A DNA stretch of 62,413 nt, filler included, from Corallochytrium limacisporum Hawaii (lineage: Eukaryota > Protista > Pluriformea): the NCBI GenBank assembly GCA_002811645.1. It is 4 parts of 4 records of this genome, joined end to end, with 100 filler letters (N's around TTAATTAATTAA, not from the genome) between each part and the next. Parts side by side here need not be neighbours in the genome. Positions count along the whole stretch, not along the records: positions 11,628 to 36,574 come from PDIP01000137.1; 3 more parts are not named here. One strand, 5' to 3'. Of this stretch, positions 1 through 62,413 are shown piece by piece (position 1 is the stretch's first letter; every line of letters starts with the position of its first letter). The translations under genes and the position numbers were made by a program. The notes beneath the pieces were generated by a model. It worked only from the letters and a program-made list of their open reading frames with translations, was not told where the DNA came from and ran no database searches.

Positions 1-3000
1 GGTCACAAATGCACAGCGCCCCGTTGCAACCCGATTGCAACGAATCACGACCGCGGGAAGCTTTGCTAAGAGCGAAGGGGGGGGGGGGGCAAAGCTCTGG
101 GGGTTTAAGACTCCGCAGCAGGAAAGGGAGGCGACGAGTAGTAGTGGTTGTGAAGGAGGGGGAGCGGGAGGGCAGGGAGGGGGTGTTGTTGTCGGGGTCG
201 AAGTGCCCGCTCATTGTGTGACACGTAGTGGTGGAAGAAACCGGTCAGGGCGCAACTGACTCGGGCTTTGCAGGGCAACCGCTTAACAAAATGGGAAGGC
301 AAAAGAGACCGACGGCGCCACTTTAGGGTCTACATCGATGCCGCGCAAAGGTAATGCATACTGCATAAGTCAACCAGGACGCCAGTTCGTGCCAATGTTC
401 TGCAATGGAAACAGTTTTCTGCACGGGGTTGAGAGTGGGCTACGGGTATCATCAAGATCAAACCAAAAAAATCTTTCTACCACACTTCTTGATACTACAT
501 AGTATATATTATTGTCCAACATCTGACCGATAAGTTGAAGTTTCTGATAGTAAATGGCCCGGAGTCATACAGAAGTAGACCCGCAGCGCAAGGATGGCCA
601 TAGTGCCCCGGTGGATGCGCTTTGCTGGTCTGGGTCGACCGACGCGAATGTAAAGGCCCCCCCCACAGAAGGGGCCCGCTTCCCTTTTCTTTCCCTTTTT
701 CGACCCCCCCAGCAGGAGAACGAAAAAAGCTGGAGTCCCACAGTGCCTCCGCTTCGATTCGAGCATCACCTCCCCTCGCCCAGTGTGGCGCCCAACTGAC
801 TAAACCGTGGGCACCCGTACCCTGGGCATTTGCGTTATCCTCGCCTCCTTCTCGCGGTACTGAGTATAAGGCCCGATGGTTGCGCGGTAGTGACTGGGTC
901 TGTTTCTCTTCCTCAGCCGCCCTCCCCCGGGGAAAGGAAGAGTCGGTCCCTCTGGCGTTGGGGCAAGCGCGCACAATAGCACCTCATCGGTTCCGCAGAA
1001 AATACCACGGGCCGTCAACAAAATGGCTGCCCACCCGCCTCCCCCCTGAAAGAGGAAAGCGGAGGTGGGCGAAGGTGCGGCATTCACAGTCTCTGAAGTG
1101 TCCATGGTGTCGGTGAGAGGTACATTGAACATAGGAGCGGCCGCCGCCGCAGAGCCGGGTGCTGCACGAATGGAGGTGCGCAGCCGAAGCAACACCATTT
1201 TGGGTCTGCCGTTGGTCCGGTGTGTTCGAGGGTTGCTCTCGGTGGGAACGACTATGGGTTTGCAGCCAGCAACATGCACACTGAGTGGTGCGGTTGGTTG
1301 TGGTGTATCTATGACTTCCATCCATCAGCTATACTGCTTCCTATAGATGTGCTTGTAAGCTTCTCCACAGTGATTCAGAAATGCCGCACTGGACAAGACC
1401 AAATAAGAAGAAAAAATCCTTCTTGCGAGGGTTCGTTTTCCAAGAAATGAACCCGTCTGGACCACCAGGAACGGTGGTACCTATACTGTCTGCAACTGAA
1501 TTCTTTATCTATCGCTTGGATTTTTTTGGGTACACACCTAAATACCCAGTCTTGTATTCCTTTGATGCCCTGCCCAGCGTGTAAAATTGGGTACATGCTG
1601 GGAGGGTTGTACTGCTGATTTCAGAAACGTTGGGAGGCCAAAGCCGATAACAAGAAAAGGGTGTTGGCTGACGAGGACGAAGGGCCTGGAGCATCCTATG
1701 GCGCTAGATGACCTTACACTCGTGACCTACACTCTTGACCAATCTTGGTCTGTTTCTGTTTGTTTTCAAGGGGAGAGTACGGTACGTGCCTTGGTGACGG
1801 ACGGCCAGAACACACCCATCCCAGGGTGGCGGTATACGTTTGTGTTTCAAAACATGTGGTGGATACGATTGTGGATATGTGTGTTGTGGAGGGAGATGGG
1901 GTAGAGAGGAGAGAGCTCTCAGTTACTGTGTGTGAGTTGTGAACACATTGGAAGGAAATGAAATCGCTGCGGACGCATACGCAGAGGTAAGAAACCCAGG
2001 TATCCAGCCAATAGGCGGTCTTTAGATACACTTCGTACAATGTCTTTTTGGGCCGTGGAATGAGATATGTCTCCGCGAGTTTGAGAAAGCAGTGGTCAAA
2101 GAGGATACAACCTCCCGAGTCATATTGAAAATCAAGATTGACATATATCCTAGTCCCGACCATGAAATCCTCGTTGCCGGGAGGGTAAGCACTCTATGTG
2201 AGCTACGATGCCCCCTCTGGCACAGTGCACTACAACCGTAGTCTGTGTCGCAAGCTAGTGGACCGTGATTTTTCTATGCATGCCGGGACTATTGATCAAT
2301 GATGCATTTGGCTTCAATATTATTGATGTTTGGGAGAGCCTGGGGACGTTCCTGGAAAGTGGAGAAATTTATCATTGCTGTTCACCGGCTATCAGATTGA
2401 ACGCTTCCAGTCAATACCATGGTCTGCCATGCTAAACGGACCGTGAGAGACTCGTTCACTTGCAGTGTGATTTGATGGCTGAACCTATTTTGGTAAATTA
2501 GCATGCGGCAAAGCCGGCTACAATGCAAAGGATATGTCCCATTGTTTTCATCCGGTTCACTGGGACGTCAGTTTCCATTCTACTAGTTCACCATTACACA
2601 GGCCCTATCCAATCCATACCCCCACATGAGTCAGAGCGGTGGCCAGTCGAACAAGAGCGACCTCTCCACTTGCTGAACCGCTAACTTATGCATTGATGTA
2701 AAAGCCAGAGTGAGCATGGCCATTTAGAGGCACTGTGGACATGTTCTTACCCTGAATTATCATTACACAGGTCCCGGCCCCAAGAGTACCCGGGTGTTGG
2801 TTCCACTGGGCGATACGGAAGATGTCCACTGCAGGAATTCCTATTGAGAGCTGCCCACCGATGACAAATGCGCGGTTGTGCTTCTCTGTAAGTCTTCGAT
2901 CCCTAGTTTGCAGCCACCACCAATTCCTACCGCGGAGTCCCATGGAGATTAACCCATAGTGAGTACTTGAAGAAGAAGCCCCCAGCCTCAACCCACTCAC

Positions 3001-5914
3001 AGAACTGACTGCGGGTGTGCTTGCGGTGCTTGGGTCCACAAAACCCTCCTGACCATGAAGTAGCGTCAGTATCATTGGCACAACCTGCCTACTTAAGACT
3101 AGTGCTTCTGCAACATTCAGGCTGTGTGTGCAGAGAAACCGCCTGCAGACGACTCCGATCACAGTGAGAGGGCACACGTACAGAGGAGTTATACAGAACT
3201 TGCAGTGACCTATAGGGCTGTACTCCGCACCGTCTTCAATTTTTTGCTTACCAGCTTTGGCCGGAAATGACAGCAATGCTGTGTGTCCCTGCCGCCCGCC
3301 CGTCTGGGTTGTGTTGAAAGAAGGCAAGGATATGCACCGCTTTGCATCGAAGCAGGCGCACACCCACGCTGAAATAGGCTCCTGGCGGAAGACTATAGTA
3401 ATTGAAGGCACCTTAATCTGCAATTTTTTTCTCTGCCCGACCTGCCGCGCCCCGCTCGTCTGCACATCAGGACCACCTAATTGAACAAGGGCAAGATTAA
3501 ATTTCAGAGAAAACAGGCGGGGACCCAGCCAATGAACTGAAAACATTCCACTCCCTTCTTCTCTTAAAGACAATGTATAAGACATCCTAAGATGTAGGAG
3601 ACTGGGACCTATCCAATTGCCCGACTGTTACTGCATTCCATCTGCAGGGCCCCCCCCCTCGTGTGGGCTCGTAAACACTGGAGTGCCACTACGGCATGGG
3701 ATGAGGCACAGTGGGCGTAGTGGCATCAAAGGCATCTCCCCCCTGTTTGAGCGCCTCGTACCATGATCATAGCAAAGAGCAATTTCTGTTCCCAATTCGG
3801 GACTGTGGTATACCAGTTGAGGATTGGAGTGCCACCTGTATGACGTGGTGTGCAGATCCTGCGTTCGTGTGAAACCCCACTCCGGGGAGTCACAACCTGA
3901 GCATCATTCAACACCCGCGGATTCCATAAAGATATGCTGCAGGGACGAGCGCTTTCTACATGTTGACGAGTGATACGATAATCAGACAACAACACCAGCA
4001 GTTTGCGCGGCGACCCATACGTGGTTGCATAGACTGGTACGCATTGCCGAGTGCCCAACACTCCCTCGCGCATCGTGTCGGGGATTATGCGCTTCGGAGA
4101 CGTCAAGGCGAACAAGATCGCTACACACGCTGGGTACTACGAGAAGCGACTCCGGAGTGCACACAGGAGATATTCTGTAAACAAAGACGTGGTGTAAGCA
4201 GTCATGGTGAGGGTTCTGCGAAATTCCAAATAGTTCATCTCGCCCGGACGCATCATTCGGGCATCGTCTCCCATCATACTTGCATTTGTGTATAGGGAGT
4301 TGATTACCAAGGATGGAGGATCTTTAGCATGTTGCCGTATTAGCAGCATCGACTCCCCAACTGAATGCTCTTTGTTTGTCATAGCCGTAGGCACTCGAAA
4401 TTACCTGCGCGCACATAGTTGAGTCTCACTGATGGTCTGCTGTCGTACCTGATCAAATGCTAGCGCAAACTGTGGCAATTGACTCCCACGACTGGCGTGT
4501 GGAGGGTGTTGAGGCCATGAAACTATCGAATGTTTCAAGTTCCTGGGCTGGGCGAAAGAGTGAAACCTTTACAATGCAGACAGTTCACTGGTGCACATCT
4601 CTTTCAAACGCCTTCGGGTTGGATAAGAAGCTTCGTGGTCCCAATTGAAGTGTCGCCGCCCACCAAGCCCTGTTGGACGGGAAAAGAGTTGAAGCCAATT
4701 GTCATCTTCACAGACAGCTGAGTCCTGGTTCAGGAGGACCACTGGGCGCTCTCCCGGAGGTCGAGGCTACTCCCTCCGCACACTTGGTGCATCGCAGACG
4801 GCGTGTGTGGATGTCCAAAGAGCCGCAAATTTTTGCGATGTGGTCAAACGACAGCCAAACCGTTCAACTCATGACTTTCTTTGGCCATCCGTTTCTGATT
4901 TGGAACACCCATTGATGAATTTAGCGTGAAGAAAATTTTCTTGCGGGGAAATCGATACATTCACTATGGAAATGCCGATCTCGGGTGAATTTGTGGACGT
5001 GGATGCCAAGGCAGCGGAAAGAAAAAAAACCTCTTCTCCATGAACCCCTGGCCCCGTCTCTATCACTATGGATAGCCGTCGCCGCCAACCCCGAACTGTG
5101 TGCGGTTAAATTTGTAAGGGAAACGGTTCCCCCCTCCCCCCCCCCCGGGGGGGTGGGGGAAGGCGGGCGGAATGCCATAGCTACGCCACGGGCTCGCAAC
5201 ACGGACTGCTATCAAGCAGAGTGTGACACAAGACGGGGAACCAATCTATGCAATGGGGACGCAAGGCAAGAAGTGAAAAGTTGTAGAAAACCAATAGGAC
5301 GACTTTTGCTGCAGAATGTCCCCTCACTTAATCTGCTTTCTACCATCTCTGGAATGTCTGTAATGATTCATTTGCGGGCTTTGAACAGATAATAGATGTA
5401 ACTTGCATGGCTTCGTGGATGGATCGTGGGCGCTTCCCATGCATGGAGAATAAGGCGAATGAATGGAAGATGATTCCAGCGTTTTGATGTCATCAGACAC
5501 CTCCCCTCGCGATCCAAATGAAGTTGTTCTCTCCACCCAAGATGGAAAGCTTCTGTGCATGACCTGATAGCCAGAGAACGGCTTATACACACTGTCAAGC
5601 CTTGCTGTTGTAGTTGACGGTCCGGCGAACAGGCGGCACCCGAGAAAACCGGCATGAGAGCCAATTACGTGCGCAGGCCCATTTAGTACTGCCCCTCCCC
5701 TGCTCCCCCCGCCGCACTGCTCCCGATGTACGTCCTATGCGACAAGGGAAGGGAAAGGGAAGAGATAATAGTACTGGGTCGCAAAAAGGGAGAGCGGGCC
5801 TTGGCGGGAAAAGATAGGATCAAGAGAAGAACCCCCGGGGGGGAGAGAAAGCAAAGAGGCCCGTAAAACACGGAGCAGCAGGGGGAAGGGGACCGGGGAG
5901 GGGGAAAGGGGGGG

Positions 5915-6175
5915 NNNNNNNNNNNNNNNNNNNNNNNNNNNNNNNNNNNNNNNNNNNNNNNNNNNNNNNNNNNNNNNNNNNNNNNNNNNNNNNNNNNNNN
6001 NNNNNNNNNNNNNNNNNNNNNNNNNNNNNNNNNNNNNNNNNNNNNNNNNNNNNNNNNNNNNNNNNNNNNNNNNNNNNNNNNNNNNNNNNNNNNNNNNNNN
6101 NNNNNNNNNNNNNNNNNNNNNNNNNNNNNNNNNNNNNNNNNNNNNNNNNNNNNNNNNNNNNNNNNNNNNNNNNNN
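5915..6175. other. Scaffold gap, G-rich on the left and C-rich on the right
   Basis: N run. Confidence 0.95.
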
Positions 6176-6860
6176 TCCCCCCCCTTCCCTTTCTCTTACA
6201 AGGGAGCTTCGGTTTCTTTCTCTCTCTTGTACGTAATGAAAGGAAACCCACCCACTGCCGCACGCTGTTTTGCTCCACCCTTCTCCTGCCAAACTGAGCC
6301 GGGTCTTCGGTGTGGCCTATGAGAGCACGCACTTGGGCCTAATGGGGGCCAGGGATACCTCCCAAATTCTTAAAGGGTCTCCTTTCTAAGGGAAATCAGT
6401 TGACTTTCCGAGAGAGATGCATATGATGTGGGCGGTGGAGTGGGGTGGCCTTGGTGGGGCTTGTGTGGCTTGCACCAGGACGGTGACGAGGGGAGAGGCT
6501 TGAATGCTTTTGCGCACCGTTGAATGTGCCCAAGGGTGAAAGCAAAAATGCCCTCGAACAAGGCACAGGAATAAAGATGGTTCTGGCAGGTTGACTGGTA
6601 TGGATTTTTGTTGGTCAGGGATGGAAAGACAACGACCAGATAGACAACAATACCGACTCGACATCTGCAACTCTTGTTGCAGGTATTAGGGATCGTATGG
6701 GCAACCAACTATACATATCATTTACCTGGTAGTACTGAAAGAAATTTATCGGCCATCTTCTACACATCTATGGTAGTCATTAAGTGAATGTATAAGAGAA
6801 TGGACAAGTGACTGACCGTACCCATAACTGGCACTGAGCTTCAGATACCAAATCCAAACA

Positions 6861-8645
6861 ATGACCGCGGACAGAGCTGTCACCCCAGTCCCTATTTTCA
6901 GGGTGAGCGACGAAGCTAGTGTAAAAAGACACCCTAAGACAAAGAAAGGTTTTGGTCGACGGATATTTTCAAGACTTCCTGGTGGAAAAACAAAGCGGGA
7001 ATTTGTTGCAACTCCCATTGATGAGAAGCATGAGGGAGGATTCTACAGTCCAAGCGGTTCTGAGGAGTCCCTGACAAACACTAGCGCCAGTACCATGACA
7101 GTAAACACAACATGTAGCAAACCAAGGATCTCAATTAGAGGAAAGCATTTTAACAGAGGCTACAGCTACACCTTAGATGAAGACGAACGGGTTAACCTGA
7201 CTCAGAGCATGCCTAGTGTAATCCTTCGCGAGCAGATTATCGCTGCACGAAGGATGGTAGACCTTGAAGGAGAAGACAGCGTCGTGAATAGTCAGGAGGA
7301 TCTATCAGCCCCGGGAGACCAGCGTCGCTACAGTGATTTAGCCACACCAAGCAGTCCAATCACTGATTCGGACTTGGAACCGTCATGCTTCCTTTCTCAC
7401 TCAAACCAGAGTCTCGTCGTTGACAGCGCAGGTGGCCTCCAGGCCCATATGGATATGTTGGCCCTTGACGAGGTCTCTCTGGACAACACATCGGAATCAG
7501 GTCTTCAGGTTCCGCGTCGACTCACTCGTGCTAGTCGCAGTGTCTGTGCTGATGATAATGATGATGATGTTTCTAAGGAACCTGGCATGAAAGTATGGTG
7601 CGGAGAGAACGATGTCAAAGTCACAGAGCATGTTACTGAAGATGACACCTCATCATGTGTTAATGACTACAACGTTCACGAGACTCTTGGCCGGGGTGCC
7701 TATGGAGTTGTCAAAAGGGTCACCTGTGTAAGCACTGGGGAACAATATGCCATGAAAATCGTGTCCAAGAAGAGATTATTGCGAACTGCATTTGGGCGTA
7801 CCCGAGGACCAATGAAGCGGGGAAATGCAATGAATATTATCCGGAAAGAGATTGCTGTTCTGAAGAAGTTGAAGCACGACAACATTGTGAAGTTGTATGA
7901 AGTTATGGATGATCCTTCCAAAGATCGTCTGTACCTTATCTTTGAGCTTCTCGATGGGGGCAGCCCAATCATTCTCAAGTCTGACGGAACAGCCGAAAGT
8001 CCACTGCCCCTGGCCGTGGCCCAAAAGTACTTTTGTGACCTCGTGCTGGGTATGGAATACTTGCACATGCGTCGCATAATTCATCGGGATCTGAAGCCGG
8101 ACAATCTTCTTATTGACAAGGAGGGAACTCTGAAAATCACAGATTTTGGTGTGAGCGAAGACTACGGGGACGGCAGTGATATTTTCAAGCGCTCCGTAGG
8201 GTCCACGGCCTTCTTTGCACCAGAAATGTGCAATGGAGGCGGTGAATTCAGGGGCAAGTCTGTGGATATTTGGGCCATGGGTGTTACTTTGTATGCGTTT
8301 GTGTACGGCAGATTGCCATTCCACGCCCCAAACGCCATTATGCTCTTCAGGAACATTATCGAAAGCGAGGTGGAGTACAGCGACGATATGCCCCCGGAAT
8401 TGAATGATCTCCTTCGTGGAATGCTTCAAAAGGATCCCGGAAAGCGGTTTACTATGGACGCCATCAAGAATCATCCTTGGGTTACTCAGAAAGGTACCAA
8501 ATTGCTTCCTGTCCAAACAACAATGGCCGGTGAGCTTGTTCTCGTGGCGCTGGCATCTCCTCGAGAAATGCGAGAGTCCATTCGAAGCATTGGTGCCGGA
8601 ACACTGCGTCACGAGCGCAAGCATTCTCCTCTGCGTGATACATAG
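6861..8645 (+). CDS. CaMKK-like (CaMKK/Sak1-type) Ser/Thr protein kinase with long disordered N-terminus
   Basis: 594-aa ORF; GRGAYGVV, YAMKIVSKKRL followed by an RP-type insert, EIAVLKKLKHDNIVKLYEVMDDP, HRDLKPDNLL, DFG, GSTAFFAPE, DIWAMGVTLYAFVYGRLPF. Confidence 0.9.
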   Translation: MTADRAVTPVPIFRVSDEASVKRHPKTKKGFGRRIFSRLPGGKTKREFVATPIDEKHEGGFYSPSGSEESLTNTSASTMTVNTTCSKPRISIRGKHFNRGYSYTLDEDERVNLTQSMPSVILREQIIAARRMVDLEGEDSVVNSQEDLSAPGDQRRYSDLATPSSPITDSDLEPSCFLSHSNQSLVVDSAGGLQAHMDMLALDEVSLDNTSESGLQVPRRLTRASRSVCADDNDDDVSKEPGMKVWCGENDVKVTEHVTEDDTSSCVNDYNVHETLGRGAYGVVKRVTCVSTGEQYAMKIVSKKRLLRTAFGRTRGPMKRGNAMNIIRKEIAVLKKLKHDNIVKLYEVMDDPSKDRLYLIFELLDGGSPIILKSDGTAESPLPLAVAQKYFCDLVLGMEYLHMRRIIHRDLKPDNLLIDKEGTLKITDFGVSEDYGDGSDIFKRSVGSTAFFAPEMCNGGGEFRGKSVDIWAMGVTLYAFVYGRLPFHAPNAIMLFRNIIESEVEYSDDMPPELNDLLRGMLQKDPGKRFTMDAIKNHPWVTQKGTKLLPVQTTMAGELVLVALASPREMRESIRSIGAGTLRHERKHSPLRDT

Positions 8646-8860
8646 GTATCAACCGTGCCAAATTTAACAATATCATGAATCTTTCGTACGATGCACTATT
8701 GTGTATTATGACCATCAAACCTATCGTACAGCATCGTTCTACATTACAAACATTCTTAAGAAAGGAAAGCATCCAGAAGATCAATATGAACACGAAATTG
8801 ATCGCGTCGAGTGTTATATTGATTACAAAGCATATATTGGTACATTTATTAGTCATACAG

Positions 8861-11065
8861 TTACGAAGCACTCGCTTGAAGGAGCCAGGAGACCATTTCC
8901 GCCTCATTGGGGCATTCTTGTTGAGCCTGGACACACAGTGGGAACGGAAATCCCATGTCGGTGAGTCGATGCACCTGAGCTGCTTTCTGACGACGATCCT
9001 GGTCAACACATAAGGCAATTGGACCAGGGACTTGGTTTATCCCACCAATTTGCTCTGCCTTGGAAAGCATGTCGCGTGCCAGGGCTAGAGCCTTGACACC
9101 AGCTTCGGTGCCTGACCGGGGAATTGTATCAGGGTCAGTGGTATGAATGATGGAAGATTGACAAATCGGCCGATTCATGCACTTCTCGTCTCCACAGCCC
9201 ACGGTGATGGAGCTGTGCAGAGATCGGATTGTACCTCCCAGGAGTTCTTGGTAGGATCGCCCTGCCCCGATTGCTGTATGGCATTCGCGGCACAATCCAA
9301 ACGCCACCTTCGCCTGGTTATCACCCAGGACCTCCGTGCAATTGCTGTTGGTACACACTCTGTACGTCTTTGGCACAGTGGGCTTTGGCACCACGTCCAC
9401 ATCCATTGAAACAGGCGTAGTCGTGCCACTACCAGAAGGAGGAGACTGACGTGCAGGGACCTCTAACCCATATGCACGAGCCCATGCTTCCTCACGAATC
9501 CGGTCGAAGTTCTCCTGAGTTGTAGTTGGATTGGCGGATTCCATTTCATGTAGCTTCATGTGCGCTTCCATCTGCTTCATCTGAATCTTCTGGCCACATC
9601 GAGTGCAAGCCATCGTGCGGCTGCCGCAGTACACCTCATGCTCAGTCAAGTGCATCATCCGATCACGATGGTTCTCTACGGGCTGGCCGGCCTCTACGAT
9701 ATCACCGCAGTACCGACATTTTACTGACCGTTTTGAGCATTCAAGCAGGTTATGACTTTGAAGGGCTTCCATGTCAGTTTTGGTGGCACCACATTTGAGG
9801 CATTTCATCTCCGAGTGCCGAATAAGGTGATGTTTCTTCGCCTGGGCATCAGATTCCGAGGCCTGGCCGCAAGTCTCGCAATGCCGATGCTCTCTCAGTT
9901 TTTTTCGTTGGAGAACTTTTCCACACGTGTCACATTTCACGTTGTTCCGCTGACAAAAGATCTCATGGCGCTCATAATTCATATCTGGCACCAATTGTCC
10001 GCAAGACAAGCAAAGCTTGTATCCCTCAGGTGCACTATCTGCAGCCGATGGTCCCTTCAACGTTTGAGTGCCTGGCTGGTCCGACTCAACGTCGTATGCA
10101 CAGGAGACATTAACCATTGGCAGCACATCGCTTTCAAAGCCATGAATTCCAAGCGTATAGCGACCTGGCCCCAGTGATTTGAAATTGAACCGCACAGAAC
10201 TGACTTCGTCTTCAGCTGGAGCAAACTTATGATGCCAACGGTTAGGGATGTCGTCAGAAGCATGTTCCTCATCTAAGTACCCCTCAATATCCGCTCCCTG
10301 AGGGTGAAGAACATTGACAGTAACTGCCACTGGGACTTCTTGTGGTATGATAAGCACCACACTCTCCCCAGTCCGCCCGTCGCCGGTGTCCCTGAGCGCG
10401 ATCTCAAGGTCCTCACTCCCAATTTCAATGGTCTTCTGTTCCCCATTCGACAGCTGCTGTCGTTTCTGTTCAAGTTCTTTCACATATTCATCAGGAGGTA
10501 TAACATCGACTGTCATTGTTGTATCTATAATGCTGCATGAGCGCTCCGGCTCCATTCCCTGTACTAAAATCCTGTAAAATCCCGGGGCATCAATAGTCTC
10601 TGCTTTTGACTGTGCACGGAGATGGATCACATCTCCTCGGGAGAGGCATGCGTAAGACTCACGCAGTGCTCGCTCCAAATACGATCCCTGATCCTTAACC
10701 TCCTTGTAGAATCTCCTATCAAGTACTTTCAGGATGCAGTGATCCGCACTTTCTAGTACTGTGTACGAGACGACCGCAGAGTCACCTGGTTGCAATGCAA
10801 GTGATGTGAAGAGCCAGTCCGGGAGCACGACCCGGCCAGTATCTGACGAGAAATCCAGAACGCCAACATTTGTGCCAAGTCCCTTCCTTTTGTTCTCTAT
10901 CCGCAAAGTCAGAGGCATCGATCCAAACTGATGGCCCGCCTTTTCAAGCTGCTCGAGGCAGTCTTGGGGCAGTGAGATCTTCCCCATCGTATTCATACCT
11001 ATTCTGCCGGCCGCGTTCGCAGATGTGGCCGACAGAGCACGGCTCCATGACTGCAATGAATCCAT
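8861..11065 (-). CDS. UFD1-domain protein with TRAF-type zinc fingers, AZUL-like Cys motif and C-terminal UBA-like domain
   Basis: UFD1 motifs GKISLPQDCLEQL, TNVGVLDFSSDTGRVVLPDWL, LERALRESYACLSRGD; repeated CxxC..H..C fingers; GCGDEKCMNRPIC; LTDMGF...WLL. Start placed at the ATG at 11065; the open frame extends to 11224. Confidence 0.8.
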   Translation of the reverse strand: MDSLQSWSRALSATSANAAGRIGMNTMGKISLPQDCLEQLEKAGHQFGSMPLTLRIENKRKGLGTNVGVLDFSSDTGRVVLPDWLFTSLALQPGDSAVVSYTVLESADHCILKVLDRRFYKEVKDQGSYLERALRESYACLSRGDVIHLRAQSKAETIDAPGFYRILVQGMEPERSCSIIDTTMTVDVIPPDEYVKELEQKRQQLSNGEQKTIEIGSEDLEIALRDTGDGRTGESVVLIIPQEVPVAVTVNVLHPQGADIEGYLDEEHASDDIPNRWHHKFAPAEDEVSSVRFNFKSLGPGRYTLGIHGFESDVLPMVNVSCAYDVESDQPGTQTLKGPSAADSAPEGYKLCLSCGQLVPDMNYERHEIFCQRNNVKCDTCGKVLQRKKLREHRHCETCGQASESDAQAKKHHLIRHSEMKCLKCGATKTDMEALQSHNLLECSKRSVKCRYCGDIVEAGQPVENHRDRMMHLTEHEVYCGSRTMACTRCGQKIQMKQMEAHMKLHEMESANPTTTQENFDRIREEAWARAYGLEVPARQSPPSGSGTTTPVSMDVDVVPKPTVPKTYRVCTNSNCTEVLGDNQAKVAFGLCRECHTAIGAGRSYQELLGGTIRSLHSSITVGCGDEKCMNRPICQSSIIHTTDPDTIPRSGTEAGVKALALARDMLSKAEQIGGINQVPGPIALCVDQDRRQKAAQVHRLTDMGFPFPLCVQAQQECPNEAEMVSWLLQASAS

Positions 11066-11527
11066 GTTTATAATATTTGTACATGTCATATCCGTTCTTA
11101 CAAGGGAGGTCATGATCAAGCGGAGCTGAAATACCATGGGAACGCGACATCTGGAACAATCGGGGCAATGGCCTGAGAACCCCCCCCCCCAATGCCGTGG
11201 AGAGTTGAACCCAACGTACACCACCGGTGACCCACCAGCGAGCCAGAAAGGGTTAATGCAAGCTTCTTGGTAGAGAAACGGTGAACTGTTCCCGAAGGGT
11301 GCGGGGTATCGAACAAGCTACCAAAGTACATTCGCGAGGGGCCAGTACCAGTAGTCTTTGTGCTCACAAAGAGGGAGGCCGGGCAAGAAGGTGAGGGCAA
11401 GGGAGAAAATTTGGCACCGGGGACATGCTTTAGCTATAAATAATACAAATATGTATAATATATAGACTCCCATCAAACATACTCCTGCAATGATGTGTGA
11501 GAGGAAGTGTCGAACGGGAAACCGAAA

Positions 11528-11627
11528 NNNNNNNNNNNNNNNNNNNNNNNNNNNNNNNNNNNNNNNNNNNNTTAATTAATTAANNNNNNNNNNNNNNNNN
11601 NNNNNNNNNNNNNNNNNNNNNNNNNNN
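11528..11627. other. 100-nt assembly gap with artificial TTAATTAATTAA six-frame-stop linker
   Basis: N44-TTAATTAATTAA-N44. Confidence 0.95.
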
Positions 11628-11995
11628 AGAACACCCCCCCCCCCCCCCCCCCCAACTTTTACCCCACCCACCGACAAAATGTCTTTTTCGTGATATCATT
11701 GGATGAACAGTGATATTTTCTCGCCTTTCTATTTTTTTTTTTAGGGTTTAGCTTTCGATTGGATACTTTAAAAAGAAAGAAATAACTCTCCTGTGTGTGT
11801 GATGGTGCCGCGTATTCAAGTCAGAGATGCTGCTGCTGCTAAGGGGGAACTGGTGTGGACGGAAACCGTCTCCCCAGTACCACCGCCACCGGGCAGCCCG
11901 TGAGAGGGAAGCGGGAAGGGAGAGCGATAAGAAGAACAACAGTGGGGAGACCCAACGGGCAAGAAGGGGGTGGGGTTCGGCTGAAGGGGGAAGGG

Positions 11996-12015
11996 GTGTG
12001 TGTGTGTGTGTGTGT
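11996..12015. repeat. (GT)n microsatellite
   Basis: About 10 GT units. Confidence 0.9.
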
Positions 12016-12892
12016 TTAAGGTGCGGGTTCTCACCAGAGAGTATCAGAGAGATGGGATCCATTCTCGAAGGCAGGGCAACCAAGATGCAATTTAGATTTA
12101 CGCGCAAGGGAACAAGGAAAACTTTCATTTTCACAACACGCACACAACAGCCCACAACACCGCAACATATACGGCGGTGTGAACGGGCGATCGCTGGCAG
12201 GGAAGCTACGGGGTAGAGAGTGGGATATTTGGGCCACCCAGAATCTGTTGGCTCGCTGCTTGCTGTGGACAGCGAGGCACCACCACAATGACAACACCAA
12301 AATGTTTCTTGCCGCTCCTGCTTTTTTCGGATTGGGAGTTCTTAATATTAGTGATAGTTTTCCCATTAAAAAGAGAATTCTAGGGGCGAAAATTTTTTTA
12401 CCGTTCCAGCCAATGGGGCGGTTGCGTGCGCAAAATTATATCCGGAGAAGTATAAGCAATGTAATTCTATAATTTGCAAGCTGATATGAATAACATACGG
12501 GTAGGCAGTTGTGGCGCAGTCGCGGTACATAATGTACCGTACTCAATACGGCCATCGAAACGAGCTCTCAGGTCTCCCGTACTTTGACTATAGTCTGGAT
12601 GGGGCGGTACATTCAGTATCGGAGCCGGTCACCAGAGGCCGCGCAGGAGAGGGGTTCAGGGCTGCGAAACTGTGCCGCAGCAGGTCCACATGATGTGGCG
12701 GCCAAAAGCGTAAACATCGCCGGTAGAAGCTTCATTTGCGTCAAGATCATGTTGTGACGTATTTGAACTTAGCCTTAACATTTAGTGCGTATTTGAGTGC
12801 ATGTATTCATGAGTTAACTTTTCAACTGATCTTCGACGCCGGAGAACAATCACAGGGTTCAGAAGCCTCCGGAAATACACAAACACCACACA

Positions 12893-13207
12893 ATGATGAG
12901 CACGGGATCAATTCTGCTTGCTGTGGCTGGAGTCACGCTTGTTCACGCCGCTTTCTCCGCAGAACAGTACCGAAAGTATTTGCAGGCAATTGACGAAGAA
13001 TTTGTTGCACTGCCCTCAGATATTGTTGTGCAGAGCTTGATCGGACTGCTGCTTGGTATGGTGGGTGCCGTCCTGAGCTTGCCTCAGCTGGCATCTATCG
13101 ATCCTAAGACACCTCCCAATAAGACCAGCACTGATGAAAACAGCTCAACACCAAGTTTCAATGTCTTCAGCCATCGTGGGCGGAACATGTTCTCTAGCAT
13201 GAAGTAA
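12893..13207 (+). CDS. EMC5: ER membrane complex subunit 5 / membrane magnesium transporter
   Basis: 104 aa, two hydrophobic helices, LVHAAFSAEQYR, LPSDIVVQSL, PSFNVFSHRGR match MMGT1/EMC5 signatures. Confidence 0.9.
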   Translation: MMSTGSILLAVAGVTLVHAAFSAEQYRKYLQAIDEEFVALPSDIVVQSLIGLLLGMVGAVLSLPQLASIDPKTPPNKTSTDENSSTPSFNVFSHRGRNMFSSMK

Positions 13208-13365
13208 CTTTATCCACAGATCACGTATTGAAAATAGCAACAAATACCATTTTGTGATATGGGTCGACAAATGAGAATAATAGTGAAAATATCATATTTA
13301 GAATAGCAAGATGACTGTAGGTTTTGATTGTAGCCTTTTCTGTATTGAACTTTAGTAGTACCATC

Positions 13366-13692
13366 TTAGAAACGCTTTGCGATTTCGTCCTGGTTGGTCT
13401 TGTCTAGTAAGACCAAGTTCCACTTACTGTGCTGGTATAGGGGATCCTTAGGGTGCTTGTCCAATATGGAAACGACCTCTTCCGGGGGTTCCAGTCCCAG
13501 TTTTTCTGCATTCTCCCAACGTTCCCGTCGTGTCAATCCAACCTGCGGCCCGAAATCCATGTTCAGATCAAACCTCTGCAGAATTTGGAGATCAGGATCT
13601 TCAACTTCCTTCTTGATCTGCTGTGTCGGACGGGTGCGTTGGACCCTGAACTGTGTATCCAAAGTTCCAGCCTGTCGCTTTGGGGGCACCAT
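13366..13692 (-). CDS. POLD4: DNA polymerase delta subunit 4 (p12/Cdm1)
   Basis: LQRFDLNMDFGPQVGLTRRERWENAEKLGLEPPEEV matches the POLD4 FDL..yGP..G.tR.eRW.RA..lGL.PP signature. Confidence 0.9.
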   Translation of the reverse strand: MVPPKRQAGTLDTQFRVQRTRPTQQIKKEVEDPDLQILQRFDLNMDFGPQVGLTRRERWENAEKLGLEPPEEVVSILDKHPKDPLYQHSKWNLVLLDKTNQDEIAKRF

Positions 13693-14451
13693 GTTTTCTG
13701 TCCTGAATTTCTCTTATATATATTTGACGCCGTTCTGTCTCGCTTTCGCAGATTTAACTTGGCTGACTGTGGCCCTGATTTCTAAAACTAGATCCCCATA
13801 ATACCTTGCAGCGCTGCGCACTCGACTCAGGTCTTCAATGTCCAAAGAGGATCAACAGAATAGGTCGTGAAGAAATTGTGAAACGCAAACACAACGGGCC
13901 CAATTCGTCCGAATGTACACAGAGCGTCCCGGGGCACCGCACCAAACCATCCCAACAGTTTGCGGCGATGCTCTTCTCCCGCACCCAACCTTTTCCATTG
14001 CAGAACCCTGCGAGAACCCTGCAGTTTTCGCGCAGGCAGGGTTCTCCACCAGGCTGTCCGGGAGGCAGAACAACAGAAAAAACACAAGACGCCCGACCCA
14101 TCGAAATTTTGGGGGCACGGGTGCGTGCCCTCCTCCCAGAATTTATTCTTGCTGCACTCTGTGCCTGTGGCTTTTTCTTAGATTTCGCATTAGGTACTGA
14201 ATTTCTATTGCAATATTTTTCGCAAATGGAGTAGAGCTCTTGAGGGGGGGGGCCCACTTGTGGCCCATTCTGAGCTCATAGAAGTACGAAAGATCCGTCT
14301 GCGAGAGCTAACTAGTGCGATTACAATTAACTGGCACTGCTCGATCAATCATTGGATAACGAGTAGATACTGAATATGATACAATTTCTAATACTTATAA
14401 CTATTGCTTTTCTCGTTCATGATGGCAGTGACAGCAATCTGTTGAAACCGC

Positions 14452-15423
14452 TCATGTCTTCTTCACAAGTTTGGGTGGAGTTGATTTCATGTCGTCCTCC
14501 TTCTTGATGTCCGCCTCAGTTGCTGTGCGTTTCTTCTTGGGAGAAAAAAAGGAAGTTATTTTGTTAACCTTTCTGGGCTTGACGCAGTCTGGAGAATCGT
14601 TCTTCATGTTGTTCACGACCTGACTGACTTCCTGGAACTTGAGGTCTGTGGATCCCTTTAGAAGATGCTTGACTTCACTGAAGTCTTTGGAGGAGTCAAC
14701 CCACTCATTGATTTCTTCCTGGGTGTTCAGAATCACAGGCATGCGATCGTGTAACCAGCTCATCGGTTTGCTTGCCTCTGTCGTAATCACTGTGAAAGTG
14801 TACTTGACGGGATCTTCCTCGTCCGTCTTGTCAATGTATGAGCTGTAAAGTCCGGCGAAGTACATCAGCCCTCCAGTGTTCTTCTGCTGAGCGTCGCTGG
14901 TGATCATGTACGGTACCTTCTCCTTGCCCTGTTGCTGCCATTCAAAGAAACATTGCACTGGGATCGCACAGCGCTTGTTCAACACAATTTTGAACATGTT
15001 GCGCTCCTCGAGTGTCTCGGCACGCGCGTTGATCGCTCTCGCAATCGTTGGCCAGTCAGGCTTCTCCTTCTGCCACGGGGGAACGAGGCCCCATTGCATA
15101 GTCTGTAGAAACTTTTCCGAATGGTTTTCTCCGACCATGTCATCAATCTCTTGCTCTGCTTTGACCTTAAGCTCATAGTTTTTTTGCCGTTCGTCTACCT
15201 TCTGGTCGTTCTTATTGTCATGGTCAGCGGGTTTGTGCTGCTTTGGGGCAGATCCTTGCTTGTGTATGTGGCGACCTGGAGTACGCATCACTGGTTGTGC
15301 CCTGCCAGGTCCTATATTGTAGCCGGATCGGAACCTGTCCTTCTTTTTCCAGTGGTCTGGATTGGTCTGTGTCTTCTTGGCAATGTCCTCCGGTGCCAGA
15401 GGCAAAGCATACCTGCCACACAT
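14452..15423 (-). CDS. HMCES: SRAP-domain abasic-site processing protein
   Basis: N-terminal MCGRY (catalytic Cys2), MQWGLVP, INARAET, FFEW, HDRMPVIL; C-terminal PIP-like KITSFF. Confidence 0.93.
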   Translation of the reverse strand: MCGRYALPLAPEDIAKKTQTNPDHWKKKDRFRSGYNIGPGRAQPVMRTPGRHIHKQGSAPKQHKPADHDNKNDQKVDERQKNYELKVKAEQEIDDMVGENHSEKFLQTMQWGLVPPWQKEKPDWPTIARAINARAETLEERNMFKIVLNKRCAIPVQCFFEWQQQGKEKVPYMITSDAQQKNTGGLMYFAGLYSSYIDKTDEEDPVKYTFTVITTEASKPMSWLHDRMPVILNTQEEINEWVDSSKDFSEVKHLLKGSTDLKFQEVSQVVNNMKNDSPDCVKPRKVNKITSFFSPKKKRTATEADIKKEDDMKSTPPKLVKKT

Positions 15424-16885
15424 TTCTGCTGCTTGTCAAATCAGCGACTATGCTCATAGGGGCCAAGTCCCTTTGTGATACGATAACATTGAAGATCATT
15501 CCTCACGACATGCAGCGGCCATCTTATACCACTTTCCTGACCGCCCTGGCTTCCGCAATTCCCTATGCACTGGGCAATTAATGCGAATCCGCCCGCCCTA
15601 TCTAGTTTTCCATCGCAGACCGGGCGCCCATACCCCTACGGTATTACGTAAGTAAGTGCACACACCGCATCCCTCCTCAAAGTACAAACTGGAAGGGGGG
15701 GGGATGAAATTATTGTTCAGTTGTGAATATACCGAAATACCCTCCCGAGCGTTGAACACATATTGGTGAGCCTATAGCGAATGTATTACACCATCGAGAA
15801 ACCTGCTAATCTCCTGGCCGTTTCAGGGCGATGGCCCGAAAACTCTTGAGCCTGGATATGGTCTTATATTAGCAATCGCGTAGAGTACGGTACTAAAAGT
15901 AGCGAAAATGGGACCGGGGGTGTTGGACAGGATTCGTCGCACTCTCCAAAGTCCCTCACTTGTGCTTCGATAAAACCCCAACAGAACTACTACAAATTGG
16001 CCCAATATTGCCCAGTCTAACGCCCAGGTACCTGCCAGTTCCAAAACCCTGGCCCTGTGCCTACTCTCCGCCACCATCGTTCGTCGTCGTGGATGGCTGA
16101 AATTGGGGACCCCTTGGGGGAAGGGGGAGGGGGGGAAAAAAAGGAAGGGGTTCGCCGCTGGGGGAGATCCCAATTGCTTGTGTTTCGTTCCTTCCTTTCT
16201 TCTTTCCTTCCTCATTTTTTTTTTTCTGGTTGCGTTTCTAAATTTTCATCTGTTGTGTGGTAGGGGGGGTTATTCTCCAATCGCTGTGTGGCAAGACCCG
16301 CGCCGGTGGGACTTCGGCGCTGAAAGGAAAGGGTTTTCGGGTCAGCCATAGAAAATCTACCGAACTGGAGCAGAAGGAGTGTGAAAGATAGAGCAGAAGA
16401 GTACGCCAGAGGTCTCGCACAAAAATGAAAACAATCAAAGAAGCACGAATGACGGAATCTTTGGGCGCTAGGTGGGCCTCGAGCGTTCATTGCCACCGCT
16501 TCGAGGTGGTCCGATCACGACCGTTTCTGATGGTTTCCTACTCGTGTTTATATGTCCTGATCCTAATGTCCTGCTTGTTTAAGGTTCTTGAAGAGTGGGG
16601 CTTGAAATTACTGACCAGATATCGGCTGGTGATTCAATAATGAGCACCTCCTGACCGCACCCGGGCGTGGTAAAGAAACACCAGTGAACAGGAATTGAAG
16701 TGGGTCAGAGTGGGCGTATTGTAAAACGCGAAATTGTTGCGCACAATTCGAAACAGAAAATCACTATCCTTTGGTTTAAAAATGCAGTTGTAGACTAATC
16801 TTCGGGAAATCTTGGTTTGATAGTTGGTGGACACTAGCTGTATTGGGCTTTAAGAGCTGAGGTACGTGACCACAAGCGACAAAAC

Positions 16886-18472
16886 ATGTCGTTTCGACCT
16901 CGTGCGGGCACGACGGTCGCTGGACCTATATCAGAACCGACCCAGGCATACAATGCACTGGCCACACAGTCCACTTCGGTACTCCCCGATGTTACAGAGG
17001 AACCAGAGCGGACACCGACCCAACAAGGAGCGACAGCCGCGAAGGGGACCGTAGTGAAGTCTTTGTCTGACTACGATGGACCTCAGACAGCACAGAATGA
17101 GAGAGTAGGATTCTTGAAACGTATCCGTCGTCGTCTGTCATCTGCAGGTACCACGAGACCAGTACCAAAGGATTTACAACCTCCGGCCAACGGCACCAGC
17201 AATCAGAATGCAGTTCCACTAAGCGAGCAAGGGAAATTCGGCCTGCTCCGAACAAGCATTGGACACATGGAAACTGTGCCATCGCTGGCGAATGGAAGCA
17301 GCAGTGCTGAGGACATCTCGAAGGCAAAACAACGTAACAGCTCTGCCTTGAAATATGGTGGGTCAAATTCCAGTGCGCCACGCTTCTTAAGGTCTCGTGC
17401 ATTGACAGAGCCTTGGCAGTCCAAAAGAGCACTACATATCCGTCCCGACGCACAATTTGGTAAGTCAGAGTCCTATCGTAAGTTAAACAAGTTGGGTGAA
17501 GGCACGTATGCACATGTATTCAAGGGCATCAGTAGTATCACGGGCGAAACGGTCGCCCTAAAGGAAATCAATCTGGACCAAGAGGAGGGTGCACCATGTA
17601 CAGCCATCCGTGAGATTAGCTTATTGCGGGAGCTGAAGCATTCGAACATTGTTACTTTACACGACATTATCCATACCCCGGCACAACTCACGCTGGTCTT
17701 CGAGTATCTGCCGCTGGACCTGAAACAGTACATCGATCACGCGCGGGGCTATATTGATTTGGGCAACGTCCGGCTCTTCCTCTTCCAGATATTCCGGGCA
17801 CTGGACTACTGTCACAAACGTAGGATCCTGCATCGAGACCTTAAGCCACAGAATCTGCTAATTAACAAAGCTGGTGATGTCAAGTTGGCTGACTTTGGTT
17901 TGGCCAGAGCAAAGGGTGTGCCGATCAAAACCTTCAGTTCAGAAGTCGTCACGCTCTGGTACCGCGCACCTGACGTGTTGCTTGGCAGCGTAGACTACAA
18001 TGGAACCATTGATCAGTGGAGCGCAGGGTGTGTGTTGGCAGAAATGATTACAGGCAGGGCGCCGTTCCCGGGTAAGAACAATGTTGACGAACTTCTCCTG
18101 ATCTTCAAGTTGTTAGGTACGCCCAATGAGGAAACCTGGCCTGGAGTTACGTCGTTACCAGAGTGGAGTCGACGCTTCCCTGTGTACCCTGCTACGCCGA
18201 TGAACCGAATCTTGCCGCGTTTGGATGCGCCCGGCATTGATCTTGCCTCGCAGCTGCTCTCTCTGGACCCTTCAAAGCGTCCAAGTGCAGTAGAGGCGAT
18301 GCAGCATCCGTTCTTCAGCGATTACTTTGCGCCTGAGGTATACGAATTGCGCAATGACCAGGCCCTCTCATCTGTACCTGGTCTGCAGCTCAGGGCAGAA
18401 CGCAACGGAGCACGCCGCGGCACCGGACCATCGAAACATTTCCAGCGTCGTCCCTCAAGCCTTATTGTATGA
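16886..18472 (+). CDS. PCTAIRE-type cyclin-dependent kinase (CDK16/17/18 family)
   Basis: [64 protein letters not shown]; long N-terminal extension. Confidence 0.95.
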
Positions 18473-18569
18473 TATCAGAGGTTTGATATAAATACGTTAT
18501 AACAATTTCTTCTTTATTGCCAGGACCCACCGTAATACGAATTCCTATTAACTATGGTACATGTTCCAT

Positions 18570-18896
18570 TTATTCCCGCTTACTGCGACCCTTAGTTACT
18601 CGCGTAGGTTTTGCCTTGACCTGTTTTCCGTTCTGATTGCCCTCCTCTGCCGGTGGCAGATTGGTGATTTCCGCAATGAAGTAGTTGATGGCACCCCAGA
18701 GCACGATGGTGGTAACCAACATGAAGATTACATGGAAGTTAAACTCCCACCCAAACCCCAACAAGAGTAGGGACCCAAAGAGGCCCGCGAAGGCAACATT
18801 TGTCACAATAATAACACCGCTATTAACCCCAGGTGTGTTAATGGAGTCAACTACGTCCCCGATGACACCTTTGCTTTCTTGCTGTGACATGACCAT
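18570..18896 (-). CDS. PKR1: Pkr1-like ER V-ATPase assembly factor
   Basis: SINTPGVNS..IIVTNVAFAGL, NFHV, LWGAINYFIAEI; two TM helices and a basic tail, matching the yeast Pkr1 pattern; start at ATG 18896 or 18890. Confidence 0.75.
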   Translation of the reverse strand: MVMSQQESKGVIGDVVDSINTPGVNSGVIIVTNVAFAGLFGSLLLLGFGWEFNFHVIFMLVTTIVLWGAINYFIAEITNLPPAEEGNQNGKQVKAKPTRVTKGRSKRE

Positions 18897-19319
18897 TCCA
18901 GCACCCACCTACACCGTACAAAACCGTTCACGACACACAACACGACTCACACACTAAGAGTTTTGACCTTCCATTCCATACCTTCGCTGTGACAAACACA
19001 TGTTGAAACTCTTGTCCAATAGAAAAGCTTGACAACCGTACATTGGACCATGACTCGGAGAGGCCCGACACGAACGCAAAACAGTGTTAACCCACCGACC
19101 CATTCCACGCGCGAACCGGGGGGGGGGCCGGCCCCACCAGGGAGGCGGGCCCCTGCGTGTCCACATAAATTAGGCCCCGCCCTGGGGCAACGGGGGGGGG
19201 GGGTTCAAACACCCCGGGGCCTTCGTCATCCGCCCAGGGTCTTGGCCTGGCTCCCATTTTCCTGGCCCAATTGCCTGCCACCCGCCCCTTTCGGCCGCTC
19301 CGTCTCTCCAGTGTTCTCC

Positions 19320-19337
19320 CTCCCCCCCGGGGGGGAG
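19320..19337. promoter_or_regulatory. 18-bp perfect palindrome CTCCCCCCCGGGGGGGAG in the divergent Pkr1/EF-hand intergenic GC island
   Basis: Palindrome seen directly; regulatory role inferred from position and recurrence. Confidence 0.4.
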
Positions 19338-20832
19338 TGTCCAAACTCCTAAGCGAATTCCTCAGTGCGGAACAAACAGTAGTGAGTCAACCGCACTGTG
19401 GGCACCGAGCGTGAGACGATGGAGCACCTCGTAAGACAGTTGAAAGTTGACGTAGGGGTAAAAATATTTTTCTTCCCCGTCTTCTGTCTCTCCCCAATTG
19501 GAGCAATTAAGACAACCCCCAAGAGCCCGTTGGTAAAAATTAATTTCTTCAATATCCAGTACATTTACTACTGCAAGCTTCCCGCTCCACGACTTGCCTA
19601 AAATGAACCGAGACCGTCGTTCTTCTCTCGCTCTCTCTCACACACGCACCTGGAACCGGCCGGGAAGACCACCAATCCGGCCCCACTTCTGGTTTCCATT
19701 CCGTACATTATGTACCGAAATCTCGCATTTTCCACAGGCCCTTCTTTCTCCGTCCGCCATCGTTTCGAGTGCCAGCTCACCCCCCCCCCGGGGCCCCCTT
19801 GGGGCCAACTCCCGGTGCTGTTCAAAACATTCATAATCCATCAATCGGCAATTTGCAAAATACCGGTCGTCCTAGCGCACCCAGTGTCTTTCGCTTTAGT
19901 GTCTCCGATGTGGGTGAGTGAGTGAGTGAGTGTGTCTTGGGTGACCAGAAATCAAACGAGGGCTATTCCCGGGCGAATTATTGTCCAAACCGTCCGGTCC
20001 GTGGGGCAGGAAGATAGGAACACACAAAAACCAAAGCAAAAAAAGGAACCTAAAAAAATAAAATAAACAAGGTCGCGGCGAACCCAAAGGGAAACATAGA
20101 AAACTAACCATGGCGAAAAGTTTGAGAACAGCCCGTGCCAAAATCGGCAGCATTTTGGAACGCATCAGGACAAACAGTCGAACACCAAAACACCCCGCGG
20201 AGCCGGGACGGAAGCGGGGTCATCTTGATTTTGGCGACGATCAGCTGTTCAGGGTGCAACGAAGGAAAAGGTTTTAGGGGGAGGGGGAGCGTTAGGTTCT
20301 TTGGTTGGCATCGTCGTCATTAACACCCAGGGAGGGCCCCTCCGGAGGGGGGGGAGGGGAGGAGAAAACCACCGTTGGTCTCTACAGGTTGCGAAGCAAA
20401 TTGGATAACCACCGGTACTAGGTCACAGCCCCTCCCCCAAACGGGAGAGGGGGTGGATGCAGTTTGGGCTGGAATGGGGGAATGACAACGCAGAAGGGAT
20501 GTTGAAGTACGCCTTTGTATGATGCGCAGTCGATCACATTTCACTGGTTTCTTGTTCTCGGGCGAATCGGTGCGAACGGACGTTGACGTTTTGGTGCGAT
20601 TAATGGTGTCATGGCACCATATTATGGTACTTGAATTCCTGAGTCATCACCAGAATAAGGGTTCTGCAGCAAGAGAAAGCAAAAGACAAGCGATAAGTTA
20701 GATCCACAAAAACACACACACGCTTTGCACAACAACGCTCACGTGACACGAACACTAGGAGCGAAACACAAGCAAACAGCAACGATAGAGCCAATCAAGT
20801 GCAATCGCAGAAGGAAGAAGAGCGATTCGTCA

Positions 20833-21345
20833 ATGTCTGGCTACCCTCCTCCAGCTCCCGGTGGCTACGGTTATCCGGGCTACGGTCAGCCGCCCCAGGG
20901 GTATGGCAATCCTCCGCAAGGTGGAGGAGCGCCACCACCAGATCTGCCTCCGCCGTATGACCCAAATATGACTCAAGGTCAACCCTATCCTCCCCCGAGT
21001 CAGGGAGGTTACGGCGGATATCCGCCACCTGGAGGATACGGAGGCTATCCTCCTCAACCTCAGGGCTACGGTCAGCCTCCGCAGCCCCAAGGCTACGGAC
21101 AACCTCCCGGTGGATACGGTGCACCTCCCGGGGGTAAGCAGCAACGGGCAATGAATGCATTTGATCAGATTGACTCTGACCGGAATGGAATTTTGGACGT
21201 GAACGAGTTCCTGCGGGCAATGCAACTGCTGGGTATGCAGATGACGTATCAGGATGCACAGCAGGTCTTCGCAATCATTGATGTGGACCGTAACGGCACT
21301 GTGTCGAGGAATGAGTTCGCAGAGTTCTATGCAGCAAACTACTAG
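20833..21345 (+). CDS. Gly/Pro/Tyr/Gln-rich protein with two C-terminal EF-hands
   Basis: GYPP/GYGQPP repeats, then canonical loops DSDRNGILDVNE and DVDRNGTVSRNE; first in-frame ATG at 20833. Confidence 0.88.
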   Translation: MSGYPPPAPGGYGYPGYGQPPQGYGNPPQGGGAPPPDLPPPYDPNMTQGQPYPPPSQGGYGGYPPPGGYGGYPPQPQGYGQPPQPQGYGQPPGGYGAPPGGKQQRAMNAFDQIDSDRNGILDVNEFLRAMQLLGMQMTYQDAQQVFAIIDVDRNGTVSRNEFAEFYAANY

Positions 21346-21437
21346 AGGATTCGGTTGAATTCAAAACATGTCACCCTTAGCAAATTGTAAGAACTGGCAC
21401 CATAAGCAACTTTGTCACGATATGATTAACGAGTATT

Positions 21438-22646
21438 TTAAGTATTTTCATTGTACACGTAGTCCTGGTCATCTTCTCCGGGTGCAACTAGGCTTCTGGA
21501 GCTACGTAGCTGATTTGTAAGCTGGTAACTCTCCCGCTCGAGGACCCATACTTCGATGGCAGAACACTGAAACTCCTCCGCACTGGCAAGGCAGGGGTTG
21601 TCAAACACATCCGTCGCACGGCTGGTGCCCCTGAAGAGATCATGATCTAGGAAGATCGCGAAGCCTTCACCACCGCCTCCAAACATTAGGCAGTTCTCAT
21701 CCGCAGCCATGAAGTATTCCTTACTGCCGGTCCAGCGGTACGGTGTCAAATTCACCTCGTCCTCTTGCTGCACTTGCTCTACGCCCAGAGTAAAACAGAA
21801 GCATTCCCCAGTACCGTAGTATTGTTGACGGCTTGGATGCCACGGATCCGATGTAAAGCAGCCAAAGCGGTGGCCAGCGTCATCCTTGATGATGGTGACA
21901 CACGGTGCCGCCACATTGGCCAGATGCCGGAATAAAGTGTTCATAGAGTATCCATTTACGAATGTGGAGTACGCCTTGTGCCACTTCTTTTGGATCAACC
22001 GTTTCGGCAGAATTTTCATCATACAACGAACCTCTGCAGGTGTAATCAAATCCGACTCCTGCATGAGGAAGACTGCGTCACCCGGCTCAGCCAAAAGATC
22101 GTTGAAAGCTTCATCTGCGAGAGCCTTTGATCTAGCCTTTCTTGCCTCTTCCTCGTGAGCCAGGTCACCCAACAAATACTCCGAGGCATATTCCGATGCC
22201 ATCTCGAAGCCTGCTCCTATCGTCGACGGGACGAGCCCAAATACAGCACCTAAAAACTCTCCAAAAGTCTCTGGTATCTCCTCGTACGTGTCATGAGTTC
22301 GTTGACTATGCTCAGTGCTTTCAGATACATGTCGAGGAGCAGCCTGTCTTTCACCTGGGTCTGTGATATCTGTATGGCTCCGCTGGAGAATTCTTGGGTT
22401 GACTTCGTTGCTGTTTATCCCCGGATCACTTACATATCTTGACCTTTGACTTCGGTGGCGAGAGGAATTTCCCGGAAACACCCTGCCTGGCGTCCCACTC
22501 GACGATGAAGCCCGGTTGTCCCTATCTACTATTTCCCAGTCCTCACTTTCCTTTTCGGAGTCTATTGAGTTTCTTTGTTTTCGATTACTTGATTCACCGA
22601 ACCAATTGTATGCTTCCTCAAGCATAAAATCGGACGTCCCGTCCAT
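21438..22646 (-). CDS. TLDc-domain protein (OXR1/NCOA7-like)
   Basis: WHKAYSTFVNGYSMNTLF, FGCF, YYGTGECFCF, YRWTG, FGGGGEGFAIFLD, FDNPCL, IEVW. Confidence 0.92.
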   Translation of the reverse strand: MDGTSDFMLEEAYNWFGESSNRKQRNSIDSEKESEDWEIVDRDNRASSSSGTPGRVFPGNSSRHRSQRSRYVSDPGINSNEVNPRILQRSHTDITDPGERQAAPRHVSESTEHSQRTHDTYEEIPETFGEFLGAVFGLVPSTIGAGFEMASEYASEYLLGDLAHEEEARKARSKALADEAFNDLLAEPGDAVFLMQESDLITPAEVRCMMKILPKRLIQKKWHKAYSTFVNGYSMNTLFRHLANVAAPCVTIIKDDAGHRFGCFTSDPWHPSRQQYYGTGECFCFTLGVEQVQQEDEVNLTPYRWTGSKEYFMAADENCLMFGGGGEGFAIFLDHDLFRGTSRATDVFDNPCLASAEEFQCSAIEVWVLERESYQLTNQLRSSRSLVAPGEDDQDYVYNENT

Positions 22647-24224
22647 GATGAATGCAATATCGGTGGGTACGCAATTGTGTAGACTATGTCATGCTGTTCC
22701 ACATCCTGTTCTATGTAATCCCTTTGCCGACGTGCCAGATTGGTGTGATATAAAATTGGACCACTTTCCTAAGTAGGAAGCCAGTGGAGTTGCTTGCCAA
22801 GTGAAATAGCCACCACAAAAGCACTCAGTGCTCTCGGTCATCATTTTCCCTGGGAGACCGGCCGTTCACCCACTTTATTTTCGCTTACTCTGACGCCCAA
22901 ATCCCTCCGGCTCTCGCTCTCGGTGCGTAAATGCGCCTGCTTACAAAAGCAGCAGCGATCGCTATTTGCCCCATTTTTCTCCCCGTTCTTTCGTCCTCCC
23001 CCGCTGGACACTTGGCGGTCTGCAACAACCGGGAGAGCTGGCCCCCACTCCCTTTGCCTCTCTCCTGCCGGCGGCAAGGCCGGACGCAGTAGTGGTGGGA
23101 ATGGGGGATGCTCGGGGAGCCCCCAGTATTCTCGTGAATACTTTCAATGATAAAGATAAAAAAAAAGAGATTTAGTGATGGCCGGGAGGGGAGGGGAGGC
23201 CTCCTCCCCTTGGGCAGTGGTAGGAGACCGAGTTGGTCCGAACCCCCTTGGGGCGAAGCGAGTCTGCCATTGCCCACTACGCCCCTTTGAAAGCCGCAGG
23301 AGCTTCTGCGCGGTATGGAAATAGGCCCCCGATTACACCAGTCCCAGATTTGAGAGTACTGAGCAGGGTCACTTCAGAGCGAGTGACAGAAGTCAGCTTT
23401 CACCTGCGTACTCCGTTGTTGGGAGGTGTGTAGATGCGCAACATCCTCTCCTGCCGCTGGCGTCCTCAGGAAGCGCATCCACCGAGAAGGTGTTGTATGA
23501 GAGATGCGATTGCTGTGCCGCTGAGAAAGGATTACCACCAAAATCCCATTCTGTTTCCCCTGTGTGAACCTTCCCCCCCCTTGTCATCCTAGCGAAGGCC
23601 CAAAGGTAAGGCAACCAACCCCTTACCTGAATATGTCGCCTATAGTCGGCCCGCCCCCACCGGTACGCGGTACGGCCCGTGGTACTGGCCACAGAATCAC
23701 ACGAGTTAAGGAAACTTCGAGCAGGGTCGAACTCATATTTATGTGCTGTGTGTATGCGGCAAACCACTATGGAACCAGCTTTTCCGTGTCCGTTCCATCC
23801 GAAACGGGTTTAAGTGTGCGGATCCATATCAGTATTATTTTCCTTGGGAGGTTTGCAGCCAATTCCGTCTTCAGCGAGTGTCGAGCCTCGGCATTATAAG
23901 AGTCTCGTGGGCATTGGTGGGCGTGCTGTTGCGACTGCGTGTCTGCGTATGGACATTGATGACGTCTGCGTGAGATTTGGGTTCTTTGGTCAGCTAAGAG
24001 GCATATCTTCGCTCCTTACGGAGAGACGGTGCAACTAGTGTTTGGTTCTGCTCTACATTGCTGTGCGTGACGTCTCAATTTATTTCTGGTGTCCCTTCAA
24101 TGACGGTTGGGACTTACAAGTGAAATGGTATTTCATGGTGGACGTGTGGGACGTCCACTTTGTCAGCCGTTGGGACGATACGTATATTTTGTTGCAAAAT
24201 TGCAATTGGTTTGTCAACCGCACC

Positions 24225-25277
24225 ATGGAAATGGAGGGCACAAAGACCTCAAGGTCGTCAACGGTAGTGTCGGATCAGGACACAACATCAACAGCAACCA
24301 CAAAACGCTCAAGAACCATTTCCGAAATCATGGACAATGAAAGCGTTCTGCAGGTGCTGAGGAGCAAAAAGGCCTTCATCCTGGATATGGATGGTGTGCT
24401 CTACTGGGAAAGCCATACAGTGCCCGGAGCAACAGAATTCATTCAATGGCTTCAGGACAATGGCAAATTGTTTATGTGCATGACAAATGGTTCCACAAGG
24501 ACTCCCAAGGATTTGTCGGTCAAGCTGGCCAAAATGGGTGTCAACGTAGAGCCTCAGCATTTCTTTACTGCTGCGCTATCTACAGCATCGTTCCTGAACG
24601 ATCAGGCACCAGGGGAAGATTGCTACTGCATTGGTGGCAGTGGTCTGATCTCTGCACTTTACGACATTGGTTATACCATGAACGATATGGATCCCAGCTA
24701 CGTGGTGGTCGGAGAAACATCAGATTTCAACTACGATAAGCTGACTGTTGCTGTAAATCTAGTTAGACAGGGAGCGAAGCTCATCGGCACGAACATTGAT
24801 ATGTATGACAAGAGTGTCGATGGCATCAAGCCCGGCACAGGTACCCTCTGCTCAGCCATTGAGGCTGCCAGCGGCAAGAAGGCCTACTACTGTGGAAAGC
24901 CCAGTCCGCTGATGTTCCGAACAGTGCTAAAGAAATTGGGAGTTCATCCGAGCGAGGCGGTTATGATTGGTGACCGTATGGATACAGATGTCATCGGAGC
25001 TCTCGAAGCCGGATTGAGCACAATTCTCGTACTGTCCGGTGTTACCGATCTGAAGATGCTGGAACAGTATGCATACAAGCCGACTCTGATCCTGGAGTCT
25101 GTGGCCGACATTGTGGAATCAAAATTGCCAGCATTCATGCTGAACGCGTCCAAAGGAAAGAAGAACCGCAAAACAGATAGCACGGATAATGTTGATGAAG
25201 CACATGCGAGTGGATCGACACCGAAGAACAGGGGTTCTCTAGCAGTACGCCGTTCTTTTAGTGAGAACCTTGGTTAG
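24225..25277 (+). CDS. HAD subfamily IIA hydrolase, NagD-like nucleotide/sugar phosphatase
   Basis: ILDMDGVLY, MTNGS, VVVGE, LIGTN, GKPS, MIGDRMDTDVIGALEAGLSTILVLSGVT; start placed at the ATG at 24225. Confidence 0.9.
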   Translation: MEMEGTKTSRSSTVVSDQDTTSTATTKRSRTISEIMDNESVLQVLRSKKAFILDMDGVLYWESHTVPGATEFIQWLQDNGKLFMCMTNGSTRTPKDLSVKLAKMGVNVEPQHFFTAALSTASFLNDQAPGEDCYCIGGSGLISALYDIGYTMNDMDPSYVVVGETSDFNYDKLTVAVNLVRQGAKLIGTNIDMYDKSVDGIKPGTGTLCSAIEAASGKKAYYCGKPSPLMFRTVLKKLGVHPSEAVMIGDRMDTDVIGALEAGLSTILVLSGVTDLKMLEQYAYKPTLILESVADIVESKLPAFMLNASKGKKNRKTDSTDNVDEAHASGSTPKNRGSLAVRRSFSENLG

Positions 25278-25367
25278 TTCTCATGTCAACAACTAGTATC
25301 AAAATTGGTCATGAATGGATAACATAGATGAAGATTTAGTGTTTAGCGTTTTGTCTTGCAGTCAATT

Positions 25368-26375
25368 CTAGATCACCACATTCACCGGAGGTGCACGCGG
25401 AACTCGGTTCGGCGGTTGGGATCCAGCTCCCTCCGACCGCTTGACGATGGGCAGATCGCAGCATCGCGCGGGCAGCGGTTCCAGCAAAAAAAAGGGACTA
25501 ATCAATGCTTCCTCTGCCTTCAGACGACGCCGTGGATTCAGTGCTAGGAATCCCCGGATCAATTCTATGGCACCTGGACTAGCCTCTGGAACAAGATTGG
25601 TCCATGGCATCGGGTCCATGTGATAAAAGCAAATTTTGCTATAGTCCGGTAAGCATGTAACCTCCGGCCAGATGTCCAGGTTCGGCGTCCCCAACGCTCT
25701 CAACACACAGTATAGTTGGTCAATATCGTTTTCACCCGCAAATAGAGGCGACCGATTAAGCAATTCCCCAAAGATGCAACCAACGGCCCAATTGTCCATG
25801 CCTTCGTCATACTCCCTGGCTCCGTAGAGCAGTTCAATACTTCGATACCAACGGGTGGCAACTTGATGACTGTACAGCCGAGTCTGTGTGGGGTCTTCGA
25901 CAGATTTCTTTGCGGAATGAATGAATGTCCGAGCTAGGCCAAAGTCGGCGATTTTCAATTGCCCTCGGTCACTGATCAGCAGGTTGGCAGGTTTCAGGTC
26001 TCGATGCATGATCCCGTTCGTGTGCAAGTGTGCCACACCCCTCAACAGCATGCACATGTAGCTCTTCGTCTGCGATTCGCTCAAGGTAAGATCGGGCTTG
26101 TTGATGACCTCTGACAAATCTGATACCATGTACTCCAAAACGAGCATGAAGCCTGTGCTAACCGCAAAAGCGTCTAGCAAACGAATCACGTAGGGACTCT
26201 CAATGACACGCAGAGCCTCAATCTCACGTAAAATGTTCGTCGTGATACCCAGATCCACTCTTCGCAACATAACCTTCTTTAACGCCACTGTTTCACCAGT
26301 CTCATTCACTTTACCGCGAAAAACGACGCCGTGCGCACCTTCACCGATGCGGCCAAGGTTCCTGTACCGCTCCAT
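25368..26375 (-). CDS. CDK20: Cyclin-dependent kinase 20 (CCRK/LF2-like)
   Basis: [66 protein letters not shown]. Confidence 0.9.
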   Translation of the reverse strand: [335 protein letters not shown]

Positions 26376-26828
26376 CTCACCTTTGCTTTCCACGTCGCAG
26401 TTTTACACCGGTCTACATCCTCCATTCTGTCCAAAGAGCTTTTTAGGCCATGTCAATAGTTCGTATGCCCCGGCAGTTCACACTAATGTCATGTGCAGGA
26501 CGTTCCTAGTTACTAAGTAGCTTCGCCGATGGGAACAGCCCGCTTCGGGAGTCCGGATCCCCAACGGAGTCCCAAATGGGACCCCACCCCGCCCGCACCC
26601 GACAAACCGCCGGATTCAGTGGTTATGGGGAGGGTATGTGGCCTCAGACCCCGTGGCCGAAATACTCGATCGGAAATCGAGAAACAGAGAGACTGACTGG
26701 GTTTGGTACTTCAAGATGGGCATTGGAGTACACGTGATCTGTGTTAAGGACTCTGCTACAATATTATTGTGGGCACTACATAAACTCTATTTGGATACGA
26801 TCAGGTGCCTGGGCCGTGATGGGTCGTA

Positions 26829-28199
26829 ATGGTTCTACTTCTTAGGGTGGGAGTAAGGAACATCGGACTTCCTATCCGAGGCCGTGTGAAGCAAGCGAAG
26901 CCTATAGTGTATCATAGTTTTCAGAAGATATTTTATTCAAGTGGGCCTTCGAAAATGGATCACGAAGATAAGCCATTCGGGCGTATGCCAGACAATGCTT
27001 TCAATCTTTTGAACACGCAGATTCCACCACAACTACGGACGCTCGCTGACGTCATCAGCGACGAAGGCTTCCAGCTGCGCATTGTCGGAGGTGCCGTCCG
27101 GGATGCATTGATGGGTAAAACACCGAAGGATATCGACCTCGGAACAGACGGTACTCCTGAGGAGATACTAAAAGTACTGGAAACCAACGACTACCGCGTG
27201 ATTCCGACTGGACTGCAGCATGGAACGGTGACTGCTGTGGCCGGTGGTGTCAACTATGAAATTACTTCCTTGCGAATTGATCGCGCTTGTGATGGTCGGC
27301 ACGCTGTCGTCGACTTTACACGGAACTGGCGCATTGATGCTGAGAGAAGGGATTTGACGGTCAACGCCATGAGCTGCACCCTTGAAGGTGATCTGTACGA
27401 CTATTTCAATGGTTACGAGGATCTCAAGAACCGTAGATGTCTGTTTGTGGGCAATGCCGAAAAACGTATTCGGGAAGACTATCTGCGCATCCTGCGGTAT
27501 TTCCGCTTCCACGCCCGCATAGTCCCGGACCCTACTCTGCCAGGATCGCATGACGAGGCCACACTAAAGGCCCTGCGGGAAAATCGTCATGGTTTGAACC
27601 GCATTTCTGGAGAGCGTATCTGGCAAGAAATGGGCAAGATCCTTACTGGCCCTGCTGCTCCTGCAGAACTGCGGGTCATGTACGATCTGGAATTGATGAA
27701 GGAGATTGGTCTCGATCAAGACACTTCAGTGCATATGGATCATTTTTGCCGCATGCATGCTCGATCGCATGACGCAATCGCTTGTCTATGCTCATTGCTC
27801 AACTCACCTGAGGACATCGAGAAGATGAAGAAGCGGTGGAAGTTTAGTAACAGTGAAGAGCGTATGGGAATGTTCTTGGTGACTCAACGCAACAAAGATT
27901 ACTCCTTGAAAGCATGTAAGGACTTTCTTGTGGACAAGACCCCACTTGATTTTGTGGTGCAATGGACACATATTAAGGACGCCCCGGAAGCGGATATTGA
28001 CATTCTCAAGCAGTGGCCTATACCAACGTTCCCTGTGAATGGCGGCACGCTGAAGAAACTTGGCGCCAAGCCGGGACCATCCATGGGCGAAATGCTGGCC
28101 GACCTGAAGCAGGAGTGGAAGGACTCTGACTTTTCCATGGACCAGGCAGCGCTGGAAGAACGGGCCAAAGAGCGAATCTCCGCACAGCAGGAATCATGA
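26829..28199 (+). CDS. TRNT1: CCA-adding enzyme (class II tRNA nucleotidyltransferase)
   Basis: RIVGGAVRDAL, PKDIDL, GLQHGTV, EITSLRID, DAERRDLTVNAM, REDYLRILRYFRF, ISGERIW, FPVNG. Confidence 0.95.
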   Translation: MVLLLRVGVRNIGLPIRGRVKQAKPIVYHSFQKIFYSSGPSKMDHEDKPFGRMPDNAFNLLNTQIPPQLRTLADVISDEGFQLRIVGGAVRDALMGKTPKDIDLGTDGTPEEILKVLETNDYRVIPTGLQHGTVTAVAGGVNYEITSLRIDRACDGRHAVVDFTRNWRIDAERRDLTVNAMSCTLEGDLYDYFNGYEDLKNRRCLFVGNAEKRIREDYLRILRYFRFHARIVPDPTLPGSHDEATLKALRENRHGLNRISGERIWQEMGKILTGPAAPAELRVMYDLELMKEIGLDQDTSVHMDHFCRMHARSHDAIACLCSLLNSPEDIEKMKKRWKFSNSEERMGMFLVTQRNKDYSLKACKDFLVDKTPLDFVVQWTHIKDAPEADIDILKQWPIPTFPVNGGTLKKLGAKPGPSMGEMLADLKQEWKDSDFSMDQAALEERAKERISAQQES

Positions 28200-28414
28200 C
28201 GTGGGTCCTCACACTATCTAGTGTATAAAGATTTGCAAATGTCCTTGGTAGATTGTATGTGATTGACCATTAGGGCCACCGGCATGGTCATCAATGGTGT
28301 GCTGGCGCCAGCTAGCGGACTGACCGGTCTGCAGATCGGATATCCAAGCAATGTAGTAGAATCGTGTAGAAATCCGATGCAAAGTCATGCTGGGATCATC
28401 GCACGTTTCGGTGA

Positions 28415-28804
28415 CTATGATGTGGAGGAGAGACAGCCATTTTCGAAATTCCCGTATGGAGATCGTGTCCTTTCGGTAGTAGTGGAACGAACATACCAGA
28501 TCACTTCCTGCTTCATGTTGTCAAGCTGTTCACGGATTTCTTTATAGGAAAAGCTTGTTTCATAGTTCACACGGCTACACTGAAGGGGCTCCTTGACCTG
28601 ACCGTACCCGTCCCCGCTCGTGTACAGATTCACCTTATTGGGTTTGCCCGTGACCGGATCCATGACGTGCGTTGACGAATCCGCTCTAGTCCCAGCCTCC
28701 CTGCTGTGAATTGATGTCGATTCTAGAGCAGCCGCCTGGTACGTATAATGTGTGGGCATGTCGGTGGTACCAAATGTGACCAGAACATGACCCGTGCCTT
28801 CCAT
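28415..28804 (-). CDS. Small hypothetical protein (129 aa), possibly a frameshifted remnant
   Basis: ATG-initiated ORF with an AT-rich leader, convergent on TRNT1; no recognised motif. Confidence 0.35.
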   Translation of the reverse strand: MEGTGHVLVTFGTTDMPTHYTYQAAALESTSIHSREAGTRADSSTHVMDPVTGKPNKVNLYTSGDGYGQVKEPLQCSRVNYETSFSYKEIREQLDNMKQEVIWYVRSTTTERTRSPYGNFENGCLSSTS

Positions 28805-29408
28805 GTTCTTAATACAATCTAAACCTATAATGTTCCACACTAATTGTATATATTCAATACTTGTTGTCAGGGAATATTTTAAACTAAATAGGAAAATCAC
28901 CAGTGCTGACATACAAACACAGTGCGCACCACCGCAACGTATGCAAAATTTTCACCTCTCTTTTCTTTCTTTATTAATTACTGTGCGCAACTTTGGGGCT
29001 GTGACGCCTTTTGCGCGACTCCGTTTGCGAAATTTGTCCTGGAAAATGACAAACAGCAAGTGACAAAAAGACAATAGTGATTATACAAAAATAATAGACA
29101 AAACTTTACAGACTTGTTGACAGCAACTGGCACATCATCATGTGTTGGTTTGCTTCATCTGTAGGGCGATCCAGGCCATTCGGGCACAGTGCGGAAAGTG
29201 GATACTGACCATCCCTATGTCCTGTCCCTGGTTGAGTTTCCAGGTATGTCTGGCCTCTGCTTCGCAATGCAATGACACCAAAATGTCTTGAAGATGGGTG
29301 GTAGATGTGGCGCCCATATCTCTGTAGTGGATAAGAATCCGGTGAACGATTGTTTTTTGATTCAGCATGGGCATCAGAACCAGAGATGGACAGCTCGTTT
29401 GGATATCT

Positions 29409-32400
29409 TTAGACCCTCTCTGTACTTCCAATTGTTGAAGCACTCTCAACCATCATGCGCAGGCGCTTGATCTCCTCTTCCTGCTCAGCAAGACGTTCAG
29501 CCAGGGCTTCACGATCCTCCTTTGTGGTTGTACCGTCTGTTTCACCGGCATCGACGGCAGTGACGACAGTCTTGGCCAGACGACCCTTTCCGTCGACAAC
29601 CTTTTGCTTGGTAACGACGGCGTAGATCTTGGGGAAGAACATGAGAGCCATGACACCACCGTAAGCAAGCATACCAGCAACTAGACTGATCACCAGGGCC
29701 GTATCAGGGTTGTCGATGGCAATGCGAGCTGCACGGGAGGCACCCTGCAAGAGAATAAACTGGTAAATAGTGAAGCCAATGAAACGGGCTTCGTTGAAGG
29801 CTTCAGGGGCATTGCGTACACCCCAGGCTAAAACACAGCCAAAGAGCAGGAACAGCAATTCCAGTCCAAGCAGAACATATCCGAAGATTTCTTCTGAGCA
29901 GTGGTAGTACATGGTGACGTTCAGACCGTCACGGTCAAGCTCACCAGCCTCCACCACAGTGCGCAGAGAAGGCACGGCAGACCACACAGTCAAGGCGACA
30001 GCAGCGAGGAAGGCAATGAGCACGAAGACCAAGAGCAGGCGATTGTCAGAGATTTTGACGCGCTTGTGTTTCGCGTTAAAGACACGACGGATACGGTACG
30101 TCTTGAGGAAGAGGGGAGCAAAAATGAATACGTAGGCCATGTGTTCGAACCAGTTGAGGACATTGCAGGACTCGGTGGTGGGAGCATAGATAGCCTCGGT
30201 AATCAATGTGCAGAAACCAAAGACGCAACCAACAAGAATGAGCTGAAGGAAGTCAGCGGTGGATACACGGAACGCAGGACGCTTGCGCCACATCCATGTC
30301 AGGCCCATGCAGAGCACAGCCAAAACAATTGACAAGCTAGCAATAACCATTACAGCAATGCGGAGACCTTCGTTCTCGTTGAACCAAACGATAATGTCAT
30401 CCGTAATTTCCTCAGCCTGAGGGTACATGAGCAGATTATCCAGAGGCTCTACACCAGCAGCAGCGCCATCAAAGATCAGAACCACAGGGCGATCCTGAAC
30501 AGTACAGGTAGACAGAGCAAAACCAGCAATCTCATTAGTGCAGGGATCAGTGGCGTCATCGCTCGCGGAAATGGCAGCTTGGGTCATTGAAACAGCCCAG
30601 CCGTTTGTGACGGAGAAGGGCAGAGAGTCGGGCACGCGAGAGTCCCAAGAGTTGTTGATGAAGTTGTAGTAGATGAGGGAGCTAGAACCACCACCACCAA
30701 TCAGAACGCGACGATCAGCCTCAGCATCGGTAGATTCGTCCTTGATGGCTACAGCGAAGGCACCGGAGAGCGCTGACGGACCTGTGCCAGTGGGTTCTGG
30801 ATCAGTCCACGCATCATTTACAGTATCATACACACGGAAGATGTTAGAATTGGTTGTGCCGGTGGATCCTCCAAAAAGAATCAAATGGGTAGAGTTGGCG
30901 GCAGCAAGGGTACTTAGTTCCATGGCTGGCACGTCATCGGGCACTGAAAGCTGAGACCAGGTGTCGGCAGCAAAATTGTAGGCGTAGAAGTCGTTGCTCA
31001 GGTTGTTGTTTGACAGACGACCTCCAAAGACATACATGTTATCATTTGCCACAGCCGCTGCATGGCGAGTACGGGCTGACGGGGCGCCAGTAGACGAGTA
31101 TTGAGTCCAGAACAATGTCACAGGGTCGTAGCCCCAGAGCTCATTCATGGCAACAGAAGAGCCATCCTGACCACCGAAGATGTACAAATCGTTGTTGTAG
31201 CCAACCGAGGTATGACGCTCGCGAGCACCAGGGTTGCTCACGGAGGACGGAGTGATCACCTGCCATTCATTGCGATCATAGTTCAGATCCCACAGCTTGT
31301 CGCTGACCGTACCACCGGCAACCGTTTTACCGCCGAAAATCAGGATATGATTGTTGTTGATCATGGTGGATCCCCCGTTGGTGGACTCATAGGTAACGTG
31401 TACAGCACCGCCGCTACCTGTGTGCAGGGTGCGGACTCCTTCACTATCGGTCGGGAAGGGGTAGAACAGCTTCCACAGATTTGAGGCGGTTTCAGAGAAG
31501 ACAGACTGGTATCCGTTAGTGTCGGCACCATCTTCAACAGTACCCTCACCCAGACCAACGGTAACGGATTGGACAAAGTCGTAGATAGTGGAAGTTTGGA
31601 CAACAGCACAACCAGACTCGTCTGCGACAGCGTAGACCTTATCACCGGACTGTGTAGCCGAACAGGTGGCAGTGCTGGCACACCAATCACCACCGGCAGT
31701 TTGTCCAAACAGTTCTAAACCGCCACCGGCAATATCGACGAACTTGGTTTGGCCACCAACAAATTGGTCAGCGGCAATATCACCCAAAACCAGAGCAACG
31801 GCACCGTCAGAAGACTTCTGGACAGCGGTTACCAGGTTGTCAGAGCCAGGCTCCACACCACTGTCGAACGTTTGCTCGTAGTCAGAGCCCACACCAATGA
31901 CGTACAGATTGTAGCCTGTGGTATCAGCAGCATGCAGAATGGCACCGGAACCCATTGCACCACCAGCACCGAATATCACATCCACATTGTAATTGGTGAC
32001 CATATCATCTACGGCATTCTCACCGAGTGTGGCATTGCTGAAAGAGGGTACGTAGGTAGTGCGAACATTGCAGTCCCGGCACACAGAGGTCACACCCTGG
32101 TAGAAACCAGAATTGTAGGCCTGCAAGGGACGGAAGGGAGAGCCCAGAATAATACCGACATTCTTTGTAGTTGTCAGGGAAGCGGCGATGATACCAGCAA
32201 GGACACCACCCTCCTCTTCTTTGAAGATCACACCGAGAAGATTGGTTAGTTCCGCGTTGGTATTTTCGACATCAATAATGGCGAATTTCTGATTGGGATA
32301 CTCCGCAGCCTTCGCCGAGGTAGCAGCACCCATGCTGAAAGTGGCAGTAATAACAACATCATAGGTCTCACCGTTGGTCATGACAGTGTCAATAGCACCC

Positions 32401-32606
32401 GTGTAGTCACTGTCGGTAACTTCTGTAACATCACAGAGATTGGCATCTCCCATGTATTCAGTGCAACCGTCGACAATTAACTGGAGGAAAGTATTCGTCG
32501 TACCGCCGCTCGTAATTTCATCGGGAAGAATAATGGCTACATTGTCTGGAGCAGCCATGACAATCCCTGAGAGAGCCGCCAGTGCGGCCACAGTGAAGCC
32601 CTTCAT
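29409..32606 (-). CDS. Class C (GABA-B/Grl-like) GPCR with signal peptide, BMP/PnrA-type solute-binding domain, kelch propeller, 7TM domain and coiled-coil tail
   Basis: Signal peptide MKGFTVAALAALSGIVMA; BMP motifs AAEYPNQKFAIID, FKEEEGGVLAGIIAA, DVIFGAGG..GSG, VIGVGSD; six kelch-like xxFGG motifs; 7tm_3 motifs LKTYRIRRVF, RNAPEAFNEARFIGFTIY, FFPKIY. Confidence 0.9.
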   Translation of the reverse strand: MKGFTVAALAALSGIVMAAPDNVAIILPDEITSGGTTNTFLQLIVDGCTEYMGDANLCDVTEVTDSDYTGAIDTVMTNGETYDVVITATFSMGAATSAKAAEYPNQKFAIIDVENTNAELTNLLGVIFKEEEGGVLAGIIAASLTTTKNVGIILGSPFRPLQAYNSGFYQGVTSVCRDCNVRTTYVPSFSNATLGENAVDDMVTNYNVDVIFGAGGAMGSGAILHAADTTGYNLYVIGVGSDYEQTFDSGVEPGSDNLVTAVQKSSDGAVALVLGDIAADQFVGGQTKFVDIAGGGLELFGQTAGGDWCASTATCSATQSGDKVYAVADESGCAVVQTSTIYDFVQSVTVGLGEGTVEDGADTNGYQSVFSETASNLWKLFYPFPTDSEGVRTLHTGSGGAVHVTYESTNGGSTMINNNHILIFGGKTVAGGTVSDKLWDLNYDRNEWQVITPSSVSNPGARERHTSVGYNNDLYIFGGQDGSSVAMNELWGYDPVTLFWTQYSSTGAPSARTRHAAAVANDNMYVFGGRLSNNNLSNDFYAYNFAADTWSQLSVPDDVPAMELSTLAAANSTHLILFGGSTGTTNSNIFRVYDTVNDAWTDPEPTGTGPSALSGAFAVAIKDESTDAEADRRVLIGGGGSSSLIYYNFINNSWDSRVPDSLPFSVTNGWAVSMTQAAISASDDATDPCTNEIAGFALSTCTVQDRPVVLIFDGAAAGVEPLDNLLMYPQAEEITDDIIVWFNENEGLRIAVMVIASLSIVLAVLCMGLTWMWRKRPAFRVSTADFLQLILVGCVFGFCTLITEAIYAPTTESCNVLNWFEHMAYVFIFAPLFLKTYRIRRVFNAKHKRVKISDNRLLLVFVLIAFLAAVALTVWSAVPSLRTVVEAGELDRDGLNVTMYYHCSEEIFGYVLLGLELLFLLFGCVLAWGVRNAPEAFNEARFIGFTIYQFILLQGASRAARIAIDNPDTALVISLVAGMLAYGGVMALMFFPKIYAVVTKQKVVDGKGRLAKTVVTAVDAGETDGTTTKEDREALAERLAEQEEEIKRLRMMVESASTIGSTERV

Positions 32607-35600
32607 CACTTTACCCGTGCTTTCACTGCTCTCAACTGTTTCGCGCACACAATCTTTCCGCTCGTGTCGTCCCAGATAGATTTGTATTCACGTTACTTCA
32701 CTTTGAGTAAATCACACAGAGTGTACCCGTTTTCCAGGAGATACATTCATACACACAATTCATTCAGTCCAAAGGCCTGTGCTTGCTTCAATGAAGGTAG
32801 AGATCTTCAACTACCTGTTTGGCACATGACCTGCGCAAATCCAACCGTTGAAATTCTGGCGCGGTAACGTACTAATATTCTGTGAAGTCAGTGCCATGAG
32901 CAATGAGAGTTGCAGAAAATCCCCATTCACTGCTCACACAATTATGGTTGAAGACGTAAGAGAATTGAAAGGAAATCACTTCATCAGTGGTGGGTTTCTC
33001 AAAGGAAAAATGGTTTCTGGAATATCCACTAGAAATGGTTTGGGCGAGCCGGCTCCGCCGGCACCTTTCCCCATTTTTCTCCACTGCTTCCTCCATCACC
33101 CCTCGCGACAAAGCCATGTTTGACTCAAGGCTGCATACCAGTACATTTTCCGCGGTACCGGTTTTTATGTTTCGGGGGCAGTCTCTATGGGACGGGCAGA
33201 CACCTCCGAGCGCCTGGCCCAGCAAAGTATTTTTCTTCCCCTTTGCGCACATTGATTCACGTTCTCGCGGCTCACCACCTTGCCCTTCCCACTCCGTTGG
33301 GAGGGGGAGGGTGTGGAATCCTATGTGCGCATTTCCGTCAATCAGGTCCTCGTTCACCATCCCTGCCGACCGACAACCCACCACCACCACCAAGTTTAGA
33401 CACTTTAGTCAGTTCGCAAGCGCACCCCCTTGCTGAGGAGATTCTCCGCACCAGTGAACGAGAGGGGCACTGAAGCAGTCATGAATGATGTTTCTTGGAC
33501 AGTGTATGTTTCGATGGGAATGTTTTGAAGTGAGCACGATGTCTTATACAATTGAGCACGGTTCGACGTATCTCGGCCCTAATTTCCCTTGAAAACATCG
33601 TCACCGGGACGTTAAAAGACAGCCTCCTCTGAGATCTCCTTTACATTAGAAACATAGATCCTTTAGTTCATCTCTTATTTAAGAACTTTGAACAATATTT
33701 GCTTCACCTACGTGCTCAATGTTGGTTTTTTGTCATTCGGATTCTTGTCGTCCGCTGAAGTACTAAACATTACAACCTCCGAACTCCATCTTTAGAAATG
33801 CTGGGAGACGGCCATGTACCTCAGCAGGCCCTTCTCCGCGGACACATGCGCTGAATAGATTGGCGTGCCCTCTACTGCACGTTCAACCATGGCGGTCATC
33901 AACCACAAATGGTGAACGCCATATTAATGGACTGTGTTAAACTGTTGATGACCTTTTCATGGCTCATAGTTGCAAATAAGAGGTTCTGGAGCATCTGTAA
34001 GTCCATTTGATTTGTCAACACATGTGTGCTTTGGAGGTCTCAAAAGGGATGGAAACGGATCAGTCCAAGTGTGTCTGTTCCGAATCATTACACGCGGCTG
34101 AGCGAGTCACCGTCCTGCAAGGGGGAGAAAATGAGCGATGATTGGCTGTCGCCCTCCGTGTGCATACTGGCCCACCCATTGCTATGCTTGGGTCCCCACC
34201 GCCCGCCCCCTCCCGGGGCGGGGCCCCGCTCGCTCTCCTTCATTGCGACGTGGGTCGAGAGGGTGGGTGTGCAGACAGCAACGATACGAGAAAAGCCATC
34301 GTTCAATACAAAATAGACTGGACGAGTCTGGGCAAAGACGACCAGGCAGACGAAAAAGTTTGAGCAGGGAAGAAAAAATCTTCACAAACAAAAAGCCATC
34401 CGAACGAGAAAGTGTTCGCGGTCGAGGCTTTTGGAAACATTTCGCGTGCGATATCCCATACAAACTAGCGAGGGTCATGAGGAGAAGTGGGACAACAGAA
34501 AACAAAGAGACGTGTGTTGTGCCATTTTTTTTTCACTCGTCGACGCAACTTCTTAAATGCTGCATTGCCTTATCTGCCCGGCGATCGATCAAGGGATGAT
34601 GGTTCGAAGTGTACCAAGTACGGACCGTCATGGACAAATGCTACGCGGGCTGGTCAATTTATAGCCTGGGGTGTTCTGGCGTTCAGTTTTTCGGTCCGTC
34701 GCGATTTGTTCCCCCAGTCCCCCCCCTTTTCCCCACTTCAAAGGGCTGGGCTGGGTTCTCCAATTCGTCGCCCCCGGCAACACCATAGTGAACATACCGG
34801 ACCAATATAAATGGGCACGGATCCGTCGAACTTGGTGGGGGGGGGTAGGGTAGATGGACAGACGACGGTGTGGGACTCTGTGCAATTGTTCCTTCGATGA
34901 ATTTGGACGTTTCTGTGATGCTGCAAACACAATTCATATCATATTGTGACATGCTAGAGATAGAGAGCAGATGAGCATCTCGTTATCTATACCAAACCGG
35001 AAAGAATTCCGCAGAACCCACCTTCTATGATTCCACTGTGAATGGCCAGTCGTACGGTTTTGGCTCAACGGCAAGAGGAGTGGCAGCATTCCACATTTTT
35101 AAGGAGGTAGAATCAGCGATTCTATGTGCCATGGTCGATCGCGCAAGCTTGGCTGCTTAACCGTGTGAACCATATGGTGAACAAATAGACGTACTCGATG
35201 GCGGTTATGATGTTCGAAGTTTATCAGCCCATGGACAACGAAATTGATGCAACGGGCACACAATACATAGTTTCAGCACCTTGTTGAAACCCACATGCGC
35301 GTTGTCGCCGGTGGGAACGTTGTCTGCAATCGTGCATACTCCATGAATGTGCTGAGATAAGCCAATATTTTTTGAAACTCTTGGGTTGAGGCACGGCATT
35401 GTTGACGTAAAAGTGGTCCGCATTGTTATTGCGGTTGGATACCTTCGTTCGTGGATCGTCCCTACAAACCCGTCATACATATTTGCAGTCCTCTGCACCG
35501 TCTGCCCCTCTAACACTACCGCTATGGTGGATGACAACCAAGAATCGACTCCCATGTCCTTTTGAACTGCTTGTTCTCAGGACGAAGCCCAAGAAGGCGT

Positions 35601-36574
35601 GGGTGGAGGTACGACGGCGGACTATTCGAAGTGCAGACGGAGGTCAGTTCTCCCAGCATGAATCATCTTGATTATCTCGCGCTCTCTGGGTCCTGCTGCC
35701 GCCGGTTATTGTGGAGTTACTTCTGTGTGTAATTCCACATCTTTGTACCTCAGGACGGTCCAGCTCTCATTCTCTCCTAGGGAGCTCTTGTCCTGCAACT
35801 GTGATGGTCTTCCTACATCATTCAGCATCACAGGACAAACAGCATCAATTGTAAACCCTGTTTGAGAATGAGTAGGGTGAATGCCTGCTGCTAGGTATGG
35901 AAGTTCAAAGCAAAAGCGGAAGGAGGAAGGACCGATAGAGACGAAGAGACGGCACGGTCAACGTGCTGTCAATATTTCATTCACTTACAAACCGAAGAAG
36001 CAAGCTCTTTGGTGCTGTGGCAACCCCGCAAACACTTACATACCAAACAGTAAGAGTGACAGCTCTAGGAGGAAGGTCTTAAATGCTGTTGTATCCCCTA
36101 CTACAAGCATGCATGATAAACAGGCTGGATTTCCAGACACCTCGCATGGCCACAAAGGGAAGGAACTAGAGTGCCCATATTTGTCCGTCCACCAGTGTGC
36201 CCGGACGCCATAGACCATGTATTTCTATTGCGATGAATACGCTCCATAGTGTGTCCGTGTTTGCACCTTGCCGCTTCTGTTTACTGGCCATTGTTGCCAC
36301 TTGGCATGTGCACGACGCCACGGCGGAGACCCCTGTTCTGTGTCACTGAAACTTACGTAGCGTCATCTGCAAGCATTCTTCACTGAAAGAGAGTTGGCAG
36401 ACATACGGGGCCCTTTTCCATAGTGGTTGCCAACAACGCAACATTCCAATATGTGACGCCAACATTGGCTCAGAACAGCAAACACTTGCTGCAACCATGG
36501 GTTCTGAGGTCGCGGCCGTGGTAAACACCCCTTCGCCTTGGAGTTTTTCGTTGACATCAGAGCCTTTCCCCCCC

Positions 36575-36674
36575 NNNNNNNNNNNNNNNNNNNNNNNNNN
36601 NNNNNNNNNNNNNNNNNNTTAATTAATTAANNNNNNNNNNNNNNNNNNNNNNNNNNNNNNNNNNNNNNNNNNNN
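36575..36674. other. 100-nt assembly gap with artificial TTAATTAATTAA linker
   Basis: N44-TTAATTAATTAA-N44. Confidence 0.95.
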
Positions 36675-39600
36675 GGGAGAGTGAGGAGGAGTGTGTGTTC
36701 ATAGGAGGCATACGAAGCAGAGCATGACGTGCATCGATTCCCTACACACAGCATTATGGCCTTGATTTGCTCGTTGGCTGCTGGATCCGTTTTTGTCTAC
36801 GCTTACAATGCACACCATCTGCGCATCATTTGGCGATGCCTCCAACAAACACGACTTGCGTTGGAAATGGGTAAGGTAATATGCCAGTATTAGACTTCAG
36901 TGTTTCTAGATACCGTATTAACGACACACAAACTCTGTGTCACAGGCGATTGGTCTGCATCTCCTGGTGACCGGTTCGTGTATTCATTCATGTTGAAAGA
37001 CCACGGTTGCGGATGTACTGAAACTGTGAGAACGTCCTGCGCTTCGCATTCCGAGGTAGGATACGAGGTCCCCATGAAGCGGTGCATTCGAGCGTAGCCA
37101 ATGTCGAGCCCGGGTCGCTTAAACTAGCAAGAGAACTGACGGAGCACTGTGAACATTGGGTACCGCGAAAGCCTACGCATAGGAACGAAGAGTGCGACGA
37201 AAGAATCATTCGATTTCTCACGGATTCTTTCCTCTCCCTCCCGAGTACTACGCCGATCCGCCGCCCCAAGGGTTCATTGACGAAGGGCTAGGTCGGCCAT
37301 GTCCTGAGTCCTCTCACATGTTACCGAGAATGTTAACGGTACGAAAATACAGTGAACGGGACCGTCCACAGAATCGTCATTCGCGTGTGTACTCTGCAAG
37401 GGACTGTCACCCCCTTGCCTCAAAGTCTGCTCGAACACTATTCGATTCCTTCATTCACTTCGGGCACCAGTGTGTTTGTACAATAAGTGTCAAATTTGCG
37501 GGCTACGGCGACAGCTGTTGACCTCATCCACATGCCTGCGGTCCGCCTGTCGCGAACTCCATTGATCTCGTTTGATGGGATCCGCAATAATGGTCACTAC
37601 GCAGCTGGGAATATTTCGAGCTAGAGTAGCCCAACCCGCGGAGACGACACAACATCTGTTTCTGTTATGGCAGCACGATGGACTACATGGTTTACGTGCT
37701 CAAACTGCATCATTTTGGTAATCGTGGTGCGGACTTCCGAAACAGAAACTTTCAACTACCATGGGGGCCATAGTCTGTCCACAACGAACTCAAAAATCGA
37801 TAGCAACGTAAAGAAGGTCAATTCGCATCATGCTGGGGAGACTGAGCTAGTTCTGTTGACATGGTCCAGGTGTGCTTTGCCCAGACCGGAGCTCTTCTCT
37901 ACACTCCGCGGATTCTGCGCGTGTGGGGCAGCCGACCCCACTCTAGTGATGTCGCTTGTTTCAGATGCCCATACATTCGTGAAGGGAAGGGTAGATTGAA
38001 TCGGGTTAGAATGTGGATGTCCAAGACGACGGATCATACAAAACTCCAAGGGCAACGTCAATCCACATTGCACAAATGAGTGGACAATGAATCGTTGCCT
38101 CTGCCCAAGGCAGGGGTTTTTCACGATGGGAGAGCATACTATGGTACTGACAAGATTGTATGTTAACAGCGCAGAGATCTCTGGGATCGGAGCAAAGGAG
38201 ATGGGACCCAAAGAACACTATCATCCTCCTCTCTCACTTCTATGGATGTCAAACTATGCCTATCCATGTCCACCATCATGTAGGCCGACCTCCTGCAGGT
38301 GGTAGAGTTGGGTGGTTCCGGCTATATTCGCTCTCACATTCGAACTCCTGCCTTCCATTTGGAACGAGTCTGCTCTGCGGGTACTGTGTGTGCGAGGCAT
38401 CGCGGTTCGGAAAACAAAATTCGGCCACAGGTACGGAATCTCTTCCTCATGTTCGATCTCGGCCGTGCCCCTGGATGTGAGAAAAGCATCTCACCGGCAC
38501 TGGTGGGTGATCATTCCACTGATGAAGCCGACTGACTTTCTTACTGGCATCACAGGATCAAATGACCTTTACCGCTGCGGTCACACAATCACTGTTAAGA
38601 GGCGGACCAGCTCACCATGTGCACCGCCGGTCTTTATTCAAAGGGACCCAATTCAACACGTATGGACTCCACTCGCACCGAACATTGGGCCCTTTCCACG
38701 GGTTTCTTGGGTGGGCGAACGAACATTTTCTGCCGTGCAAGCTGGGGAATTCAAAAGGGCTTTGTCAGCTGGGGGGGGGGGCCCAGACAATGAAAACAGA
38801 TAGAATATGCACGCACCACGACACCAGAGAGCGGAGTGGAGGGCGAAGCCAAAAAAGAAACAAAACGTGCGGGTACTCCGGGCAGGAAGGGAACCGCAGA
38901 CCTAGCCGTTATTAACCATCGGACATCAGATTGCATTCTACTATCTAGTATCGCTCTGCTTGCTCAGCTTCGTTCGGTACACCATTACCCGTTGGAGTAG
39001 TGAACGTATGGCACAAACCTACTCTTCAACCGCATTCTCTCGTGAGTTGTGTTCTCTTGTACCTTACCGTGGGGTGCAGATTGTACGGCGACCGAAGGCG
39101 GCCGTTTCGCCCTTTGTCTAAAACAAGACACGCACCGATGAACAGACCACGGGGACTGGCTCCCACGGTCAATTAAACAACGTCCGTATAATTTAAAAGC
39201 ACCCTTTTCACTGGTGAATAGTGAATACTTGGCATCAGTAGCACCTTTATAAATAAGTAAGTATACTAAATTGGCGTCCGAACAAGTTCACCACTTTTTT
39301 AAGCGGATCACTCGCTATACTATCGTCACCGTACTGCGTGAATTGCTCGCCATGGTCGGTCTGGGCTGACGCGGCTTTCCATTCATGTGGATAAATCCTT
39401 GAGTGCCATTCCCTGCTGTGCACACATTAACGTTATCACAGATAGCTTAAATGACGAATACACATGTCCTTGCAACTGTTCTGTACTGCGTCAAACCGAC
39501 ATGCTGAGACTCGTGTTATGGAAGTGTGTGTGGCAGAACTCACCGGAGTGGCTCCATTCAGTAACATCTTGTACAGCTAATCAGCAACTACGATGCGTGG

Positions 39601-40398
39601 AACATTGGGTTGGTTAGTAGCAGCTGCCCGCGGTGTAGCAAGTAGATTCAACGACGTTGCGAAATTTGGTTCTGTACAGCGGTTCGTATTAGATGGTTAG
39701 ATAATTGAAGAAACGTGAGTTGATCACCTGCAGGCGTTTCTTGTCAAGTTCAGTGCCCATGATGAAGGTGTGTTGCTCTCAAACCAAACCTGGTTCCTCG
39801 GCAAGCGCCTTGATCGTGATCAGGTAATCGCCGGGTCATGGGCGAGATCAGGTCACGGCCGAGGGGAGTCTATTTCATAAATTTCGTGGATCCAGTTATG
39901 AGTATATTTAATTATGACTCTGGGCGTGTGTCAAGAAATAGGCCCCTGTTCATCATAGCTGAGGCGCCGGGCCTGAGGGGGGAAGGGCCGTCATGGCTCC
40001 TCCATCCCAGTGCGGCTCAGCATCCAACTGCGACGAGTAGAAACAGACCGAATCCGTGAGTGTCGACAAGATCGGGATGAGCAACTAAAATCGTGCTCCA
40101 GAATATGATCTCACAAGAACTTAATTGGCACCAGGCATGGAGGACCACCTGCGCCCGTCGCATCGCGATCACCCTTGCCTTTACTAGGCTGTAATATTCT
40201 CCAAGCGTTTCTTTCGAGGTCCACTGAGTTCCCGTCCGATTTCAATCGCCCCGAATGCTGACTGTGTCTTACATGACATCCCAAGCATCCACACAATCAC
40301 GGATACAAACCTAAATGCATTGTGTTTTAGTGTATGTAAAATATGTCAAAATGGAAGATTTAATTGATTACTGTAAACTTTGCTCGACCCTGAGCAAC

Positions 40399-41226
40399 TT
40401 ATGCGGGGGCAGGGAGGTCGTCGTTCTTGACGGTCTCGACCTTGTCGTCGCTGTGAGAGCGGCGGGCATTGGTCAGGGGCAGGACTTCCTCCTTGTCTTC
40501 CTCCTCCTCGGGCCACAGCATTACCTGTGGGATATAGGCCAGAGCACCACCGATCAGACCGCCCACGATGGGACCAATGACGAACACCCAGAAGTCATCA
40601 GTGAAGTCTTCAGCCACAACAGCGGAACCGAGAGAGCGAGCAGGGTTGATAGAGCAATTGTCAATGGGAATCATAACAAAGTGGGCAAGCATAACAGACA
40701 TACCGATGGCGAAGGGAGCCATGCCACCACCGACATTCTTGTTGAACTTTCCGTCGACAACAGTGGAGAATACGACGAAGACCAGCAGGGCAGTGAAGAA
40801 GACCTCACCCCAGAAAGCCTCATTGGCGGTGCTGGGATCAAAGACTTCGTTGATAGCGAAGTTGCCCTCACGCTCCTCGGGAGTGATACCGCGGACAATG
40901 CCGACACCGATGATAGCACCCAAGCACTGAGCGCAGATGTAAAAGATACCCGTCACAAGGTCAGTCTTGCCGAAGACCATGAGGGCGAAAGTGACAGCGG
41001 GGTTGATATGGCCACCGGAAATGTGGGCCGTGCCATAGACGATCACGGCAATGGCAAAACCGAACGACATAGAGATGGACAGGTAGCGGGCATCACCCAG
41101 CTCCTGAGTGAAGACGGTGCTGTTGAGAGCGGTACCAATGGTAATCAGCAGGAACAGCAGAGTACCCCAGAATTCGGCAAATGTGCCGATCAGGGACTTG
41201 CGCCAGCTCTTAGGGAAGAAAGCCAT
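40399..41226 (-). CDS. Aquaporin (MIP family, orthodox water-channel type)
   Basis: AEFWGT, ISGGHINPAVT, AQCLGA, SINPARSLG, WVFVIGPIVGG; strong codon bias; start at ATG 41226. Confidence 0.95.
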   Translation of the reverse strand: MAFFPKSWRKSLIGTFAEFWGTLLFLLITIGTALNSTVFTQELGDARYLSISMSFGFAIAVIVYGTAHISGGHINPAVTFALMVFGKTDLVTGIFYICAQCLGAIIGVGIVRGITPEEREGNFAINEVFDPSTANEAFWGEVFFTALLVFVVFSTVVDGKFNKNVGGGMAPFAIGMSVMLAHFVMIPIDNCSINPARSLGSAVVAEDFTDDFWVFVIGPIVGGLIGGALAYIPQVMLWPEEEEDKEEVLPLTNARRSHSDDKVETVKNDDLPAPA

Positions 41227-42112
41227 GGTGTTAGAACTAGTGAGATGTCTAAACAAATTGGAACTGTTTGTCTAGGCGATTTATCTTTAAGTCCGCATGG
41301 ATCAGTTGAGCAGCCTTAGGGGCTTAAATACCCTTCGCGTCATGCAGCCGTCGGCTGGTGACCCTTGCGGTGTTCCAGCAACCGCTCCGGTGTTGTTGTT
41401 TCCTTTCTTCTTCAAAAGGATACGATTCTCCGCGTTCGGCTTGGCCTCACTCCGTGGTACATATACACCGGCTGTGGACTGGAAGGAGTGGCGGAATCGG
41501 GATGCGTTTTGAACTGGCTATGGTATCTCCCGGTCCCCCCACCTCTCTCCCTTCGTTCACTGAAAGGGGAGGGGGGTAAAAGGGGGCGCCCATGTATGGT
41601 CTCTGGCGGCACCATCGAGAAAGAGTGGCCAAGAGATTTTGTAATTTTGCACCGAGAAGCAAGTCCCCCGCTGCCTGCCGGTCTGCCCACTGAACCAGTA
41701 CGAAGAAGAAAAGAACTCGTGCGGAGCTGCTGAGATACATAACCTGAAGCCATAAGAAGAGTGCCGCAGCACAGAAGAATGAAGCACGCACTGCCCGTCT
41801 CGCCTGCCCTAAATTAGAGAAGGGCCGGGACGGGAAATGCCACCCTCCCCCCCCCCTCTCCGCGTCGTCCCCCCTCTCCTGGGTGTCGATAACCTCACTT
41901 GCCAACTCCCTCTTCGTTCGTCGCTGCCTCGAATGGATCAGGACCGATATAGTGAAACTTCGTTCTTTTTTTCTTCGCGCGGAGTGCTGTCAGTGCATTG
42001 CCCGCACATCCCGAGCTAGGTTACAAGGCAAAGGCATCGTTGTGGAAAGCAAACACAAAACGCCACAGCGCACGAGAGGGCGTCAAGAATGGCCGACGGG
42101 GAAGAGGGAAGA

Positions 42113-42131
42113 GAGATGAGAGATGAGAGAT

Positions 42132-42170
<39 letters not shown>
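42113..42170. repeat. (GAGATGA)3 followed by an (AC)17 microsatellite
   Basis: Seen directly. Confidence 0.9.
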
Positions 42171-42174
<4 letters not shown>

Positions 42175-43500
42175 AATGAACAGAAGAGAGAGGGGAGAGG
42201 AGACCAAGTACAACCCCCCCCCCGGGGGGGCGCCGGGGGAGAGGGGGGAAAGGGCGGTTTTTCTTCTGTGAGCCCGTGTGTCTGACCTCTCTGCCTGTCC
42301 CGACCTCCCACCCAGCCACACAGGACATGGACCGCTCGAGACCAAGGATTGATAGGTCTCATGTCATCGAAGACAAGAATTTTTATTATGGATATACCAA
42401 GATTACATGTCCCATTTTATTAAATGCCCCGCCTCGCATCCATGGAACGGTGGGATGATGTCTGCCGCAAAAGAACAGCAAGGAACACTAGGCACCCAAA
42501 GGAAGAAAATGTCTCCCGCCCAAACCTGGAAAAGGAACTAGGGAACGGCAGGCGACGTCTACGCCTCCCCGGTTTCCCAGTTTCCTTCGTTTTCTGTGGA
42601 CCCAGCCTGGGCCAGTGGGTGCGCCAATGAAAACGGAAGGATCCGGTGTATTTACTACTGTGCCCAACGTACCGGAATTGGTCCGGCCAAAAGAAAAAAA
42701 TATGGGGAAGAGAGATCATAACACCCGAACCTGTCAGGGCGGATTTCATTTGGAGAGGAGGGGGGTGGGAGGCAGGGGAGAGAGGAATATCGTGCACAGC
42801 TATTAAAAAAGGTGAAGAAAAAACGAAAGAGAAAATTTGGAGGAAGGGAATTTATGATGGAACTACGTGTATATGTGATTTTTTTCTCAGTTTAAATGCA
42901 TTGGCTGCTTTACCCATTCACAATCACGGCCATTCTCCCTCTCCCATCACGATGAAATGCTAAAATCTATACACACACAGACACACAAACCACCTTACTC
43001 TTCATTATTGTTTCTAAAGATCCTAAGGATGAAAAAAACACTAAGATTATACTAGCTTACATCAATTCCACAGCTACAAGTTCACCAGATTCACTTATCT
43101 ACATTCTTTTGTAGACAACGATCGATCGTACCCCCCAGCCAGCCATACCCCCCCCCTCCCCGCGCCTGGCTGTTTACTTTCTATTCTGAAAACAAGGCAA
43201 AAATAACGAAGGACAAAACTTAGTTTCTGCGATTTCTTCGGCATCTGTGTTAAAAAAAATCGCGCGGGCCCAGACTTTTACTTAGCCCGGCGGCCCAGTC
43301 TCTGTGTGTGCGCCCGTACACATTTTGCTACTGTTTTCTGTGGTGCTTGCGAGAGAACCCCAAATTAGCAGTTAGGAACAATTGATCGGCCACCGCTCCT
43401 GCTCACTCAAAACCTTCCTCGATTTCCCCCCCCCTTCCCCCATTTCCGCCGCACCTTTGTGGTGTGTCAGAGTTTATTCTTTTCCCCTTTTTTTCTTTCT

Positions 43501-43573
43501 NNNNNNNNNNNNNNNNNNNNNNNNNNNNNNNNNNNNNNNNNNNNNNNNNNNNNNNNNNNNNNNNNNNNNNNNN
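43501..43573. other. Scaffold gap
   Basis: N run. Confidence 0.95.
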
Positions 43574-44162
43574 TGGGGTGTGTGTGCTGTTTCAACTCCC
43601 GTGAATTCAAAGTGTTCCTCGGTTTGACCGGCCCAGCTCCGTTATTGTACGACAATGGAGAAGAAATATGGATGAGACTTGGTGAAATACATTAGTCGCC
43701 AGTCGGTGTGGAAGGGTCCAGACAACCAAAAATGTCCCCTTGGATGGGTGCAAAATGAATGACATATTGAAATACCACCTCGTGGAGAGCGAAATTAGGA
43801 GAAGAACTCCGAAAGAGACAAACTGGAGGTTACTGAGCGTAGTCGATAGACACTCTCCCTTGACACAATGAATCATGGTCATCGGGAACCCAATAATAAA
43901 TATTAGGACAATTTGTAGGTTTGTTATCAAATGGCTCTTGTTGTTACACGTGAATCTATGGCCGCGGTGTGGAACGCGGCAGTGCTCCTAACGAACAAGA
44001 CACGAGGGAGTACCAGAAAGGGTCAAAAAAGAGAGGCCCGCCCATTAGGCCGCAGAACACGCACACTGTGAAAACTTGAAGATTTTTTGGCAAAGGGGGA
44101 GGCATGTAAGCGCTAACAAAAATTTGTTTCTGCTGTGCCAGCGAGCGTGAGCAACCCCCCCT

Positions 44163-44178
44163 CCTCCCCCGGGGGAGG
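44163..44178. repeat. 16-bp perfect palindrome CCTCCCCCGGGGGAGG
   Basis: Seen directly; belongs to the recurrent CnGn motif family. Confidence 0.85.
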
Positions 44179-46899
44179 GGCAACACGCTGGGTGCGCTTT
44201 CTCCTCACTTGTATCTCTGCCATAGGATCATTACTGTGGTCCAACCACGGGTCAAAATACAGAAATACCATGTACGTCCCACAAGGTGTCATGGTCAGAG
44301 CATCAGGGAAGTCTCTGCGCGCAGTGGACTCTCCCAAGTTACCTTTGCAACCTTTGTGTAAATGCTGCCCGACCCCACCATTGCGAACTCGACCGCTGGA
44401 GCGTAGGTTCGTGGACCCGTCCGGAATCGTCAAAACAAAATAGCATGGAGAAGAGGGCGAGTAACGAAACACGCGGGGTATCGGAATGATGCTCAGGATA
44501 GTCGTGTGGATGTATTTCTCTTACCGTGCTGCTGCTGACTTGCTCCCAGGTTTCATGCCCACTGTGTTTTACAGATATTAGATTATCTATGACTTCCTTG
44601 CTGTTGTGCTGATGATCGCCTAGAAACAAATCAAAACAGATGGCAATACAGTAGTATATCAGCCTTCACCTAAGCCAACGGTCAACTCGTGCAGGTAGGT
44701 GCCCCATTTGATGGGCCGCATGAAGATGAGACCCCGCACCACTTCTTCCAGGGCAAGATCCATTGCTTTAATATTAAAACTGTAAACTAGGTGCTAGCCA
44801 CTCCGAAACGGTGGTATAGAATTCTTCAAGGTTGAAACAGTATGCGCCACCCGGCTCGCCAGCGACGAAGAAGAACATATCAGCAGCCACAGGACACTCT
44901 GCACGCACTGAGCACCTTCAGTCGGACTACTTGGAAACCGGGTACCGCGCTGCAATACTAACATAACCTGGATTTCTTGATGAGTTTCTTTATCGGTCTG
45001 CTCAATCTCCCTTGGTCCTGCGTGCCAGTTTCTCTGTGCGATATTGGGGACACTGGCTTCCGTGGATTGCGCCTTTAGGTGCGGAAGCGATGGGAGAGAA
45101 GGCCACCCCGGGGGAGGGAAAGAAGGGGGAGGGGAAGCCAAGAGGCGACCATTTCCCCCATCACTCACAGCCAATCTACCAACAAACCACTGGACATTCC
45201 TTCCTAGTTTTGTATCGCTGTATAGAAAATGGTGGCGGTTCACGGAGATCGACGCCCGACGAGTGCAGGGGGGCAAGCAGAAGAGCTACCAATGGCCAAG
45301 ACAGTGCTCAACAATTAGTATGAGAACACTTTAGAGCCCACAGCGCAATCACTTCTTAACATCATCGCACGCGCACATCTCAAGGATCCGCGGAGGACGG
45401 ATCCCAGCTGTTAATTGTTATGACCGTTCAGCCATCTCGCAGTTTCGTGAGCCATATCGAACTCTGCCACTCCACTGTATTCTTCAAAGTACACGACCCC
45501 AGCCCTGACCTTACAACACGCAAATCCTCCAGGGGAACAAAAAAGAAATTGGTGGTGGTCTGCAGCGAAGGAACTACGCGCTGCTGGAATGGCGCGGTAT
45601 TGCATCATCGGAGCTAGCCGCTCCGCTGCGGTTTGACCTCAGACTGATGCTACACATATTACAAATGTTGGTACTCTCTCTTGCTTTAACCTCTCAATAA
45701 CTTCAGAAACATTCGATCTCCAAACACGTTGGTCCTCCGGTATAAAGCCTATCATCTCGTTGTGCATCTCACGTACACTAATGCTCATCTGCTATACGCA
45801 CGCATTACATCCAAACGGATGGACTGAAAAGTCTGCCGACACATGCAAAAGCCATGCTGAAACTGTGTCTCCAAACGACCGGAGCGTGAGGTGCTCTGGC
45901 AAAGACTCTGGACTTGGGGCGGTTGGGGCAGTGATCTTGAAACAAGTAGGAAAATGGATATCGACGGCGTAACGCCGGGTCCATCATACAACGGTAGCGA
46001 CAATGCAAGGCACCATGCATGAGCGCGTAGTCCCTTGTTGGTGTCAAATAGTGAATCAATGGTAGTCTGAAGCCAATGGACGCAGGCAGAGGGATGGGGA
46101 GAAGCCGTAGACTGCGCACGAGAGGGCACTGATTCCAATACTACAGACAATGCATGAGTTGGTACACCGTGTCCTGCAGCTTAGAGGTTCAGAAACTCCA
46201 AAACGACCAATGATTGCGTCGTTTTCTCAGTTTTCCTTAGTCCATACATCTCGATCCAAATCGTTTGCCCATGATCAGATCTATCAAGTGCACGCTTCTG
46301 TAGTGCCGCACCGACGCTGTGATTATTTTTAGGTCCCCGTTTGTCAGCAACGGCGTACAGCTCGAAGGGTAAGCACACCTCGTATCGATTCATTCAAAGC
46401 ATTCTCGCGTACAACCAGGAGATGGGTGCATCCAGATGGTAGATGATGGGCATCATGCCTCCTGCTGTCGCTGCCATGGTGTATTCTACGTGGCGGCGCG
46501 GGTCGCTGGTCGATGCATTCAAAGCTCATTCCGAGTCATTAGTGCGGATCTGATGGGCGGCCCCGTTGGATATGTCTGTCTCTGGCCGGTGTGGATTGAT
46601 CGGATTCCGACTTGCCTGGAATGCTTCCTGGACCTGCGCAACCGCAAAACCTTCATGATTCCGTAACTGTCTTGGGCTGTTGCTTCCCGACAACCATTTG
46701 TTTACCAAATCTAAGGAGGGATCAAATGTCCCCGGAACTGTAATTGTTGGGCGCGCAGTTCAAGCTGTCGTTAAAAATGGACTCCCAATGTTTTATTGAC
46801 GGGTCCCCTAAAATCACTGGCCGTGTATGGTCGAAAAAGGGATGGCTATTTTTGGGAACGCCTATGCGCGAGAGACTTTGGTTATTTAGCACTGTGGAT

Positions 46900-46955
46900 C
46901 TCAACTCATACTAATTCTCAACTCATACTAATGCTCAACTCATACTAATGCTCAA
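46900..46955. repeat. 17-bp tandem repeat, about 3.3 copies (CTCAACTCATACTAAT[T/G])
   Basis: Units at 46900, 46917, 46934 and a partial unit at 46951. Confidence 0.95.
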
Positions 46956-47005
46956 GCTTGAACAGATTTATTGCGAATGTGTGCGATAGAAAGAATACTG
47001 CAGTG

Positions 47006-47800
47006 ATGTCGATGAAAACAGCCGATCAGATCTTTAGTGTCAGGAACCGAGTGGCTCTGGTCACCGGGGGGAACGATGGGTTTGGCAATCGTGTAGTCCG
47101 AGCGCTAATTGCCAGCGGTGCGCGGGTGTACTTCACATCAAGAGATACTAAGCAAGGGGATGAGGTAGCCAAGAAGTTGGGACCCGACTGCCAATGTGTA
47201 CCCACGAGTGGCGACCTTACGAATCTGCAGACCCTACGCCAGGTTACTGATTACGTCCGTGAGCGTGAACCATGTCTGCATATCCTCGTTAACAATACAG
47301 CCATGACTCATCGTCATGATCACTTTCAGCCTTCTGGAGACGAAAATTACAGGGCTTTCACCAAAACTATTTCAGTCAATCTCCAGGCCCCGTTCCATCT
47401 CACTCAGCTGCTGCATCCCTTGCTCAAACAGGCGGCAGAGACCAGCGGTCACGCCAGCGTCCTGAACATTAGTAGTACATCTGGTCAGAAGGTCCCTGTC
47501 TACGACATGTTTGCGTACAGCAGCAGCAAGGCCGGGCTCAACCACCTGACCCGCCACTTGGCTAATCATCTTGGACCTGACCGTATCACTGTGAATGCGC
47601 TTGCTTTGGGCATCTTTAAGTCTAAGCGAATTACCGATGAAATGCTGGAGGAATACGTGAAAAAGGTACCACTACGCAGAGCGGGAGACGATGACGATGC
47701 TGCTGCTGCGGTGCTCTATTTCTGTAGTCCAGCAGGCAAGTACGTCACTGGCACCACCATGGCTATAGACGGCGGCGCCCTGATTGGGTCGTCCTTATGA
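47006..47800 (+). CDS. Classical short-chain dehydrogenase/reductase, RhlG-like, ending in -SSL
   Basis: VALVTGGNDGFG, ILVNN, LNISS, YSSSKA, ITVNALALG, YVTGTTMAIDGG. Confidence 0.92.
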   Translation: MSMKTADQIFSVRNRVALVTGGNDGFGNRVVRALIASGARVYFTSRDTKQGDEVAKKLGPDCQCVPTSGDLTNLQTLRQVTDYVREREPCLHILVNNTAMTHRHDHFQPSGDENYRAFTKTISVNLQAPFHLTQLLHPLLKQAAETSGHASVLNISSTSGQKVPVYDMFAYSSSKAGLNHLTRHLANHLGPDRITVNALALGIFKSKRITDEMLEEYVKKVPLRRAGDDDDAAAAVLYFCSPAGKYVTGTTMAIDGGALIGSSL

Positions 47801-47925
47801 ATAGTGATAACATCCAATGCTGAACGGGAAAGCTTACATAAACAGACCACATAAAGTGCATACCAATTATCAGTACTTGTTGAGTCTCAAAATTCTTTAA
47901 CGTTTAATTATGGTACATTGAAAAC

Positions 47926-48213
47926 TTACGACTTTCGTCCCGTCCTAAATGTCGCACCTGCCTCTTCTGGTGATGCGTCAGTTACCACGACTTCTTCGAC
48001 CTTTGCTCTACGCGGTCCCTGCCAGAGCCATTGGATCAGCTCATCCACAGCAGATTGAGGTCCGCAGGCGAGAACTTCTACGTCGCCATTTGTACAATTT
48101 AGTGCATGGCCGCGTATTCCGAGTCTACTGGCTTGTTCTTGGGTATTCTTTCGGTAAAAGACACCCTGTACGATCCCACTAACTCTGCATCGTTTGCACA
48201 CAATGTCCGACAT
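47926..48213 (-). CDS. acyP: Acylphosphatase
   Basis: VSGIVQGVFYR (catalytic Arg), GHALN (catalytic Asn), GDVEV, WLWQGP..AKVEEV. Confidence 0.93.
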   Translation of the reverse strand: MSDIVCKRCRVSGIVQGVFYRKNTQEQASRLGIRGHALNCTNGDVEVLACGPQSAVDELIQWLWQGPRRAKVEEVVVTDASPEEAGATFRTGRKS

Positions 48214-48890
48214 GACGTCCCGGAACGATTTATACGTAGAATTCAGACTCCTCAGAACACTTAAAAGTTATACGTGTGTCGCATAGTTAGTTTAGCCGAA
48301 GTTCAACAATCTACATGGTTTTGTATGGTGCACCCTATGAATGAAGGACCCCGCTTGGACAAAGCTCTGGGCCTCCCTGCACACAGCAAATCAAATGGGG
48401 GCCTAAACAGAAAACCTTGCTCCGGTGAGGAAGGAAAATTTGCGCTTTCCGGTCCTACCCCCCTCCCCCAGCTGCATAAGAAGCAAGCGCCGCAACTCCT
48501 CGAACCGGCCGAATCAACTAAATTACAGTCGTGGCAGACCAGAATAAAATGCAATTGTACTCAACATAGATATGATTGTCTTCAACGATGTACACAAGGA
48601 GAGATGGTTTGGAGAACTGTCTCCGTTTCAGATGAGTCTGAACTTTTATCCTGTCAAGCAAAACCTAGAGCACTAAAGTGCGTTGAGCCGAACAGACGAT
48701 GTGCAGTCAATTTTGTTGTACTACGCATTATGTCTAGCACCCACTTTCCCGAATTTAACCTAGAAGAGAATATGACTAACCGGAAACTACAATTATTTGT
48801 CATCTCTTATCATCAATCTTGGATGACAATCCTGTAAATTGTATACTGAATTGAATTTGAACATTGCAGTGAGAGGAAATTGAATTATAT

Positions 48891-50048
48891 TTAAAAACTC
48901 CGAGACGTTTCGAGGCCACGATCAAAGTCACTCACTGTCTGTGAGCGGGAGACTAATGGTGGGTTTGCAGAGAAGTCTTGGGTCCACTGCTCATAAATTT
49001 GTAGCCACCTTCGGATCAGATAGTTTAGATTGTACTCATTTCTAAATATCTTAATGAATGTGGCAAGTTCCCACAAATTGTGAGTGCGCACAACTGTTCC
49101 TGCAGTTCTGATGTTTGATAGTTGCAGGCCATGCCATACGATCTGGTCATCAGACTCATGGCGATCAATGTGATTCATCAATTCTTGGAAAAGTTTATCA
49201 CTTTGAAATTGTGAATCATCTTCTAGCAATACAAAGTACTTGCCACCAACACCATAGCTGTACTTCAATAAATGGCTCACATCTACATTCCGTTTCACCC
49301 GACGGTGAGCGAAGCCAAGGCTTTCTTTGTAAGGGTCTTCAATAGTTACACCGGAGGTAGCCTCGGGATAGAAGGGATAGAACGCCTCCGGCACCATAGG
49401 GCACAGTATCACAACGCCAGATTGAATCTCTGCAGCAAACTGCTTCTGCAAGGCACCCTGGATGGTCAAAGAGCGCAATGGGTCCGGCTCTGCTATTTGC
49501 ACAACAACCGCTACTTTATTGTGGTCGTCATGCCCCACAGCCTGCAACAACTTTGCCACCGTATCCTGCACGGCCAGTCGTCCATGACCATTGCCACCCT
49601 TGCTGATGGTGGAAGTATCTACACGGTACTCACCTTCGTATTCTTCATACCAAGAGGTAGTAATCCCAAACACAACAACCACGTCCTCTCGCTTCACCGC
49701 CGCCGGTGGTGGTGCGACAATCAAATGGTCATCTCTCAAACCGTGCAAATGCTCGCCCACAGATTCGTATCGTTTTGCAAGCTCCTGGGCTTCCGCAGTA
49801 TAGCTGACATCCTGCGCCTGTCGACGAGCAGCCTGAGCCAATCGTATATCTGCCTCTTCAGCGTCCAGCGCCGCAGCGAGGGCCAACTGTTCCTCAAGCT
49901 GTTTATGTAGTGCAAGCCGTTGCTGCACCAGGGCAGCTTCATTGTCTTTCCCATCACTCCATGGCCCAGGAGACGCAGCATTTATGACAACAACCAACAG
50001 AAACAGCACCAAGGAGAGGCAGAAAACAGGGTTCAGCAAGTTCCTCAT
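48891..50048 (-). CDS. GT54 / MGAT4-like N-acetylglucosaminyltransferase, type II membrane protein
   Basis: N-terminal TM helix, coiled-coil stem, VVFGITT, VVVQIAE, RVKRNVDVSHLLKYS, YFVLLEDD; start at ATG 50048. Confidence 0.75.
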   Translation of the reverse strand: MRNLLNPVFCLSLVLFLLVVVINAASPGPWSDGKDNEAALVQQRLALHKQLEEQLALAAALDAEEADIRLAQAARRQAQDVSYTAEAQELAKRYESVGEHLHGLRDDHLIVAPPPAAVKREDVVVVFGITTSWYEEYEGEYRVDTSTISKGGNGHGRLAVQDTVAKLLQAVGHDDHNKVAVVVQIAEPDPLRSLTIQGALQKQFAAEIQSGVVILCPMVPEAFYPFYPEATSGVTIEDPYKESLGFAHRRVKRNVDVSHLLKYSYGVGGKYFVLLEDDSQFQSDKLFQELMNHIDRHESDDQIVWHGLQLSNIRTAGTVVRTHNLWELATFIKIFRNEYNLNYLIRRWLQIYEQWTQDFSANPPLVSRSQTVSDFDRGLETSRSF

Positions 50049-51131
50049 ATCCCAAACATCTCCTGCGGGTTCCACTACTGTTGTTCAGAATTCACTCAGT
50101 GCGTTCCCACAGCTGATACAGTGTTTCCATGCCGTGTACTATCTATAACTTCTATGCCCTGACAAGTGATTGTCACATTTGTCTTCGTGCTCAACATCGA
50201 CAGTCCATGTAAAACCTTTCTCAGTCTAGTTTCCAAGAACAAAGCGATGCTGTAAGCAACCTTGTATTGCTCCCAAGGACAGTTTGATTTACCATGACTG
50301 TGCAGTGCACTTCCATGTGCCTCTCTACTTCCTCTCCTGCAACTAGGTAGTGGGGCCCAGCTGGAATCGACCCGTTAGGGCTCTGTTGTCGGCTCCTAGT
50401 AATTGCTAGAGCACACAGCCATCCTGCCGCTCGGTATCTACCGAAGCGCAAGGCACGGCACATCGGCAGATAGATGACAGAGCCAAAGGGGCCGTCCCTG
50501 CCATTAACCGCGCTCCCCCGGCGGGGAGGGGCGTCTTCACTGGAAAAGCTGTGAGTAGGATGGAAAAGGGTGTCTACAGCGGAGAAATGGGGGAGGGGGG
50601 GGAAACGGGGCCGGGAGACGGACGTGAGACCGCACCCTTTTTTGTTTCGGCCTTTGGTAAGAATTCCCATGAGGAGTTTCTTTATCCAACATAGGATTGC
50701 TATGGTGTTTTTGCCAAAGCTCCTGTACCGTTCATTCCATCGCTCGTTTGGCCTTTCATTTTTTTGTCGTCTTGATGTCGTATCCCCAGCTGTAACATCG
50801 AATTGGCCCCTCCGGATTTTCTTCCTGATCTTACAGTCAATTTACATCGGGTTCCTCGATCCAGTTATATCATATTGTACATATTTTCCCATTGTGTTGG
50901 GATCTTTTTCGCGCGTCCATTGTGAGGACTATTTGCCGGCCGCCGTGACCCCAGAAACGCCAGTTCACGCCTTGACGTACATTAGTCATCTGAACGTGCT
51001 CTGTCAGATCATTAGAATCTCTCCCTGGATCGAATATTTAACGCTATCGGTGTTTACTGGAGTGCTTGCTTAGTCGGAGTACTTCTCGCCTATTCTTTAT
51101 AGGGGAAGGGGAACCCGCGGGAAGGGCGGGG

Positions 51132-51465
51132 NNNNNNNNNNNNNNNNNNNNNNNNNNNNNNNNNNNNNNNNNNNNNNNNNNNNNNNNNNNNNNNNNNNNN
51201 NNNNNNNNNNNNNNNNNNNNNNNNNNNNNNNNNNNNNNNNNNNNNNNNNNNNNNNNNNNNNNNNNNNNNNNNNNNNNNNNNNNNNNNNNNNNNNNNNNNN
51301 NNNNNNNNNNNNNNNNNNNNNNNNNNNNNNNNNNNNNNNNNNNNNNNNNNNNNNNNNNNNNNNNNNNNNNNNNNNNNNNNNNNNNNNNNNNNNNNNNNNN
51401 NNNNNNNNNNNNNNNNNNNNNNNNNNNNNNNNNNNNNNNNNNNNNNNNNNNNNNNNNNNNNNNNN
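51132..51465. other. Scaffold gap within the divergent GT54/GT8-like intergenic region
   Basis: N run with G-rich flanks. Confidence 0.95.
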
Positions 51466-51817
51466 GGCAAAGCGACGCAGTTTGGGGTGAGGGATACATG
51501 GCCAGGAAAGCGAGGGGCGTGCTTAGGTGGACTGGCATGGCTGCTACACTGCTGCTTCTTGGTCTTGCGTATGAATAGTTCCATTGGAGAGCTAATGGAT
51601 ACGGAATCTGATTAGGAAAGCTCCTTGAAAGCTTTGTTTCCAGACATGACAGTATTCATTCACCTTTCACATAGACAGCCGCATACGAAGATATACTACA
51701 GTTTGGATACAGCGCGACCCACACTATGACATAGCCCGTGTGAGGACCGAGTGTCCAAAGTGTAAGACTATTGCATATACAGTCTAGAAAAGTATATGTG
51801 ATACATAGATTGCCGGC

Positions 51818-54800
51818 ATGGGTGCACATAAATATCCGAGGAAACGCGACTCTGTTGGAATATGTATTCCAGACAAAGGGTTTACCGGTCGCCGAGCCTT
51901 TGCCAGGAAATGGGAACCGTTTGTCGTCTTCGGGCTCTTAGTGTGCATAGGACTATACTTTTCCAACGACAATGTTCATTGTAGACTCACTGGGTCACAT
52001 TGTGACACGGCTTCGGAGGCGGGATCAGAGCCCATGCCCACACACACAGTGACAAGCATGTCTCACTTCCAGCCATTGCTAGAGTACGGACGCAATGGGA
52101 TGCAGGTACCCCATCTTAGGTATAGTATGACTGAACAAGTATCCAAATCTTCGATACTGTTTTCGTCTTCGAGCGATGGGAGTGGCGTTGATAGGTTGAT
52201 TCATGTTGCCTACGCGTTGCGGCCACGGGAGCATTGGAGCAATATCATCGTGTCCTTGTCCACATTGATAAGCAAATGCAAGGAGCGCAGTAAGAGGCGG
52301 TTGCGTGTTCATGTCGTGGTGCCTCAGACGCAGGCAAGCAAATTCGAAGCGATGCTGCAAGTTGTCTTTCAGAATGTCTTGCAGCAAAATCCACAGGCTT
52401 TCCGGGTGATTCCTCAAACGGAAGCTCTAGTTGTCGATGAAGATGACGAACATGGTAACATTACACATGACTATGTGCATGACCGAAGACCTCGTCAGCA
52501 TCTTCTGCTAAAGCATCCAGAATTGCTTGGGTACTATTTTAGTCTCGGAGATCTGCCGGTGGGATCAACAGGTGCCGGACTGCCGAGTGATGGTCGGAGA
52601 ATTGACAAGTTGCTGCTTCTACCCACAAGTGCGCTGCTCACTATTGATGTTGCCACTCTCTATGAGAATTATCTGTTTCATAGTGATGAGCAGGAGAATT
52701 ACAGCAACTGGATTGCTGCAGTACCAACTGATGATGTTACCCTGCATCAGGCGATTGAGTTGACATTCAAACTCGGCAACAACAGCGGCGACGCTTCTAG
52801 AGACATCACTGCCAAGAGCGTGGAGCAGGCTCTTGTCTCCACCGGTATCGATACCACAAAGCAGCTGATGCCCAACCTTAGCATGGTGCTCTTACGTCTG
52901 GATGTGTTTTTCAACCTGGGATATGATTGGTACATTCCTTCTCTGACCACCGACAGTGATAATGTTCCTAGCATCCGTAGACGAGAAACAGGAAAAGAAA
53001 CAGAAAAGTTAGAAGGCAATTGGGAACTTAAGGAAAAGGCGAAATCAGGTGTTGATCCGTACTTAACTTCTCTCCTTGCCTACGCTGCGTACCAGCCCAT
53101 TAACATATCTCTACTGCGTGGTCTTCCCACTGGGGACTTTCAGGACCGGAAACAGCGCTCGCTAAACGGTGTATTCGTCGACGATGCGGCACTCCAGAAA
53201 TTCGCCGTGTGGCAGTTTGATGGGCCAAAGGGTGACCGGCAATGGAGCATTCCTCCCGATCAACACAACATAATGACCAAGACATGGTCTGTCATCTACA
53301 AAAAGGCCATTCAACCGGTGGAGACCTCAAGCACTCTTAGCACCTATCTGCCGAAACCCATGTACGAATTGTGGGGCTGGCAGAGAGATCGCTTCAAGTA
53401 TGAGGCCCGCCTTGGGGATAGCGTCAAGAAGTGGATGAAACGTATCCGGAGTCGGGTAGTTGTGACGGTCATGGACGGCGGTGACAGCGGTGATTCCAAC
53501 GAACATCCAATCGTATCCCAGAATTACGACGTGATCCGCAAAGTGACAAAAGCATTTTTCTGGAAGCAGAGGCAGCATCAGCGCAAGCACCCGACAAAGG
53601 TTGAGCTGCATGTAATGGACTATGAGGCTGATGCGGAGCAGCTGAGCCTCAAAAACATCAGCGCGGCCCACTACGCAATTCCTGCCATGCACGTTCTGCC
53701 TACTGAACACAATGGCTCCAGGCTAGCACTCTCTCCTGCCATGGCACGGTTGCACCGAGAGCGATCTACTTCTTTGCCTATGCCAAATGCCCATGTTGAT
53801 TTGGTTTCTGCTGTCATGGACCCACAGCTCTTCTGTGCGACGCTCAGGGCAATTGACTATTCCAGAGGACATGGTCCAAGTCAGAGCACTGGAGTAGTCA
53901 TGCCACACTGTCTGACTCTGGATGAAATGAAAACGGCAGTTCTCCAAGGACAGCAAAGGGGCGGTGATTTAGGCGTGGTCTATCAATACGATTCTGACAC
54001 CGGCAATGGACACCATCGCCCCGGTACCGCACCGTCAATGGTCGACCTCCAAAGCACAGACATCAGCAGGACCTTTGACAACGTTGCTAGTCAGCAACAG
54101 TCCTACTTTGTTTCCTCGTCTGGTACCTCTCCTCATGTTGCCCTTGCTGTATCACCATCGCGGGCACAGATGATCAACCAAGACAAGAAGGCGTATGAGA
54201 TTGAAGCGCGGCAGCGCAGGACCGCGGACAAACCTCTCATTATTGCTACCGTCCTTATCACCTCACTGGAGCCCCTGACTCTGTGGGTGCACAAAGATCT
54301 GAAGTCAGCAAGGTTTGCCGGGAACCAGATCCTGCGAGGTTCAGCGACACAGGATTATGCCAAACATGTGGAGATGTCACGCTCTTTGACCACGTTTTTC
54401 ACTGCCTTTGTGCAGCAGATGCGAAAGCAGGACAGTAGGCAGCACGGTATCCCCAGTGCTGTCTTTCCTTCACTTCGTGATCGCGATTTATCCCAGGAGC
54501 TCCTGCTGTTCCACGTAGTCTTTGAAGACCCCAAGGACACGCGCCTAAAAAGACCCAACCTGATTGGTATTTTTGCGCCGGACCTTAATCCGTTTGACCC
54601 GTGTCGGAATGGCATGAAAATGGACACAGATAGCCTTCGTAGCCCCTGCGGTGGGGCGTACCATGACATTCCTCCTTTGTTCGGCCTGACCGCGAATTTT
54701 TCCGAGCAGGCCATGTCTGCGTTGTCCGCACGAGTTGACGAATTTTGCCACGCTGAAGTTGTAGTGGGTGCCAACGTGTGCGCCAATCTGTCAGTCCGCG

Positions 54801-54994
54801 ACCTTTTGAAGCGCACTTTGATCATGCAGTACCGCAATATTGAGGTGGCCGCTCGCAACGCGCAAGCTGCTGACCTATCGCTGTGGTCACTATCTATGCC
54901 ACACAATGGGTGGGATTCTGACCTCCAACCATTCCTCTCAGCGATGACAGAGGCTGAGATGGAGTTCTATCGCGCATACCTCGCCGTCCTCTAA
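51818..54994 (+). CDS. 1058-aa type II membrane protein with a divergent GT8-like domain and a possible TTL/ATP-grasp-like C-terminal region
   Basis: Long ORF; TM FVVFGLLVCIGLYF; IHVAY..IVSLSTLI..LRVHVV and DKLLLLPTSALLTIDVATLY resemble GT8; VLITSLEPLTLWVH..ARFA resembles the TTL family. The ORF is secure; the domain calls are tentative. Confidence 0.7.
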   Translation: MGAHKYPRKRDSVGICIPDKGFTGRRAFARKWEPFVVFGLLVCIGLYFSNDNVHCRLTGSHCDTASEAGSEPMPTHTVTSMSHFQPLLEYGRNGMQVPHLRYSMTEQVSKSSILFSSSSDGSGVDRLIHVAYALRPREHWSNIIVSLSTLISKCKERSKRRLRVHVVVPQTQASKFEAMLQVVFQNVLQQNPQAFRVIPQTEALVVDEDDEHGNITHDYVHDRRPRQHLLLKHPELLGYYFSLGDLPVGSTGAGLPSDGRRIDKLLLLPTSALLTIDVATLYENYLFHSDEQENYSNWIAAVPTDDVTLHQAIELTFKLGNNSGDASRDITAKSVEQALVSTGIDTTKQLMPNLSMVLLRLDVFFNLGYDWYIPSLTTDSDNVPSIRRRETGKETEKLEGNWELKEKAKSGVDPYLTSLLAYAAYQPINISLLRGLPTGDFQDRKQRSLNGVFVDDAALQKFAVWQFDGPKGDRQWSIPPDQHNIMTKTWSVIYKKAIQPVETSSTLSTYLPKPMYELWGWQRDRFKYEARLGDSVKKWMKRIRSRVVVTVMDGGDSGDSNEHPIVSQNYDVIRKVTKAFFWKQRQHQRKHPTKVELHVMDYEADAEQLSLKNISAAHYAIPAMHVLPTEHNGSRLALSPAMARLHRERSTSLPMPNAHVDLVSAVMDPQLFCATLRAIDYSRGHGPSQSTGVVMPHCLTLDEMKTAVLQGQQRGGDLGVVYQYDSDTGNGHHRPGTAPSMVDLQSTDISRTFDNVASQQQSYFVSSSGTSPHVALAVSPSRAQMINQDKKAYEIEARQRRTADKPLIIATVLITSLEPLTLWVHKDLKSARFAGNQILRGSATQDYAKHVEMSRSLTTFFTAFVQQMRKQDSRQHGIPSAVFPSLRDRDLSQELLLFHVVFEDPKDTRLKRPNLIGIFAPDLNPFDPCRNGMKMDTDSLRSPCGGAYHDIPPLFGLTANFSEQAMSALSARVDEFCHAEVVVGANVCANLSVRDLLKRTLIMQYRNIEVAARNAQAADLSLWSLSMPHNGWDSDLQPFLSAMTEAEMEFYRAYLAVL

Positions 54995-55097
54995 GAAAGA
55001 AACAGTTTTTGAGATGTCATAGTAGATACTACTATCCTCTGCGTCGAAATATTGCTCCAAATCACATTTAATCAACCGGAATAAGGAGGGAGGGAGA

Positions 55098-55197
55098 NNN
55101 NNNNNNNNNNNNNNNNNNNNNNNNNNNNNNNNNNNNNNNNNTTAATTAATTAANNNNNNNNNNNNNNNNNNNNNNNNNNNNNNNNNNNNNNNNNNNN
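55098..55197. other. 100-nt assembly gap with artificial TTAATTAATTAA linker
   Basis: N44-TTAATTAATTAA-N44. Confidence 0.95.
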
Positions 55198-55516
55198 AAA
55201 TCAAATGTGATAAGATTTATTTGATTCAAAGAAGGTTGCGACCCTATAAACCTAAATTCCTCCTTAACTTATGGGGCAGAGGTTGGTACATAGTAGATGG
55301 AGGGCAATCAGAAAGGGTGAGCGGAGCGGTGCGGCAGGGGATCCATTTTGAACATGTCATACATTTGCTATGAAAGTAACGTTATCTATTCTGAGGCTAG
55401 AATGGCTATACCTAAAACGCGACCGGTTCTGACATAATGATGTTGATAGCTGTCGGAGTGTGTACGTATCGCTCAAAAGGTGTAGTGCGAAGTAGTCCAT
55501 CGCCTTTCCTGCCTGT

Positions 55517-58500
55517 TTAGCCGCTGCCAAACGGTCCTGAACGCGTGGCATTGCTGCGCCGATTGGTATCAGGCATGCGTCCGTCTCCAGTGCTGTTGCT
55601 ACGGGCCAGCTGGCTGCCACTGTTCGTTTGCAAGTACGAAGTGTCCATGCTCGGGTTACGGGAGTGACGGCGGGAGGCGCGGGAAGGGGAGCGCATCGGA
55701 CTGGACCCATCAGCAGACACCAGGGGGTAGTGCGAATCAAAGCCAATGGGCTGCATTGGAGGCATGTAGGAGACTTTCAGATCTTCCATGACCTGCTTCA
55801 TGAACAGGAACAGGCCAGTGCGACGCAATTGGGCACGGCCATACTCCTGCCAGTTGTCTTTACCCTCTACCCAGACATTGATGGCCAGCAGGTTGTCGCG
55901 GTGGGCCAGATCCTGGACGGTGAACAGGTTGTCAGGATACCAGTCTGTGCTCTTCGCCTTGAGGTAGCGAGAGATGGCGTTCTTAAGGGCATGGATCTTC
56001 CAGGTCGGAGTTCCGGCGCTGATCCAGAGGTCGAACGACTCGGCCATATCCGGAGAGCGGCGAAGGTTGGAAATCATCAGATCATTAAGATCAGCGTTAG
56101 AGGCAATGACAATCTCACCGTTCGGCTTCCGCAGAGTGGTGGACAGGAAATCGATGTTGCGCACGAAATAGTGCGTGTCACGGATGACCACACGGTCCTC
56201 GACATCAAACGGATGCACAAAGAAGAGGAAGACCGCAGACTCGAAGTAGCGGCGCAAGGTATTGCCAAAGATAAAGGCATAGGCGACAATGATCGCCGAG
56301 ATGGAAACCAGGACCTCGTTAATGTTCACACCAAAGATGAACAACCAGCACCAGATCAAAATAAAGACAGCAATGGAGTCCATGAAAGCGCTCATTTGGC
56401 CAATCACAATCTCGGACGTTTCCAAGGACTTGTTGTAACTGCGTTTCTCGCGTTTCATGCTGATAACAATGTCGCGCATTTCGCGATATGTCACCCCACC
56501 GCTCTTGTCCAGATCAAAGATGCCAAAGGCCTCACGGCACGAGTCTGGGTGAATGTGACGGAGCAGGTCATCAATCACAATTTCTTCCGCCTTAGCATTG
56601 CGCAGATTGTTAAAGATGGACTTGGCCAGCTTCTTACCACTCTGGATCAGCTGGTCCGTCGTCATAACACGCTCGGTCAGCCAATCCTCGCGGATAATAT
56701 CCTCAAATTTGAGCTGGTCCAGCCAGGTCAGAGTACGCGGCAGCTTCAGGCGCGGATCGAAGTGCTGGTAACCTTGGAGGAAAACATCGTTGAAGAGGGC
56801 GTTCTCATCCGAGCCCTTGTGGGGGTCGTCGTATTCGCTCAACGGCGGCATCTTGTGCCGGGGAATGGACAATTGATTCAGAATGAGGTAGCTACGGCGA
56901 CTCTCGTAGAGGGTGCGAAGGTAGAAGCGGGTGCGCTTGAACTGCATCGCAGCAATGGCCAACAGGACGCCCTTTCCCATGAACACGGCGAACGTTACCA
57001 CCAGGGAAGTCAGTAAGGGAATAATGAAACCTGCATCACCCTGCTGGTTCACCTGGAACAGGGTTGGTGTCAAGACCAGCATGACCACCGACCACAACAG
57101 GTAGCCCGTGTATGGGCGGAGAAAGCGCCAAAAGTGGATAAGCAGACGTGTGGCACCGATGCGGAATGCGAAGATGATGTGTGCCACGAATGCAGACGCC
57201 AAATTGGCCGCAAACATAAAGTGCAGCAGGGCCATTGACCAAGACACCCACCGCAGGCCGTCCTGCTTATTGTCAAAGTGCCATTCCCAGATGGCGAATG
57301 GAACCCAGAAGAGAGGCAGAGTGTACAACGTCCACCGCAACCAACGCTGCGTCCACGGGTCCCATTCGGCAAAGGGCACGGGTGCGAGAGCTGCCCTCAC
57401 GCGCTTGGCAGACCGCTTGCTCTTGGATCGCAGACTGCGGCGCCTCAGAGTGCCGTGTAGACCGAGATCAGAGCCGACTATCGACGGCACCTCTGCGTCG
57501 TCAGCTTCGGGGAAGTACTCGAGTTCCACGGAACCCTCTTCGATGTTGTCAGTCTCCTTCCGCTTTTGCTCAAAGTAGTAACCGGGGCTGGCCTCACGGT
57601 TCATCTCCTCGTAGGAACGGTACTGACGCGCAGTGCGCAGCTCTTCCATAGCATCACCGTTAATGTACGACATCTGCTCACTCTCAACTGCCAAGGCGGC
57701 ATCATCCATATCCCGCCGCCGACGTGAATTACCCATGGACAGAGGTCGGTTCCTTTGCGCCTTCGCCTCCATCTCATCGGCTTCTGTTAGCATGCGCGGT
57801 CCGTCTGTGTCACCCACACTGGCCCGGCGCGTGCCCATTGAAGAGTTTTGTGCCATAGGCGTGCCACGGCTGTCCGTCTGTGTGCCCATCTTGCCGGCCC
57901 GGCCGGTGCCAGGTGATGACTCCGGATCGGAGCCGGTCTTTGGGACGGGCACATCTATGGCACCACCAGTCTTTCGCATCATAGTGGGACTCTCGGTATT
58001 GAGGTCGGCGGCAACCACACCAAGTTCCTCGCTCCTCTTCATCTTCTGGTTCATCTTCATGAACTGTTTCTCTGCGGCGGTCTCGTCCATGGCGGCAAAC
58101 TGGACGCGGTGCTTCTTGTCCATTTGCGCAGCCTCCTCAAAGACATCCATATCCTGGTCGGAGTCATCACTATCCCGAGCGGTTGGGATGCCCGATCCTT
58201 CCTTATTAAGCATGCGGTCGCCGATACCGCCAGCTAGCTCATCAATGACATCTCTGCTTTTGCTCACCTTGCTTCTGGTCAACATTTCTCGCGTGCCTGT
58301 GACTGCTCCTTTGCTATCCTTCTTGCTCGTCCCATCGCTCCGCTGACTCGATGCGCCGGAGCGCAGGCTGAGGGAGGTCTGCTTGCCCCTGCGCAGTGAA
58401 CCGACTGAACCGCCAATGGACTCGCCTTGGCTGTCCCGCAGAGGCATGGGGCTGCCACCGCGGGAGCCAGGTGTGCGACGACTCGGAGAAAGTGGGGACC

Positions 58501-58633
58501 TGCCCCCTTGCTTTCGAGTGGGACTCGTGACTGGGTTCCTGCTGCTGGTGGCTTCGCTCACATCAATGAGGTCAGCATGCGGCATATCTAGAGCCACTGC
58601 GTCAGGTTTTGTGAGTGGTTCAGAGTCGCTCAT
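55517..58633 (-). CDS. MscS-like mechanosensitive channel with EF-hand (fungal Msy1/Msy2-type architecture)
   Basis: AFIFGNTLRRYFESAVFLFFVHPFDVEDRV, LSTT, SNADL..ISNLRRSPDM; EF loop DLDKSGGVTYRE; extra N-terminal TM helices; long disordered N-terminus. Confidence 0.92.
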   Translation of the reverse strand: MSDSEPLTKPDAVALDMPHADLIDVSEATSSRNPVTSPTRKQGGRSPLSPSRRTPGSRGGSPMPLRDSQGESIGGSVGSLRRGKQTSLSLRSGASSQRSDGTSKKDSKGAVTGTREMLTRSKVSKSRDVIDELAGGIGDRMLNKEGSGIPTARDSDDSDQDMDVFEEAAQMDKKHRVQFAAMDETAAEKQFMKMNQKMKRSEELGVVAADLNTESPTMMRKTGGAIDVPVPKTGSDPESSPGTGRAGKMGTQTDSRGTPMAQNSSMGTRRASVGDTDGPRMLTEADEMEAKAQRNRPLSMGNSRRRRDMDDAALAVESEQMSYINGDAMEELRTARQYRSYEEMNREASPGYYFEQKRKETDNIEEGSVELEYFPEADDAEVPSIVGSDLGLHGTLRRRSLRSKSKRSAKRVRAALAPVPFAEWDPWTQRWLRWTLYTLPLFWVPFAIWEWHFDNKQDGLRWVSWSMALLHFMFAANLASAFVAHIIFAFRIGATRLLIHFWRFLRPYTGYLLWSVVMLVLTPTLFQVNQQGDAGFIIPLLTSLVVTFAVFMGKGVLLAIAAMQFKRTRFYLRTLYESRRSYLILNQLSIPRHKMPPLSEYDDPHKGSDENALFNDVFLQGYQHFDPRLKLPRTLTWLDQLKFEDIIREDWLTERVMTTDQLIQSGKKLAKSIFNNLRNAKAEEIVIDDLLRHIHPDSCREAFGIFDLDKSGGVTYREMRDIVISMKREKRSYNKSLETSEIVIGQMSAFMDSIAVFILIWCWLFIFGVNINEVLVSISAIIVAYAFIFGNTLRRYFESAVFLFFVHPFDVEDRVVIRDTHYFVRNIDFLSTTLRKPNGEIVIASNADLNDLMISNLRRSPDMAESFDLWISAGTPTWKIHALKNAISRYLKAKSTDWYPDNLFTVQDLAHRDNLLAINVWVEGKDNWQEYGRAQLRRTGLFLFMKQVMEDLKVSYMPPMQPIGFDSHYPLVSADGSSPMRSPSRASRRHSRNPSMDTSYLQTNSGSQLARSNSTGDGRMPDTNRRSNATRSGPFGSG

Positions 58634-59246
58634 GGTTAACCCGTTCTCTAGTCTTCTGGGAACCCCCTATTTCTGTGCTTAGATCCTGCTAAGGCACTGT
58701 CACTCACTGTGACCCATAAGATTTTGTTCAACTTGGTTTACCTCTTTGCAGTCGTACGGGATGGAACTTGTCAGCGCTTGGGAGAACCCATCAAGTTCTG
58801 ACGTATCTCAATTGTTTCTGAGGTATGCCAACTAAATTTACTACCCTTACATATGCCCTTCCTCGTCCTCTTTGACCTCCGTGGATTCCTCACTTTAAAC
58901 ACCATCACGCACCACATGCGAAGTCTTCGCTCCGTCATTTAATCTCCCACCTTCTCACAATGAAGCCGTTATGTCATCAACGCACCCATTCTCCGCAAGC
59001 AACAAGATGGGAAAATTAAACAGACCACCGTCAAACTCAACAACGTGAGGACACACCGCCAAGCAGCAGCAACTTGGCCTCCGTCGACTCTCTCTCTCTG
59101 TTCTTCTCGGGACCAAGATCCCAGCCTTGTGCTGTCGTGTGCAAGTCGCCCGGGTCTCAACAAACCTTTTTCACTGCGCTCCGAATTCCCCCCTTCCCTA
59201 ACCCTCCCACCAGGCCTCAACCTTCGTTCTCGCCTTTTAATTTTCG

Positions 59247-59359
59247 CTCTCTCTCTCTCTCTCTAGCTCTCTAGCTCTCTCGCGCACGAGCCCACCGTAC
59301 GCACGCACGCACGCACGCACTTTCCTAAACTTTTTATTCTGCTCTCCCCTCCCCCACCA

Positions 59360-59390
<31 letters not shown>
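59247..59390. repeat. (CT)n and (GCAC)n simple-repeat cluster upstream of the MscS gene
   Basis: Two CT tracts flanking a GCAC tetramer run. Confidence 0.85.
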
Positions 59391-59393
<3 letters not shown>

Positions 59394-62300
59394 TCCAATT
59401 TCTCAACCGTAACATTCCATCGCGTTCCTTTCTGCTTGGTCGTTTTCTTTTTTTGCAATATTTCGACTTTTCTTTGGTTTATTTTCTCCTTCTTTTTGTT
59501 TGCTGCCCTTTGGCTGAGAATTGACAATGGAAAAATAGTCATTGAGATCTGTTACGTTCCACGGCCGTGTTCCGTAGAGGGACGAGGAGCAGGGCCGCGG
59601 TTGTGTGTTTGCGCGCCTGTCCTCCTGCCCCCTTTTCCTTCCCCTTTCCCCTTTCCCTGCCATTTTACACACTCGATATCCCAATCTCATCCCGTGGGCG
59701 AATGAAAATACTATGGAAAGAGACGCAATGGAGGGTGTGGGTGTGTGTACGGGAGGAGGGATTGGGTCCCTCCCCCTCCCCCCGGGGTCATTCCTCTCCG
59801 TGCGTTGGCAATTGCCCTCTTCCCCCCCCCCTTTTCCTTAGCCACGGTAGTCACCTCGCGTCTCTTTGGGATTTACCAGTCTCCGTAGCAATATACGAAT
59901 AATCACTGAACATTTTCTATAGAATGTGATACGACACATGGCTCCGTTGGTACACACGCAATCGCGAAACACACCACGGGATCATCGCCCGGCCTTTGCC
60001 GATTTCACTCCCCCCCTCCCGCCCGCCTCCCACCTTTTTCCCCGCCTTCCCAACCCACCGCAACACCGCACGCAGCAACTGACAGACAAGCAGTACACTC
60101 TGGGCTCACACCTCGTTCTTTCTCTCTTTGGACGGGACCGCAGCTTGTTATTGCCCAAACCCACCAACAATCTTAATGAGTTTCCCTACGAAATGTATTT
60201 TCATATGGGAACGGAGAATGAAACAGATAAGAATCGAAATATGAAACGCTGCGGGCAAATTTGAACAGACAGGTCTTTACATTTCATGGTCTCTCGCTCC
60301 TTTCTCTTCTCTATATAATAAACTCTCCGGTGTCCCATTTCCCATCGTCCGTCCCCATCTCCCTCCCCCACCCCTGGCTGCAGCTGCTAATACCCCTGAG
60401 CAATATTAGTCCCGTTCCCCGGCCCATATACCACCACCTGCTATATTATACAGGTTAGGAAGCAGCCTCTCCTTTTTTTTTTTAGATATTTTCGTCCCAC
60501 CCACCACCAGGCCGTGGGGTCTCGTTTTTTTTTTGTTGTATTTGGGTATATTCCTAAATTGCCTATATATTATAGATATTGCATGATGGGTTTGTGGTAT
60601 TATGCCCAGGCCAACGGGAGAAAGGGGAGAAAAAAAAACAGGAGACCACCCAAGAACGAAAGTATAAAACTTGCAAAGGAGAAGTAGGGGAGGGTAAAAG
60701 TAGATAAGAAAGAATAAGGATAAAAAATAAGGGGAAAAAACTTGGCGTTGCCTCCGGGTCGTGTGGGAGGGGGGAGGGGCTTCGGTTTGGTTGGTTTCGC
60801 GATACATTCTTAAGGTCGTAAGAGAAGATGAGATCGAATGTTGGGGTGGGACACAAAGCTTGGCTTCGGCGGGGCGTTCCCAGTTCAAACAAATCTCACA
60901 CACGCACAATCGCACACGCAACAAACACCAGCCAGAAGTCACACACATCATCCAGCCACGCCACGGGGAACAATAGTGCCCTACCACCAAACCGCCAAAC
61001 CAACTCAACTCTCAGGCCACCAATCCCTCACTTACGCAAAACAGAAAGTATAGAACTTGGAGACACACTGTCCTGCCAGTATCCAACCCCAACCGAAGCG
61101 AAGCGAAATGACCAAGAATGTACGGGGCTCGTCTCAATTTTTATTCCCAAACACTAATAAAAATTGGGATACAAACCGGAGAAAAGTGGTGCCCTTTCGA
61201 GGGCCCCGGGAGAGAGAGGGGGTGGGGAGAAGAGAAGACAGACCGAGAGAACGATTGAGAGAGCGAGAGAGAGAGTGAGAGAGAGCACAATGAGAGAAAA
61301 AGTGAAAAGGGGAAAATATGAAAAAAAAAACCTACACGTCCGTGCTTTCCTTTTGCACAGTATACCCAACACCGGACGGGACAGACTCTGATCGTCCTGT
61401 TCTCATCTCGGATCTCAGGTGTCTGCTCTCTACACACTCACACACTCACCCACACCCCAATTGCGCGCGCCGATCGTGTGGTGGTGAAGTCTTCATCATG
61501 GCTTTCTATTTTTCGCGAAGAACATTGTCAGTACTGAACCCGGGAGGCACAGGAGTGAGCAAGTTGGCAGACGAGGTGGACAACGGTCCGAAGCCCCAAG
61601 AGAAAGAAAAGAAAAACGGAAGGCGAGCCTTAGGTTTCTTGGGACACAAGGGACCTTCGGCAAAAAAAAAGTCATCGAAATTCTTCCCATTTCCAGTCAA
61701 TCATCCAAAGGTAGTCCTAGGGATCGGAGAAAGAAAGTGAAAAATTGAAATCACATCCTACGAACTATGTCATATATTAAGTACCTGTTCTGAAGGATGA
61801 GAACGCAGACTGGCGGAATCGGAGGGAGGGTGGCACAAAGTTTTTTTTCCTTGTTCCTTGCGGGTTCTGTGCTATGAGCAAGTAGTCCAGGTATTTTACT
61901 CGATTGAGTGCGAAGGCATCAATTACAACGTCGCTATTCCTATAGAATAACTATAGGTATTTCGCCACCGAAGAATCCTGCACCGTCAGGAATCGAGTCG
62001 CAGTTTGCCCCGCGCGGTATGTGCTGAGAAGGAAAGAAAGAAAACCCTGGAAGAAGAAGCGAAGGGAACAAAAGGGAGGGGGACATTGTATGGAGAGCCG
62101 GAGGGACCACCCCTCCCCAAGATCCCACCATCGGCCAGCCAATAGTGTATGTGCACTGACCCTCTCTTTACATCGGAAGGAAGGCGATGGGTATGGACGA
62201 GAAGCTACCATCATTCTAATACTATCTTAGATGGGAGAACCCGAACGCGATACCGCTCCCCCACCGGGGTCTCTGAGCCGTCCTCGGGTCTCAACGCTTG

Positions 62301-62413
62301 GCCCACTCACTCTGCCCAATTTAACTTCTTTCGCTTGGGTGCACTACGATCGTGGCGGTAACGTCCGTGTGTGTTGGGGGGGGGGGGGGGGCAAGCCCAG
62401 TGGGGTCCATGTT

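Follow-up and report, generated by a model that had tools for sequence, protein, structure and literature searches.

The window, i.e., the whole analyzed stretch of 62,413 nucleotides from Corallochytrium limacisporum Hawaii, carries on its minus strand a genuine cell-surface receptor gene of this unicellular animal relative. Its product has an N-terminal ectodomain of ca. 720 aa behind a signal peptide (hydropathy, conserved sequons), and the features of the locus are the following:

28953..32745, minus strand: probable transcript with ca. 140 nt of 5' UTR and ca. 455 nt of 3' UTR (contig of run X4, guessed to be RNA)
29409..32606, minus strand: complete intronless coding sequence for a 1065-aa Bmp, kelch and class C seven-transmembrane (7TM) receptor (ORF, Pfam, joint-free single contig)
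32553..32606, minus strand: signal peptide, aa 1-18 (basic residue, hydrophobic stretch, small residues at the cleavage site; hydropathy)
31524..32543, minus strand: Bmp/PnrA-type periplasmic-binding (Venus-flytrap type I) domain, aa 22-361 (Pfam, fold match, alignment)
31587..31691, minus strand: Cys-rich hairpin inserted within the C-terminal portion of the Bmp domain, aa 306-340 (C309, C315, C333)
30420..31481, minus strand: six-bladed kelch beta-propeller, aa 376-729 (Pfam, model, fold match, alignment)
29613..30374, minus strand: class C 7TM domain, aa 745-998 (KTYRI, RNAPEAFNEA, FFPK; Pfam, model)
29439..29522, minus strand: short C-terminal coiled coil, aa 1029-1056, ca. three heptads with L L Q I L V at a/d (model, sequence)

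The frame from 32606 to 29409 has zero internal stops, in keeping with the preliminary description of one intronless ORF with a signal peptide (the latter called here from sequence features and hydropathy), and every motif named in that description was found where it had been placed. All domain junctions lie within one joint-free contig of run X4 (28953-32745), so that, if our guess that this run is RNA is right, the domains are joined in the transcript as had been supposed; its depth is 1373 against 5-65 in the flanks, and contigs of this kind set transcript ends approximately. The locus is also bridged by one DNA contig. Between two strains the gene differs by eight synonymous and two replaced codons, and the strong codon bias reported earlier is evident in an effective number of codons of 45, compared to 52-63 in six neighbor genes. 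Bacterial contamination is ruled out by the eukaryotic neighbor genes and even GC.

Domain architecture of the receptor

Pfam and fold matches agree with the initial assignment to class C GPCRs with a Bmp and kelch ectodomain, and the Pfam domains Bmp, Kelch_KLHDC2 and 7tm_3 all exceed their curated cut-offs. AlphaFold from the single sequence was unusable (pLDDT 36); the model used instead, built on a 70-row alignment, has a mean pLDDT of 84, a pTM of 0.69 and seven TM helices. Domain packing and disulfides are predictions of this model.

The Bmp match (PF02608) spans aa 61-299 (E 3e-30, 105.6 bits vs. a cut-off of 24.1), and the modeled domain is two-lobed, sharing its fold (TM 0.70-0.77) and most pocket residues with the bacterial nucleoside-binding lipoproteins PnrA/TmpC, BmpA/BmpD and Lbp, from which the receptor differs by its fusion, extra Cys pairs, the Cys hairpin, and the substitutions Asp225->Gly and Asn28->Leu. 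A complete BMP domain had been proposed to end at 31710; the domain is present, but its actual end is near aa 361 (ca. 31524), and the supposed Cys-containing linker is an insertion within it, ahead of the last helix. This hairpin occurs in the opisthokont members of the family and is missing from stand-alone Bmp proteins.

The list of pocket residues is that of BmpA, where two Phe are essential for binding (PMC13325309). BmpA F27/D98/F151/F176/A200/V224/K242 correspond to F40/D112/Y164/F189/A214/V239/K264 of the receptor, so the PnrA-like pocket inferred earlier is upheld by alignment, with these seven residues retained and two others altered, i.e., G240 and L41. The aromatic sandwich (F40, F189 and Y164) is thus intact, and of the ribose-anchoring triad (BmpA D98, D225, K242) D112 and K264 are kept while D225 has become G240, a change seen in this protein alone (29 of 32 relatives have Asp). 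L41 takes the place of a conserved Asn (BmpA Asn28). Across 32 family rows the pocket positions are F/Y in 27 of the 27 rows present, D in 24, F/Y in 28, F/W in 31, V in 27, D in 29 and K in 28, and this wide retention shows the pocket to be under selection. The purine nucleoside ligand first put forward is, however, too specific, because the ligands of Bmp proteins vary and the conserved ribose-binding Asp is lost here: characterized Bmp proteins prefer pyrimidines too (PMC13325309), and one Bmp-type GPCR responds to folate and LPS (PMC5969738, PMC1885808). With Gly in place of the ribose-anchoring Asp, this copy may, judging from its residues, bind a different ligand or nothing.

The second part of the ectodomain matches Pfam Kelch_KLHDC2 (aa 416-624, E 1e-43), and its model superimposes on the whole six-bladed LZTR1 kelch domain with a TM by target of 0.80-0.82. 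Six kelch repeats, with GG near 425, 478, 528, 579, 637 and 713 (DG in blade 6) and an aromatic residue or W further downstream, close one propeller, which substantiates the six blades counted previously. An N-glycosylation sequon at N571 is conserved in 20 of 28 rows (background 6%), supporting an extracellular location, and a conserved Cys pair, C689/C701, sits in the loop ahead of blade 6. Polar propeller residues conserved in 80% or more of the rows comprise just two His, an Arg and an Asp, all belonging to the kelch repeat itself; the residues following each GG are variable across the family rows, and the family alignment contains no second conserved pocket or polar patch on the propeller. 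For this reason the propeller is most likely, as far as sequence conservation can tell, a rigid stalk or dimer platform and not a second sensor. Over such distances a protein-binding propeller face may vary, and a second ligand is compatible with low conservation.

The membrane domain matches 7tm_3 at aa 745-993 (E 3e-42, 145.5 bits vs. a cut-off of 33.5) and bears the class C motifs, i.e., K835/R838 (TM3 K-x-x-R), F937-N938-E939 (ICL3/TM6) and F990-F991-P992-K993 (TM7), with C814 and C903 at the positions of the TM3-ECL2 disulfide; together with the seven modeled helices this bears out the class C 7TM assignment. Its best solved match is GABA-B2 (E 3e-20), and the alignment extends into the GABA-B2 coiled coil. 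A GABA-B-like coiled coil is present as claimed, but it is not family-wide, being missing in the sampled relatives. Two 7tm_3 genes and one Bmp gene were found in the genome, which also has three G-alpha genes and one G-gamma gene. The second class C GPCR (contig C64) has a beta-helix/PMP ectodomain and a coiled-coil-like tail; searches of the genome yielded neither a paralogue with the Bmp, kelch and 7tm_3 layout nor any match to ANF_receptor, and the receptor itself has no Pfam match to ANF or NCD3G.

A Bmp–kelch ectodomain on several receptor classes

The idea of a receptor peculiar to Corallochytrium is not supported, since ca. 20 other protein clusters have the same layout. Most of these are from zoosporic fungi; the sources are chytrids and blastoclads, a single algal transcriptome, and metagenomes. 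Full-length relatives were recovered only by exhaustive search; a word-indexed whole-protein search missed all of them, and an empty result there is thus no sign of novelty. Searches of the ESM Atlas returned no cluster for the ectodomain. The receptor combines a collinear Bmp domain and family-specific propeller with the Cys pairs common to the family (C48/C58, C176/C179, C309/C333 and C689/C701). A profile of the family propeller gives 260-376 bits for near-complete held-out members, whereas other kelch proteins score 160 or less, and in the propeller tree the family lies on one side of a 95/82 branch. In the Bmp tree the domain of the receptor falls within a clade of Bmp–kelch domains from opisthokonts that is supported at 98/94, ruling out a recent bacterial transfer; support for deriving the Bmp domains of all eukaryotic Bmp–kelch proteins from one origin is low (36/38).

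The same ectodomain is found on single-pass receptor guanylyl cyclases and one receptor kinase (Pigoraptor, Chromosphaera). The cyclases have one TM, a kinase-homology domain in which the catalytic Asp is missing, and a cyclase domain of GTP type (KVETIGD, RYCLFG); they share this plan with NPR-A/B but carry Bmp–kelch where animal NPR has ANF, the Corallochytrium gene being the GPCR form. In single-pass guanylyl cyclases and receptor kinases it is a reorientation of the dimer that switches the output, so the presence of Bmp–kelch on them fits a stalk role for the propeller. On this sequence evidence, Bmp–kelch is an old, reusable sensor unit, which in chytrids and other protists too is joined to receptors of the G-protein, guanylyl cyclase and kinase types. 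The animal ANF Venus-flytrap similarly serves class C GPCRs and guanylyl cyclases, and the two cases are parallel in this respect.

Bmp–7TM receptors as such are already known. In Dictyostelium, GrlA-D, F-H, J-M and O have a BMP domain, GrlL being the folate/LPS receptor fAR1 (PMC1885808; PMC10445921), and like our receptor they consist of signal peptide, Bmp flytrap and class C 7TM (PMC1885808 Table 1; PMC10445921). By published lengths (704-819 aa) they are too short for a 350-aa propeller (PMC1885808): Bmp adjoins the 7TM in Grl, whereas in the 1065-aa receptor the propeller sits between the two. Our search for Grl sequences via an amoebozoan member gave only stand-alone Bmp proteins. In fungi, Bmp-7tm_3 receptors were described from Allomyces macrogynus (AMAG_08984, AMAG_12053; PMC3251606) and the architecture was noted as conserved (PMC3971589); the running text of both papers names the Bmp domain alone and lacks the word "kelch". 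One Allomyces protein, AMAG_19637 (P0041), belongs to the present family as a complete member. In line with the earlier impression that no such GPCR had been described, the searchable running text of papers contained no description of a kelch-containing class C receptor or other GPCR, of kelch joined to Bmp, or of a kelch-containing receptor guanylyl cyclase. Animal GABA-B (B1/B2) and mGlu/CaSR/T1R receptors likewise have a class C 7TM, a type I flytrap and a C-terminal coiled coil, and mGlu-type receptors also interpose a rigid spacer between the sensor and the 7TM, but their sensor is ANF instead of Bmp and their spacer NCD3G instead of a kelch propeller.

A proposed mechanism and its alternatives

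We consider that the gene encodes a plasma-membrane class C GPCR of an old eukaryotic family whose Bmp–kelch ectodomain is fixed, working as a clamp on a pedestal (probability roughly 0.55); ligand class, dimerization, propeller role and G-protein coupling are the inferred parts of this reading. The ligand would be a metabolite with a small, flat heterocycle, such as a nucleoside, nucleobase or pterin; binding between F40 and F189, it would close the two lobes of the Bmp clamp. This motion would be passed to the membrane by the propeller, which, braced by disulfides, would serve as rigid pedestal and platform for the dimer, much like the cysteine-rich domain of mGlu receptors. There the 7TM dimer, held by the short coiled coil, would rearrange and activate one of the three G-alpha subunits, a Gi-like one being the first candidate. 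A precedent for the sensing of a flat heterocycle by a Bmp-type GPCR via G proteins is fAR1 (PMC5969738).

The best-placed alternative, if an unlikely one, is a two-input receptor, with a small metabolite as ligand of Bmp and a protein, peptide or glycan (on a prey surface or a co-receptor, for instance) as that of the propeller, signaling requiring or integrating both. Kelch top faces do bind partners in LZTR1 and KLHDC2/3/10, the nearest solved folds, the receptor matches Pfam Beta-prop_ATRN-LZTR1, and Attractin-type extracellular propellers are accessory receptors. This idea, already part of the preliminary description, nevertheless found no direct support, as the conserved propeller residues are structural kelch ones with no family-wide polar patch, the propeller sits between Bmp and the membrane, and no propeller-only receptor turned up among the complete family members. 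Dictyostelium fAR1 answers both folate and LPS, but its flytrap alone reads both ligands (PMC5969738).

Less probable again is a ligand-blind or altered-specificity subunit like GABA-B2, with a degenerate pocket, acting as G-protein-coupling partner of the C64 receptor via C-terminal coiled coils. The replacements by G240 and L41, the best alignment of 7TM and tail to GABA-B2, and the finding of only two 7tm_3 genes, both with a coiled-coil-like tail missing in sampled relatives, would suit such a role; yet both aromatic walls are among the seven pocket residues that persist, abundant expression is suggested by the codon bias and the depth, and short coiled coils are equally compatible with homodimers. 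We regard as highly improbable a propeller that is an enzyme or lectin (galactose-oxidase-like or like the sialic acid mutarotase NanM) processing the ligand beside the sensor: the Kelch_3/4 (galactose oxidase central domain) matches and a weak NANM match (40 bits vs. a cut-off of 45) come from models that match generic kelch repeats, and the six-bladed LZTR1-like fold (the oxidase fold has seven blades) and the lack of invariant catalytic polar residues family-wide speak against either enzyme. Finally, gene-model fusions exist among the relatives (P0038, P0068), but an assembly or annotation artefact fusing separate genes has practically no chance here given the single frame, the DNA contig and probable RNA contig from a second strain that cross the whole locus, and the identical domain order in the ca. 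20 other clusters; the joint-free spanning contigs rule out assembly artefacts and hidden introns alike.

Beyond the clamp-and-pedestal receptor itself, we tentatively suggest, at somewhat short of even odds, that Bmp–kelch is an undescribed second "universal" receptor ectodomain of opisthokont age or older, which moved more than once between class C GPCRs, receptor guanylyl cyclases of NPR type and receptor kinases, a counterpart to the ANF flytrap retained by animals. Zoosporic fungi and unicellular holozoans would use it to detect nucleoside-like cues released by bacteria or decaying matter, while animals and dikaryan fungi would have lost it. At its strongest, this proposal would have the propeller supply a second binding site. 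Non-animal class C receptors carry many different ectodomains, and one extra combination is therefore of minor import. The added value lies in one two-domain sensor on three receptor classes (chytrids, blastoclads, filastereans, ichthyosporeans and corallochytreans), a reuse that mirrors that of the animal ANF flytrap and shows that NPR-type receptor cyclases of animal relatives can use a non-ANF sensor. As the conserved pocket points to a concrete ligand class, sensing by zoospores and unicellular holozoans is directly testable, and Corallochytrium, whose class C receptors apparently number only two and which has a single Bmp gene, would offer a simple system for such tests.

Domains and predicted fold of the receptor

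The receptor ORF runs from the first in-frame ATG (32606) to the end of the stop codon (29409) and encodes 1065 aa with no internal stops. All sequence motifs quoted in the preliminary description were found where it had placed them.

Loci discussed in the text
Window 29409-32606, minus strand: receptor gene
Window 28415-28912, minus strand: 165-aa ORF just 3' of the receptor, with a hydrophobic N-terminus
Window 14452-28199: neighbouring genes
L013:2325-7958 (contig G000:C64), minus strand: second class C GPCR, 1877 aa, the only other one found in the genome
L013:8782-9669, minus strand: heliorhodopsin gene (PF18761, E 1e-41), on the strand of the second class C receptor and directly upstream of it
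L015:134-9316: protein P0013 from a public sequencing run, 3060 aa, nine Bmp domains in tandem and a hydrophobic segment at the C-terminus

The three proposed domains, i.e., Bmp (aa 61-299, E 3e-30), kelch (aa 416-624, E 1e-43, with more repeats up to aa 654) and 7tm_3 (aa 745-993, E 3e-42), all exceed the curated Pfam cut-offs. Among solved structures, sequence matches were to the kelch domains of LZTR1 and KLHDC proteins and to PnrA/BmpA/BmpD/Lbp, and the best 7TM match was GABA-B2 (E 3e-20), the alignment reaching into the start of its coiled coil. An AlphaFold2 model built from a 70-row alignment (mean pLDDT 84; Bmp, kelch and 7TM mostly >85 by block) supports both a propeller in the middle region, superposing on the entire six-bladed LZTR1 propeller (TM by target 0.80-0.82, rmsd ~3 Å), and a PnrA-type fold (TM by target 0.70-0.77). 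The domain limits had to be redrawn: the Bmp domain continues beyond aa 299 to a last helix and a "G-x-I-x-T" end at aa 341-361, like those of stand-alone Bmp proteins, and the supposed Cys-containing linker is a Cys-rich hairpin (aa 306-340) inside it, inserted before the last helix and restricted to opisthokont members. The propeller (aa 376-729) nearly abuts the Bmp domain and leaves ~15 residues to TM1. The GABA-B-like coiled coil stands for this protein (aa 1029-1056, L L Q I L V at the a/d positions) and scores high also in the second class C gene, but each of the 12 relatives scored gave a lower value. Nine family members of fungal type (P0026, P0029, P0041, P0048, P0068, P0088, P0132, P0144, P0164) instead carry a tail C-x-x-C motif, which might serve for metal-bridged dimerisation or for lipidation. 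By every feature testable in sequence or model the protein is a true class C GPCR, set apart from the GABA-B, mGlu and Grl subfamilies by its ectodomain.

Gene integrity, expression and genome setting

The gene is intact and probably expressed. One DNA contig spans the locus and a contig of a putative RNA run (28953-32745) crosses the receptor in a single piece without joints, confirming that the domains are joined in one gene; an assembly or annotation artefact fusing separate genes can be dismissed as exceedingly improbable. That run represents a second strain, with eight synonymous and two replaced codons in the CDS (V740T, C766F) and codon 240 identical. The codon bias behind the earlier proposal of substantial expression indeed exceeds that of six neighbouring genes (effective number of codons 45 vs 52-63), but high expression is only suggested, since contig depth (1373 vs 5-65 on the flanks) cannot rank genes and is only modest in a second putative RNA run, whose contig extends beyond the receptor 5' end. 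The 165-aa ORF had no match in Pfam, and contigs of both putative RNA runs cover it up to 28840. An identical 261-base contig (window 31442-31702) occurs in a 2023 marine metagenome, a hint that environmental samples contain the source organism or a strain nearly identical to it.

Corallochytrium limacisporum is reported to have a 24.1 Mb genome with ~0 introns per kb (PMC5560861), and the receptor neighbours are long intronless eukaryotic ORFs. Between 14452 and 28199 these are ordinary housekeeping genes, with no signalling cluster: SRAP/HMCES, a PCTAIRE-like CDK, an EF-hand protein, a TLDc protein, a NagD-like HAD hydrolase, a CDK20-like kinase and the CCA-adding enzyme. The searched assembly (24.11 Mb, 286 contigs) held, as lower bounds, at least one Bmp, two 7tm_3, three G-alpha (one with a Gi-like end) and one G-gamma gene, and gave no ANF_receptor match. 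The second class C GPCR starts with a signal peptide, has a very long ectodomain of Chlamydia-PMP/beta-helix-like character, and ends in 7tm_3 and a coiled-coil-like tail; similar receptors are Dictyostelium GrlP/Q/R and, in gut fungi, those with a pectin-lyase fold (PMC1885808, PMC5168858).

A family with a portable ectodomain

A word-indexed search with the window protein gave no full-length relative; an exhaustive one recovered ~20 other clusters (50% identity), some of them partial gene models, that match it in the order and spacing of Bmp, kelch and 7TM, and the layout is thus not unique to this organism. Members (21-31% identical to the window protein) come from Phlyctochytrium, Chytridiales JEL0842, Chytriomyces, Chytridium, Obelidium, Blyttiomyces, Fimicolochytrium, Catenaria, Allomyces and Sorochytrium, from a Chloroparvula transcriptome (possibly a contaminant) and from metagenome contigs (eukaryotic genes flank at least one of these). 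Some gene models are irregular: P0163 (Chytriomyces hyalinus) has one Bmp, repeated kelch and two 7tm_3 stretches (a tandem array or fused model), and P0038 and P0068 are apparent fusions with unrelated neighbours. Bmp-7tm_3 receptors have been reported in Dictyostelium and Allomyces and termed a conserved architecture (PMC3251606, PMC3971589, PMC10445921, PMC1885808), and UniRef names some members family 3 GPCR or basic membrane protein domain proteins. The architecture is common in zoosporic fungi, but no characterised member was found; "kelch" is absent from the text of the papers searched for it, bar a tyrosine-kinase legend entry, and its co-occurrence with "7tm_3" was not found in the literature searched.

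Sequence evidence marks the propeller as family-specific, given that near-complete held-out members score 260-376 bits against its profile (other kelch proteins ≤160) and a 95/82 branch sets the family propellers apart. Shared Cys pairs (48/58, 176/179, 309/333, 689/701) and an N571 sequon in 20 of 28 rows (6% background) are what a secreted domain would show.

Judged from domain combinations, the Bmp–kelch ectodomain is a portable module. In P0036, P0084, P0159 and P0165 (Pigoraptor chileana, Chromosphaera perkinsii) it precedes one TM, then a kinase-homology domain in which the catalytic Asp is missing, and finally a guanylyl-type cyclase, i.e., the layout of animal natriuretic-peptide receptors with Bmp–kelch in place of ANF. 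P0047 is a receptor kinase retaining the catalytic Asp, and P0158 (an Amoeba proteus transcript) also has the ectodomain. In P0061 (Pigoraptor) and P0140 (metagenome) the unit leads into a Cys-rich segment and then a multi-pass membrane region for which Pfam gave no convincing match; these two may represent another, unnamed type of receptor. A 98/94 clade of the Bmp tree unites 14 opisthokont rows including the window gene, and within it the window domain groups with a Chromosphaera cyclase (95/92), not with the fungal GPCRs; none of the trees contains Grl sequences or animal receptors. An AU test rejected a single clade of opisthokont GPCR ectodomains excluding single-pass ones (p 0.012), which suggests rather than proves more than one output swap, as the group was chosen after earlier trees were seen and the data contain long branches.

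Binding pocket and signalling mechanism

Solved Bmp proteins share a pocket (BmpA F27, D98, F151, F176, A200, V224, D225, K242) in which both Phe are essential (PMC13325309). Mapped through solved-structure sequence alignments (chain offset 6), these residues correspond to window F40, D112, Y164, F189, A214, V239, G240 and K264. The positions are strongly kept across the family, with Asp at the G240 position in 29 of 32 rows, and variation is seen at the first Asp/Asn pair of the bacterial base-reading loop; the family thus most likely binds nucleoside-like flat heterocycles, and the window protein has its pocket altered at one sugar anchor (G240). The purine nucleoside first proposed is one candidate among several, because the ligands of solved relatives are purines or pyrimidines (PMC7093131, PMC13325309) and because Dictyostelium fAR1/GrlL, the Bmp-type GPCR studied in most detail (PMC1885808 lists its BMP domain), is a receptor that responds to both folate and LPS (PMC5969738).

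We favor, at roughly 55%, a single-input dimeric receptor in which closure of the Bmp clamp would be relayed through a rigid propeller. Polar residues kept at ≥80% occupy 11 positions in the Bmp pocket vs four in the propeller, all structural, and single-pass cyclases and kinases, receptors that respond to dimer reorientation, run on this Bmp–kelch unit too; both points argue for this model. The two-input receptor of the preliminary description, with a second ligand on the propeller, finds no support in those four structural positions and is less likely, but it keeps some probability because protein-binding faces evolve fast. Less likely still, the protein may be a GABA-B2-like ligand-blind partner of the second class C receptor, consistent with its G240 and with coiled coils in both; that receptor is a possible dimer partner. 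A propeller acting as an enzyme is very improbable.

The family pocket gives a testable ligand prediction. Non-animal class C receptors are known to carry diverse ectodomains (PMC5168858, PMC12716839), and to this established shuffling the family would add a Bmp–kelch module that is itself portable.
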